DNA of 64,000 bases from NCBI RefSeq assembly GCF_001194135.2, contig NC_068987.1:40471801-40535800 (forward strand). The letters run 5' to 3'. The position numbers were made by a program, and so were the translations under genes. Of this stretch, positions 1 to 64,000 are shown one piece after another. The notes under the pieces were generated by a model. That model ran no database searches. It saw nothing but the letters and a program-made list of their open reading frames with translations, and was not told the DNA's origin. This DNA is from Octopus bimaculoides (lineage: Eukaryota). The number at the start of each line of letters is the position of its first letter. Positions within the stretch are counted from its first letter, which is position 1.

Positions 1-299
1 AATGGTTTACTTTTCAATGAAATATCATTTTGTTATTTTTCATGTTTTTATTCAAGTTATCTGCAATTTTCTTCTTGTATTAGATGGATAACCCACCGTC
101 CATTTACAGCAAGTAGTGAGCGTCTCGTTTTTTCTTTTACCTGTGTGCTAAATTCGACTACTTACGACTAACGCGTGTGCATGCGCAAATTTGTGACATG
201 CACACTCCCAGAACTTGGATCCACACTTCTCCAGTAGTGCCAAATTTTGGAGTTTGCACCCCCTAAGCAAATTTTGTTCCCGGGCCACTGGTAGTGAAA

Positions 300-1200
300 A
301 CACTTTTGAGTAGTTCTTTCAGTATTTCACATATACTCATTGGATTTCCAGTGAGGGAGCCATCCTTTTGGAAGAGGAGCCTAATCTTGAAGTGTGCTGA
401 GGCTGTTTATTTGGCAAAGTTAAAGAAAGCTTTAGGGTTTGACTTAATGTTCTTTCTATAACCCAGGCATCTCTGCTCTCTCTTTTTCATGGAACTGTTG
501 CAGACTTTTCTCAATCTCCATCAATGTTATTTTCAGGTAAGGCATTTCACTGCTTTTGAAATGTTTGTTCAGACAGTTTGCAATCTTTGTTATCTCAAGA
601 ATTTTTCTCTCCCTGGGTATCTCATCCTTGTGTGTGTTAGCCTTCTGTTCTGGGACAGATTTATTGCATATAGCTTGCATTACAGATATGAAATGTTTAA
701 GTTTTATGTCAATGCCTGTTGTGGAGAGACATTTAGGCCAATCCTGTTTGAGGATCTCTTTATCAATCAATTTCCAGTTTGCTTTATGAAAGTTCAAACT
801 GGAGAGATTTCAGGTACTTTGCAAAGGCTGTATGTCTACAGTTCTTTTTGGTCCATACATAGTCAGCTCTATTATATTGTGATCCAAGAGTAGTGTCAGT
901 GTCACTTTCACAACATGGATGATATCCATATTGATTGTGAAGCAGAGAACCAATATATTATTTGCCCCTGTTGGTTGAAGCACAATTTACTCCATGAATG
1001 AAGCATTGGTAAGGTTGAGTAGGGACTCTAACAGTGCTAGTTGGCAGTGTGTCATTCCTGAGAGCACGCAGCCCTTGGACCATCCCACAATGGGGAAGTT
1101 GAAGTCACCTACAAGAAATACACTCATGTGTTGTTCTAGTTTAGTGAGAATGTCTATTTTTGTGAGGCAGGGTGATATGTAGTACATATAACAATATCAA
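300..1200 (-). mobile_element. Decayed CR1/L2/Jockey-group LINE fragment (APE endonuclease C-terminal region and linker)
   Basis: ORF 987-1187 has LVGDFNFPIVGW (APE GDFN motif). ORF 456-797 has NFHKANWKLI..DW, typical of the post-endonuclease linker. Frames are broken. Confidence 0.6.
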
Positions 1201-1209
1201 GTTGTCTTA

Positions 1210-1774
1210 CAAGGTCTGATCAATAAGTATCCGAATTGTTGCCATAGTAACGATGCTAAGGCATGCAGAGTGAAGTTGCTTGGCCTCTACTGTGCATGTG
1301 AACTAAGTTTTAATATTCAAGCTCATCTCCGCTGTTTAAAGCAGTGCTTCAAAGTAACATGTGTAATGTGTGATTGTCACATTGACCATGACAGAAAGTT
1401 GTCATGGTGATCCCTGCTGAGAGGCCTATGCAGAGTTGCAGAAAGTGTATGGAGAGGAGTGTATGAGCTGCACACAACTGTACGAGTGGTTCTGATGTTT
1501 TTGCATAGGCCTCTTAGCAGGTATCACCAAGCTTTTAGCAAAATTTCATGCAGATTCTCTGCTCAATTTTCTCTGTCATGGTCAATGCAATGAACACATG
1601 CTATATTTGTTATTTCCAAACACTGATGTAAACAGTGGAAGTGAGCTAGAATGTTAAAACTTAGTGTGCATGCACAGCAGAGTTCAAGGTCAATCTGTGC
1701 GGAAGCAGCTTTACTCTGCGTGCTTTAGCTTTGTTATTATGGCAACAGTTTGAACACTTATTGATCAGATCACA
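1210..1774. mobile_element. Mariner-derived MITE built from two inward-facing transposon 5' ends
   Basis: TA at 1208-1209 and 1775-1776. Termini CAAGGTCTGATCAATAAGT / ACTTATTGATCAGATCACA. Left arm encodes LQKVYGEECMSCTQLYEWF (+) and right arm MTEKIEQRICMKFC (-), both mariner N-terminal HTH segments. Confidence 0.8.
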
Positions 1775-2184
1775 TATGTATATAATTTGAGTGTTACATT
1801 GAATTTCAAAATGACAGCAGGATCTAGGGTGTGAGGTCTTCCCAGATGTATACTGTAACTTCACCATGGATCTTTTCTCTGCTGTCCATACACAATACAC
1901 GAAGTGTGTGTACACACACACACTTCTATTGAATATTGGAGGTCTGTTGCACCTAAACAACAAAACAAAAATCTCTTTAGAGACCTTGCTGCATATAATC
2001 AATTACCTTTCTGTGTATTGTGTATGGACAGCAGAGAAAAGATCCATGGTGGAGTTACAGTATACATCTGGGAAGACCTCACACCCTAGATCCTGCTGTC
2101 ATTTTGAAATTCAATGTAACACTCAAATTATATACATATGTGATCTGATCAATAAGTGTTCAAACTGTTGCCATAGTAACAAAG
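1729..2184. repeat. Near-perfect inverted repeat, 172-bp arms (1729-1900 / 2013-2184), 112-bp spacer
   Basis: The arms are reverse complements with only a few mismatches by direct reading. Confidence 0.9.
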
Positions 2185-2253
2185 TGTGTATGTGAGCGCA
2201 CACACGCAGTAATTCTCCAACTGTTTATTTTACTGGTGCAAATCTAGCTACAT

Positions 2254-2485
2254 AGTAAGTTTGCTTCCAAACCACATGGTTCTAAATTCAGTCCCATAGC
2301 ATAGCACCTTCAGCAAGTGTCTTCTACTACAGCCTAGTAAGTGAATTTGATAGACAGGAACACTAAGAAGCTTGTTAGTCCCACTGTGTGGCACTTTGGG
2401 CAAGTGTCTTCTACTATAGCCTTGGGCCAACCAAAGCCTTGTGAGTGGATTTGGCAGATGGACACTGAAAGAAGCCCATTGTATA

Positions 2486-2490
<5 letters not shown>
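2254..2490 (+). mobile_element. tRNA-derived SINE head/core, partly duplicated, followed by (TG)n
   Basis: GGGCAAGTGTCTTCTACTATAGCC...GTGAGTGGATTTGG is the reverse complement of the SINE at 58591-59023. Confidence 0.7.
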
Positions 2491-2516
<26 letters not shown>

Positions 2517-2534
2517 CAGTGTTTGCCCCCCCCC

Positions 2535-3114
2535 NNNNNNNNNNNNNNNNNNNNNNNNNNNNNNNNNNNNNNNNNNNNNNNNNNNNNNNNNNNNNNNNNN
2601 NNNNNNNNNNNNNNNNNNNNNNNNNNNNNNNNNNNNNNNNNNNNNNNNNNNNNNNNNNNNNNNNNNNNNNNNNNNNNNNNNNNNNNNNNNNNNNNNNNNN
2701 NNNNNNNNNNNNNNNNNNNNNNNNNNNNNNNNNNNNNNNNNNNNNNNNNNNNNNNNNNNNNNNNNNNNNNNNNNNNNNNNNNNNNNNNNNNNNNNNNNNN
2801 NNNNNNNNNNNNNNNNNNNNNNNNNNNNNNNNNNNNNNNNNNNNNNNNNNNNNNNNNNNNNNNNNNNNNNNNNNNNNNNNNNNNNNNNNNNNNNNNNNNN
2901 NNNNNNNNNNNNNNNNNNNNNNNNNNNNNNNNNNNNNNNNNNNNNNNNNNNNNNNNNNNNNNNNNNNNNNNNNNNNNNNNNNNNNNNNNNNNNNNNNNNN
3001 NNNNNNNNNNNNNNNNNNNNNNNNNNNNNNNNNNNNNNNNNNNNNNNNNNNNNNNNNNNNNNNNNNNNNNNNNNNNNNNNNNNNNNNNNNNNNNNNNNNN
3101 NNNNNNNNNNNNNN
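2535..3114. other. Assembly gap (N). Other gaps: 9863-10081, 17881-18609, 41049-41058, 62840-62939
   Basis: Runs of N. Confidence 1.
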
Positions 3115-3120
3115 TATATA

Positions 3121-3154
<34 letters not shown>

Positions 3155-3157
3155 GAT

Positions 3158-3207
<50 letters not shown>

Positions 3208-3229
3208 TACAAAAGTGACAGAGGGTCCT

Positions 3230-3732
3230 AGCACCATTTATGCTAAAATAAGAGTTAAATTAACACTAAAGCCACTAAAGCACTCTAATTTAATGATTGA
3301 TAAAGGGAGGTGGGTCCCTAGCATACAAAGTCGTATCACAATTTCAAATTTTGGCATTAATACCTTAATTCTCCTCAGCAGCTTTTAACGCCAAGGGTTA
3401 AACTCAACTTCCTCTGTCAATCATATAAGAAAAACCGTTTAAATCACAAGCTAATTTTCTAAATGGTGTAAGTGTAAACAACTAATTAAAAGTGATGGAG
3501 GGTACTGGCCAGCACCATTTATACTAAAATAAGAGTTAAATTAACTCTAAAGCCACTAAAGCACTCTAATTTAATGATTGAAAAAAGGAGGTAAGTCCCT
3601 AGCATACAAAGCCGCATCATGATTTTGAATTTTGGTGTTGACACCTTAGTTCTCATCAGCAGCCTTTAACGCCTAGGGTTAAACTCAGCTTCCTCTGTCA
3701 ATCATATAAGAAAAAACATTTAAATCATATGC
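3230..3732. repeat. Tandem direct repeat, period 281 bp (about 1.8 copies)
   Basis: AGCACCATTTAT.CTAAAATAAGAGTTAAATTAAC at 3230 and 3511. The second copy is cut where the RTE begins. Confidence 0.85.
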
Positions 3733-5652
3733 TGAGGGAAAAGCACCACTGATGCTATATTTCTGGTAAGACAGCTGCAGGAGAAATACCTAGCCAAGGA
3801 TAAACCTCTGTACCTGGCTTTCGTTGACATGGAGAAAGCCTTTGACAGGGTCCCCCGATCCCTTATCTGGTGATCAATGAGGAAACTAGGAATAGAAGAA
3901 TGGTTAGTGAGAGCTGTGCGAGCCATGTACAGAGACACTGTCAGTAAGGTGAGGGTTGGCAATGAGTATAGTGAAGAATTCCACGTAGAGGTAGGGATCC
4001 ACCAAGGTCCTGTCCTTGGCGATAACAGAGGAATTCAAGACAGGATGCCTCTGGGAGCTCCTCTATGCTGACGACCTTGCACTAATCGCTGAGTCACTAT
4101 CAGAACTAGAGGAGAAGTTTCAGGTGTGGAAGCAGGGACTAGAATCGAAGGGCCTTAGAGTCAACCTAGCTAAAACCAAAGTCCTAATAAGTAGAAAGGT
4201 AGAGAAAACACAAACCCCTTCAGGTAGATGGCCCTGTTCGATTTGTAGAAAAGGTGTAGGTAGAAACTCTATAAGATGTAGCCAGTGGAAGCTATGGACA
4301 CATAAGAGGTGCAGCAATATCAAAGGCAGGTTAACTAGGAAGTTAGTTTTTGTATGTGGCAGATGTTCAGGAGTAATAAACACTGTAAATATGCAGAAAA
4401 CAACTTCTGTCTCATTCCCGGGAGAAAAACTAGATGAAATTGATAGCTTCCGCTATCTGGGTGACCAAGTTAGTAGTGGATGTGGGTGCGTTAAAAGTGT
4501 AGCTGCTAGAATAAGAATAGCCTGGCAAAGTTCAGAGAGCTCTTACCACTGCTGGCGACAAAGGGCCTCTCACTCAGAGTAAAAGGCAGACTGTATGACG
4601 CATGTGTACAAACAGCCATGCTACATAGCAGTGAAACATGGGCCGTGACTGCTGAGGACATGCGTAAGCTCACAAGAAATGAAGCCAGTATGCTCTGATG
4701 GATGAGTAATGTCAGAGTGCATACCCGACAGAGCGTAAGTATCTTGAGAGAAAAGTTGAACATAAGAAGCATCAGTTGTGGTGTGCAAGAGAGACGATTG
4801 CGCTGATATGAACATGTGGTGAGAATGGATGAGGATAGCTGCGTGAAAAAGTGCCACACTCTAGCGGTTGAGGGAACCCGTGGAAGAGGCAGGCCTAGGA
4901 AGACCTGGGATGAGGTGGTGAAGCATGACCTCCGAACATTAGGCCTCACCGAGGCAATGACTTGTGACCGTGACCTTTGGAAATATGCTGTGCGTGAGAA
5001 GACCTGGCAGGACAAGTGAGACCAAAATCCAAGGCCTGTCAGGGATGTAGCCAGCCCACTTACGCGTAACATTCCTTTATTGGACACTAAACATGGTGAG
5101 GCAAGTGAAATCGAAATCGAACTATATTGTAGGAACACTAAACTCGGCTTGCGAAGACCTGTTGAGGCAAGCGAAAGCGAAATCATAATGGCACCTGTAC
5201 CAGTGGAGCACTAAGAGCACCGTCCGAGCGTGATCGTTGCCAGAGCAGCTGTCTGGCTTCCATGCCGGTGGCACATAAATAGCACCAGCATGATCGTTAC
5301 CAACGTTGCCTTCCTGGCACTTGTATCAGTGGCACGTGAAAAGACATTCGAGCGAGATCATTGCCAGTGCCGATGGACTGGCTCCTGTGCAGGTGGCATG
5401 TAAAATACACCATTTCGAGCATTGCCAGTACCCGCCTGACTGGCCCTTGTGCCGGTAGCACGTAGAAGTACCCACTACACTCTCAGAGTGGTTGGCGTTA
5501 GGAAGGGCATCCAGCTGTAGAAACTCTGCCAAATAAGATTGGAGCCTGGGGTAGCCATCTGGTTCACCAGTCCTCAGTCAAATCGTCTAACCCATGCTAG
5601 CATGGAAAGCGGACGTTAAACGACGACGATGATGATGATGATGATGATGATG
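3733..5652 (+). mobile_element. 5'-truncated RTE-clade LINE (RT, Cys-rich insert, C-terminus, 3' UTR, (GAT)n tail)
   Basis: LYLAFVDMEKAFDRVP, VGIHQG, WELLYADDL, GLRVNLAKTKV, FRYLG, GRGRPRKTW. Ends GGACGTTAAACGACGACGAT(GAT)n. Confidence 0.93.
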
Positions 5653-5673
5653 TAAATGAAAACAACTAATTTT

Positions 5674-6182
5674 AAACTCATCACAAAATCAAAATCAAAA
5701 TGGTAAAAAGAGAACATTTCATTGTTCATTTATATGAATCAGATGCTTATTTGCTTTGTTTAGAAGAGGAGAATATTGTTTTTGTTTTATAGAAAAAGTG
5801 GGAGAGAGAGAGAATGGAAAGCAAGGTTGGAGGGAAACAGATATTATTTTTTTATATTCTGACTTTATTTTCCTAATTTATGAATATTGTACTAATATTT
5901 AATGTTCGTTCATGCAAAACATGGAATTACACAGAATATGGTACTTGACTATACAAGTCTAAAGGAATATACATTTTCATAGAACTCTGAACTTTGAACT
6001 GTTTTTTATTTTTCTGTGATGACTGCAACTGTCCCACTTTTCTCATTTTTTCCATCCTACTTCCTAAAATTGACATCTTTGAAAGGTTATCAGCCCTTGT
6101 GAGAAAACATTTACAAATATGTTGATAGGTATACAATGGACAGAAAAGAAAGAAAGAAACTATATACCTGTTTGTCAGTCTG

Positions 6183-6216
<34 letters not shown>

Positions 6217-6458
6217 CTTTCCCCATACCTTATTATTTTTTTCTCCTCTTTCTTGATCGTTCTGAAACCTCTCTGTCTCTTTATGTATCCTCCCCTTTGC
6301 TTTTCTTTCTCTCTCTCTCCTCCTTTTTTCAAAAAAAAAACAAAACAAAACAATATTCTCCACTTCTAAACAAAGCAAAAGTGCATCCGATTCATATAAA
6401 TGGACAATGAAACATTCTGTTTTTACCATTTTGATTTTGATTTTGTCTTGATGAGTTT
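5674..6458. repeat. Fold-back element with ~140-bp inverted arms (5674-5812 / 6308-6458)
   Basis: AAACTCATCA..CAAAATCAAAATCAAAATGGTAAAA..TTATATGAATC recurs as a reverse complement. Confidence 0.75.
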
Positions 6459-7560
6459 GAAAAACGAATGACAGCACTAATAAAGAATTATCCATAATTC
6501 TGACTACCTACTTTTTCTCAATATTTATATGTGTGTGTATGTACATATGTATGTATACATGTATCTATATATACATATATTTAGATATATACACACACAC
6601 ACACACACAACACACGTCTTGTATGAGGATTTTATGTGTCATACAAAATTGAAGTGTTAGGTGGAATAGAGGTGACACTGAAAAATGTAGCTGTGTTACT
6701 ATACACTTGCGACTATAAGTGCAAAGATGAGTATCGATCAGACAGGCACTGACTAGTTTGTCCAATGCACAGGGAGAGGCAAAGAGAGCAGAGGAATCAG
6801 TATAACAAATTACTAGAGGTACAAGTGAAAGAGTTGGCTATGTGGAAGGAGTGATTGTGGGTACCAGTAAAAATGATGGTGTTTGGGAGGAAGGGAGAGG
6901 TGATAGCAGAGGAAGGAACCAGGTCAAGTGCTGAGAGTGGGGAAAAAGCAACTGACTAGTAGGTCACTTAGGTTCCATGTACATTTGATAAAAGTGTGGT
7001 AGGAGTTGGTAGAAACCACATAAAGTAGGGGATTGGATGGATAGAGTGAAGGATAGTGAGAAGTGGAGGTGAGTAAGTGTGGAACAGAGGCAGGGAGAGA
7101 AGGCAGATGCATGGTCAATAGACTGAGTACAGGCGAGGCTGCTTGAATAAAAGTATTGGGGGTAATCCTGTTGGGTAAGTGCTAAAACATGAGTTGGGGT
7201 TATGTCTCGAAGTGATGGCTGTCATTACAGACCTGATGAGTATGGAAGAATTGAGAGTGGGGGATGGGTAGTTTAGTGTGGGTAGGATGGGAGGAGGAAA
7301 GTCGATGTAGGAGTGGGAGTCTGTAGGCATGTAGTGGATGGAGATGGTAACAGAAATGTTGAGAAAATTAACAGAACAGAAGAGTTCAAGAGCATGGTGG
7401 ACAAACTGAACAAAAGACAGGAAGGAGTTGAGTTGTTTGCAAGAGGGTGCAGTCGAACTGATATAGTTGTCAATATACTGACTTTACACCTTAGAAATGA
7501 GACTGTAAACCGAGAGAATATTTTTGCCTCAACATAGCTAATGAATAGGTTCACATAGCC

Positions 7561-10484
7561 CAGTGTTTCCCAAACTTTTCACACCAAATTGCAATATCAC
7601 CCACCTATTGGCCAAAAAAAAGGTCCATCACCCACTCATGTAAAAAAACCCTGACACAACACACAACACAAAATCCCATAAGACCCTCCCACCATATCAT
7701 TTGACACACACACTATATCATAGACTTGTTGCCCTGTTAGTGTCGTTTGGACTAAATATGAGGTTGTTTACAAATCCTTTATTGTGGGTTTAGTTTTGCC
7801 ATTAGTGTAAATAAAATTCTAACATTAATTCTAAATTATGCAGAAAAATTAATTTCTAGAAACTTGTGCTTTCTTTTACACTGATTTTCATTTTCCCCAA
7901 ATGAACCATTGATCAGAACTACCGATGCAAAAATAATTAATGATTGTATTATAAAGGAAAAGAATAAAACTTTTTAATGAGAACCATGTGTCTGGTGCGA
8001 TACATTCGGTTTCAAACTTATCAACTTTAGCCGCAACTTTCCTCATTGTATCACACCCAGTCCAATTCTTTTACGGGAAAATAAAGTTCCAACATTGGTA
8101 AAACCAGATTCAACCAAGTATGAGGTAGGGAAGGCAAGCAAAATAAATTTCAGATGTTGCCACAGATTTAGGGAATTCAATATACTCTGATGGTACCACA
8201 AACCTTCTTTGCCATTCAGGCGATATCACATTATGGCGTCATTGTCATTTTATAATTCTATCAATTATTCCTGAACATCATCCTCGCAATAGACTGCATT
8301 GATCTCAAATGGATTGCTATACCAATTTGGAATATTCAGCAGAATAACATCTTGAAATTGCTCCACCATGTTATCGTGCAATGATTGTAAATAGCTGTGA
8401 TATGTAGTTAAATCCTCATCAATCAATTCACCTTTCAAAGAATCAAGTTGTGGAAACTGATGGAATTGATGTTTTGAAATGTTAGTCTTAAACAACACCA
8501 ATTTCAAAATGAAGGTAGTGATAAATGATTAACAATCAACAAGAGTTTTTCTGTTTCCTTGCAATAACTTATTCAAATAATTTAATTTTGTGGATATATC
8601 ACAAAGAAAAAAGACATTGCACCTTGCAGCCACCAATGAAGCGGATAGTGGAGTATTTTCAAAGAAATAGATTTATAAAACAGTTCAACAAAGCGTAAAA
8701 CACAGTTTCCTTTTGACAGCCACTGCCTTTCGGTAAGGTATAAGAGTTTAGTATGGTCCTCATCATTTCTCAGACAGAGTTGACAGAAAATTCGATCAGA
8801 CAAGGAACTGGACTTCAATTTGTTCACAGTCTTGATAACTAACTGTAGTGCATCATTCAATCTACTGTACATATTTTTTGCCACTAAATGCTGCTGGTGT
8901 ACCAAGTAATGAACAATTAGTATCTGGTGGGAAATTTCACGCTTTAGGAGAGATGAAAAACCTCTGTATCTTCCTGTCATCAAAGGGGCTCCATCAAATG
9001 CACAGGCAAGAATATTATTGAGTGGGATATTATGTTCAAAAAGAAATGACTTGTGAGCATGAAAAATAGTTGCACCTCTTGAAATTTCTCTGTGAACAGC
9101 ATTTCCTCACAAAGTTGAAGGTCTTCGCTGAAATACCGAACATATACCATCATCAAACATTGATTGTCCACAACAGTTGACTCATCCACTTGTATAGAAA
9201 ATTTAGAACACTGAGGATTATTAATGAGCTGATGTTTGACATTGTTGGCCATTTCATTGATGTGTTGAGAAATTGTGTTATTACTAAGTGGGATCTTCTT
9301 CATAATGTTTCTCCAATTGTGTGAGACTTCCCAGACTTAGCAACAAGCAATACAATGTTGTACGATGCAATCAACCAGTCATTCTCCTGTTTACTAGTTT
9401 CCTAGAGTAGCATGTTGAATGTTTGTATTTGTTTTTTGAAAGAGGAGCTTAGTTGCAAAAAGTATGATAATGGCTTGTTCTCAAGCGTGAAGGTTTCATT
9501 GCTTCGTTGGTCAGTGTTTGATAGCAAACAAGGCACATTGGTAACTGAGAGTTCTGAAGAGAGGGAACGAATCCAAACGATAAATAATCATTACTGTACT
9601 GTCGACAAATTTTCTTGACTGAAGGCATCAGTAAAGGGAAAATGGGAAAATGAATTTCTATAGATGGCATCAGTATAGCATTCCCAAAGAGAAGAAGTCA
9701 ATAGAGCAGAGTCAGATGACACGTCTTTACTGGAGCAAATATGGATCTAGTTCGTTTGGCTGCCAGCATTTCAAAAATTAAAGTTTATTGAAAATTTTAG
9801 AATTTGGCACATTAATGTACCTTTCCAAGCTAAATTGCTGGAGTTATTCAACTTTTTCTGGANNNNNNNNNNNNNNNNNNNNNNNNNNNNNNNNNNNNNN
9901 NNNNNNNNNNNNNNNNNNNNNNNNNNNNNNNNNNNNNNNNNNNNNNNNNNNNNNNNNNNNNNNNNNNNNNNNNNNNNNNNNNNNNNNNNNNNNNNNNNNN
10001 NNNNNNNNNNNNNNNNNNNNNNNNNNNNNNNNNNNNNNNNNNNNNNNNNNNNNNNNNNNNNNNNNNNNNNNNNNNNNNNNNAGAAAATTTGTGCGAATTC
10101 GAGTTCTATACGCGGGAGTTCATACGATTATGCAAAAAAAAAAAAAAATTTGTAGTGGAGTGTGATTTAAAGCCAAGGCCTATTTGGCTGCTATTTGTAG
10201 CACGCATGACAACCATCTCAATGACTGCAACAAAAATATTCAATCGATAAACAAGTCCGCTTTTTTAATACAAAGTGATGTCTCATACGAGTAAAATCGA
10301 TAAAAGTGCATCCTTATTCTAGGCATGCCTAGATATCAGTAAATGCAGACTTAATTTCTAAAAATTCATTGTTACCCACAAAATGTTCATATTGCCCACC
10401 AAAATCTCAAATCACTCACCAGTTTTCTAGAAATTCACCCATCGCCCACCTGTAAGTTGAAATTGCCCACTTTGGGAAGCTATA
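7561..10484 (-). mobile_element. hAT (Charlie/Buster-type) DNA transposon, decayed
   Basis: Left end CAGTGTTTCCCAAA; right end TTTGGGAAGCTATA (partial TIR). 8-bp TSD ACATAGCC (7553-7560) / ACATAGCT (10485-10492). Subterminal (T/A)TCGCCCAC-like repeats at both ends. Confidence 0.88.
7980..9670 (-). pseudogene. Buster/ZBED8/SCAND3-like hAT transposase pseudogene
   Basis: YSNDYLSFGF..PMCLVC..LTNEAMKPSRL, IPLSNNTIS..INEMA, FSIQVDEST, WLSKGNCVLRF, FPTSYLVESGF. Several frameshifts and stops. Confidence 0.88.
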
Positions 10485-12897
10485 ACATAGCTCATTCACA
10501 TTTCCATAGCCACTCCTAAGAACAAAAAGCAACTCAAAGAGAAAACCAGTTCAGCTAACCAGTTGAGAGTAGGATTGCTAGGCTGGAGATCAGGATGAAA
10601 GCCAAGAAAATGCTTGAGTGTGAGGAGGCCTTCATTATGAAGGATAACAGTGTGCAAAAATTTTACAACAAGGGTAAACAAAAGTCAGGAAGATCCAGGA
10701 GGAAAAGAGAAAGAATTAAAGAGACAAAGGGTATGGCTATTGTCAGGAATGTGTGAGGGGTGGGAAGCCACTGTAATAAGTATTGTGAGATTAATTCCTT
10801 AGAGCAATAGTAAGTAGAGACAATGGGGCTGCTGGGGTTGTTAGGTTTATGAATCTTGGGCAGGAATAAATAGAAGGGCTGCATGGGCTCTGGAAAATGA
10901 GGTTGGAGGCAGTGTGGAGTAGAAAGGAGGAGGAAATAAGTACATGGATTGTGAAAGAAACAACTTGTTGGTAGTGAGGAATGGGGTTGGTGGGTAGAAC
11001 ATGAGAGGAGGAGATGTCTAGAAGTTGGTGGAGCACATCAGCCCTGTAGAGGTATGCATGCCACACAACCACAGCTTCATCCATGTCAGTCAGTTCAAAA
11101 ATATGTCCTCATGACATTGGAGGCAACAGAGGACTGAGCATTTGGCTTGTGAATTGACTGGAACACCTGCTGAAGTTGAACTGGTCTAGGGCATGGTGGC
11201 AAACACTTGCAAGCCAATCGACTGCATGGAACTGGCCAGAAGCTGGTACCCAGAGGAATGGTCAGTGACCCAGGTCTTGTTGAAGCAGCCTTGTTCAGTG
11301 GATGCAAGTGGAGCATTGTGAAAGAGGGCATGTAGCCTGACAAAAAGTGTTGGACATTGTCCCAGGTCCAAAACTAGTTACTGAACAGAGTAAGTGGTAT
11401 GAAATGGAGACCCTCATGAAGGAGAGAATGCTCAGCTTCAGAGAGAGAACAATCAGGAGGAATGGTCTCAAGAGGAGTGTGGGTGGTGGAGGCAGTGGAC
11501 TGTGAGGTGATAGAGGAGATAGTAGGTGGGATTGAGTGGGCATGACGACAGGGTGGGGCAAGAGCGGTTGGTGTAAACAGGGATGGGGGAAGAGGTATCA
11601 GGTGGGACAGGATGGAGCAGTGATTGGAGTTTGAAGTGCTTAGAGTGAGCAAGAAAGTCAAGGGAAAGGTAGTTAAGGTGGAGGATGAAACAGAAGGTAG
11701 AGTGGGCAGCAAAGCGAGAGCAGCAGGAAAAGAAGAAAGAATAGGCAAGTGGGAGAAGGCAGTCAAGGGTGAATATTTTAGTGAGATCAGAGCAGATAAA
11801 CACATAAGTTGGTGGAGGAAGAGTGGGAGGTAGAGTTGAAGTGAAGACAGAAGTCTTTAGGTATGAGGTTGAGGTGACGACAACAACTGAAGAAAGAAAT
11901 ATAGCAAGAGAAATGGCTTTTTAAAATGTATAAAGAAAGGTTGAAAGATGATTGGTACTTCCAAGGTAGGAAATGTAGTGTGTAATATTTGAAATGGTGG
12001 TGCAGATGGAGGAGGGAATATCAAACATGTTAGAGGAATGTAACGAGGAAGGTAAAGCAGTAATGTTAGTAAAGTTTGTGAAGTCTTGGTAGATTGGTGT
12101 GATACAAATCAACAACAGTGCTCAGCAAAATCTAGGAAGGTGATAATCCAAATAGAGTTACAGTCGTAATCTACATGCAGTTCAGTGGTAAGATAATCCT
12201 TGAAATACTGCAATAGTCCAAGAAGGGAGGAGTAGCTTAAAGGGAGTTCAGTCTGGGAAGGATCAAACTGGGGTGACCACTTGAGCATATATTATATGTA
12301 GTGCAAAAAAAAAACAAAAACAAACAGAGCATTAGGTTTACACTCAGAAAAATAGAAAGAAAAGAGCAAATGCATCTTAATTCTTCATTAGTCACATGGG
12401 GTGTGTTGTCACCCCAGTTTTTCTTAAATGCTTGTAATTTCTAGTTGGCAACTTATTTATTTGCTCCCTTCCTCTACTCTTCTGACTCAGTGAGGGTGTG
12501 TTGCAGGTGGTGTGGTACACTTGTGACTCAGTTGTCATGAGACGTAGATGTCGTTTTTGTCTAGTCACCCCATATAACTAATACAGTTCAAGTTTTAATG
12601 CATATTGTAATGGAGATTGCCAGTTATTTTTCAATGTTAATATTCATCATAGATATTAAAGAATTCCACAAAATGGTGCATTTTGTGGGTATTTTCAAAA
12701 TAAATGTGATCTGAATTGATGATTTTTTTTAGTTTTTCCTTAATTTCATAATTTATCTTATTGTTTTGTTTTATATTAATATCAATCAGCTACAAGAGTT
12801 TCAAACTTCTCAGCAGTGATTGCAGATATACTCTGAACCAACAAAATGAGTATATTTTACACCATAACTCTAGTCTGTTAACACCTCAAATGTAAAA

Positions 12898-13001
12898 TTT
12901 TTCCCTGAAGACAGAGGCTGGTGGTATCTGATGATGGAATCAAGTTACAATCATTATTTTAGATCACCAAGCCCCCAGAAACAGCTGTTGGACTCGTAAA
13001 A
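12898..13001 (+). ncRNA. Hammerhead-ribozyme-like motif with long stem II (PLE terminal-repeat type), partly decayed
   Basis: CTGAAGA at 12905-12911, extended hairpin, GAAA at 12978-12981, palindromic ACAGCTGT, H=T at 12989. Stem I TCC/GGA plus TTTT/AAAA. The base of stem II is mispaired. Confidence 0.55.
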
Positions 13002-13069
13002 CTCCTACTCAACCCCTGAAATTCCTGATATCATTCACATTCTGTGTAAGTTAGACTTTTTATATGCAT

Positions 13070-13480
13070 CATCATCATCATCATCATCGTTTAACGTCCG
13101 CTTTCCATGCTAGCATGGGTTGGACGATTTGACTGAGGACTGGTGAAACCGGATGGCAACACCAGGCTCCAATCTAATTTGGCAGAGTTTCTACAGCTGG
13201 ATGCCCTTCCTAACGCCAACCACTCAGAGAGTGTAGTGGGTGCTTTTACGTGTCACCCGCACGAAAACGGCCACGCTCGAAATAGTGTCTTTTATGTGCA
13301 ACCCGCACAAGCCAGTTCAGGGGCACTGGCAACGATCTCACTCGAAAATCCTACGGGAGCCAGCCAGGCGGTACTGGCAACGGCCACGCTCAAAATGGTG
13401 CATCTCATGTGCCACCCACACAAGAGCCAGTCCAGGGGCACTGGCAACGATCTTACTTGGCTTGCTGGGTCTTCTCACGC
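13070..13480 (-). mobile_element. RTE 3' UTR fragment with (CAT)n tail, little diverged
   Basis: Reverse complement of the 3' end at ~5300-5652. Confidence 0.88.
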
Positions 13481-13639
13481 ACAGCACATTTCCAATTTTT
13501 TGTATTAAATGTATTTAATATTTTTTGTATATCAATTTGCTTGTCCTTACATTACTGCTCTACCTGCTCAAGTTCAAATCTCTTGAGCACTACAAAGTGT
13601 ATCCTATATGGTGAGTACCTGTCTCTAATCTATAAACTA

Positions 13640-13799
13640 ATATTAAAGCTATAAACATTTTTGTATTGGAATTATGTACATTATTTACATTATTTACATT
13701 TGACGAATATTTGTCCTCATCTTGTTTGTTGTTAATACAACGTTTCGGCTGATATACCCTCCAGCCTTCCTGGGTTCTCATTCCTAAGGTATTTTTCGA

Positions 13800-13834
<35 letters not shown>

Positions 13835-13930
13835 TCACTGTCTGGAAATAAACTCAGAATCTTGGGGTTAGTAGCCCTTGTTCTTAATCACTACGCCATA
13901 TACCCATGGGCAATTATGGAGTGAATTTTA
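13640..13930 (-). mobile_element. Short dispersed-repeat fragments: hammerhead relic (13738-13770), (ATT)n and a SINE-head-like piece
   Basis: The minus strand reads GGCTG-GAGGGTATAT-CAGCC-GAA-ACGT-T; the CTGANGA core is missing. Confidence 0.45.
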
Positions 13931-14194
13931 GGGCTTATATGATCAGCTATACCCGATTTATCAATATCTCCTCGTGTCACAGCTTTGCGATGTTCTTCTA
14001 CCCTTATTTTGAGGAGGCGACATGTTTTGCCTTTGTATAACCTACCACAGCTGCATGGGATGGAGTATACGCAGTTTTTGGTAATATTCTCTTCTATTGG
14101 TGGTTTTACCCAAAGGAGTTATTTGCGAAGTGTTGTATTACTCTTGAATACTGCCCTGATGTCATATGGGCCACATATCTGGGCAACATAATTA

Positions 14195-14632
14195 TAGAGG
14201 AAGTTAACAGAGGTGTTGGAGATAGAGCAGAAGGATTTAAGGGCTGGGTGGAAGGATTAGACAAAAGACAGGAAGGAGTTGAGTTCTTTGTAGGAGAGTA
14301 AGGTCACACTGATACAGTTGTCAATATACTGATTGTATAGTGCAGGAATAAGACTGGTAAACTGTGAGAATATTTGAGAGTCAATGCAGCTAACAAATAG
14401 GTCTACATAGTTGGGGCCCACACTCGAGACCTGTTGGTAAAACGCTCCAATGAACAAAAAGCAATTCAAAGAGAAAACCAATTTATCTAACTGGATGAGA
14501 GTAGGAGTGCTAGGCTGGAAATCAGGATGAAAGTCAAGAAAATGTTTGAGTGTAAGGAGGCCTTCATTATGAGGGATAATGATGATGAAGGTAAACAAGA
14601 GTCAGGAAGGTCCAGGAGGAAATGAGAAGGAA
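14195..14632 (-). mobile_element. Penelope-like RT fragment (same family as 6640-12290)
   Basis: ORF 14257-14598 HNEGLLTLKHFLDF..FYQQVS..GPNYVDLFV..YNQYIDNCI is near-colinear with 10496-10700. Confidence 0.85.
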
Positions 14633-14750
14633 TTAACCCTTTAGCATTCAGATTATTCTGCCAAATGTAATGGTTATTTATTCACATTGTTTTGAATTAA
14701 TTATGCATTATCTAACAGCTTTGAAATTTCGATGATGTGATTATAGTTTT
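14633..14750. mobile_element. One end of a piggyBac-like MITE
   Basis: TTAA followed by CCCTTTAGCATTCAGATTA. No matching opposite end found. Confidence 0.45.
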
Positions 14751-15065
14751 AGCAAAGGAAGGAGCCAGGTTGAGTGTTGGAAGTGGGAAAAGAATTACTG
14801 ACCAGTAGAAAGAAAATTTTGCTCTTAGTGAAATAATGCTTTCAATAGTTATGAAATATAATTTTAATTTGCTAGAAAGTGCAGTTAAAGTTCTTATAAC
14901 TATTCTTGTTTATTTCTTCAGCGTTCTTTTTCCTTCAACTTTTAATATCAAATATTTCTGTTAATAAAATTTTGTGTAATGAAACTGTCATCTATTTTCT
15001 ATTGAAAATTTTATATATTTTTCACAAGTGTCTATACTTTTATGATGTGGTGGTTTATCTGCGAG

Positions 15066-15900
15066 ATCACGTCGGGGGGGTCACCACTTTTTTAGCCGGT
15101 CACCACTTTTTATAGCCATGTTTTGTTACCGTTTGTGTAACACTATTTTTATATGTTTCCTATTTGGAAATAGATAATAAATATATTTTACTTTCGAAGT
15201 AGGAATATATATTGATAAACCTGTTACTTATAACTTACTTATAAGTGTTATCATTATACGTAAATTCTGACTCCAGCTACATAAACGCCATAGCGAGGAG
15301 TATATACTCAGAAACGCTAACAGACATTTTATGTGTGCATGTATGTTGAAGATAAACAAATTCGTGTTCTTTTAACCACTATATAAAAAATACAGTTTCA
15401 TAATTGCAGAAATAAAATTCATTAACAAGTTGAAGAATGTGAAGAAAGAGAAAATAATTACTACATTATTTCATTTATGTACATTTAGCATTTATAGTAC
15501 AATTGGAAAGTAAAGTCATTTTGTTGTAGAGAATTACGACTTAAATTTCACACTAGCTAATCTTTCATACTAACTACTAGAGTTCCTTGTTGGATTTTTT
15601 ATCATAGACATGGCATACAAAAAAGGGCCAATATCTCAATGAGTGACTGTCATGGAGTTTAGTAACAAACCAACGAACACTATCGTGAGTGTCATGGAGT
15701 TTAGTAACAATCCTACAAACATTATCGTGAGTGTTGTGGAGTTTAGTAACACCCAACGAACACTGATTAATTTCCTCAAAATCAGGGTTTTTATACTGGC
15801 TCATACCTGAATTCTAAGAACCATATTTCATGAAAAGAATTCTTTTTGACGAAAGTCTAGAATTCAAATATGGGCAGTAATTTTAACCAATGTTTGGGAA
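15066..15900 (-). mobile_element. Probable LTR-retrotransposon remnant: tRNA-Trp PBS (15066-15086) with adjacent putative LTR
   Basis: ATCACGTCG(G)7TCACCA matches the tRNA-Trp 3' end (ATCACGTCGGGGTCACCA) apart from extra Gs. A partial second copy GGTCACCA lies at ~15098. LTR limits are uncertain. Confidence 0.55.
15645..15765. repeat. 42-bp tandem repeat, about 3 copies
   Basis: GAGTGTCATGGAGTTTAGTAACA.. with unit starts spaced 42 bp apart (15687, 15729). Confidence 0.9.
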
Positions 15901-15935
15901 AACAACCATTATGTCATATTGCTGCCTTTTATGAC

Positions 15936-18900
15936 TTGCTACAGCTGGATGCCCTTCCTAATGCCAACTGCTCCAAGAGTGTAACAGGTGCTAGTTGCAT
16001 GGCATCAGTATCTGCCATGACTACAATTTCATTTGGCTTGATGGGTCCTCTTCTCATGAATGGCATATTGCCAAAGGTCTCAGTCATTTGTCATTGCCTC
16101 TGTGAGGCCCAATGCTCAAAAGGTGTTTTTTACGTGCTAGTTACACCACACCAGCAATGGCCACATAGCCTCCGTGAAGTCCAATACTTGAAAGGTGCTT
16201 TTTACATCCAACCAGTACGGGTGCTAGTTACACAATACCAGCATTGGCCACATTAGCTCTGTGAGGCCCAAAGCTCAAAAGTTGCCGTTTTACGTGCCAC
16301 TGGCATGGGTGCTAAATACATGACACCAGCATTGGTCACATTGCTTCTGTGAAGCCCAACGCTCAAAAGATGTTCCTATGTGGTTCTGGCATGAGTGCCA
16401 GTAACATTTCACCGGCATCAGCCACGACTATGGTTTCATTTGGCTTGATGGGTCTTAACAAGCAAGGCATATCACCAAAAGTCTTGGTCACTAGTCTTTG
16501 CTTCCATGAGGCCCAAAGTTCAAAGATCATGCTTCACCACCTCATCCCGTCTTCCTGGGTCTACCTCTTCTACATGTTTCCTCCACATTCAGAGATTGGT
16601 ATGACCATAGCAGCACAGTTGTCTCACTTGCACATTACATCTGACACCTCTTATGCACAGCTTTTCTCTCAAGATGCTTACACTGTTGTACATGCACGCT
16701 GACATTGCACATCCAGCAAACATGCCAGGTTCATTTCTTTCAAGCCTATGGCAGTCACAGCCCATGTTTCACTGCCATGTAGTATAGCTCTTCGCACATG
16801 GACATCAATCTGAGGGAGAGGCCCTTTGTTGCCAACAGAGGTAGGAGCTCTCTGAACTTTGCCCAGCCTATTCTTATTCCAACAGCTACACCTCAAACCA
16901 TCCACCTCCACTACTGACCTGGTTACCTAGATAACAGAAGCTATCCACTACCTCTAGCTTACCCCACTGACATTTGATGGAGTCTATTTTCTGTACATTT
17001 TTAGTGTTTATTGTACCTGTGCACCTTCCACACACAAAAACTATTTTTCCAATTAACTTTTCTCTGATATTGCTACACCACTTATGTGTCCATAGCTTGC
17101 ACTGGGTACATCTTATGAAATTTCTACCTACACCTTTCCTACAGATCAAGCAGGGCCATCTACCTGAAGGCATTTGTAATTTGTCTACTTTCCTACTTGC
17201 TAAGACTTTGGTTTTGGCTAGGGTAACTCTAAGGCCCTTCAGTTCTAGACCTTGTTTCCACACCTGATATTTCTTGTCTAGTTCTGATAGTGATTTAGCT
17301 ATAAGAACAAGGTCATCGGCATAGAGGAGCTCCCAGGTGCTTCCCCCATGTCAACAAAGGCCTAGTACAGAGGTTTATATTTAGCTAGGTATTTCCCTTG
17401 CAGCTGCCTTACCAGAAATATAGCATCAGTGGTGCTTCACCATGGCACAAAACCAAACTAAATCTCATCTAGACTAACTCTCTCCCTAATTACTTGAGCT
17501 ATGATCTTCTCTGTCTGTGACTTTCATCACCTGATCCAATAATTTGATACCTCTGTAATTATTTCTCTCTAAGGCATTTTAGTAGAAAGTGGGTTATACA
17601 TCTTTAGATTGTATACCTGACTTTCTACTATAAAATTAAAGAAATAGACGGAACGCTGAACTCCAGACTAAACAACTTAAACAACATTTATTTACTTGGT
17701 AAAACATACATATCTTTAGTTATACATCTTTAGAGGTGAGAATAACGAGCTGTCGAGTATAAGACCGAAAGATGTAGGGACAGCTTTTAAACACACGTCC
17801 ATGCTCAATCGCTGGCCAGCGAGAAAGAGAATGAATTGAGCGGGAAACGCTTGCTTTATTAATTCTACGCATGCGCAGGCNNNNNNNNNNNNNNNNNNNN
17901 NNNNNNNNNNNNNNNNNNNNNNNNNNNNNNNNNNNNNNNNNNNNNNNNNNNNNNNNNNNNNNNNNNNNNNNNNNNNNNNNNNNNNNNNNNNNNNNNNNNN
18001 NNNNNNNNNNNNNNNNNNNNNNNNNNNNNNNNNNNNNNNNNNNNNNNNNNNNNNNNNNNNNNNNNNNNNNNNNNNNNNNNNNNNNNNNNNNNNNNNNNNN
18101 NNNNNNNNNNNNNNNNNNNNNNNNNNNNNNNNNNNNNNNNNNNNNNNNNNNNNNNNNNNNNNNNNNNNNNNNNNNNNNNNNNNNNNNNNNNNNNNNNNNN
18201 NNNNNNNNNNNNNNNNNNNNNNNNNNNNNNNNNNNNNNNNNNNNNNNNNNNNNNNNNNNNNNNNNNNNNNNNNNNNNNNNNNNNNNNNNNNNNNNNNNNN
18301 NNNNNNNNNNNNNNNNNNNNNNNNNNNNNNNNNNNNNNNNNNNNNNNNNNNNNNNNNNNNNNNNNNNNNNNNNNNNNNNNNNNNNNNNNNNNNNNNNNNN
18401 NNNNNNNNNNNNNNNNNNNNNNNNNNNNNNNNNNNNNNNNNNNNNNNNNNNNNNNNNNNNNNNNNNNNNNNNNNNNNNNNNNNNNNNNNNNNNNNNNNNN
18501 NNNNNNNNNNNNNNNNNNNNNNNNNNNNNNNNNNNNNNNNNNNNNNNNNNNNNNNNNNNNNNNNNNNNNNNNNNNNNNNNNNNNNNNNNNNNNNNNNNNN
18601 NNNNNNNNNGTTTGAAGAGGTACGCTTTTACAGAACGATCGACAGACACAATTTCTGTACTATCATTAGCGAAAACCTCGAAGAAAAATGTTCTTAACCC
18701 AAGATGAAAGAACGACCGTGCGAAATGAATAACAAGAGTTATTGTGTGACATCAAAGATGTATGTGTAATGTGAGAGTGTGAAATGCGACATATAAAAAT
18801 ATAAAAAGCAGGCCGTAAATCCTGTCTGTTTCTCGTGAGTGGAAAAAAAATCCACTCTAACAGAGACGAGAATAAAAACCGCTCTTGTTGAGTCGTGTTG

Positions 18901-21060
18901 ACTATGTTTGGAGATGTTGGTAATGTGTAGTTCAGTCTCCATGGCCGTATTTGTTCTTTAGTCGAGGTTCACCAGTTATAACTTGGTAATCCGTAGTTCA
19001 TGCTGCGTTTTTTTCTTCGTCGGGGGTCACCACTTTAGTTCATGCTGCGTCGGGGGTCACCACTTTAGTAGAAAGTGGGTTATACATCTTTAGATTGTAT
19101 ACCTGACTTTCTACTATAAAATTGAAGAAATAGACGGAACGCTGAACTCCAGACTAAACAACTTAAACAACATTTATTTACTTGGTAAAACATACATATC
19201 TTTAGTTATACATCTTTAGAAGTGAGAATAACGAGCTGTCGAGTATAAGACCGAAGATGTAGGGACAGCTTTTAAACACACGTCCATGCTCAATCGCTGG
19301 CCAGCGAGAAAGAGAATGAATTGAGCGGGAAACGCTTGCTTTATTAATTCTACGCATGTGCAGGCGTTACTACAGCATCAATTTACCTTTGTAGCAGTTG
19401 ACTATGGCACTGCTACACCAGTCATTGGGTATGACTCCTTCATGTAACACCTGGTTAACTATACAGGTGACTAAACTATAACCCACACCGCTAGATAGTT
19501 TAAGCATTTCAGTGATTATTCCTGATGGGCTGGGGGCTTTCCCCATCTTCATATCCTTCCTGGCTTTATTTACAATGCTACTGTCTGTCTGGATTGCTGG
19601 TCCCTCTGTTGGATCAACATTATGTAGACTCTCCTTCTCTCATGCATTCTCTAAATTCAGAAGCCTTTCACAGTAACACTTCCAAGCCTCTTTCTTTGTA
19701 GAGTCGCTAACTGCAAGTGAACCCTCACCCATGTGAACACACTTCTCTCCTATGACATTACAATTTTCTCTGGTACACTGTCTTGCAAACCAAAACACCT
19801 CAAGCCACTGGTCCTCACACAGCAAAACATTGGCTACTTTCTTTTCTGCTTCACCCTTGGCTAAGTATACCTGCCTCCTAGCTTCCCTTCTAACTGCCTG
19901 ATATAACTCCTTGCTACCCCCACATTTCCAGTCCTTCCAAGCCTGTTTCTGTGCTCTGATGGCCCTATCAACTACATTGTTCCACCACCATGTCACCCTA
20001 GATCTGGTTGGGACTTTGGACCACCCACAAATTTGGTCTGTGGCTCTCAGTAAGTTGTTTCCCAGTTATCCTTTATACTGCAAGTTTGTAACTCCTCCTC
20101 CTTCTCATCAAAAGCTTCAGTTAGGACGTCCCTAAACCTCTGTCTATTCAAAGGATCTTTAAACTTCCAGATCTTTCTTTTCCAAACTGGCTTGCTTCTT
20201 GGGCACCTTCATGCCCACTAACGAAGTCACTAATGAGTAATCTATGCTGAGGGGTACATTCTTCATCAGGGAAGGCCTTTGCATTTAAGAGCAACCACAA
20301 ATCCCTTTTTCTGGTGAGGATGTAGTCAATCTGGCAAGAATGGTCACCAGATTTATAGGTTATCAGGTGACTGGCTGGCTTTCTGAAGTTGGTGTTGCAG
20401 ATCAATAGGTCATTTGTATCACTGAACTCCAGCAACCTTGTTCTCTCTTTGTTTCAGGAGCCAATTCCATGGCCCCCATGCACTCTATGAAAGACACTTG
20501 GGAGCTGCCCAACATGTCAATTGAAATCACCAGCCACAAAGATAAGGTCACTGTCATTTATCTTCAAAGTGGCCTGCAAAAGAGTGTCATAAAAGCAGTC
20601 CTTCTGTTCATTTGGCAAACCCAATTGTGGGGGCATAGGCAGAGATGAATTTTGCAGTGCTATTCTGCAAAACTAGTCTAAGCTTAAGTATCCTATCACA
20701 TATTCTGACTACTTCAATTACCTTATTTACCCATTTCTCTGCTAGAAGTATGCCAACATTTCCTACCCTGTACCTGTTGCCCTCCCAGAAGAATCTATAC
20801 CTATACCTTTTCCCAGTGAGGAACCTGGCTGGAACTCCCTTCCACTGAATTTCTTGGATGCAGCACATAGCAACACATCTCTTTTCAAGCATCTCAACAA
20901 TTTCACCTGACCTACCCTGCAATGTACCTACATTGACAGTGCCAACTCTGAGGGAATGTATGGGGGGACAGGAGGTAACATGGGGAAGAACTGCAGTTAT
21001 TGGTATTTGAGAAGAAGACTGTAACAAACATTTGCCAACAGACATGACATAGCATTTTTA
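15936..21060 (-). mobile_element. Near full-length decayed RTE LINE (APE, RT, Cys-rich insert), interrupted by an LTR element at 17578-19374
   Basis: LRVGTVNVGTL..CCIQE, ISAYAP, QIDYIL, GKAPSPSG, NCYKGK|ALERNNYRGIKL across the insertion, LLYADDL (with an internal deletion), and the 3' UTR. Confidence 0.92.
17578..19374 (-). mobile_element. Young, internally deleted Gypsy-type LTR retrotransposon (~1.8 kb, TRIM-like)
   Basis: LTRs at 19064-19374 and 17578-17880 (cut by the gap), about 4 differences in ~303 bp. Minus strand starts TGTAGTA. 4-bp TSD GCAT (17574-17577 / 19375-19378). PBS TGGTGACCCCCGACG follows the 5' LTR. Integrase-C-like EIVSVDRSVKAYL at ~18620-18660. Confidence 0.85.
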
Positions 21061-21329
21061 CTCATATTTAATCCACCAATGCTACCTCCATTGGACATGT
21101 GTGCTGTACCAGCATTAGTACAGCAGTGTTAGTACAGATACCAGTAAATATGCATAAGTTGACTTAAGTTAGCTGGTTAGTTATTGTTACTGTTATTAGT
21201 AGTGGGTGCCATTAAAGTACAAATATAGGTAAATAAGATAGTTGAATAAACAGGATAAGGGTAATTAATTCGTTATATATAGTGGGTGACTAATTAATTA
21301 ACTATTAAATAACTAAGCAGTAAACAATA

Positions 21330-24150
21330 GCTGTTTTTGGTGGCTCGGTGGTTCAATATAATGATTGTAAATTGATTCCATTGTTAGATGAGACAAGCCT
21401 GCATCTTCATGGAAGAAATCTTACATTTGAGGTGTCAATAGTAAGGAGATTAAAGATGGAATGATTTTGTGGAGAGCTAAGTGTATTAGAGGTGGGAATT
21501 GGAGAGGTATTCAGATAGAGAATAATGAGAGAAGAAAATAAGTTTCAAGGGATAGGAGTTAATAAGGAGGCTAGCAGAGAGTTATAGTAATAGAGGTAGA
21601 AAATATGAGGAAGAGGAGAGGGTGGTTTAGGTAGTATGTAAATGGTAACCTTTGTGTTAGTTTGTAAGAAGGCTATAGAATTAATGGTTGAGATAGTAAG
21701 AAAGTGAATGGCCATTATTTGAGGGAAATAAGTTGACTGGTTCAGTGGCTGATTACTAAAGTATGTAGGGAAGTATGATAGAAGATAGAGGGGTGGATAG
21801 AGTGGGGGTGAGTTGGTGGTCAATATAGCAGTTGATAGTGGGGGGGGGGTGAGCAGTTGATAGTTGGGTAAAGGAATTAGGTTGGTATTGGAGAGGGATT
21901 GGAGTTTACTGTAAGGGAGGTGGAGCTCCGTTAGTCAAATATTAGTAAGGAAGAACCAGAAGTGCAATCTGTATGAGTATTGAATTGAGAGGCGGTATTG
22001 CAGCTAGTATATGTTGTCGTGTGGGTAGAATTGAGAGAAGATGGCTTGAATCTGGTATTATTTAGTTGGATTACTAAGGATTGTATTATTGCTAATAGGT
22101 GGGTTAAAGTTTGGGTGTTCAGAGGATTGATATTGAAGTTTGAGTCTGTTTGAGGAGGCAATTATGGATCCTAAATTAAGTGTGGTGAAGTAGGAGATTT
22201 TCACAGATGATTTATTAAAGATAGGGTAGTATTTGTGCTGTGGTGGGGAATTAGATCTTAGGATTTTAAAGAAGAGTTTAGGTAGGGATTTAACTTTGAG
22301 AGAGAAAGGTGGTGTGAAACATAAGATTTCCTGGCCTTAGAATGTTTAGAGTGTGTGGTTGTAGTGGATGGATCAGGAGAGGGAGGCTTGTAGTTGTTAT
22401 AGGCTTGGGGTGGCCAAAGGGGCTGCTGAGTGCAATGTGTAGGGGGAGTTTTTTGAGGGTTGTTGGATTGGTATTGAGTGGAAGGACAACCTGTAGATTT
22501 GGGGTTAGTATTGGGAAAGAGATGTGTTAATTTAGTTTTAAGCTTAGTATTGGGGATATAATAAATCTGTTCATAGAAGCCGCTTATTTGGAGGGTCTGA
22601 TTATAATATGGGGCATGACTGTTAAAAATTTCTTCATCTGCGGAAAAGTTGGAGATTCTGATAGAACTACACTATTAAGAGTAAATTTAGGATGATTAGA
22701 TAGGATATTGATATATTGTAAAGATTGGTTGGGTTTATGGAAAGGGTGATATAGATTTGTATTTAAGTCCAGAGTAAGTCTCAGAAATTGGCCACCTTAG
22801 TGTCAATTTTGAATGAAATACTCAGTTTATAGTTTTTTAAAAGCTTGTGTAGGGCTTTCTTAAAGCAATCCATTGATGGTTGAGATAATCCAGTTGCTGA
22901 AAGGAGAGTATCATCCTTGTATAGTTCACCAGAGAGGTTAGGGAAGTATTGTTTACTTTGAGAGAGAAGGAATAGGCTAACTAGGTCAGTAACCAGGGTT
23001 GAGTTTGATGCATCCATGGTTATATCAAAAAAATTTGTATATGAGTTTCAGATCCAATTATTATCCTTAAAGTGAATTAGAGTCTTCCTTGCAGCCAGGA
23101 TGATATTGATGTCAGAGCAAGAGATGAGTGCATATTTTCGGGCAAAGATTAAGGCTTTATTTAAGAGAATTGGTGATATTGAGGAATAATAATTTGAGAT
23201 ATTGAACTGAAGGAAATGGGTATGTTGTTTATCAGAAAGAGAGAGAGAGACCAGGTGATGACATCGCTGGTGCAATTCCAGAGCTGAAGCTTAATGTCAG
23301 TTCTTCCTAGGGGTAAAATATAGTCGATAATGCATTTACTAATTCAACCTAGTTAGATTTAGTAGGGCAGATGAGTCTAATAGAAGGCTTAGTTGAGAAG
23401 TTGGGTTTATGGTCCTTGAAGGTGAAGTGAGAGGGTGTATGGTTCACTTCTATTTAGTAAATTTAGATTAACAATGAGCTTACAATGGATGTTGTTAATC
23501 TCATTAAGAGCATTGCTATGTGAATGTTTATAATTTGAGTTTAGTTCCTTTGATATGAGGTTAGTACACATTTCCAAGGGGAGGGAGTAAAGATTGCCAG
23601 TTTTGTCAGAAAAAAACATACAGGTGTGGTGAAGACCTTATATTAGATATAATTTTGGATAATTCTTTCTGGAAGGAATTAATATAATTAGAGAATTAGA
23701 ATAATTAGAGAGTTATGTTTTTTATCATATGTATATCTTTCTCAAAATTAGCAATACAGAGTTTGGGGGTGGGTTTTTATGGGGCTTTAGATTGTAAGAG
23801 TCCTTTTCATTAGAAGATTCAGGGTTATTAGATTTGAGGTTGAAGTATAGGGCTCTCCACCTTATTCAAGTGATGAAATCATTAGTTTTCTGTAGTAAGA
23901 GTTCCATGTAGAGATCCGTAGATGGGATTGGGATATTTTTTGTAGATGTGCCCAAGAACTACTTATCCACGAGTGTTATCTATAAGTAGTGCTATATAGT
24001 TCATAGATGAGAATCAGATATTCTCCGTATAGAATACACCTACACTTGAGTGGGTAGAGGAGTAAACGTAAGGATCGATATACAAAGAATATTTAATACA
24101 TTAGGAGAGTATTGTAGTCTGCTTGAAGCATTGTGTATTGTTTGTAAAGA
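21330..24150 (-). mobile_element. Decayed Penelope-like element (tentatively Nematis-type, Y[RK]DD RT)
   Basis: IRWRALYF, FSDKTGNLYSL, FLQFNISNYYSSIS..LLNKALIFAR, DLVSLFLL..ELYKDDTL, and FTPPFSLKV..VKISY in shifted frames. A degenerate hammerhead-type terminal repeat lies at 21330-21420. Confidence 0.8.
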
Positions 24151-24222
24151 ATAAAAAGTTTTGAATGGTACAACAATGCACTATAATACAAACAATGAGC
24201 TATATACCTGTTGTAATTTAGT

Positions 24223-24281
24223 CATCTATAGTCTGATATGATATTTCGGAATAATATTCCTTCTTCAGATATTCTTAGATG
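24223..24281 (-). ncRNA. Minimal type I hammerhead ribozyme motif
   Basis: CATCTA-AGA-ATAT-CTGAAGA-A-GGAAT-ATT-ATTCC-GAA-ATAT-C(24240)-ATAT-CAGACTA-TAGATG: intact core, 5-bp stem II, palindromic ATAT stem III, AUC site. Confidence 0.72.
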
Positions 24282-24592
24282 GAGTCGCTGCTATAATCGG
24301 TTTTCTAACGGCTTTTCTTTTTTTCTTTTTGGAAGCATCTCAGCAGTGATCTCACGAAGCTCCATCCGGAATTCCTCATGAGAAGTGCATGAGGTTGGCC
24401 ATGTCTCAATCTCGTGTGTGCTGGTACATCCATAGTGCTACAGATGTACCAGTACACACGAGAATGAGACATGGCTGACCTCATGCACTTCTTATGAGGA
24501 ATTCCGGATGGAGCTTCGTGAGACCACTGCTGAGACGCTTCCGAAAAAAAAAAATGGAAAAGCCATAAGAAAACCGATTATAGCAGCGACTC

Positions 24593-24651
24593 CATCTAAG
24601 AATATCTGAAGAAGGAATATTATTCTGAAATATCATATCAAACTATGGATG
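24593..24651 (+). ncRNA. Minimal type I hammerhead ribozyme motif (mirror copy)
   Basis: CTGAAGA at 24606-24612, GGAAT/ATTCT stem II (one G.U), GAAA at 24627-24630, ATAT-C(24634). Confidence 0.68.
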
Positions 24652-24765
24652 ACTAAATTACAACAGGTATATATAGCTCACGGTTTGAATTATAGTGCAT
24701 TGTTGTACCATTCAAAACTTTCTATTTTTTAATACATTAAACACAAAGAATGCATAAAATGTATA

Positions 24766-25616
24766 CAGACTGTCTTCATTTAACGACCACTCAGAGTTAC
24801 GATGAACTTTACGAGCCATCATTACATATTTTACAAAATATAAAAACTTAAAAACTTTGTCGTATTGTGCGCTGTACGAGAACTGCCATTGTGATGGCAG
24901 CACATCCCGAGCACCCAGCCTCACTTGCTCTCTCACTCTCCTGCCTATGGTTAGCCAGGCAACACAGTGATGCTCTCTGTACCTATATTACAATTTCATC
25001 TCTTTTTTCCATTATCTCTTGCACCCCATACTACAAGATGCCTCCAAAGAGGAAGAATACATCTTCACCTGTTGTCTGCCTTTCCAAGGTAGAAAGGCAG
25101 ACAACTGAACTTTTCCGATGTTATCAAGAAATTTATGACGGAAAAAAGAAGATAACAAAGCAAACAACACTGACAGGATTTTTCATGCATTTTGATGTCA
25201 AGAATGAGTTGCTTTTGTAATCTTTATCCAAAGTAAAACAAAGTTATTATGTTTGAGTTTCCTTTAAACCTTTTCACCTTTTCTATATAATCCTGAGAAA
25301 AGTTTATTAGGCATCTTATGTACTGGGCCTGGAATCAGAAACATACTTACGATGTCTGAGCTACAATAATACAGTATCCATATCCTAACTTTTAAGGTTT
25401 TCTTTGTGATAATCTTACTGTTACTTATTCATTTTTCAATAATTTATGTTAGTGATTCTTGGCCCTGGACTGCATATACTTTATACAGTATGGTATTCTG
25501 TTTTTATATGTATGTACAGTACACTATACTTATAAAAAAAAATATGTACCCCATGAATATTCGTTTAACGACGGGGCTGTTGAAATGTAACTCGGTCATT
25601 AAATGAGTACAGTCTG
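24766..25616 (+). mobile_element. Tigger/pogo-type internally deleted DNA transposon (851 bp)
   Basis: TA TSD at both ends. TIR CAGACTGT..TCATTTAA(C/T)GACC. Remnant peptide MPPKRK..CYQEIYDGKKKITKQTTLTGFF. Confidence 0.85.
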
Positions 25617-25624
25617 TATATGTT

Positions 25625-27625
25625 TAGATACAAAAAGGTAGTGGAACAGTGTAGTTGACAGGGCATATTTGAGTGAAGAAACAAGCCTGGAAGGACAAGA
25701 AGGGCGGACAAGAAGCAAGGAACTATATCAGGTAGCTAGAAAGGAAGCTAGGAGAAAATTATACTTAAAGTAAAGTTAAATTACCTTCTTGAGTCATGCC
25801 AACTCATAAGAGCCAGTTCCCCAGTTTTCACGGTGTATAAATTCTCCACCTGGACAGGATGCTGATCCATTGCAGGATTACTCATTTTTGCCAGCTGAGT
25901 GGACTGGAGTAACGTAAAATGAAGCATTTTGCTCAAGAACACTATGTGTTGCCTGGTCCAGGAATTGAAACCACAATCTTACGATCATGAGGCCAACACC
26001 CTAACCACTAAGCCATGCACTTCCACTGCAGTTATATTTAGCCAGGGATGAAGCAGAAAAGAATGCCAATGTTCTGTAGTGTGAGAATCAATGGCTTGAA
26101 GTATTTCAGTTTGCAAGACAGTGTGTCAGGTAAAATTGTGATGTTGTAGGAGAGAAGTGCATTCTCATGGATGATGGTTTACTCTGCAAAGAAAGTGGCT
26201 TGGAAGTGCCACTATGAAAGGCTGCTAAAGGTAGAGAATACACAGGAGAAGGATACACAGAAGCTTGGGATAGATGAATGGTTGGTGAGAGCTGTACAAG
26301 CTATGTACAGGGATGCTGTCAGTACAGTGAAGGTTGGCAATGAGCATAGCAAGGAATTCAGTGTACAGGTGGAGTTTACCAAGGATCAATTCTCAACACC
26401 CTGGTGTACATCATAGTCCTCCAGGCTATAACAGAGAAATTTAAGACTGGCTACCTTTGGGAGCTCCTCTATGCTGATGACTTAGTTCTTGTGGCTGAAT
26501 CACTAACAGAACTCGAGAAGAAATTTCAGGTGTGGAAGCAAGGCCTTAGAGTTTAGGTTAGTAGGAAAACAGATAAATCACAAATGCCTTCAGGGTGATG
26601 GCCCTGTTCAATATGTAGATAAGGTGTAGGTAGAAATTTGACAAAGTGTACCCAGTGCAAGCTATGGACACATAAGAGGTATCAGAGAGAGGTTAACAGA
26701 GAAAGTAGTCTTTGTCTGTGGCAGGTGTATAGTACAATAAACACTAGGAATATACAGAAAATAGACCCTGTCAAATGCCCAAGAGAATATTTAGAAGTAG
26801 TAGATGACTTCCAATATCTAGGTGACCAAGTCACTAGTGGAAGTGGATGCTCTGAGAGCATAGCTGCTAGACTATGAATAAGCTGGGCAAAGTTCAGAGA
26901 GTGTCTACCTTTGTTGGTAACAAAGGGCCTTTCCTTCAGAGTATGATACCATGCAGAGTATGATGCCATGCAGAGTATGATGCCAGATTGTATGATGCCA
27001 TGCTATATGGCAGTGCAAAGGCTTATAAGAAATGAAGCTAATATGCTTCACTGGATGTGCTATATCAGCGTGCATGAACAACAGATTGTAAGCATATTGA
27101 GAGAAAAATTGGGTATAAGAGGCATCAAATGTAGTGTGCAAGAGAGAAGACTGCACTGGTATGCTCATGTGATGAATATGGATGAGGATACCTGTGTAAC
27201 GAAGTGGCAATCTCTAACAGTGGAAGGAACCTGTGGAAGAAGTTGATCCATGGAATGAAGTGGTGAAGTATGATCTTTGAATGTTGAGTCTCATGGAAGC
27301 AGTGACAAGTGATCAAGTCCCTTGGCGATTTGCTGTGCTTTAGAAGACATGTCAAGCTAAGTGAAATTGTATTTATGGCCAGTGCTGGCGACACGTAAAA
27401 GGCAGTCATGCCAGCAACACGTACAAGGTACCCATGCTAGTGACACATAAAGGGTATCTGTGTCGGTGACACATAAAAGGCACCCACTACACTTTGTGGT
27501 TTAGTTGGCTTCAGGAAGGGCATCCAGCCATAGAAACCAAGCCAAACCAAACTGGAGCCTGGTATTGCTCTCCAGCTTCAACTCATGCCAGTACAGAAAA
27601 CTATACTACATGTTGTTGATGATTA
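25625..27625 (+). mobile_element. Decayed RTE LINE fragment with internal deletions, interrupted by a SINE
   Basis: KLGIDEWLVRAVQAMYRDA, WELLYADDL, CTQCKLWTHKR, FQYLGDQ, and the 3' UTR. Confidence 0.88.
25777..26027 (-). mobile_element. tRNA-derived SINE inserted in the RTE
   Basis: Minus-strand head TGGCTTAGTGGTTAGG..GGTTTCAATTCC (A/B-box-like) and a (TTTAC/TTTAA)-like tail. The RTE sequence resumes on both sides. Confidence 0.7.
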
Positions 27626-27904
27626 TATACACACACACACACACATAGATATTTGAGCGGTCTATCCCTTATTCAATTAATGTGTCTTGTCTAGCAAGCT
27701 ACATGGTGACCATGCTGGTATCATTTAAAAAACACTGAGTACATTCTGTAAAGTTGTTGGCATTAGGAAAAGTATCCAGCTGTAGAAACCATGGAAAAAT
27801 AGATGTTAAATAATGGTGGAGATGATGATTATATATATTTATACATACAGACACACACACACACACACATATATAAATGTATGTATGTTTATAAATCTAA
27901 TAAA

Positions 27905-28150
27905 CACTATTAGTTTTATGCAATAAGAGCATGCCAGACAATATTTTTTAACACATCTAGTGTCTCAGTGTAATCTTCAGGCACCGCCCACATGGAATAA
28001 CAAACTAAAAATGGGACAATAGGATGACAGAAGTGAGAAAAGGTGAGAAGGAAGTATATATTAAAGGTGGACAGTTGAAAGACTGGAAAACAAAAAGAAA
28101 ACAGAAAGAAGCAAAAGCTGGGAGGAACTAAAGTTATTTCCCTTTTGACC
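27905..28150 (-). repeat. Dispersed repeat homologous to 52190-52400 (probable PLE terminal repeat)
   Basis: Shared GTGGGC..CCTGAAGATT..GTTAAAAAAT..GTCTG..TTGCATAAAACTA in opposite orientation. Confidence 0.6.
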
Positions 28151-28375
28151 ATAAAATATATGGCTGAAAAGTTAGTGGCTTAGAGTCTGTGGTACAGCTT
28201 TTTAATTCGGTTGGTAAGCAAGCTACTTACCACACAGCCACTCCTGCCTCTATAAATGTAAAGGCAGACGAAATAAAGCATTTTGCCATGTGTGCTAACA
28301 TTTCTGCCAGCATTAATGTGCAATGTTGAAGACAGAATAGGAGAAATAATAAGAACAAATGGGAGGGGTAGAATA

Positions 28376-28378
28376 TGA

Positions 28379-28410
<32 letters not shown>

Positions 28411-28463
28411 AGAAGAAGAAGAAGAAGAAGAAGAAGAAGAAGAAGAAGAAGAAGAAGAAGAAG
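28376..28463. repeat. (GAAA)n(GAA)n microsatellite
   Basis: Direct reading. Confidence 0.97.
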
Positions 28464-28776
28464 AGATGGTGGAAGGAAAGAACATAGGAAAAAGACATGG
28501 ATATAGAAGAGAGCAGAATTTGCAAGTTGCTATCTGTTTTGCCAGCGGTCTGCCATTTGTTATTAAGATAATGTGGTAAGGAAAACAGTTGATAACACAG
28601 ACACATACACACATACACACAGAGGCACAAAAGAGCATACAAATACTATTTGTTTTATCAAATATATAGAATTTCTTAATAGAGGCACAATGTCAATTAG
28701 GGAGAGGAATACAATATCAATATATTCTGGAGAGAAGATATAGATGGGTGAGTGGATAGAAGACAATCAACTGAGA

Positions 28777-29185
28777 GATTTGTGGTTCATATCCAGTCAT
28801 CAGTACTGCACATCTGTTGTCAACTCTGAAATGGCTTACTCCACCTAGTTGTAAATAAAAAACGACTAACCGACACTCCATCGGTTACAATGATGAGTGT
28901 TCCAGTTGATTCAATCCACAGAACAGCTTGTTTGTGAAATTAAGATGCTGAGCACTTCACAGACATGTATAACCTAGACATAGCTCTTAGGAAGATTCAG
29001 CGTGACACAGAATGTGATAAGGGTGGCCTTTTGAAATAAAGCTATTACTCATTTTGCCATCTGAATGGACTGGTGCAATGTGAAATAAAGTGCTTTGCTT
29101 AAGGACATAACATGCCACCAGGTACTGAACTCATGACCCTATGATCATGAGCCAAATACCCAAACTACTAAGCCACATGCCTACA
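28777..29185 (-). mobile_element. Decayed SINE, head related to 25777-26027
   Basis: Shared ACTCATTTTGCCA.CTGA.TGGACTGG..GATCATGAG..ACTAAGCCA. Confidence 0.6.
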
Positions 29186-29616
29186 GATTAGGAAATAACT
29201 TGACTTTAAACATCAATCTAGGATATTTGCATGCACAACAGCAGCAGCATTGTACCAGATGTGAGAGCAATACTCCATTGAGGATTTTAAAAGAGGTTTG
29301 TTGAGTATAAATAATTATCAGGGGCTAAAGAGAAGGGTTGGCTAATAGGACGCTGTCCTAACTATGTTAGGGACATGCTTTCACAAAGAAAGATCCTTGA
29401 TAGTGAGACCCAGTAATTAGAGTGATTTTGAAGGCTCAAACTGAGTACTGCTCATAATTAATAATGATAGGGTTTGATGACGTTTATTTGATATGAGAAG
29501 CATGTTTTCTTGCAGTTGACAGAGACAAAATTGGCCAATCCCTTTCAAAGCAAGACCCCAGTGAGAGAAGAGTAGGTCATCAGTAGATCAGGCTTATGGA
29601 AACTGTACTGGTGGTA

Positions 29617-31440
29617 ATGAATGAATGAATGGATGGATGGATGGATGAAAAATAGATAGATAGATATCTTTCTTTATTAGCCAGGCAAGGTCAAACACAG
29701 AGGGGACAATACAATGTAGTACTTCTCTTTTCAAAAGAAAGAAAGAAAGGAAAAAAAGTACGATCAAAAGGGATCGAAAGCATTTGGGACATGTAAACAG
29801 CAAAACAAGGCAGGGTAAAAATGTAAAACAGATTAGGTTTGTCCAAGGAAAGAAAAGCCTTCGGAAAAGACCATGGTAACCTCAGGCAGAAAAAGTAACA
29901 CAAGAGCAAAGCGCTCTCTCTCTCTCTCTTTTGGATTTACAGGATCATGCTTAAAGTGGTTTCATCATTTACACGTACCATCTTTGCTACATTCACCCAC
30001 CTTTTATTGAAAGTTTTATGAGATAAAACTTCCCTCTCTATTCCCACCTTTCTTTTCAAGTGGTACTTGAAAAGTTGATGATTGATTGGCCAGAGAGGAA
30101 AGTGTTTGTCTCTAAACCTTTCACATGAGTCAACCACACACATTCTTTCACCATAGCCACCAGTACAATGAAAACTGCCTTGCCTTCCTGGTTAAAGGAA
30201 GGTGGCAGGGCAATATTCACGATAGACTCAGCCGATAACTGAATTTATCCTACATATGACAGCAGCCATTCAACATAAGTCCACAGGTCAGAAATGGTTG
30301 GACACTGCACGAGTTCATGCAGAATGGTTTCATCACTCTGACCGTATCTCAAGCAAGTCGGTCCGGTGTATCTCAAACCGTACCTGTAGAGCTTATCCTG
30401 AACAGGCAATGCTTCCTGATAGCACTCCAGGCCAGGGATCTCTGGTGATTTTTCATAGGTCCCGGCCCGAAAGTTGTCCTGAAGAGGCGGGTTAGGTGAT
30501 CCCCGTTGACACCCAGATTCTCCCCAAGAATGTCATCACACCTCCCCTCAACTAATCTTCTACAGAATGCCTATGTGGAATTAAAGTCGCACAAGTTTGG
30601 TCCCAGACAGCAGAGTTGCTTGAGAGCAAGGTGGCACTCACAATGCCATTCGCCTAGCTTCAGTCTCTGTTTGATCCATGACTGCAGTTTGGCCAAAGAG
30701 ATGAGCTGCAGGAAAGCACGCCTCACAAACGGCAACCACACCTGTTCACCATTGTCTATGAAGTGCTGGAGATGTCGCAGTCTCAGTGTATGTCTGCACA
30801 TCATCAACCACGGCATGCCCAGCTCTCCATTTAGCAGGTGTTGACAGTAAATGGATCACCTAACCATCGGAATGCTTCCCTTCCACAAAAAGTGGAAGAA
30901 TATGCATTCCAGTTTGGTGACGGTAGGGTTAGGACAAGGGACGATGGTCAGGGAGTAATAGATGATGGATGTGATGTACATGTTTACCACCTCCACCCGA
31001 CTTTTTAGGGATAGCTTTCTCTTGGCCCATTGCTGGGTGAGAGTGGCTACCCTACTTGTTATCTTGTCCCAGTTCTTCTCCATTTGGAGGTCCGGTCTGA
31101 GCCAGACCCCGAGCAATTTAACCAGTCTGCCGGTCCAGTGTTGGATGGCATGGGCCTACCTCTCCAGGTGCCGAGCTGCAAGCCCACTGACTTTTCTGAA
31201 TAAATTTTCACCTGCTTCATATTCTTTTAGTTTCTTGCCGATCAGGTTGATATGCCTGTGGCTCGACACTATGATGGTGATGTCGTTCGCATATGCAGAC
31301 ATGCCCCTCCTGCATCCCAGTTCTTGCGGAATGCTCCTCAGCATCACCAGCTTTCATAGTAGTGGCTCTAGAGCCAATATGTACAGAAGCAACAAAAGGG
31401 GGCAGCCTTGATGGACTGAACACATGATTTTAAATGGTCT
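29617..31440 (-). mobile_element. 5'-truncated Tx1/L1-clade LINE
   Basis: VHQGCPLLLLLYILALEPLL, SAYANDITII (YADD), LGVWL..KNWDKI..LSLKSRVEVVN, a CCHC-knuckle remnant at ~30300-30360, and AATAAA ~10 nt before a (TATC)/(CATC)n tail. Confidence 0.88.
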
Positions 31441-31441
31441 T

Positions 31442-31700
31442 GATGAATGGATGGATGGATAGATATCTTTCTTTATTAGCCACGCAGTGCCAAACACAGA
31501 GGGGACAATACACTGTCGAACTTATCTTTTCAAAAGAAAGAAAGAAAAAAAAAAATACAATCAAAAGGGATCGAAAGTGTTTGGGACATGTAAACAGCAA
31601 AATAAGGTGGGGTAAAAATGTAAAACAGGTTTATCTGTGGAAAGAAAAGTCTACAAAAAAGACAGACAGACAGATAGATAGGTAGAGAGAGAGAGAAAGA
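31442..31700 (-). mobile_element. Second copy of the same Tx1-like element (3' ~200 bp only), embedded in microsatellite
   Basis: 31462-31660 matches 29663-29860 and is flanked by (GGAT)n(AGAT) and (GACA)n(GATA)n. Confidence 0.85.
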
Positions 31701-32270
31701 GAGAGAGGTCTCCATTACCTTAGAGACATTAGAAGTGAGTGTACTAATTGGTAGAGTCAAAGAGGTTGCCTTTCTTTGAGATAGGGCTCGTTGACTCAAT
31801 GTGTCTGTTATATTAATATATCATTCATCATGATCCTTTGTCAACTTGATTATAAGACATTGTAATTAATTCTTCCCATACCTTTTGAATGTAGTATCAT
31901 TGGTTGTTTAACTCTAAATGTCTCAGTTTTTCTGTGTAGAATTGTTTACCTTCCATATTTTTGCAATTATTCATTTGTCCTTATACTTGCTCTTAATTAC
32001 ACTGCGTACTTAGACATTCTTGTATGTATCTAGCTTTTGTTTAATACTTTTTGTTAACATTGAAATAAAATAGCTTTCTATTGACCTGTCTTTCCTTCTG
32101 TCCTTTCACAGAATGTATATGCATATATGTGCATCATTCATACATATACATTCATATACAAAAGTTAAAAAATACTACGAGTAACAAAACAGACAACATT
32201 CACTGTACACACAAAAGCAGAGTAATAAAAGCAAAACAATACATATGCATTGAGTATTTGCATATACAAA

Positions 32271-32375
32271 CCTCACTCAGAGTACATACATTTACAGCCC
32301 TCACTCACAGACCACATACATTTACAGAACTCACTCATAGACCACATACATATACAGACTTCACTCATACTCCAC
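32271..32375. repeat. ~30-bp minisatellite, about 3.5 copies
   Basis: CTCACTCA.AGACCACATACAT.TACAG repeats. Confidence 0.8.
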
Positions 32376-32654
32376 AATGAAATAAAGGCACTTTAAAAAA
32401 AAATGGAGCTTCCAACAGTTAAGCACTCAATTTTGAAGTAAGAATGTAACTGTTTTGTTGGTGTCAGCTTTACAAACTGCAACAGTTTGCTTGTGGGTTA
32501 TGTGGGAGCTTTAGGTAAGTAGTGTGTCACCTTAACATCAGAGAAATTAAACTTTAAAAAAGCATTACCGTCCAACTGAACATAAAATATCACTGCACCC
32601 CTTAATTAGTCTCAAAAAAGTCAAGAGTTAAAATTTAAAAAATAGTTATCTTAC

Positions 32655-32697
32655 CTGTCTAAATGAAGCACCTATGATGTTATCGGGAAATATATTT
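32655..32697 (-). CDS. SLC1A: 43-nt exon of an SLC1A/EAAT-family glutamate/neutral amino-acid transporter: (R)NIFPDNIIGASFRQ
   Basis: Acceptor TTCTTCATTCTCACAG, donor CAG|GTAAGA. The peptide matches the EAAT motif RN(M/L)FPxNLVxACFxQ. A 43-nt phase-2/phase-0 exon matches the vertebrate SLC1A structure as I recall it. Confidence 0.88.
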
Positions 32698-33704
32698 CTG
32701 TGAGAATGAAGAATAAATATAATTAATTTAGTAGTAAAGTAGCAACAGTTAAGTTTCATTGCCATATTGAAGCATAATTCTGAGGTGTTCTAATCCCACA
32801 AAAGTAATCCTGGAGCCTATGATAAAGAAACCTTGTACAAAAACTTTGCTAGGAAATTTTGCACAGATATTTACTGTGCATTAACATCTGTAGCTAATTT
32901 GTTAGACATTAGTAGAGGTTGTGAAGACTGACATTTAGTCATCTTTTATGGCTTCATTCTACTTTGGGTTTTATTGTTGGTAATAGGCTATTGGCAATAA
33001 CAAATGACCTTATGAAGATATAAAGCAAAATTAAAACATATATAAACAAACATATATACTTATATTCCTTATTAAAGCATTTTGTTGTCTGGATAAAATA
33101 AAATACTTTTTGAATTACAACAACACTGATAATGTTATAGTAAAAGTGTGTTCTATTAAGTGCAATCACCACCCTCATGTTAAAGTCCATGTTTCCAGGC
33201 TTCCATGGATCAGACATTATTCATTGAGACAGAATTTTTCTATGGCCAGATGCCCTTCCTGTAGCTTACCCTCACTTGTTTCCAAGTAAGGAAATATTTT
33301 CCATGCCCAGACATGTTTTCATGGATGATTTGAAAGAAAGGACACTGCTTGTATGACACTGACACTCATTTAAAACCATCACATGATGTCAAAATAAGAA
33401 GAAACCAACACAATCGTGTGTGTGCGTGTGTGTATGAGAAAGAGAGAGAGAGAGAGACAGACAGAGACAGAGAAAGGGAGGCTTTCAGTTTCCATTTACC
33501 AAATCCACTCACAAGGCTTTGGTTGGCCTAAACCTGAAATCATGTGACTGAGAACTAAAGTTCTCAGCCACACAGCCATGGTACTGTGTGTGTGTGCACG
33601 TGTGTATGTGTGTGTGTGCGTGTGCACGCGAATGCACACATGCATGTGTGTGTGTGAATCTAAAACAGTTTTATACATAAAGGGGTTAGGTGGAGTTGGT
33701 GTAT

Positions 33705-34533
33705 CCAAAAAGTACTTTGCTTTATCTAGGTACCACCATTTTTGTTGATTTCTCTGAGCTGGAAAAAGAAATAAATTGTCATTCCTATTTGCCCTTTCTC
33801 CCTAAACTGTTTGTGAAGTATTTAAACAATTCAATGGTGAATACCCTATAACCACTAAAAGTGAATTGGTTGATTAGTTTAAATAGTTTACATGCAGCAT
33901 ATTCGCCCTTTCTCCCTAAACTGTTTGTAAAGTATTTAAACTATTCAATTTTAATGGTGTGTGTGAGAGTGTACACACACAAACACTTACATGTGTACAT
34001 TTCCTCTCTTATTTCTCTCTGAGTAGTAGGAAGAATATTAAAATTAGGATAATAATGAAGAACTAAGGAAGAAGCATCTTAAAGTTTCAAATTTTATTCA
34101 AGGAGTATGGTAAAGGATTTTCTTTCTTTTTTTTTTTTTGTATTATCAACAAATGTATTTCTGGAGTTTTCCTTCATCCATGTAAGTTTTCCTTAAATTC
34201 TCTATATAAGTTCATGAATTTGTTGTAGTTTCTGTTTTTTATATGGAAGATCTATGATAGAATCTTTATAGTAATACACCTTGAATGTTTAACACCATTA
34301 AAATTAAATAGTTTATGTAGAAAGGTGGAAATAGAAATTACATTGTATTTCTTGTTCTATCTCAGAAAAACCAACAAAAATGGTGGTGCTTAGATAAAAC
34401 AAATAACTTTTTGGTTTACTCAGATACATTAGCTGTGCCCCCTCCTTATGTATAATTGTTAGCTATGCTGCATGTAAACTATTTAAACTATTCAACCAAT
34501 TCACTTTTAGTGGTTACAGGGTATTCACCATTG
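33705..34533. repeat. Two interleaved inverted-repeat pairs (33705-33790/34325-34414 and 33832-33900/34465-34533) plus a ~45-bp direct duplication
   Basis: The 69-bp pair has only 2 mismatches. Direct repeat GCCCTTTCTCCCTAAACTGTTTG at ~33790 and ~33905. Confidence 0.8.
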
Positions 34534-34831
34534 TCCTTATAAAAAGAAAATAAAAATCCTGCCACACACTTCTGCATATGTAAAAAAAAATTCCATTTTG
34601 GTGAATTTACCTATAATTAGATTCACTTTGAGAAAAAAGATTATAATATATTTGAGAACCCTCTAAGTTCTGTTCCAGAAACCACATTCATATGTCATTA
34701 AATAAATTACAGTTGTTTTATGAAACTAGTCTAAGTTTGTGATTATTTTAGAATTATTTACAATTTAAATGAAACACATAGGTTTATTACAGCTAAAAAT
34801 ATAGTCTATACATCTTACTTAACATAAATAT

Positions 34832-35304
34832 TACTATAAGAAAACCACAAAACTCCAGTATTCATCTTGAGAAAACATCTCATAGATGTACAGTATTAAA
34901 AAGCACAGAAATATCAGTAGCAGATGAAGTGCAATCAGCAGCAGCAATGGAATTGCTAGATTCAGGATTTCTATGTATTTACACATCATTGGTAGCAAGT
35001 ATCCACAATCACTGCAGGGTTAGACAAATTTCACCCCTACTGATATAGAAAAAACAATGATTAACAAATCACTGGTGTTGCGAATAGCTGGCAGGCTGGG
35101 AAAAATTTATTAACAATAGAAGCAGTATTAGTTCAGAATAACAATCTTACTTACGTATTGTAAGAAAACTACAACACTGTGATATTCCACCACTACTGGA
35201 TGCTTTTCATCAGCTACTGATACTTCTGTGCTTTTTAGCACTACACATCTATACAAGATGCTTTCTCAAGATGAATACTGCAGTGTTGTGGCTTTCTTAT
35301 AGTA
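34832..35304. repeat. Fold-back element with ~125-bp inverted arms and ~225-bp spacer
   Basis: TACTATAAGAAA.CCACAA.ACT.CAGTATTCATCTTGAGAAA recurs as a reverse complement. Confidence 0.8.
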
Positions 35305-36666
35305 TATCCATGTTATGTAAGATACACAGATTGCTATTCTGAATTAAAACTGCTTCCCTAACTAATAACAAAGAAACAGAGTAATGAAAGGGCATAAATA
35401 AATTTGAGAAATTAAGAAAAACTTGCAAAGTTACACTAATGAAGGGAAGCCCAAAATGCATTACAGAAGATAAAAAAAACCATTAGTTATTCCATAAGTA
35501 AACTTAAACATTCTGAAATAAACTTGAAAAAAGTAGGGGTCTTTATCTTATTCATGCATAAAGTTTAATTTTTATTGTACAAGTTTTTTGTACAAGTAAT
35601 TACAATTAACTGTCCAGAAAAATAAACGGCATGGCTGAAAAAGTCATAAAAGGATAATTATACCCTAATTTGCATTCATGAAATGTTAACAATAAAGTTG
35701 GATCAAGAGGTTTTAATGGAACCAGACTGAGATGGTAGCTGCTATCAATTAGCATCAAACATCAGCAAGCAAATACCATCTTGATAGAAATTCAGGTGAC
35801 AGTTGTGAGAGCTAGCTATATGGCTGAAAAGAGATGACGAAACCTAGCTGGAGAGGTGATGTGTCGGGTGTGAGGCAGGTACCTGTTTGTTTGTATAGCA
35901 AGTCATACCTGCAAATTTCCACAATTTGAATGGTGATGATGATCCTGAAATTGACTTAAGATTGAATAAATCAGTTGACTCAGTAAGCAGAGCTTCACAT
36001 CAATGAGTGGAAGCTTGAGTATTGTAAAGCAGTTGAAAGGAATGCCCTAAAACAGTGCACATTCTCTCCTGATGACCTCTGAAACTTACTGGCATCTGGT
36101 ATGCAGATCTTTTGATTGGCTGCACTTGCACAAGCAAGCTGCTTCCACGTCAAATGTGTAATGTCCAATAATTATAAAGACTTGTTTGACAATAACCTCT
36201 CTACATATTCTATGATCTAGTGAGTCACATGCAACTTCCATCCAAGCCAAACACTAGCCACTCTTGCCCAAACATTCCTCCACAGAACATTATCCCACTA
36301 GTTTTCTCTTCTAGCTCATGTTTTTCACACAACTATTGACTAACAGATGTTCAAGTTGAAAATAAACTGTATCAATCTCATCAATCTTAAATGATCTGAA
36401 GGTCATGGGTTTGATCAGGTATGAGTATGCTATTTCCCTCATTGACTACAGAAGAAGAAAAAAACTAAAATAGAAAAACACTCCAAAGACTTTTGCACTG
36501 CAGTGAGTTGCTGATTATCATATGGTGGATATTAAAACACAATATTCTGTAGCATCAGAGTAGATCAAAGTTGTTGATTATCATGGGGAAAATATTTTTA
36601 AAAAAACTAAAAAAAATTATTTTTCTGTGATGCAGAGGCAGACAAAAGATAGAAGAATGTAAGACT

Positions 36667-37832
36667 GAAAGCCCATGGGAACTACTATATGCTGATGATC
36701 TTGCCCTCATGGCAGAATCTTTAACAGAATTAGAAAAGAAATTCCAAGTGTGGAAACAGAACCTAAAATCAAAAGGTTCTTAAAGTAAACTTAGCAAAGA
36801 TCAAGGCCCTATTAAGCAAGAAATTGGATAGGACCCTTCACCCATCTAGTAAATTGATATGTAGGAAGGGTGTAAGCAGATACTCCAGTCAGTGTAACCA
36901 GTGCAAGCTATGGACACAGGAGGTGCAGTGGAATAGTAGGAAGGCTAACAGAGAAAGTAGTGTTTGTATATGGAAGATGTACAGGAACCATAAAGACCAC
37001 AGATATATGAGACACTGATTTCCTTAAATGTCCCAGTGGCTTGCTGGAAGTTGTAGATAACTTCTGCTACCTAGGTTACCTAATTAGCAGTGGACAAGGT
37101 TGTATAGAAAGTGTAAGAATGGGAAAAGCTCATAGAGCTTTTACCTCTGTTGGCAACAAAAGGTCTCTTACTTTGGGTGAAGGGAAAATTATATGATACA
37201 TGTGCATGAACTGAGATGTTGCATGGTGGTGAGACATGGGTCTTGAACACAGAAGACATGTGAAGGTTGGAGAGGAACGAAGCTTATATGCTCTACTGGA
37301 TGTGCAATGCCAGTGTGCATGTACAAGAGAGCATTGGTGTATTGAGAGAAAAGTTGGGCACAGGTGGGATTATATGCAGTGTGCAAGAGAAGAGACTGTG
37401 CTGGTTGGGTCATTTGATGCAGATAGATGAGGACAGTTGCATAAAGAAGTAATCATTTAAAGTGAATGGAAGTTGTGAAAGAAGGAGACCCAGGAAGACA
37501 TGGGAAAAGCATTGAAGTATTAAGGAGATAACAGAGGACCAAGATATGTGGTGCATTGCTGTACTTGAGAAGACCTGCTTGCCATAGCAGAAATGAGATC
37601 CTAAAACCAAGGTGCCACATAAAAAGCATTGGTGTAGTAGCTGGTGCCACATAAAAAGCATTGGTGTAGTAGCTGGTGCCACATAAAAAGCATCCAGTAC
37701 ACTCTGTGGAGTGATTGACATAAGGAAGGGCTTCCAGCTGTAGAAACCAAACCAAAACAGACTATGGAACCTGGCGTTACCAGTTCCTGCCAAACCATCC
37801 AACCCATGGAAAACGGTTGTTAAATGACAATA

Positions 37833-37862
<30 letters not shown>
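36667..37862 (+). mobile_element. Decayed RTE 3' portion with (GAT)n tail and a 32-bp tandem repeat in the UTR (37605-37690)
   Basis: WELLYADDL, CNQCKLWT, RNEAYMLYWMCN, and the tail. Confidence 0.88.
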
Positions 37863-37864
<2 letters not shown>

Positions 37865-38348
37865 AATATAAAAGCTGAAGAAACAGTGTGCAGGGAGCCT
37901 GGCAAAGATTCCAAATGCGAAAGGCTTATAATATAAATTGAAAGGTAAATCAGTTACATTCATTCTTTTACAGGTTTAAAGCATTGGATTGTAGCACTGT
38001 GCTGGAGCATCACATTTAAGGACATGTATATAGTTGATTATGCTAATCCCAGTAGTATTTTGTATGGTACTTAATTTATCAATCTTGCAAACAGGGAAAG
38101 GCAAAGTTGATTAGGATGGGATTTGAACTCAGAAGGAAAAGAAGCTTAATCAAATATCTCAAGGTATAAGATAGGATGCTCTACTGTTCTACCAACCATC
38201 CATTGGGAATTTTATTAATAAGGAAAAGAAATGAAGGGAATAGCGAATAAAATAATAGTTTATTGTTATCAGAATCATTGTTTTACATTCCAGAACATTC
38301 ACTTGCCTCTGTGTGTATGTGTGTGTGTGTGTGTGTGTGCGTGCGTGC

Positions 38349-38391
<43 letters not shown>

Positions 38392-38599
38392 CAATTATTA
38401 TGTGCTTAAGAAGTTTCTTTCAGGTTCAGTTCGATTGCATTGCATCTTGTGTATGTCTTCTACTGTAGTCCTGAGCTTGAGTAGATTTTGTAGATGGAAA
38501 CTGAAAGAAGTCCAGTATATGTATGTGTCTGTGTGTGTACCTAGCATTAAAAAATATTAGTGAACACTCCTAAACCCTGCACAGAGGCAGGATGTTCAT

Positions 38600-39290
38600 G
38601 CAGGGTTAGCAATGTGAGTCCAGTGTGGGGAGATGCAACTCCAAAGGTAAAGTCAATGAGGCTGAGGTAGTGCTGGAAGTGTTGATAGCAATAGCAGCAA
38701 TAACACATCCGCTGGTAACAACAAAAGTGACAGCAATTGCGGTAGCAACACCAGCAGCAATAGCTACAGCAACAATAGCAACAACTACAAAAGTAACAAT
38801 AGCACCAGCAATGTACCTGACAGTAGAAGCAACAATGGCAGAAACTACAGCACCAGCATCATGTCCAGCAATAACAGGAACAGCAACACCAGCAATGTAT
38901 CCAGCAGTGACAACAGTAATGGCAGTAACAAGAGCAACAGCAGCAAATAACAACAGTAACAACAGCAGCTGTAACACTAGTACAAGGGCACAGACATAGC
39001 AATGTCAGATCTACAGAAAATCCATTCAAGCATCATCTTAACAATCACAGGTCCTCTTTTAGGATACCAGAGAGGTACAACATTATGTCCCTGGCCAGCT
39101 ATGTATGGTGTTTAAAAGAGGAAGGTACACCATACATATTTAAATGGAAGCTCCTAGAACAACCAGAACCATGCCTCAATAGGAGCAAACAATGTAAGTT
39201 TCACTCAGCTAAGAGAGCAAGAATCTTGAAAAACTTGCTTGGTCTGGGGACCTTCTTAAACTCCAAAAACATTTAGCCAGTGCCTTCATC
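38600..39290 (+). mobile_element. PLE GIY-YIG C-terminal fragment preceded by a (CAG/CAA)-rich low-complexity tract
   Basis: NNHRSSFR..SLASYVWCLKEEGTPYIFKWKLLE..NRSKQC..LNSK resembles the Nematis-type GIY-YIG tail. A minus-strand hammerhead relic lies at 39262-39295. Confidence 0.65.
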
Positions 39291-39669
39291 AGAGGAAATT
39301 TGTGTTTGCAAACATGGAATTCCTCCAATTTCCTGACACGGGAAAAGTAGTTGACTATATGTTGACCCATCTTAGATGCAAATGGAACTGGTCTAACAGA
39401 GATAACACCAACCTACTCACATTTATTGCCAGTAGAATTTCATTCCAGAATATTTTGTTTGCCAAATTTACTAACCATGATGCATTCCTCCATCCAGTTT
39501 CAGGGAGGTCATGTACCTCAGGCCGATGAGTCAAATGAGTCACCTATACAGCTAAGTGCTTTATAGGTGTGAAACCAATGGTTACTCTCTGACCAGCCAT
39601 AACAAACAACCCTATAAGTATATATGTATGTGTGTGTGTGGTAGTTGTAAATGGATTTTTCTTTTTCTT

Positions 39670-40205
39670 TATAATGTTTCACTCATTAGACTATGGTCAT
39701 GTTGGAGCACTACCTTGAAGGGTTTAGTTGAACAAATCAACCCCAATACTTTTTTTTAAAATCTGGTACTTATTCTATAAGTCTCTTTTTGCCAAACTGC
39801 TAACTTACAGAGATATAAACAAACCAACACTGGTAGTGATGGACAAACAGACACGCACACAAGCATGCACACATGCACACACATACACAATGGGCTTCTT
39901 TCAGTTTTCATCTACCAAATCCACTTGCAAGGATTTGGTTAGCCTGAGACTATAGTAGAAGATGCATGCCTAAGTGTTATATAGTGGAACCATGTGGCTG
40001 GGAAGCAAACTTCTTACCACACAGCCAAGCCTTTGTTTCCAATACTTTGTAAAACATGCCTGGCCATGGTGAAATATTACCCTGCTTGGAAACAGATGAA
40101 GGTTGATGTCAAGAAGGGCATCTGACCATAGAAACTCTACCTCAAAATATTCTATCAGACCCATGTAGGCTTGGAAAAGTGAATGTTAAAACTATGATGA
40201 TGATG
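39670..40205. mobile_element. Decayed composite SINE (39670-40025, -) followed by an RTE-tailed SINE fragment (40030-40205, +)
   Basis: Homology to 58591-59023. The second part is the reverse complement of 33220-33330 and ends in (GAT)n. Confidence 0.65.
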
Positions 40206-41015
40206 ATTCCCCATAATATATATGAAGCTTATTATTGCAGAGACCAGTAGGGTACAGATATACAATACATAAAACAATAAATGTTGTATGCATAGTGGGG
40301 AGGGAGCACCATTCTAGTGGTCAGCCCAGAGTGTATGTACATGAATTATGATACATAAAATTGAGGACTCATTACTAAACATAATAAACAATTTTATTTC
40401 TCAGGAAATATCATGTTTTATAGCCAGAATATCAGTGAAGGTACATCTTCAGGGTTGTTTTATCTGTTAGAAACAACAAGCAAATCTTTCTCTCTCACTC
40501 TCAAATCTCATTTCCACCAACTTTAAAATGCTCCAACATTGTCTGACTTGTATAAGCACAGGAAAGTAATGATGATGATTATGATATATACTCATACATT
40601 ATTCTTAATATTGTTTTCATTAATTTTTTCATGCATTCCTGGACTAATAAGTATCTTTTACTGAAAGAATCAGTTTTACAACAGGATGCCATTCAACTTG
40701 GAAGTGGGTGTGGACCTCATAATATAGTGTTGAGTCAAAAGTTTTGCAATATTTTTATAACATATTTGCTTTATTTGTCAAGTTACAACAAAAGCAGCCT
40801 AGCATCTAAAGTAGAGACCATTATGTTGCACTGTCTGAAGCCACCTTTCTGCCTCTCCATGCCTTGCACAAGTGCCCCATACAAGGTTAATCACAAGATT
40901 CAAACTTATGTCTTCTGAGCAGGTTGTCCAATACCTTAAACACTGCTTCTGTACAAAAAGATTAAAGACTTTAAACATTAAAGGAGCCACAGTACACTCT
41001 CACACACACATACAC

Positions 41016-41048
<33 letters not shown>

Positions 41049-41063
41049 NNNNNNNNNNCACAC

Positions 41064-41107
<44 letters not shown>

Positions 41108-41395
41108 ACAAAAAACATAACATCACATTACAAACACAAGATAATGGAAGGAGCTTCCATGTAGTCCAACACATTAGAAATAACAGTGAAACCAATGTCA
41201 AATTACCCCATACTTCTTGAAAAAAAGCAAAACAAAAAAATGAGAGAGATAATTTGGAAGCTGTAATCCTTGGAAGGAAACAATGAACATGGCTGGAATA
41301 GTAGTAATCTTAGGTCTGTTCAGTTAGAGCCATACTAGTGTTTAGCACATTCAATATAATACCAGTTGTTGAAATATAAAAAAGAATTATTTTAC

Positions 41396-41480
41396 CTGAT
41401 GAGATCTGCAAACAGATCTTCTGCATATATGACGACCTTGACTCTCCCAGGATTGTCTTGATTTATATCTCTTCTGGTAC
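41396..41480 (-). CDS. SLC1A: 85-nt exon of the same SLC1A/EAAT gene: (G)TRRDINQDNPGRVKVVIYAEDLFADLI(R)
   Basis: Acceptor ..CATTGTAG, donor ATCAG|GTAAAA. Ends in phase 2 (AG|A = Arg) and joins the 43-nt exon in frame across an 8698-bp intron, giving DLFADLIR-NIFPDN (EAAT DLIRN motif). Confidence 0.85.
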
Positions 41481-41593
41481 CTACAATGCGATATATACAC
41501 TACAGTATAGCATATATTACTTATGTTGACAAATATACAGTATAGTTAAAAAAAATTTATTTGCACTGTGTACAGCAAGATCTGGAATGATTA

Positions 41594-42110
41594 TTTGCAT
41601 ATGTATTTTTAATATGTCCAGACAGGTTCAGATGCAAAATATGCTGGTTGCTGTAGTGTATGTCATAAGAGGATAACTTCTCTCTCTTACAAGTGTATTC
41701 AACACATTTGGCTCATTGGTGCACAGGATTTTGGGACACCAGTGTTTTGACATGTTGTGTTGCATAAGTCAGAAGCACCTGGACCTTTGAACCTAAACCT
41801 ACAGATTTTGCTGTACATGATACAAATAATATTTTATCAGTTGGCAGATATTAAGCACCAATCAGCACTTTATTCACTGCAAGTATAAACAAAACCAGCT
41901 TGGTTTAGGCTCAGAGGTTTGGGTGCTTAAGACTCATGAGACACAAGATGTCGAAACACTGGTATCCCGGAATCCCATGTACCAACAAGCCAAGTGTTTC
42001 AAAAACAATGTTGTTGTAAAAGATAAGATATTTTCCTATGATGTACACCACAGCAACCAGCATATTTTGCATCTGAACCTGCCTAGACATATTAAGAATA
42101 TATATGCAAT
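41594..42110. repeat. Fold-back element with ~205-bp inverted arms (41594-41799 / 41902-42110)
   Basis: CAGGTTCAGATGCAAAATATGCTGGTTGCTGT is exact in both arms; roughly 75-80% overall by eye. Confidence 0.85.
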
Positions 42111-42173
42111 TAATTGATACAGTATAGTATATACTATATAGACATACATACATTATATATACAATATAGTATA

Positions 42174-43135
42174 CAGGGTGTTTAGGCTAGATTTGACAGT
42201 TTGCATAAAAGGAAAAGAAAATACAATTTCCCACACAAAAATTAAAGTATTTAAAAAAAAATTCAAAAAATATCAACTAGATTACAGCTGGGAGATAGCA
42301 GCTTACTCAAAGTCTTCCACCATGGCCTCAAGAATCTGATGTATGCCTTCCTCACTGTATCCCTGGGAAGATCTTTGAACACATCCTTGATCTTGGCCAC
42401 CAGCTCAGCCCTTGTGTTGCAGGATTACTATCCTTGCTCTGATCTCCCATCACCTTGTCCTACAGTTGTTGGATGAATTCAAATGTCCAGACACAGTCAG
42501 ATTATCTGCTGTGGCCATTCCTGCTAGTCATGCTTTCTCCAATATACTGATAGTCAACATTTGCCTGCCATACCAGAAGCAGTAAAAGATTGTAATCATT
42601 GATAAATTTTTCAGATGATTTTTTTTTTTTTTGAAGTTGATAAAACTTTTAACACCTATTCCATTTCTTCTTAATTTGACACTTTTAGCATCAGTGAAGA
42701 AACTGAATCTTCCTTCGGCCTTAGGAAAGCCAAACTGACATTTTCTGACCACATTTCTTCATCCTTTTCCATAAATTCTCCAGCAAGCTTTGCTGCATGA
42801 ATGCATTTGAAAATGACTGGCCAAATTGTAATGTGTGAGGCTAGACAATGAACATGACAATCTGCAAGCAATATAATGTTCTATAATTTTGGGAATTTTT
42901 TCTGGAGAATTTTTGTCATCAACAGGTACTTGATCCACTCAAATTTTCATATGAACCTGAGAGGACTTTCTTTGTTAATACTCTACTCTCCAAAATTTAT
43001 GTGTGATGTTGCCAAAAATTGGATTGTCTCTTTTTTATCAAAAACACTTTATTCATTATAGCTTGTAATCAGTGACAAAAATATTCACCAACATCATTTA
43101 CACACAAAGTGCTTGTTTTGACAGTTTGCATGTAT
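42174..43135 (-). mobile_element. Decayed Tc1/mariner-superfamily element
   Basis: TA-CAGGGTG end. NTRAELVAKIKDVFKDLP is similar to the C-terminus at 48700-48860. FFTD (FSDE-like) remnant. Confidence 0.55.
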
Positions 43136-43373
43136 ATATTTTTATGAACAAACCTTGAAGAACTGAGTGAGTATTTTACAGAATAGAATCTTAAACACAC
43201 AATAGCAGAGAAAACAGCTTAGAAGATTGAGTAAATACCCTTATAAGACACAAAAGTGACCAGCAAGCCATAACAGAGAATCAAGCCCTGTACCTCTAAA
43301 ATTTTGGCTAAGTTCTCAGTGCCATGAAGCTAAGTGACCCCCTGATATTAGATACCATCTTGTATAATGCTAA

Positions 43374-46197
43374 CCATCATCATCAAGATCCTTTAACTGA
43401 TGCAGCCAGTCGTTGGGGTTCACTCTAGACACTTTAATAGTCAGCTGTCACTACTGGTCTATGTCCTCTCATGCATAACAGGTTTACTATGTTGTGACCT
43501 GTCCAGTCTTTGATGCTGTCAAACCAGGTTTTCTGTCTGCCTTTCTTTCACCCTCCTTCAGCTGTGCCTTGAAAAACGGTTCTGGGCAGGGAGTTGCAGG
43601 CAGTATACATGACCTTCCCAGGCAAGCTTTTGCCTTTTTACCTGTACAAGAAGTGGTTCCTGCCTGTCAGCGTATTCATTGATTTGCTGACTGACAAAGC
43701 AATTTTTGTGTTCTTTGTACAGGATGTGTAATAGCCTTCTGAAGCACTTATGCTTAAATACCTGAATTATTCACTTCATGTCAGCTGTAAGAGTCCAGCT
43801 CTCACACCCATACAGAAGGATCAATGTCACCAGGGTCTTGTATACTGAGTCTTGTTGGAAAACTAATGGAATTGCTTTTCCATATGGAGTTCAGCCTCAT
43901 CATGGCAGCAGAGGCTAAATTGAGTCTTGTTGTTATCTCCTTTTGAGATCTGCCATCCTTGGTCAAAGTGGATCCTAAGTACTTGAAGGTATCCACCTCC
44001 TTAAGTCTCTTTCTGTTTACCATGATGTTTGTTGCTATGTTTTGGCTGCTACTATTAACCAGGATTTTGCTCTTTTCTGGGCTGATCTCCATCTGTATGC
44101 TCCTGATACTTTTTCCAGTCTGGGGGTGAGCTCCTGTAGTTCTGCTTTTTAACAGGTCAATATCATCAGCAATGTGCAGGTTGGAAAATGGCCATTCTCC
44201 AATGGAAATGGAGGGATGGAGGTCTTCAAGTGTTTCCTGCATGATGTTCTCCAAGAAGATGTTAAAAAGCACTGGAAAGAGGGCATAGCCTTTTTGAACA
44301 CCCACTGGTGTCCTTAAGAATTCTCCAATGTTGTTCAGAACTGCACTGCTTGAGTTTTCATTACTTCAATGTTGTTGTCAAAGTTGTAATTTTCCATTAC
44401 ATGACACAACCCATTGTGCCAAACATGGTCAAAGCCTTTTTTGAAGTGATGAAGTTGTGGAAGGATGGAGGAACTTACAAACTTTATAGGTATGCCAGGA
44501 ATATCAAAGGGCTAGTTGAAGTTAGTGGACTGGATTTGGTCACACAGCAACAGAAGGCCACAAACTGTGATATAGTGGAAATGACATCAAGCATGAACAT
44601 GGAGTGGGCTTCAATGTTAACAAAGTAAGAGTAAGTTCAGTCATCAGCTGTACAACAGCATCCAGCAGGCTCATCACCATACGTGGCTGCAAGACTACTG
44701 AATATTACCATCATACAAATGGTGTCATTGTACCAATGACAATTAATATACCAAAGCTTGATGGTGCCATTGAGAAATTCTATGAAGACCTGAAGAGAAT
44801 CACCAAGGCAGCTCCTAAAAGAGATGTTCTCAATGTCCTAAGAGACTGAAACACCAAAGTAGGCCTGGATACATATGACTAATTGGCTGGGACAGTAGGA
44901 CAATTCAGGATCAGAAAAACCAACCATCATGGACGGTGACTCCTAGAATTTGCTAGCAAGCACAAGCTGACATTGTTCCCACACAGAACAACATGGTATG
45001 CACCCAATGGCAAGTATCCCAACCAAATTGACTTCATCCTTGCACATTAAAAGTTCAAGTTCAGCATTAAGAAGGTTAGAATGAGGACTTTCCTTGGTGA
45101 TGACAATGAAGCTCAAACTGAAAAGGGTCCACAAGAAAAGAGACACATGTATTAGATTTGAGGTAGACAAACTAAAAGATTGCATCAGAGTTTGAAACGA
45201 AAGTGGGTGGCAGGTTTGCAGCCCTTAACCTTCTGGAAGATGATATAAACTCCCAGACTGAAAATATCAAGGAAGCACTTCAGAAAATGGTTCTAGAAGT
45301 CTTAAGGAGAGAAAGAAAGAAAAAGAAACCATGGGTCACTGACTGATGACATGTTGGATCTATGTGATTTAAGACAGGCTCTGAGGAAAACCAAGCTAAT
45401 AGATCAAGAGGCAAGTCAGCAATACAATGCTGTGAATAGGAAGGTTAGGAAGAAAATGAGGGAAAGCCAAAGAGGAATGGATAACAGACTAGTGCAAAAT
45501 AATCGAAGCTGGGACAAAGAAGGGCAACCACCCTAACGAAAACAAAGAAACACACTACCAATATCATTCAGAACAAAACAAGCCAGCTTCTCACATAAGA
45601 ATGATGTCATCAAAAGATGAGTAATGCAAATACCTTTACAATCACAAATTCAAACATGACAGCAACATACAAGACAATCCCTCCTCCTCTTCCAATAACA
45701 ACAACAACAGCAGCAGCAACAACAGAGAACTTGGGGATACTCCAATTCTCCAGAAGGAGGTCAGAGAGGTAATGCGCATGCTCAAAGATGGGAAATCTTC
45801 AAGAGTGAATAACATCTTATCAGAGCTCCTAAAACACAGAAAGCCAAAGCTTGTCAAGACACTAACAGTTATCTGTCAGAAGAAATGGAAGATGAAACAG
45901 TGACCAAAGGAGTGGACCCAGTTACTGATGATATCCATTCCAAAGGAAGGCAACTTTAAGACTCTGCCAGAATTACAGAACAATCAGCCTAATTAGCCAC
46001 CCTGGCAAAATATTGCTAAGAGTTCTGCTTAATAGGCAGAAGGGGAAGGCAGAAGAAATCCTTGCAGAAGAACAGGCAGGTTTTAGGCCTCAAAGGAATA
46101 CTGTGGAGCAGATATTAAACACTAGATTGTTCACTGAGAAACATCTGCAACACCAAACTGATCTCTATCAAAATTTCATTGACTTCAAAAAGGCCTT
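43374..46197 (-). mobile_element. RTE (BovB-like family) insertion with inverted 5' segment (twin-priming architecture)
   Basis: 11-bp TSD TATAATGCTAA at 43363-43373 and 46198-46208. 43374-~44465 (-) is the tail plus RT from HNF(ID)FKKAF onward. ~44471-46197 (+) runs from the APE start to YQNFIDFKKAF. Confidence 0.88.
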
Positions 46198-46829
46198 TAT
46201 AATGCTAAATATATTAAAATGACAAAAATATATTGATTTATTAAAATGATCACATTTTTTGCATCACTTAAAGTCACACCACTTTTTCTGTAGCAAATAT
46301 TTTTTTGACAAGGTTTTCACCATAAGATCCCTCTCATAGTGCACTTTCATGGGAAAACAACTACTGTATAGTGTTATTTCATAATAGCTGAGATAGTTTG
46401 ATTCAAAATCAATTTTGAGGGTTATTCACCCATATTTTTCGTCACTTAAAGCCTTACTACTTTTATCATACCTAATAATTTTTAACACAATTTTCGCCGA
46501 AAGATTCTTCTCATTGAGCACATTCTTTGAAACCCAATTAACCTATACTTTCATTTTAAAAGGCCTGAGATATTTTGATTCAAAGTCAATTTTTCACCTT
46601 ACTCTCCCAATTTTGACCTCACATATTTTGATCTAGCATTTTTTCTAATGAACAAAATTTCAATTATTTTATCTCCAAATGTAGCTTAAGACTGAACCAT
46701 CACTACCAAAAAAAAAAAAAAAAAAAAAAAAAAAACTGAATTAATGATGAAATCTAGAAATACTCAAGAGTAACTAAAAGTTGACCTTAAGAATATATTC
46801 ATCCATTGCTAAGTGTGAATGATATATAT

Positions 46830-47188
46830 CTTTTATCTTTTCCTTGTTTCAGGCACCACCTTGGAGAATTTTTAGTCGAATGAATCAACCCCAGTACTTT
46901 TTCCTTTTTCTTTAAGCCTGATACTTATTCTATTGGTCTCCTGGCTGAACTGCTAAGTTATGGGGACATAAACACACCAACACCAGTTATCAAGTGATGG
47001 TTGGGGGGAAAACACTGACACAAAGACACATATGATGGGCATCATTCATTTTCTGTGTACCAAATCCACTCACAAGGCTTTGGTTGACCTGAGGTTATAG
47101 TAGAAGACACTTGTTCAAAATGCCACGCAGTGAGACTGAACCTGGAACTATGTGACTGGGAAGCAAGCTTCTTACCACACCTGTGCCT
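46830..47188 (-). mobile_element. Composite tRNA-derived SINE, decayed
   Basis: Colinear with 58591-59023. Confidence 0.8.
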
Positions 47189-47537
47189 ACATATGTATAT
47201 CACAGATTTTCTATAGAAATTCTCGCCTGCACAAATTTTGTTACAATGTTTCATAACCGAGATGCCAGATGTAAACAAACAATAAAATCAAAGACGAAAA
47301 ATGGGTGATGGGTGTATTTCAGGTGATGGGACATATTTTAGGAAGTTTTGCTCCTTCATCAGCACCCATCCGACCATTAATCATCCATGGACTCATTGCT
47401 TAAATAACCACTAAATACAATAATGTAACATTGGATATATCAATTTTACACATCAAATACATTCCTGGAAGCTGGTATGTAAATATTAATGACTTGTAAG
47501 GACACAGTATTTCATTATGCGACATGATATACTACAA

Positions 47538-47685
47538 AGTATATTAAACATTTTTATAACATCACTTGTTAAGATTATCTCTACAGATTTTTAGAAAATC
47601 TGTACAAATAATCTTAACAAGCGATGTAAAAGCACTGCTAACACAATAGAACATGGTACTGACTTATAAAAACGTTTAATATACT
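47538..47685. mobile_element. Small MITE (TIR AGTATATTAAAC.TTTTTATAA) with a ~70-bp internal hairpin; family also at 63499-63767
   Basis: Terminal IRs, plus ACATCACTTGTTAAGATTAT...ATAATCTTAACAAGCGATGT. Confidence 0.75.
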
Positions 47686-47730
47686 CTGTAGCATATTATG
47701 GTTGCATAATGAAAAATTGTGTTATATCTA

Positions 47731-48130
47731 TCATCATCATCATCATCATCATCGTCGTCATTTAACATCCGCTTTCCATGCTGGCATGGGCTGGATGGTT
47801 TGACTGGCACCTGGTGAACCAGATGGCTGCACCAGGCTCCAATCTGATCTGGCAGAGTTTCTACAGCTGGACGCCCTTCCTAATGCCAACCACTCCAGGA
47901 GTGTAGTAGGTGCTTTTACGTGCCACTGGCACGAGGGCCAGTCTGCCAATACTGGCAATGGCCACGCTCAAATGGTGTTTTTACGTTGTCACCTGCACAG
48001 GAACCAGTCCAGCAGCACTGGCAATGCCCTCGCTCGAATGTTGTTTTTCATGTACCACTGGCACAAGTGCCAGTAAGGTGACGCTGGTAATGAACACGCT
48101 CGAATGGTGCTTTTTATGTGCCACCGGCAC
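47731..48130 (-). mobile_element. RTE 3' UTR fragment with (CAT)n tail
   Basis: Matches 13070-13480. Confidence 0.88.
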
Positions 48131-48157
48131 ACACACACACACACATATATATATATA

Positions 48158-48984
48158 CAGGGTAAATTGTCACCATTTTATATTTTTTATTTTGTGCATG
48201 CACATTGTTTGTTTTTGATTTTGTCAACTACACAGTATAGTAGGGTCAGTTGGTCACCATCTGTAAGAAAAACAGCACCATGACACAATTCACTCTGCCA
48301 GAAATTTAGAAACAACATGCTGTCCTGCTCGGTATTCGCGCCAGAAGCTCTAATACAAACATTTCAGAGTGTCTGGGTGTCAATCGGAGAACATGTACCA
48401 AGAGTGATAAAAATCAAACCTCCAGTCAACATCATGGTGTTTTGAGTGATGACTAGCAATGGCAACGTTATGCTTCCATTCATCTTCCCACACACCATGG
48501 AGGAGGTAGCGCTGCTCTGGATCAAGAGGGTAATTGCTGGAAGACCCTATGTCTGGCAACAGGACTCTGCAACCATGCCAAACAAGCAAGAGAACCCAGT
48601 TGTGGCTATCAGACAATTTCTGTAACCCCATCACTCCTAACATCTGGTCACCTAACTCCTCAGACTGCAACCCCCTTGATTATTATGTGTGGGGCACAGT
48701 TGAGCGAGAGATCAACAAAACTCCTTGTAACACCAAAGATGAACTGAAGGCAAGGATTATGGCAGCATTCACCAACTTAAACAAGAAGATCATCTAGAAG
48801 AGCTGCAGGAGATTCTGAATTCGTCTGGAGGCTGTAGTTGAAGCCAATGGCAATTTTATTGAATAAATTCACTCCTTAGTATTTCAAGATATTTTTATGT
48901 AATTTTGGTAAATATATCTTAAAATAAAATGTCAATGTTATTTTCAATTTTGCATAATTTAGATGACTGTTTATTCACTGCACC

Positions 48985-48987
<3 letters not shown>
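48158..48987 (+). mobile_element. Internally deleted Tc1/mariner-superfamily transposon
   Basis: TA-CAGGGT...ACCCTG-TA. Peptide SKRTQLWLSDNF..WSPNSSDCNPLDYYVWG..CNTKDELKARI..VVEANGNFIE. Confidence 0.85.
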
Positions 48988-49037
<50 letters not shown>

Positions 49038-49078
49038 AACACATATATGTACACACATTTATGCAGATATATGCATAC

Positions 49079-49127
<49 letters not shown>

Positions 49128-49200
49128 AGCACATGCATATATACATACACATACATATATACATACATATACATACACACACATACACAATCCCCCACAT
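48988..49200. repeat. (TA)n/(CA)n/(TACA)n compound microsatellite
   Basis: Direct reading. Confidence 0.95.
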
Positions 49201-49639
49201 ACACTATTACCCAATACCTCCCAACCCCTAATTCTCATCACCCCTATTTCACCTTGCACCTCCATGCATTCCCCCACAACACACAGTTGTCAATCTTCAG
49301 AATACACACACCACTCAAACAAGCGCACATTAACTGCTATACACAAGCGTTTGCACACACACACATACACACACAATAGCCTCACACATACTATACGTAG
49401 CTTCACACATATACACATGTCTATACACACACACATAAATACACAAAACACACATCACTCCACACAATGCATGCACTGGGTTACTTATACACATATATAT
49501 GCATGCTTCCATACACACACACAGGCTCATAAAATTAAGCTCACCCACACAAACATTCACATGTGCTTGCCCCCATTCACACATATACACTCACACACAC
49601 CATTCTTACATACACACATGCACTTGCACACCCTAATTC

Positions 49640-50560
49640 GGCTGGGTCACTGCTATTTCCCTTTCACTCAGCTTCTTTTTTCAGGTCATTTCATCATGTT
49701 GAACCATTAATCCCTACACATTTTTTTCTCGATTATTTTTTCATTCTCTTGCCATTTTTTTCCTCTCACTCCTTTCTGCCAAAGAGTTTAGGCTCAAAAT
49801 GTCAAAGACTATTCCATTCTTTCTAAGCGTCAAACTAATACACCCACTTATTGTTCCCTCACTTGGCTTCAACTTTTGTTTTCTGTAAATTTGGACTATA
49901 TATTACATAGGCTCACATAGTCAATCCAGTCTGATCCTGCCTGACTGAACTTCCTCCTCTCTTGGACTCTCATCTCTCCTACCTTCTTGAACTTTCAGTA
50001 CCTCTCCTCGTCCACCTAACCATTTCTCCATTGTATCTTCAAACTCTTTTGGACTCTACCACCATGGATCTTACTAGCTACTTTCATTGATGTATATGGT
50101 ACTAACCTATCACAACTTCTCAAACTTTCAGAACTTTTCGAACTTCTTACATTGATAACTAAGACATTTTCTCTCTTCTTTTATCTTTTTTATCTCCTAT
50201 TCCTCATTCCAGCATGCTTCACCACAAATCCCTCCTCCTCCACTTACACTATTGTCTCAAACATTACCTGACTTTGCTTCCTTTCTGTTGCTTCCAACTT
50301 CTCTCAACCTTTCCTTACTCATTTTCAAAAGAACATGTTTCTCCAGTCACATTTCCTTTCTCAGTCACTGCCTTCATCACAACTTCATCCGCAAAGGTTT
50401 CCGCTTCCCTTTCCACCCTACCTTTCATTCTGCTTCCACCATCTTATCCTTCCTCCATTCCACTTTCTGCCATCCCATGCATGCCATTATCCATTCTAAT
50501 CTCTCCAAAACATACCCTTGGCCACCTTCTCCCTCTTGCTTACTCCATCTTAGATCTGAA
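49640..50560 (+). mobile_element. Probable PLE terminal repeat and ORF-start remnant, with a hammerhead relic at 49772-49807
   Basis: CTTT-CTGCCAA-A-GAGT-TTAG-GCTC-AAA-ATGT-C-AAAG fits the hammerhead layout, with CpG-type decay of the core. Confidence 0.45.
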
Positions 50561-51235
50561 AAGGATGTGTGTTCTTTCAGTTATACATAGCTTACATTTT
50601 TTTGATCCATTGACATGTGACATGGATTTTTCAAGTATTTTCCAAATTAATTGTATGTGGTGTGGAGTTAGACTTCAAACCCGATACATGGCTAGCCAAC
50701 TTAGTGGTTTTACTTTTGTTCCTCTGCAGGAAGGAAGATATGAAGTTAGCATAACAATTTTTAAAGTTACCTTCATGTAGCCCAATGTAGGTCTTCTTTT
50801 CAGTTATGTTATCATTTAGTGTTGCTGTAACTTCGGCCTCATATATGCCAGATTTAATCATACATCCCTGTTCAAGTGGACAGGTTCATGGGTCTTGACA
50901 GTTACAACTGGTGGCTCTTGGTGGTGTTTGTATGTAATGATGCTTTTTATATTGGGGCAGCAGCTATACGATAATTTAACTGAATGCCTGTTGAATATTT
51001 TTCTGTATCTGTGATTTTCTGGAAAATGTTTGTCACACATGAATCTTTTACCTATGTTGGTTTTTAACATTAAGGGAAAGGTTGGGGGACCAAATTATTC
51101 TTCTAGGTTTATTTTTATTATTCATATTATTACTAGAGGGATAGTATATTGATTCATCATTAAAGCCACTATTTGCTAGGGCATTGTTGTAGTATGGGGC
51201 TGCCTTCTTGAAAATTTCTTTAGAAATTAAAGAAA
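50560..51235 (-). mobile_element. PLE fragment: RT thumb plus GIY-YIG endonuclease
   Basis: AAPYYNNALANSGF..IIW..LNVKTNIGK..DKHFP..KIFNRHSVKLSYSCCPNI, then GIYEAEV..TYIGL.EGNFK. Confidence 0.85.
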
Positions 51236-52039
51236 CTTAATTGTGTGAATATGTAAGAATGGCATGTGAATGTTTGTGAGTGAGCTTAAAATTATGTGAG
51301 CCTGTGTGAACATATGGGAGCATATATGTGTATGTGTATAAGTAACCTTGTGTGTGCATTGTGTGGAGTGAAGTGTGTTTCATGCATTTATGTGTGTGTA
51401 TGTGTGTGAGGCTGCGTATAGCATGTGTGCGAGGCTATCGTGTGTGGGTGCATGTGCAAAGGCTTGTGTGTAGCAGTTAGTGTGTGCTTGTTCAAGTAAT
51501 CTGCACATATGTGTGCATGTGTGTGTGACCCTATAGTGTGCATGTGGATTGTGTATGAGAGAGCAGGCGATGCAACAGATGACATTGCTGGAGGAGCAGG
51601 TAGAGGAACCAGTGATGAGATAGGGGCAGTGGTGAGTGTTGGTGAGGGTAGTGGTGTTGGAGAGGTAGGGGCAGGTGCAACAGTATGAGCAAGAGCATGG
51701 GAAGGAGCCAGGTTGGGCGCCAGAAGTAGGGAAGAAACTGCAGACTAGAAGATCACACAGATTATGGCTGCATTTGAAGGAGGAGAGGGTGGGTTAGGGA
51801 AGATATGGGAGGTGGAGGGTCATATTGGAATCAACAGAAGACTCAGAGAAAACTTTTGGGAGGGGAGGGTGGAGGGGTGGTAGGTTAGATGATAAGGGAG
51901 GCAAGTAATGGTGGGGTGGGTGCAGGGAGAGAGAGCAGAGGCACAGGCAATGGATTGTGCATGGGCAAGGGCAGTTTGGGTAATAGTGAGGGATATCCAT
52001 GTTGGGTGAAGTGGTGAACTGAATTCTAGATCTGAAATT

Positions 52040-52800
52040 TTCAGCAGTCATAAACATATGGATAAGTTCTTGTTGGTGAATTGGAAAATACCACCCTCTC
52101 TGAATTGAACAGTTGTATCGCAGACTTTAGATCACTATCTATTTACCCTTATGGTTTTAAGTTCAAAGGGAACAAAACTCTGATTCTCACCCTCTTTCTC
52201 TTTTCTGTTTTCTTTTTCGTTTTCCAATTTTTCAACCTTCCACCTTTTACATCTACTTCCTTCTCACTTTTTCTCATCTTTTCCTATCATCTTGTTTGAG
52301 CTTGTTATGCAATGTGGGCACAACCTGAAGATTGTGTGAAGGTACCAGACATGTTAAAAAATGCTGTCTGAGATGTTTACATTGCATAAAACTATTAGTA
52401 GCTCATAAAAATATATATTGTATTTTCTAAATTATATGTATATATATATATTTATGTATATATATATATATATATATAAAATACAAAAATGGGACAAGAA
52501 CGCAAAACATTCAGACAGTTAGGTAACACAAAAAAGGGACAACAAATCATCCAGATAGATGATACAAAGAAAACAAGGATGGGTCATTCAGAGTTTTCTT
52601 TCTTCAGTCGAGTTCCAGATTATCTTTGCAATTTCAGCTGGTTATACTCGAGATTGCTCCAATCTGGCCAGCCCCAAGGAAAAACTAAGCTAAGAGCACT
52701 AGATTCCTTGTAAGAAAGCAACAAATGTATACGAAAACAAGGACGGAAAAAAACAGAGAAATGGTACACAAATACAAATAAGAAGATACAGGAGGATAAG
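52040..52800. mobile_element. Further PLE-type terminal fragments (52040-52400, +) and an unrelated dispersed repeat (52470-52800)
   Basis: 52190-52400 is homologous to 27905-28150. 52470-52800 is CpG-richer and repeat-like, but its class is unresolved. Confidence 0.4.
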
Positions 52801-53259
52801 TTGATTATGATTTTATTCAAGATTCACACACTTATTGCAACAGTCTTTCAGTTTTTCTAAGCTCTGTAAAAAAACTCAGAAGACTGGGCCTCCAACCAGG
52901 CCTTTCACAATACCCTTAAAGTTAGGAACTTTTCAGCACCCCCTCATATGTTAGGATAGATACATTGTCACATTGATAAGTGAAATAGTATACAGGCAAT
53001 CTTTAAAACATGAACACTGACAAACACATGTACAAAGGCAAAAATACATATTCACACACATGTAAGGGTTATTAAGATAAACAAATAAATTATACAAACT
53101 TTTTAGTACGTTAGTATATATATACACACACATGTGCACACACACATAAATATATATGCATGCACACACAAAATTATGATAAAAAAACTATATTGTAAAA
53201 AAACTAAATAATCATTTAAATATTACAAATAATAATAACCCTTTCAAATAAAGGTACAG

Positions 53260-53650
53260 CGATAGAATTTAGAGGCATGGGACTACTCAATTAACCTCAG
53301 AGCATAACTGGTACTAATTATATTGACTTCAAAAGAATGAATGGCAAAGTTAACCAACATGGAATTTGAACTCAGAATATAAAGATAGATGAAATGCCAC
53401 TAAGCATTTGTCTGGCTTATTAACGATTCAATCAGCTTTCCACTTTATCAAAGATGATGATGATGATAATATTTTCTATTATAGGCATAATGCCTGACAT
53501 TTTGGGGGAGGGGGATAGTTGATTATGTTGACTCCAGTGCTTGACTGGTACTTATTTAATTGACCCCGAAAGGATGAAAGGTAAGGTCAACAATGGCAGA
53601 ATTTGAATTCAGAATGTAAGGTTGGATGAAATGCTGCTAAGCATTTTACC
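53260..53650 (-). mobile_element. Two decayed SINE fragments sharing a conserved central domain
   Basis: Both contain CTGGTACT.AT....TTGAC..C.AAAG.ATGAA.GG.AA.GT.AAC..GAATTTGAA.TCAGAAT. A related piece lies at 38040-38150. Confidence 0.55.
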
Positions 53651-53759
53651 TGTTGTACTAATAATAAAGAGAATATAATAAACAAAATTTAAAAAAAAGG
53701 AAAAACTTATCCTTATTTTGTGAATTAAAGAGGGATCGAAAAAGAAAAAGAAAATCTAT

Positions 53760-56700
53760 ATAACAAAAAAATACAACATATCAAAGACACCTGAGAGGTA
53801 AAAGAAAAATCTAAGTAGGGCATAACAACAAAAACTTGCCTCAAATAACTGTATGAAAAATGCAAACATTTCTAACAAGAATATATAGAATTTAAAATAA
53901 ACACATGTAGATTTTACAAAAACTTAAACAGAAAAAAAACAAGAACATACCAATAGGTGACATACCAACATCAGAAATTCAATCATACTAGGAAGGAATA
54001 TGGAGCAAACAAAAACAACACAACAAAAATGCTCAATAGATAAATAGGGAAAAGGAAAGGTAAAGCAAAAGAGCACCACAAACATGGCCCACTATCACAA
54101 ACCAAGAGATCACAGACATGCTGAGGTCTACCAGTAACTGGAAAATACCAGAGGTAGACAAGGTTCCCAATTTTTGGTTGAAACACCTTACCAGTACCCA
54201 TATCCAATAGCAGCAGCATTTAACTTGATAATAAGCAAGCCAGATCAACACTGAACTGGATGCTGGAAGGACAAACCATTCTAATACCAAAAAACAAAAA
54301 TATCATACACCAACAAAATTATAGGCTAATAAACATGCCTATCAACAACTTATGAAACCCTCACATCAGTTATCTATAACCAATCTGTAACACACCTGGA
54401 AAACAACAGTGTTTTACCAGAAACAAAAGAGATGCTGGGAAGGGATGTATGGCTGTAAAGAGCAGCTACTGGTGAATGGAGCCATTATAGAGGACTGTAA
54501 AAAGAGAAAAACAAACCTCAGACTGACTTGTATTGACTACCAGAAGGCATTTGACAGTGTTTCACACTCATGGATACTGGAGTCTTTCCACACAAATAAA
54601 ATAGCTCCCACACTACTAAAAAATATCAGCCATGCAATAGCAATTTGGAAAACCAACAACATTGAAAAATGAGATAAAAACCATTAAAACCTGACCTTTT
54701 CCAAAGAGACTCCTGGTCCCCACTGCTTTTCTGCCTTGCTCTGACCACATTAACAAACTTGTTAAATGAAACTACTATGGGTTACAAATGATATGGATGA
54801 TTTTAAAAATTTCACTAAGAAAATCACTGAACAAAAAAACCTTTTAAAAATTGTCCATAGTTTCATCAAGGACATCAGGATGAGCATGGGATTGGGCAAG
54901 TATGACAAAGCAACATTGAGAAGAGGCAAATTAACCAGCGCTGAAAACATTGCATGCAACATAGACACAGAAATTAGACAATTAAGCCATAATTGCCTGT
55001 ATAAATTTCTAGGAATAAATGAAATAGCTAAAATACAACACACAGAAATGAAAGAGAAAATTAGAAGAGAATATTATAGAAAAATTAAAATAATATTAAA
55101 CACTGAACTTGATGCTAAAAATAAGAAAGTAGGGATAAACACATTTGCTGTACCAGTCATAAATTATAGCTTCAACATAATAAACAGGAAGATTGGTGAA
55201 TCGAGAAACTTAGAAAAACCAGGAAGCTATTAGCAGTATAGCAAAGTCACTTCCCCAAAGCAGACACAGACAGAATATATCTTCTCTGCTCAGAAGGAGG
55301 TCATGGCCTGATACAAATAGAGAACTACTATAAAATAACAACTATTGGACTAGAAAAATACTTAAAAACAAAAAATGGATAGCTACTACATGTAATAAAG
55401 TAACACTAGAAAAGAAAACATTTTTCTCTATATGCAGGGAGGCAATAAAATACTAACTGAAACAAACTATGCTGAAACACCAATTTCAGATGACAACATG
55501 ACAAAAATGATAAAAGAGACAAAGAAAACAACATGAAAACAGAACTACAAACATACTAAAGAAGAAATGAAGAGAAAAATATCATTCCTTGGTCAATACA
55601 CCACAAGACTTGACATGCAAAGAAGTGAGCCTAAGTCATTGCCAACAATGGCTCAAAAGCTCTGAATTAAAAGCAGAAACAGGACTGATTCTTGCTACAC
55701 GAGACCAATGCGTGATCACAAACAACTATAAAAGCAAAATAATGAAAACAAGCCCCAACACCAAATGCAGAATGTGCAACCAGCACAACGGGACTGTTGA
55801 CCACATCATCTCTGGCAATCCAGTTCTAGCCAAATGTGAATATATGTATATATACCAGTAGTGACTCTGGCACTCCGGCTGTTTGGGCTTAGCCCAGGTA
55901 TAAATTTAGTGAAGTGAACGTGTATTTGCCAGCTCATTTAATTTCCGTCAACATCGACTTCAACTATGTAATTTCAGCCATGGTCGCAACTCATTTATTT
56001 TCATCCAGCATCTGGCGGTCGTCTTAGAGCTGCCCTGTGTCAAAAAATACTATTTGTAGCAGATGTTCTCTCAACATCATTCACACACACCTAACTTGGA
56101 CTCAGAAGTAACAGCTCGAGTTGTTATCTATAATCGTAAAAATTAAAAGTAATTCAAATTCAATGTTTTCTTGAAACAATAAATTTCTACAGAGATTAGA
56201 ATTTAAATTCCAATCTATGAAAAGTTTTTGTTCTAAAATATTCTTAAAGGAACGAAAAATTATTTAGCAACATGGGCTAATACAAACGAGCCTGGTAGGT
56301 GTAAAAGACTAACTGGCATCTCTTGTCAAGAGTACAGGCAACAGTTAGATCACTGATATTTGTTGTGCACTCCACTGTTGCTATTCGATTGCTGTTATTC
56401 TGTGCATCTGTGTGTAAAGATCAGTTGTGTTTTGCAGGGTTGCTTTATTTTTACCCTTAACTTAGAAATGGAGAAAGACATAATGCTAGATATAAGAAAT
56501 AAGCCATTTGAGGCTAGAAATGCTGCAGAAAAACATGAAATTCTTCGAGCAGGCATATCTTATGCAAAATCTGCGATGAGCCCGAGTGACGAAATCTGTG
56601 ATGACCCCAAGTGATGTTGATGACCTGGAGTTGCCTCTGATATATACAGACATGATTAAGTGGTTATATCCACTGGGTAATATGCCAACACTACAACATA

Positions 56701-57100
56701 AAAACAAACAAGAAATGGTATAAACATGTGCCAAACAAGGTACATGACAACAACCAGGCAACAACCATCTGGGATATGCCTGTTCAAACTGACCAAGAAA
56801 ACATAATAATCAAGGATTGGAAGAAAAAAACACTTGCTTAGTGATAAACATTGCAGTCTCTTCAGACCAAAATATTGCCCAAAAGTGGAGAAACTGTCAA
56901 ATTATAAAGATCTTGAAATTAGAATAGTCAAGATGTGGGGCATGAAGGTAAAAACACTACAAGTAATAACTGAAGCATTAGGTATGATAAAAAAATGTAG
57001 AAGTCATACCTGGACCCACGACACCATACATTAATCAAAAAATAGCCTGACAAGGAATAGGCCGCATCCTAAGCAAGATGCTACCAATTCAATAGCACAA
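53760..57100 (+). mobile_element. Decayed R4/Dong-clade non-LTR retrotransposon (RT, CCHC finger, restriction-like endonuclease)
   Basis: NWK.P..D.V.NFWLK, GRTILIPK, GCKEQLLVN, IDYQKAFDSVSHSWI, YKFLG, LKAETG.I.A.RDQ, CRMC..TVDHIISG, and IWDMPVQTD..EKLSNYKDL. Confidence 0.88.
55856..56639 (+). mobile_element. Internally deleted hAT element (784 bp) inserted in the R4 LINE
   Basis: Perfect 8-bp TSD ATATATAC (55848-55855 / 56640-56647). Imperfect TIR CAGTAGTGACTCTGG / CAGAGGCAACTCCAGG. The host peptide resumes as Y-R-H-D. Confidence 0.88.
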
Positions 57101-57539
57101 CCCAAATAAAATAATCCACAAACACAAGATGCACTCAATACAGTAAATATTCAATAAAATAAACAACCCCCATAACACATACTCAGTAGATCAGATACAA
57201 AACAGAACACAACCCACATTACACACAATGCAAACACTAATACAACAAAAGACTCAAGCTGAACCCCATAACAGATGTAGTACAATGCAGGAAAGTGTCT
57301 GTACTCCCCCAGTACCAACAAAAACAGGAACACACAATGCTGCACGCACCTCAAGAATATGGAGGGGTAACAAGTGATGCAGTAGAAATTTGCCTGAAAC
57401 AATCAGATGTTGAATAATAACAACAATACTGTTAAGGTACATTATTACTAATTTATAAAGATTGATGTGATTCTTCACAAAGGTAAATAGACAATAAGAA
57501 GAACATGATGCAATTTATAATAGATTGTTTATTTAACAG

Positions 57540-57584
57540 TTTGAACAATATTTCAACAGATTGACTGTCTTCTTCAGGTTCAAA
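57540..57584 (-). ncRNA. Minimal type I hammerhead ribozyme motif (45 nt)
   Basis: TTTGAAC-CTGAAGA-A-GACAG-TCAAT-CTGTT-GAA-ATAT-T-GTTCAAA: 7-bp stem I, intact core, 5-bp stem II, ATAT palindrome, AUU site. Confidence 0.72.
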
Positions 57585-57779
57585 ATATGAGATCCTGTGT
57601 TTCTATTTAGATAGAATGGCATCATCTGTTTTTACTTTCATAACTGGTAAAAGGAAAAAGAAGAAAAAAGAAAAATAGGAAGAATATTTAGTTGTGTAAA
57701 TTCACCTGTCATTTTATTCATTCCTCCAGGGCGTGATGTTAGTAATTCACAAATATATTTGTCCACATGCATTTTGAGG

Positions 57780-58330
57780 ATTAAAAGTGTAGTTTGACAT
57801 CCCCAACAATTTTTGATATTGCCATGGGATCTAGTGATCTGGCCCAGGTCACTGCTCTCATTGGTATCTATCTCCTACACTGTCTCAAGGATATATTTCC
57901 TAATCTTCATAGTGGTATGTACAGGGATGACACTTTATTTGTTATCTCTAATAATAGTAAATTTTTTTTTTTAAATTATATCCTAGAATTAATTTTTGAA
58001 TGCAATAGTTAATTTCTTAGACATAACACTAGACCTTAAATCTGGTTTGTATTACCCCTATGGAAAACTGCATGAAATTACGTGTATTAACCAATTATTC
58101 AATCATCACCCTTGTGTGATAAAATCATTGGTAAAGGGAATATCTGATAGGATAACACAACTCTATGCTAGTGTGGATGTATTTTATAAATATGCCCATT
58201 ATAACTCTGATCTATCTAAAGCAGACTATAGGCAAAATATTCTGTTCGCTTCCATGGTTGATAGGGTAACTTATTGTGGTACATTAGTAAATCAGCAACT
58301 AAGTAATGGTAGATCTGAATCTGAGGTGAT
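57780..58330 (+). mobile_element. PLE RT fragment (YRDD type)
   Basis: FDIAMGS.D.AQV..LIGIYLL..GMYRDDTL, VNFLDITLDL, NHHP.VIKSL.KGISDRI. Confidence 0.85.
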
Positions 58331-58590
58331 ACTAGGTATTAGCAATATTAACTAATGCAATGACTTGCTTAAACTGGATTCTTTTCAATTATAGCAAGCA
58401 TTTTGCATAGTGGTTGGATCGAGACGAAGTGCCAAAATACAATCCAGAATTTTTTCAGAAATTTTTCTTTTTTGAAAAATGACGTACAAATGTAAACAAT
58501 CATTCAGGAAGTTGACTCATTTAATGTCATAATACTTTTTACAGAAAAAATATAATGAAGTTGACGTTTATTTATGCTGGAAGGTATAAT

Positions 58591-58802
58591 ACTCTTTTAC
58601 TCTCTTTTACTTGTTTCAGTCATTTGACTGTGGCCATGCTGGAGCACCACCTTTAGTCAAGCAAATCAACCCCAGGACTTATTCTTTGTAAGCCTAGTAC
58701 TTATTCTATCGGTCACTTTTGTTGAACTGCTAAGTGACGAGGACATAAGCACACCAGCATTGGTTGTCAAGCAATGCTAGGGAGACAAACACAGACACAC
58801 AA

Positions 58803-58857
<55 letters not shown>

Positions 58858-59023
58858 TACGATGGGCTTCTTTCAGTTTCCGTCTACCAAATCCACTCAC
58901 AAGGTTTTGGTCGGCCCGAGGTTATAGTAGAAGACACTTGCCCAAGATGCCACGCTGTGGGACTGAACCCGGAACCATGTGATTGGTAAGCAAGCTACTT
59001 ACCACACAGCCACTCCTGCACCT
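58591..59023 (-). mobile_element. Young, near-complete composite tRNA-derived SINE (head, core, internal (TA)/(CA) microsatellite, 3' module, (GAGTAAAA)n tail)
   Basis: Minus-strand A-box TGGCTGTGTGG and B-box GGTTCAGTCC. Decayed copies at 2254, 39670 and 46830. Confidence 0.88.
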
Positions 59024-59190
59024 TTTTCTGCTTACTTTTTCAGTATAAATTTGCTAAAACCATTAAATGGTTAACTACTTTTTGATGTTTGACATTCATG
59101 TTGGTAATGACAGTCCTATCGCAATGGCGCCCAGCAATTTCCTTAAACAGATCAGTTTTTTTCCACTTAAGAAGTCTAGCTTGCATTTAC

Positions 59191-59345
59191 CTCCAGGAAG
59201 CTATTGCTCACTTTCTCTGCATTAGGACAATGAAATTCATCACCACCGACATCGTCACTACTAGCTCTTACTGCACCTAACACCGACATCATAATTCGTC
59301 CTTGTGCATGTAAACTCCTCACTTACTGAATATCACTTAGCATTC
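59191..59345 (-). CDS. Candidate first coding exon (ATG at 59292: MMSVLGAVRASSDDVGGDEFHCPNAEKVSNSFLE); gene assignment uncertain
   Basis: Acceptor TTTCTGTAG, donor GAG|GTAAAT, in-frame stop upstream of the ATG, and a repeat-free context. No homology recognised. Confidence 0.3.
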
Positions 59346-59783
59346 CTACAGAAACCTTCATTTACCTTATACGATGTTTAATGTTTCACATTTATTTTGA
59401 ATTATGCAGTTCTCTTCATAGAACACTTGTAATGTACGCATTACCTGTTCTTTTGGTTTAGTAAATTTTTGCTATTATTGTTCATGTCTCCTTAAAGACG
59501 TGTATATTCTAACAAGTCGCTGCTTAAATTTCGCACCTCTCTTGTTCAATAAACACTGAGTTAAACTTGCAAAGCTGTTCATTTTCTCCTTTTGATTTTT
59601 AATGTTTATTTTAGCGGGCTACCAAAATGTCAGTTTGATCTCTTGGCTAAAATGGTAATGACAAATTTTAAAGTTTGCTTGACATTTTATAAGTGTGAAT
59701 GGGGTTGAAATTTCAATACTCTGTATTAAAGATTCTGATAAGAATAGATAGAAAATCAGAGATTGAGACAAGAAGACACTTTC

Positions 59784-59793
59784 GACCAATCAG
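59784..59793. promoter_or_regulatory. Candidate CCAAT box (GACCAATCAG)
   Basis: Fits the NF-Y consensus and lies upstream (minus strand) of the candidate 5' exons. A single short motif could be chance. Confidence 0.25.
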
Positions 59794-60289
59794 AATTCAG
59801 TTTGATCAGTCTCCTTCCTCTGTTGGTTGAGTAAAGTGTCATCCAAGCTGATGTTTATTGGTAATTAAACTTATTTTGCAACACTTGTGCGTATTTATCG
59901 GCTTTGTTTTTGTTGATAAGAATTATCAACAGCTTTTTCTGTGATCATGATTTGAGAAGACATAGAGAAGTATGCTAAAGATCAGACATAATTTCTTGTG
60001 GGCAAGAAATGTAAAATAAAGTTTATTATAAACAACACAGACACTTCATAATTTAATAGCTTTCAATGTGATACTTGGTAAATAGAAATCATGTTTTATT
60101 TGATGAAAATTTGATAAAATCTAATACGTAAGTGAAATTATGCTAAATACAACTAAATTGAAAACCTTTTCCCCCTAGCCATATCGGCAATTATGAAAAC
60201 TTTTGGGTGCAAATTTTACACAAGTAAAAGCTTTTTTAAACAATTTTTATCCTGAAAGTCACCTGTGTAAATTACAGAGGTGCACAAAT

Positions 60290-60723
60290 TACATGGGCTT
60301 TTATGGTAAACAACCGAAATTGGTCAAAAGAAGCAGGCCAATTCTCTTGCAAGACAATGCTCAATCACATGTTGCACAAAGAACACTATTCAAGTTACAG
60401 GAACTGAACTTGGAAGTACTCTGTCATCCACCATATTCACCAGACCTTGCACTAACAGACAAGCACATTTTCCAGGCATTAGACAACTTTTTGCAAGGAA
60501 AAAAATTTCAAATCTGAAGAAGATGCAAAAACAGCCTTTCGTGATTTTATCACCTCTTGTTCTCCAGAATTATTTGCTGCTAGCATAAATAAGCTACCAA
60601 TAAAATGGCAAAATTGTGTTGATAATTTAGGTGCATACTTTGATTAGCTGCATTGCTTTTTGTTCAGATAAAGTAAAATAAACTTTCAGTTCAAAATTGG
60701 ACATTTCATTCATAATGACCTGA
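60290..60723 (+). mobile_element. Mariner transposase 3' remnant with right end
   Basis: PILLQDNA..HVA..LEVLCHPPYSPDLA.TD.HIFQALDNFLQGKKF..KLPIKWQNCVD..GAYFD. Confidence 0.9.
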
Positions 60724-61137
60724 TGTATATTAATATTTTCTTTATATTCTTTTACCTTGATAATTTTTTATAACTTTTTCTTTTTTACATATATACAGGT
60801 GTGTTTTATTTGTATATTAATTCTTTATTGACTGTATTCTTTATGTATATTTTTATAAATTTAAAATATTTTTATTGTATATCTTTATTTAAACTAATTA
60901 TTCATTTGATATGGAAAGTCATTCATCATTTGATTTATTTACTTTGCCTTTGATTTTTACTCTTCTCCTTCTGGTGCCCATTTGCTCTGATTCTATGAAC
61001 CCTTTATGCTTATGTAACTGTGACACAAATGTGGATCAGTTGAAAATATATTAGAAGTGCTGCTTGTAAGTAAGTGTACACATACAGGTATGGACATCTG
61101 TAAGTTATTGTATGCACAGCTATGTATATGTCTGTGT

Positions 61138-62020
61138 ATCATCATCATCATCATCATCATCATCATTATCATCAAAAGTCTGTTGTCCATGCTGGCATGG
61201 GTTGGATGGTTTGACCAGGGCTGGTAAGCTGAGGGGCTGCACCAGATTCCAGTCTATTTGGCATGGTTTCTATGGCTGGGGGCCCTTCCTAACACCAACC
61301 ACTCCAAGAGTGTAATGGGTGCTTTGACAAGCCACTGGCATAGGTGCCAGTTGTGTGACACCAGTATCTGCCATGACTACGATTTCACTTGGCTTGATGG
61401 ATCTGCCTTCTCAAGCACAGCATATTGCCAAAGGTCTCACCATGAAGCCCAGTGCTTGAAAGGTGCTTTTTACATGCTACCAACACAGTTACTAGTTCTG
61501 TGACACCAGCATTGGCTACATTGCCTCCATGAGACCCAACACTTGAAAGTGCTTTTTACATGCCACCAGCATGGGTGCCTGTTATGTGACACAGACAATA
61601 GCCGCAAGTATAATTTCACTTGGTTTCATACATCTTTGCAAGCACAGCATATTGCCAAATGTCTCAGTCACAAGTCATTGCCTCCATGAGGCCCAGGGTT
61701 CAAAGATCATGCTTCACCACCTCATCCCATGTCTTTCTGGGTCTCCCTCTTCCACAGCTTCCTTTCGCTGGTACAGATTGGCACTTCTTCACACAGCTTA
61801 CCACATCCATATGCATCACATGACCATACCAACACAGTTGTCTCTCTTACACACCACATCTTATGCCTCATATGCACTTGTACCATGAATTCTTTGCTAT
61901 ATTAGTTGCCAACCATCACCCTACTGACAGCATCCCTGTACATGGTTTGTACAGCTCTCACCAAACACTCGTCTACCCCTAGTTTTCACATTGACCATCA
62001 GATAAGGGATCGAAGGACTT
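61138..62020 (-). mobile_element. RTE fragment (3' UTR, tail and a fused RT piece)
   Basis: (CAT)n tail, 3' UTR, and SLIW.S..KLGVDECLVRAVQTMYRDA at ~61900-62010. Confidence 0.85.
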
Positions 62021-62188
62021 TGTGCATGCGTGTGTGTTTGTGTGTATGTGTATGTTTCCTTTCTCCCCCTCTCTCTACCTCTTCCTCTCTCGCTCTCTCA
62101 AACGCATACACGTGCAAGTACACAATCATTCAGTAAAATATAATTCATGTTCATCAATGTTTTGTAAATATACCACGATTTTCACTAG

Positions 62189-62249
62189 GGTGTTGGGTTA
62201 AGGTTACGGTTAGGGTTAGGATTAGTGTTACGGTTACGGTTTTAGGGTC

Positions 62250-62281
<32 letters not shown>

Positions 62282-62390
62282 CGGTTACGATTAGTGTTAC
62301 GGTTATGGTTTTAGGGTCAGGGTTAGGGTTTTAGGGTTTAGGGTTAATGTTAGGGTTAGTGTTAGGATTAGGTTTAGGATTAGGGTTGGG
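62189..62390 (+). repeat. Interstitial degenerate (TTAGGG)n tract with 69-bp higher-order duplication
   Basis: TTAGGG/TTACGG/TCAGGG variants. GATTAGTGTTACGG at 62220 and 62289. Confidence 0.92.
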
Positions 62391-63498
62391 TAATCGTGTG
62401 GGTGTTAATCTGAAAAATTACAGATATGTGAAAAGTACCGACACTGCCATCTATTATAACTTTTGTTGTTCTGTTTAATATATACATAGATTATGCCTCC
62501 AAAGAAGAGAGTTTGCTGGGGGAAGAAAGCAACCGGTTTAAAATGACAGCAACAGACTGCAGCAATTCACCACATTCCAGAAGCTACTTTAAACATAATG
62601 CAAAATGGTGCATGAACATATTCTGCCCAATCTGATAGAATTCTGGCAAAACTGTGTACAAACAGATCGCCAGCAATTGTTTCATCACAAATTGCCGTCC
62701 TAGCTCCTGCGAAAAGGGATTACCCTGCTATGTATAATCAGGGCAGTGCAAAAAGTTGTTTTGCACAAGCATTTCTATAGACGGATGATATTTATGTACG
62801 CTTAATAATGTTACGTAAAACAGCCTTCAGACTTTCCCTNNNNNNNNNNNNNNNNNNNNNNNNNNNNNNNNNNNNNNNNNNNNNNNNNNNNNNNNNNNNN
62901 NNNNNNNNNNNNNNNNNNNNNNNNNNNNNNNNNNNNNNNATGTGTTTAAAGTTTGAGAACTGTATGAATCTGAGGGGAGAAGGCTTGAGTTTAGTGGGCC
63001 ATTCATTTTTTTTTCTTTTCTATTTAATGTTGTCTTTTCATATTTTCAAGTCATGTAAAAACATAAACACACTATACGATAATGTAATCAGTATGCGTGC
63101 GCACAACGACTGGAAGTTATGGGATCTAGTACCGAAAGATCGCTGCTTTCCCTTATCATTTATAAGGGTGGAGAGGAGGAAAAGTTTTTTAAATCCCCAT
63201 CAAAACAGAAAATTCAACTAATGTATGTGTGCTTTTCCCAATGGCACCTAAGTCATTCTATTGTGAAAATTACCTGGCAGCGACAGGATACTTAGGTTGT
63301 GTGTGTATCTAAATTTATGTCTATATAGAAACACACTCACATATCGATATATAAGGGATCGAAGTGTAGGAAGTTAGTAAGCTTGAAGCTGTTGGTGGCA
63401 GATAGAGAAAACAAAAGGTGTATAGTGAATACATATATATATATACTAATGACTTGCAGGAACACGGTATTTTGTTTTGCAACCATAATATACTATAA

Positions 63499-63767
63499 AT
63501 TATATTAAACATTTTTATAAGTCAATACCATGTTCTACTGTGTTAGCATTGTTTGTTACAATGTTCTGTATCCGAAACAAATAATGAGATTGAAGATTGA
63601 TCTCATTGTATACATCTGATATCTCGGAGACAAAATGTCATAACAAAAATCAGTGTTGGCTATAATTTCTGTAGAATATCTGTAGAGATTAATCTTAACA
63701 AGTAATGTAAACTGCACTGTTAACACAGCAGAACACAGTGTTGACTTATAAAAACGTTTAATATACT
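63499..63767. mobile_element. MITE with ~50-bp TIRs (family of 47538-47685)
   Basis: TATATTAAACATTTTTATAAGTCAATAC.. / ..GTGTTGACTTATAAAAACGTTTAATATACT. Confidence 0.8.
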
Positions 63768-63777
63768 TTATAGGATA

Positions 63778-63868
63778 CTAGCAGAAATACCCGGCGTTGC
63801 CCGGGTTAAAGAAAATAATGAAATCTAAAAACGCCGTCTAGACTACGCATCATCTTTATATATAGAGA
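63778..63868 (-). mobile_element. 91-bp non-autonomous Helitron
   Basis: Minus strand A|TCTCTATATATAAAG...CCCGGGCAACGCCGGG (hairpin)-TATTTCTG-CTAG|T, with no TSD. Confidence 0.88.
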
Positions 63869-64000
63869 TGTATATACACACACGCACCCAAACACACGTA
63901 TATATATGTATATCAATATAAATATATGAAAGTCAATGAAGTTTCGTAAAAGAACGTGATCATGTACATACTTTCTTGCTGTTGTGATTATAACGCCTCA

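What the first reader, a model, noticed from the sequence alone, without database searches (positions are those of the whole stretch)
4235..4366. PHD-type C4HC3 zinc finger inserted inside the reverse-transcriptase domain of an RTE LINE family
The GLRVNLAKTKV and FxYLG motifs are normally joined by a short loop. Here the loop carries C-x2-C-x10-C-x2-C-x4-H-x2-C-x14-C-x2-C, with an aromatic residue two positions before the seventh Cys (FVCGRC), which is PHD-finger spacing. All eight ligands are present in the copy at 17021-17152 (-): CLICRKGVGRNFIRCTQCKLWTHKWCSNIREKLIGKIVFVCGRC. Variants occur at 4235-4366, ~26605-26730 and ~36850-36980, so it is family-wide. The second RTE family (43374-46197) has the ordinary short loop. 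PHD fingers often read histone H3 tails, so this could couple target-primed reverse transcription to chromatin (inference). I do not know whether it has been described.
Basis: partly seen in the sequence, partly recalled or inferred. Interest (0 to 1): 0.72.

Follow-up and report, generated by a model that had tools for sequence, protein, structure and literature searches.

The report
PHD zinc finger inside LINE polymerase
A family of octopus jumping genes (RTE-type LINEs), and a large group of relatives in other animals, carries a small zinc-binding PHD finger spliced into the middle of its reverse transcriptase, at a loop that touches the target DNA in a related element; it may help the element grip DNA or chromatin when it inserts.

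Summary
At 4235-4366 (+) and 17021-17152 (-), a 44-residue C4HC3 module lies in frame between RT motif 6 (GLRVNLAKTKV) and the FxYLG motif. Copy 2 keeps all eight ligands. Its isolated domain passes Pfam's PHD threshold, and the predicted fold matches only PHD fingers. Copies 1, 3 and 4 are decayed, and copy 5 has lost the region.

The module is not confined to octopus. In 78 of 80 full-length APE+RT ORFs (about 1000-1100 aa) all eight ligands are at least 90% conserved. These sequences form one clade, next to RTE-like elements with the ordinary short loop, which points to a single acquisition. Named hosts cover Mollusca, Cnidaria and hagfish, and many copies come from marine metagenomes.

The nearest solved relatives are Pygopus PHD fingers, which read H3K4me. 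The RTE finger, however, is strongly basic (mean net charge +6.3, against -5/-6 in Pygopus) and lacks the acidic loop that binds H3. It sits where the R2Bm RT "loop 6a" contacts upstream target DNA.

My best reading, which is inferred, is a flexibly tethered module that holds target DNA or chromatin during target-primed reverse transcription. Histone reading remains possible. I found no paper describing it, although automatic annotation already labels these proteins PHD.

The parts
3736..5651 (+). Copy 1 of the PHD-bearing RTE family. It is 5'-truncated, holding the RT from about motif 3 onward, the C-terminal region, a 3' UTR of about 630 nt, and a (GAT)8 terminus.
   Evidence: tblastn with full-length relative P0313, aa 619-1047. 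ORFs 4016-4582 and 4816-5019. (GAT)n at 5628-5651.
4235..4366 (+). PHD finger of copy 1. Seven of eight ligands are intact; ligand 4 is Cys->Trp.
   Evidence: Translation. Pfam PHD 19.9 bits within the 188-aa ORF, below the gathering score.
15933..20979 (-). Copy 2, nearly full length. The APE endonuclease is at 20979-20220, the RT follows, and the C-terminal region reaches about 16430. It is interrupted by the assembly gap at 17881-18609 and carries stops and frameshifts.
   Evidence: tblastn with P0313, aa 40-908. blastn against copy 1. N runs.
17021..17152 (-). PHD finger of copy 2. All eight ligands are present: C-x2-C-x10-C-x2-C-x4-H-x2-C-x14-C-x2-C.
   Evidence: Translation. Pfam PHD 26.2 bits, above the gathering score of 24. 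AlphaFold pLDDT 79, and the Foldseek top hits are PHD fingers.
26032..27790 (+). Copy 3, 5'-truncated and decayed. The PHD lies at about 26605-26745, with an in-frame stop and a frameshift or deletion that removes ligand 6.
36651..37861 (+). Copy 4, 5'-truncated and decayed. The PHD lies at about 36860-36985, with ligand 1 deleted, ligand 7 Cys->Tyr, and a frameshift. The copy ends in (GAT)9.
61138..62027 (-). Copy 5. An internal deletion removes the PHD and neighbouring RT sequence. The copy ends in (GAT)9.
   Evidence: blastn: copy-1 coordinates 3850-3981 and 4761-5652 match, with nothing between them. tblastn..
43374..46197 (-). Comparison element: a second RTE-like family, whose RT has the ordinary short loop and no PHD.
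   Evidence: ORF 43802-44305 (-). Pfam RVT_1, with a weak DUF6451 hit. Weak tblastn hits with P0313.

Best explanation
**Shown.** The window holds five old, mostly 5'-truncated copies of one RTE-type LINE family. The genome is most likely Octopus bimaculoides or a close relative. The single ORF has an N-terminal APE endonuclease and an RT, with no C-terminal Cys-rich domain. A genuine PHD-type C4HC3 zinc finger of about 45 residues lies in the loop that follows RT motif 6 (GL+VN..KTKVM) and precedes the FxYLG hairpin. The finger is flanked by low-confidence, presumably flexible, linkers.

The insert defines one large clade of animal RTE elements. It appears to have been gained once, and its ligands and several other residues have been kept in intact ORFs. 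By sequence it is closest to Pygopus-type PHD fingers.

**Inferred.** During target-primed reverse transcription the finger acts as an enlarged "loop 6a". It reaches from the palm toward the upstream target DNA and helps hold the target. It most likely does so through its conserved basic surface, contacting the DNA backbone or nucleosomal DNA, and possibly also a histone tail. This may make up for the absence in RTE proteins of the N-terminal DNA-binding fingers of R2 and the C-terminal Cys-rich domain of L1.
For: **Identity as a PHD finger**
- Pfam PHD scores above threshold for copy 2. It scores 18-25 bits in five full-length relatives that also have Exo_endo_phos and RVT_1.
- A profile of 51 fingers finds Pygopus PHD best (E = 7.5e-9). 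BPTF, PHF13, Alfin-like, PHF2 and TAF3 follow.
- Pfam PHD_Pygo gives faint precomputed hits.
- In the AlphaFold model of the copy-2 finger, 49 of the top 50 Foldseek hits are PHD fingers, with TM 0.72-0.73 to Pygopus.

**Conservation**
- All eight ligands are at least 90% conserved in 80 full-length ORFs that are 35-61% identical to P0147.
- Trp two residues before His is present in 78 of 78 sequences, and F/Y two residues before Cys7 in 78 of 78.

**Single origin**
- In an NJ tree built without the PHD columns, all PHD-bearing ORFs form one clade.
- Short-loop elements from Necator, plants and P0352/P0353 lie next to that clade.

**Position in the RT**
- R2Bm GLRLNCRKSAVL (655-666) aligns with P0147 GLKVNIEKTKVM (717-728).
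- R2Bm loop 6a (672-677) contacts upstream target DNA, and deleting it blocks nicking (PMC10499050).

**Basic surface**
- Net charge is +6.3 on average, and +10 and +13 in window copies 2 and 1.
- Charge per residue is +0.126 in the finger against +0.034 in the rest of the ORF, and the finger is the more basic part in 77 of 78 sequences.
- Some basic columns are 71-94% K/R.

**Flexible tethers**
- In the full-length model (pLDDT 89.6, pTM 0.82) the finger scores 82-91. The flanks score 67 and below 50.
Against: - No binding experiment exists, and I could not read model coordinates, so the direction in which the finger points is not measured.
- The R2 paper says its loop 6a is particular to R2, so the analogy rests on position only.
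- The nearest solved relatives bind histone tails, not DNA.
- The invariant Trp and the frequent aromatic residue before Cys1 fit a methyl-lysine half-cage.
- A basic composition could partly reflect the generally basic nature of LINE proteins.
Confidence: 0.45

Rival explanations
1. Histone reader. The finger binds the H3 N-terminal tail, probably methylated at K4 as Pygopus does. This would bias nicking and reverse transcription toward particular chromatin.
For: - Best profile matches in the PDB are almost all H3K4me2/3 readers: Pygopus, BPTF, PHF13, Alfin-like, PHF23, PHF2, TAF3, CFP1, Spp1 and DIDO1.
- The motif YPCG[VI]C...C..W.H..C is shared with Pygopus.
- Trp before His is present in 78 of 78 sequences, and an aromatic residue two positions before Cys1 in 68 of 78.
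- PHD fingers in ORF1 of CR1/L2 LINEs have been proposed to target chromatin (PMC4120745).
Against: - Net charge is +6.3, against -6/-5 for Pygopus 1/2.
- The C2-C3 loop is two residues shorter than in Pygopus and has no acidic residue in 69 of 78 sequences.
- The H3 tail is itself strongly basic.
- Ten of 78 sequences have D, H or N at the first cage position.
Confidence: 0.3
2. The finger has another role: a protein-protein or RNA contact, or a structural one. For example, it could recruit a host factor, bind the element's own 3' UTR or template, or stabilise the palm and primer grip.
For: - PHD fingers also bind non-histone partners. Pygopus PHD binds BCL9/B9L, as the names of entries 4up0 and 2xb1 show.
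- The finger is adjacent to the FxYLG hairpin.
- RTE-type elements must recognise a specific 3' tail. In this family the tail is a conserved 3' UTR ending in (GAT)n.
Against: - There is no positive evidence for any partner.
- Low-confidence linkers on both sides argue against a rigid structural role.
- In R2 the template RNA is held by N-terminal RT extensions, not by loop 6a.
Confidence: 0.2
3. The pattern is a chance Cys/His arrangement or a non-functional relic confined to a few octopus copies.
For: Three of the four fingers in the window are damaged.
Against: - The pattern matches once in the window and never in 100 shuffles.
- Ligands are conserved in 78 divergent intact ORFs from several phyla and from marine metagenomes.
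- The window copies are simply dead copies.
Confidence: 0.02

Closest known systems
RTE-group non-LTR retrotransposons (RTE-1, BovB, Rex3 and relatives)
   Same: - Single ORF of about 1000-1100 aa, with an N-terminal APE endonuclease and then the RT.
- No C-terminal zinc knuckle.
- Short element (3.2-4.7 kb contigs).
- The 3' end is a simple repeat, (GAT)n in this family.
- The C-terminal RLRWFGHV...RGRPRKTW motif resembles that of BovB. This comparison is from my memory, not from a test.
   Different: - Carries an insert of about 60-65 residues, with a PHD finger, in the loop after RT motif 6.
- The short-loop relatives found here have 11-18 residues in the window where PHD-bearing ORFs have 70-81. 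They are Necator, plant elements, P0352/P0353, and the window's second family.
Pygopus PHD finger (Pfam PHD_Pygo PF27108; PDB 2vpe, 4up0)
   Same: - Best profile match (E = 7.5e-9).
- Shares YPCG[VI]C, the spacing of all ligands, and Trp before His.
- Predicted fold has TM 0.72-0.73.
   Different: - The RTE finger is basic (+6.3 against -5/-6).
- It lacks the acidic EVNDDQD loop.
- Hits to PHD_Pygo are only faint.
- It is embedded in a polymerase, not at the C-terminus of a Wnt co-activator.
PHD fingers in ORF1 proteins of CR1/L2-type LINEs (Kapitonov & Jurka 2003; Metcalfe & Casane 2014, PMC4120745)
   Same: A PHD finger encoded by a LINE. Its function has not been tested, and chromatin targeting has been proposed.
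   Different: Those fingers lie in ORF1p, or at the N-terminus of the ORF, in the Jockey superfamily. This one lies inside the RT palm of an RTE-group element. I could not compare the sequences.
Loop 6a of the R2Bm reverse transcriptase (PMC10499050)
   Same: It occupies the same topological site, just after the motif-6 strand. In R2 this loop contacts upstream target DNA and is needed for nicking.
   Different: R2's loop is six residues long and reads bases. The RTE insert is a whole zinc-finger domain on linkers, and its DNA contact is only inferred.
Chromodomain of chromovirus (Ty3/Gypsy) integrases
   Same: A transposon enzyme that carries a histone-reader type domain thought to guide integration (established knowledge, not tested here).
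   Different: Different domain, different enzyme (integrase C-terminus) and different class of element.

Membership tests
PHD finger (Pfam PF00628) | C4HC3 ligand pattern with canonical spacing | tested here: met
   C-x2-C-x10-C-x2-C-x4-H-x2-C-x14-C-x2-C in copy 2. All eight ligands are at least 90% conserved in 80 ORFs, and all are invariant in the 51-sequence alignment of fingers.
PHD finger (Pfam PF00628) | Score at or above Pfam's gathering threshold (24 bits) | tested here: met
   The isolated copy-2 domain scores 26.2 bits. P0138 scores 24.9 and P0186 24.5. Copy 1 (19.9) and P0127, P0147 and P0123 (18-23.3) fall just below.
PHD finger (Pfam PF00628) | Cross-braced two-zinc fold with a small beta-sheet | tested here: met
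   This rests on a predicted structure only. AlphaFold gives pLDDT 79 with strands 18-20 and 27-29. Of the top 50 Foldseek PDB hits, 49 are PHD fingers, with probabilities 0.82-1.0 and TM up to 0.73.
PHD finger (Pfam PF00628) | Binds two zinc ions | not testable with these tools
   Needs metal analysis of purified protein.
H3K4me-reading PHD fingers (Pygopus/BPTF/ING type) | Aromatic cage: Trp between Cys4 and His, plus an aromatic residue near Cys1 | tested here: inconclusive
   Trp is present in 78 of 78 sequences. An aromatic residue lies two positions before Cys1 in 68 of 78, as in Pygopus YPCG. This is a sequence proxy only.
H3K4me-reading PHD fingers (Pygopus/BPTF/ING type) | Acidic surface or loop that receives the basic H3 tail (R2, K4) | tested here: not met
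   The C2-C3 loop has no acidic residue in 69 of 78 sequences. Net charge averages +6.3, against -6/-5 in Pygopus 1/2.
H3K4me-reading PHD fingers (Pygopus/BPTF/ING type) | Measured binding to H3 peptides | not testable with these tools
   Needs a peptide array, ITC or NMR.
RTE group of non-LTR retrotransposons | Single ORF with N-terminal APE endonuclease followed by RT, and no ORF1 | tested here: met
   Pfam finds Exo_endo_phos and RVT_1 in P0127, P0138 and P0147. In contig L002 the ORF runs 107-3193 of 3323 nt. Copy 2 has its endonuclease at 20979-20220.
RTE group of non-LTR retrotransposons | No Cys-rich or CCHC domain after the RT | tested here: met
   No zinc-finger family was found C-terminal of the RT in five full-length ORFs.
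RTE group of non-LTR retrotransposons | 3' end is a short simple repeat rather than poly(A) | tested here: met
   (GAT)n lies at the 3' ends at 5628-5651, 37835-37861 and 61138-61164 (-).
RTE group of non-LTR retrotransposons | RT groups with reference RTE elements (RTE-1, BovB, Rex3) in a phylogeny | not testable with these tools
   No Repbase or Dfam reference sequences were available. The nearest short-loop relatives are Necator and plant elements, about 38% identical over the APE and RT regions.

The most novel reading that the evidence does not exclude
The finger descends from a Pygopus-like histone reader that an early animal RTE element captured. It still reads a histone mark, such as H3K4 methylation, from inside the reverse transcriptase. 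This LINE lineage would then choose or sense its chromatin target with a reader domain built into the polymerase. That would be a targeting principle not described for any LINE.
Probability: 0.25. Interest if true: 0.8.

Novelty: new variant of a known kind. Interest (0 to 1): 0.6.

Why it matters
LINE reverse transcriptases are regarded as structurally conservative, and accessory domains normally sit at the ends of the ORF or in ORF1. Here a whole folded domain has been kept inside the palm of the RT, in intact ORFs from at least three animal phyla. It sits at a loop that contacts target DNA in R2.

- **Target choice.** If the finger holds DNA or reads chromatin, it offers a direct handle on how RTE elements pick targets. 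RTE elements lack the DNA-binding domains of R2 and L1. The group also includes horizontally spreading elements such as BovB.
- **Engineering.** The finger marks a permissive site in LINE RTs that could take foreign targeting domains, which is of interest for retrotransposon-based gene insertion tools.
- **Annotation.** IMG names some of these ORFs "predicted transcriptional regulator". UniRef calls octopus fragments "Zinc finger PHD-type domain-containing protein", which hides the fact that they are transposon fragments.

Tried and rejected
- **Other zinc modules (RING, C1, ZZ, FYVE).** These score lower than PHD in Pfam, and only one FYVE appears among the top 50 fold hits. Rejected.
- **Chance motif.** Rejected.
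- **Insert limited to octopus.** Rejected.
- **Literature.** Eight full-text searches combined PHD, RTE, non-LTR, reverse transcriptase, Pygo, AlphaFold and PF27108. They found PHD fingers only in ORF1 of CR1/L2 elements and nothing on an RT-internal PHD. Kapitonov & Jurka 2003 is not held.
- **RTE-2_OV.** The octopus paper on RTE-2_OV reports only a "C2H2 zinc finger". Its sequence is not in the held supplementary text, so I could not tell whether that finger is this PHD.
- **Model coordinates.** They are not exposed, so I could not measure how the finger is oriented in the full-length model.
- **Hydractinia locus L001.** It holds only a fragment.
- **Third protein search.** Using the finger-only profile, it returned only short fragments of 60-102 aa. 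It gave no new taxa and no non-RTE contexts.
- **Cluster look-up.** It gave no species names, only metagenome sources.
- **Pfam scan of four other window ORFs.** No hits.

Full report
**1.

The 188-aa ORF at 4016-4582 (+) reads ...LLYADDLALIAESL...GLRVNLAKTKVLISRKVEKTQTPSGRWPCSICRKGVGRNSIRCSQWKLWTHKRCSNIKGRLTRKLVFVCGRCSGVINT...IDSFRYLGDQV. The stretch 4235-4366 is the Cys/His module, with ligand 4 mutated to Trp.

tblastn and blastn find two further decayed fingers and a fifth copy whose finger region is deleted:
- Copy 3, about 26605-26745, has a stop codon and a frameshift, and ligand 6 is lost.
- Copy 4, about 36860-36985, has lost ligand 1, has Tyr at ligand 7, and is frameshifted.
- Copy 5, 62027-61138 (-), lacks the region altogether.

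A generic PHD pattern matches once in the six-frame translation of the window and never in 100 shuffles. The other RTE-like family (ORF 43802-44305, -) has the usual short loop.

**2. What the elements are**

The best protein hits are Octopus bimaculoides fragments, so the window is from that genome or a close relative. All copies share a 3' UTR of about 630 nt that ends in (GAT)n.

Copies 1, 3, 4 and 5 are 5'-truncated. Copy 2 is nearly full length (20979-15933, -). Its APE endonuclease lies at 20979-20220, and an assembly gap interrupts it at 17881-18609. The copies are 66-73% identical to one another at the DNA level. They are old and dead.

**3. The module is a PHD finger**
- The isolated copy-2 domain scores 26.2 bits on Pfam PHD, above the gathering score of 24. 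RING, C1, ZZ and other zinc modules score lower.
- A profile of 51 such fingers finds solved PHD fingers only. Pygopus is best (E = 7.5e-9), followed by BPTF, PHF13, Alfin-like, PHF23, PHF2 and TAF3.
- The precomputed Pfam family PF27108 on these proteins is PHD_Pygo, with faint hits.
- AlphaFold folds the copy-2 finger with pLDDT 79. Of the top 50 Foldseek hits in the PDB, 49 are PHD fingers, with TM 0.72-0.73 to Pygopus and 0.69 to TAF3.

**4. It defines a large clade, not an octopus oddity**

A word-indexed search found 243 relatives. Many are annotated RVT_1+PHD, and the named ones come from Octopus, Hydractinia symbiolongicarpus (Cnidaria) and Myxine glutinosa (hagfish). An exhaustive profile search found 466 cluster representatives at E <= 1e-30.

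Full-length ORFs of about 1000-1100 aa have Exo_endo_phos, RVT_1 and PHD. They sit on contigs of 3.2-4.7 kb, many from marine metagenomes such as Tara Oceans.

In an alignment of 80 full-length ORFs, 78 carry the finger, and all eight ligands are at least 90% conserved. These ORFs are 35-61% identical to P0147. Also conserved are:
- Pro before Cys1.
- GVG-x-NS.
- Trp before His, in 78 of 78.
- SG after Cys6.
- F/Y before Cys7, in 78 of 78.

The two ORFs without the finger (P0352, P0353) have the ordinary short loop: 11 residues in the stretch that holds 70-81 in PHD-bearing ORFs. So do the next relatives, from Necator americanus and plants.

An NJ tree built without the finger columns puts all PHD-bearing ORFs in one clade, next to these short-loop elements. 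This indicates one acquisition followed by retention. The tree is a simple distance tree without support values.

**5. Where the finger sits**

In the full-length AlphaFold model of P0147 (pLDDT 89.6, pTM 0.82) the finger (745-787) scores 82-91. Its flanks score 67 (731-740) and below 50 (793-801). This fits a folded domain on flexible tethers. The whole model matches human L1 ORF2p and R2 TPRT complexes.

HMMER aligns R2Bm GLRLNCRKSAVL (655-666) with P0147 GLKVNIEKTKVM (717-728). The R2Bm "loop 6a" (672-677) lies just downstream of that strand. It contacts the upstream target DNA, and its deletion inhibits nicking (PMC10499050). The RTE finger therefore occupies the loop-6a site. This is a positional argument. 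I could not inspect model coordinates.

**6. What the finger most likely does**

Two lines of evidence point in different directions.

For histone reading:
- The nearest solved fingers read H3K4me2/3.
- The Pygopus-like YPCG[VI]C motif and the cage Trp are kept.

For nucleic-acid binding:
- The finger is very basic. Mean net charge is +6.3 (range +1 to +11), and +10 and +13 in window copies 2 and 1. Pygopus 1/2 score -6/-5.
- Charge per residue is +0.126 in the finger against +0.034 in the rest of the ORF. The finger is the more basic part in 77 of 78 sequences.
- The C2-C3 loop is acidic in Pygopus. In the RTE finger it is shorter and has no acidic residue in 69 of 78 sequences.
- Several basic positions are 71-94% conserved as K/R.

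A basic module at the loop-6a site fits a clamp on target DNA or nucleosomal DNA better than a reader of the very basic H3 tail. I therefore rank the DNA/chromatin-holding role first (about 0.45). Histone reading comes second (about 0.3), another partner or a structural role third (about 0.2), and chance or relic last (about 0.02). None of these has been tested experimentally.

**7. Comparison with what is known**

The elements meet the testable features of the RTE group:
- A single APE+RT ORF.
- No C-terminal zinc knuckle.
- A simple-repeat 3' end.

Placement against reference RTE sequences could not be done.

PHD fingers are known in LINEs, but in ORF1 proteins of CR1/L2 elements (PMC4120745). 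No paper I could search describes one inside an RT. Automatic annotation has seen the domain: UniRef names it, and Pfam hits are precomputed.

[quoted passage not shown] I could not check whether that is the same module.

**8. Verdict**

The structural interpretation is supported and extends to a broad animal clade. The histone-reading idea is open and, on charge, not favoured. I file this as a new variant of a known kind, of moderate to high interest.

Noticed in passing
window 13067-13495 (-), 47730-48129 (-), about 40196-40207 (+): Orphan pieces of the family's 3' UTR ending in (GAT)n, with no coding part. They could be extremely 5'-truncated copies, or a SINE that shares the LINE tail.
   Followed up: partly
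window 5020-5627: The 3' UTR of the family contains several degenerate repeats of a unit of roughly 60-70 nt (ggcac...ccagtggcac...gatcgttgcca...). I saw this by eye in the sequence and did not analyse it.
   Followed up: no
window 3211-3452 and 3488-3733: Two direct copies, 87% identical and about 245 nt each. They lie just upstream of copy 1 and next to the assembly gap at 2535-3114. Their origin is unknown.
   Followed up: no
window 61138-62027 (-): Copy 5 has an internal deletion that removes roughly aa 705-980 of the ORF, including the finger. It keeps the 3' UTR and the (GAT)n end.
   Followed up: partly
window 43374-46197: A second RTE-like family with a short RT loop. Its RT C-terminal part gives a weak hit to Pfam DUF6451 (E = 0.098). 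That family is also precomputed on the distant relative P0377.
   Followed up: partly
proteins P0032 and P0117: NCBI "hypothetical proteins" of Salmonella enterica serovar Derby, on contigs of about 1 kb, are RTE RT+PHD fragments. They are almost certainly animal DNA contaminating bacterial assemblies.
   Followed up: no
proteins P0382, P0383, P0385: JGI/IMG names full-length RTE ORFs of this clade "predicted transcriptional regulator". The PHD hit is presumably the reason.
   Followed up: no
window 2535-3114, 9863-10081, 17881-18609, 41049-41058, 62840-62939: Runs of N (assembly gaps). The third one interrupts the only near-full-length copy.
   Followed up: yes
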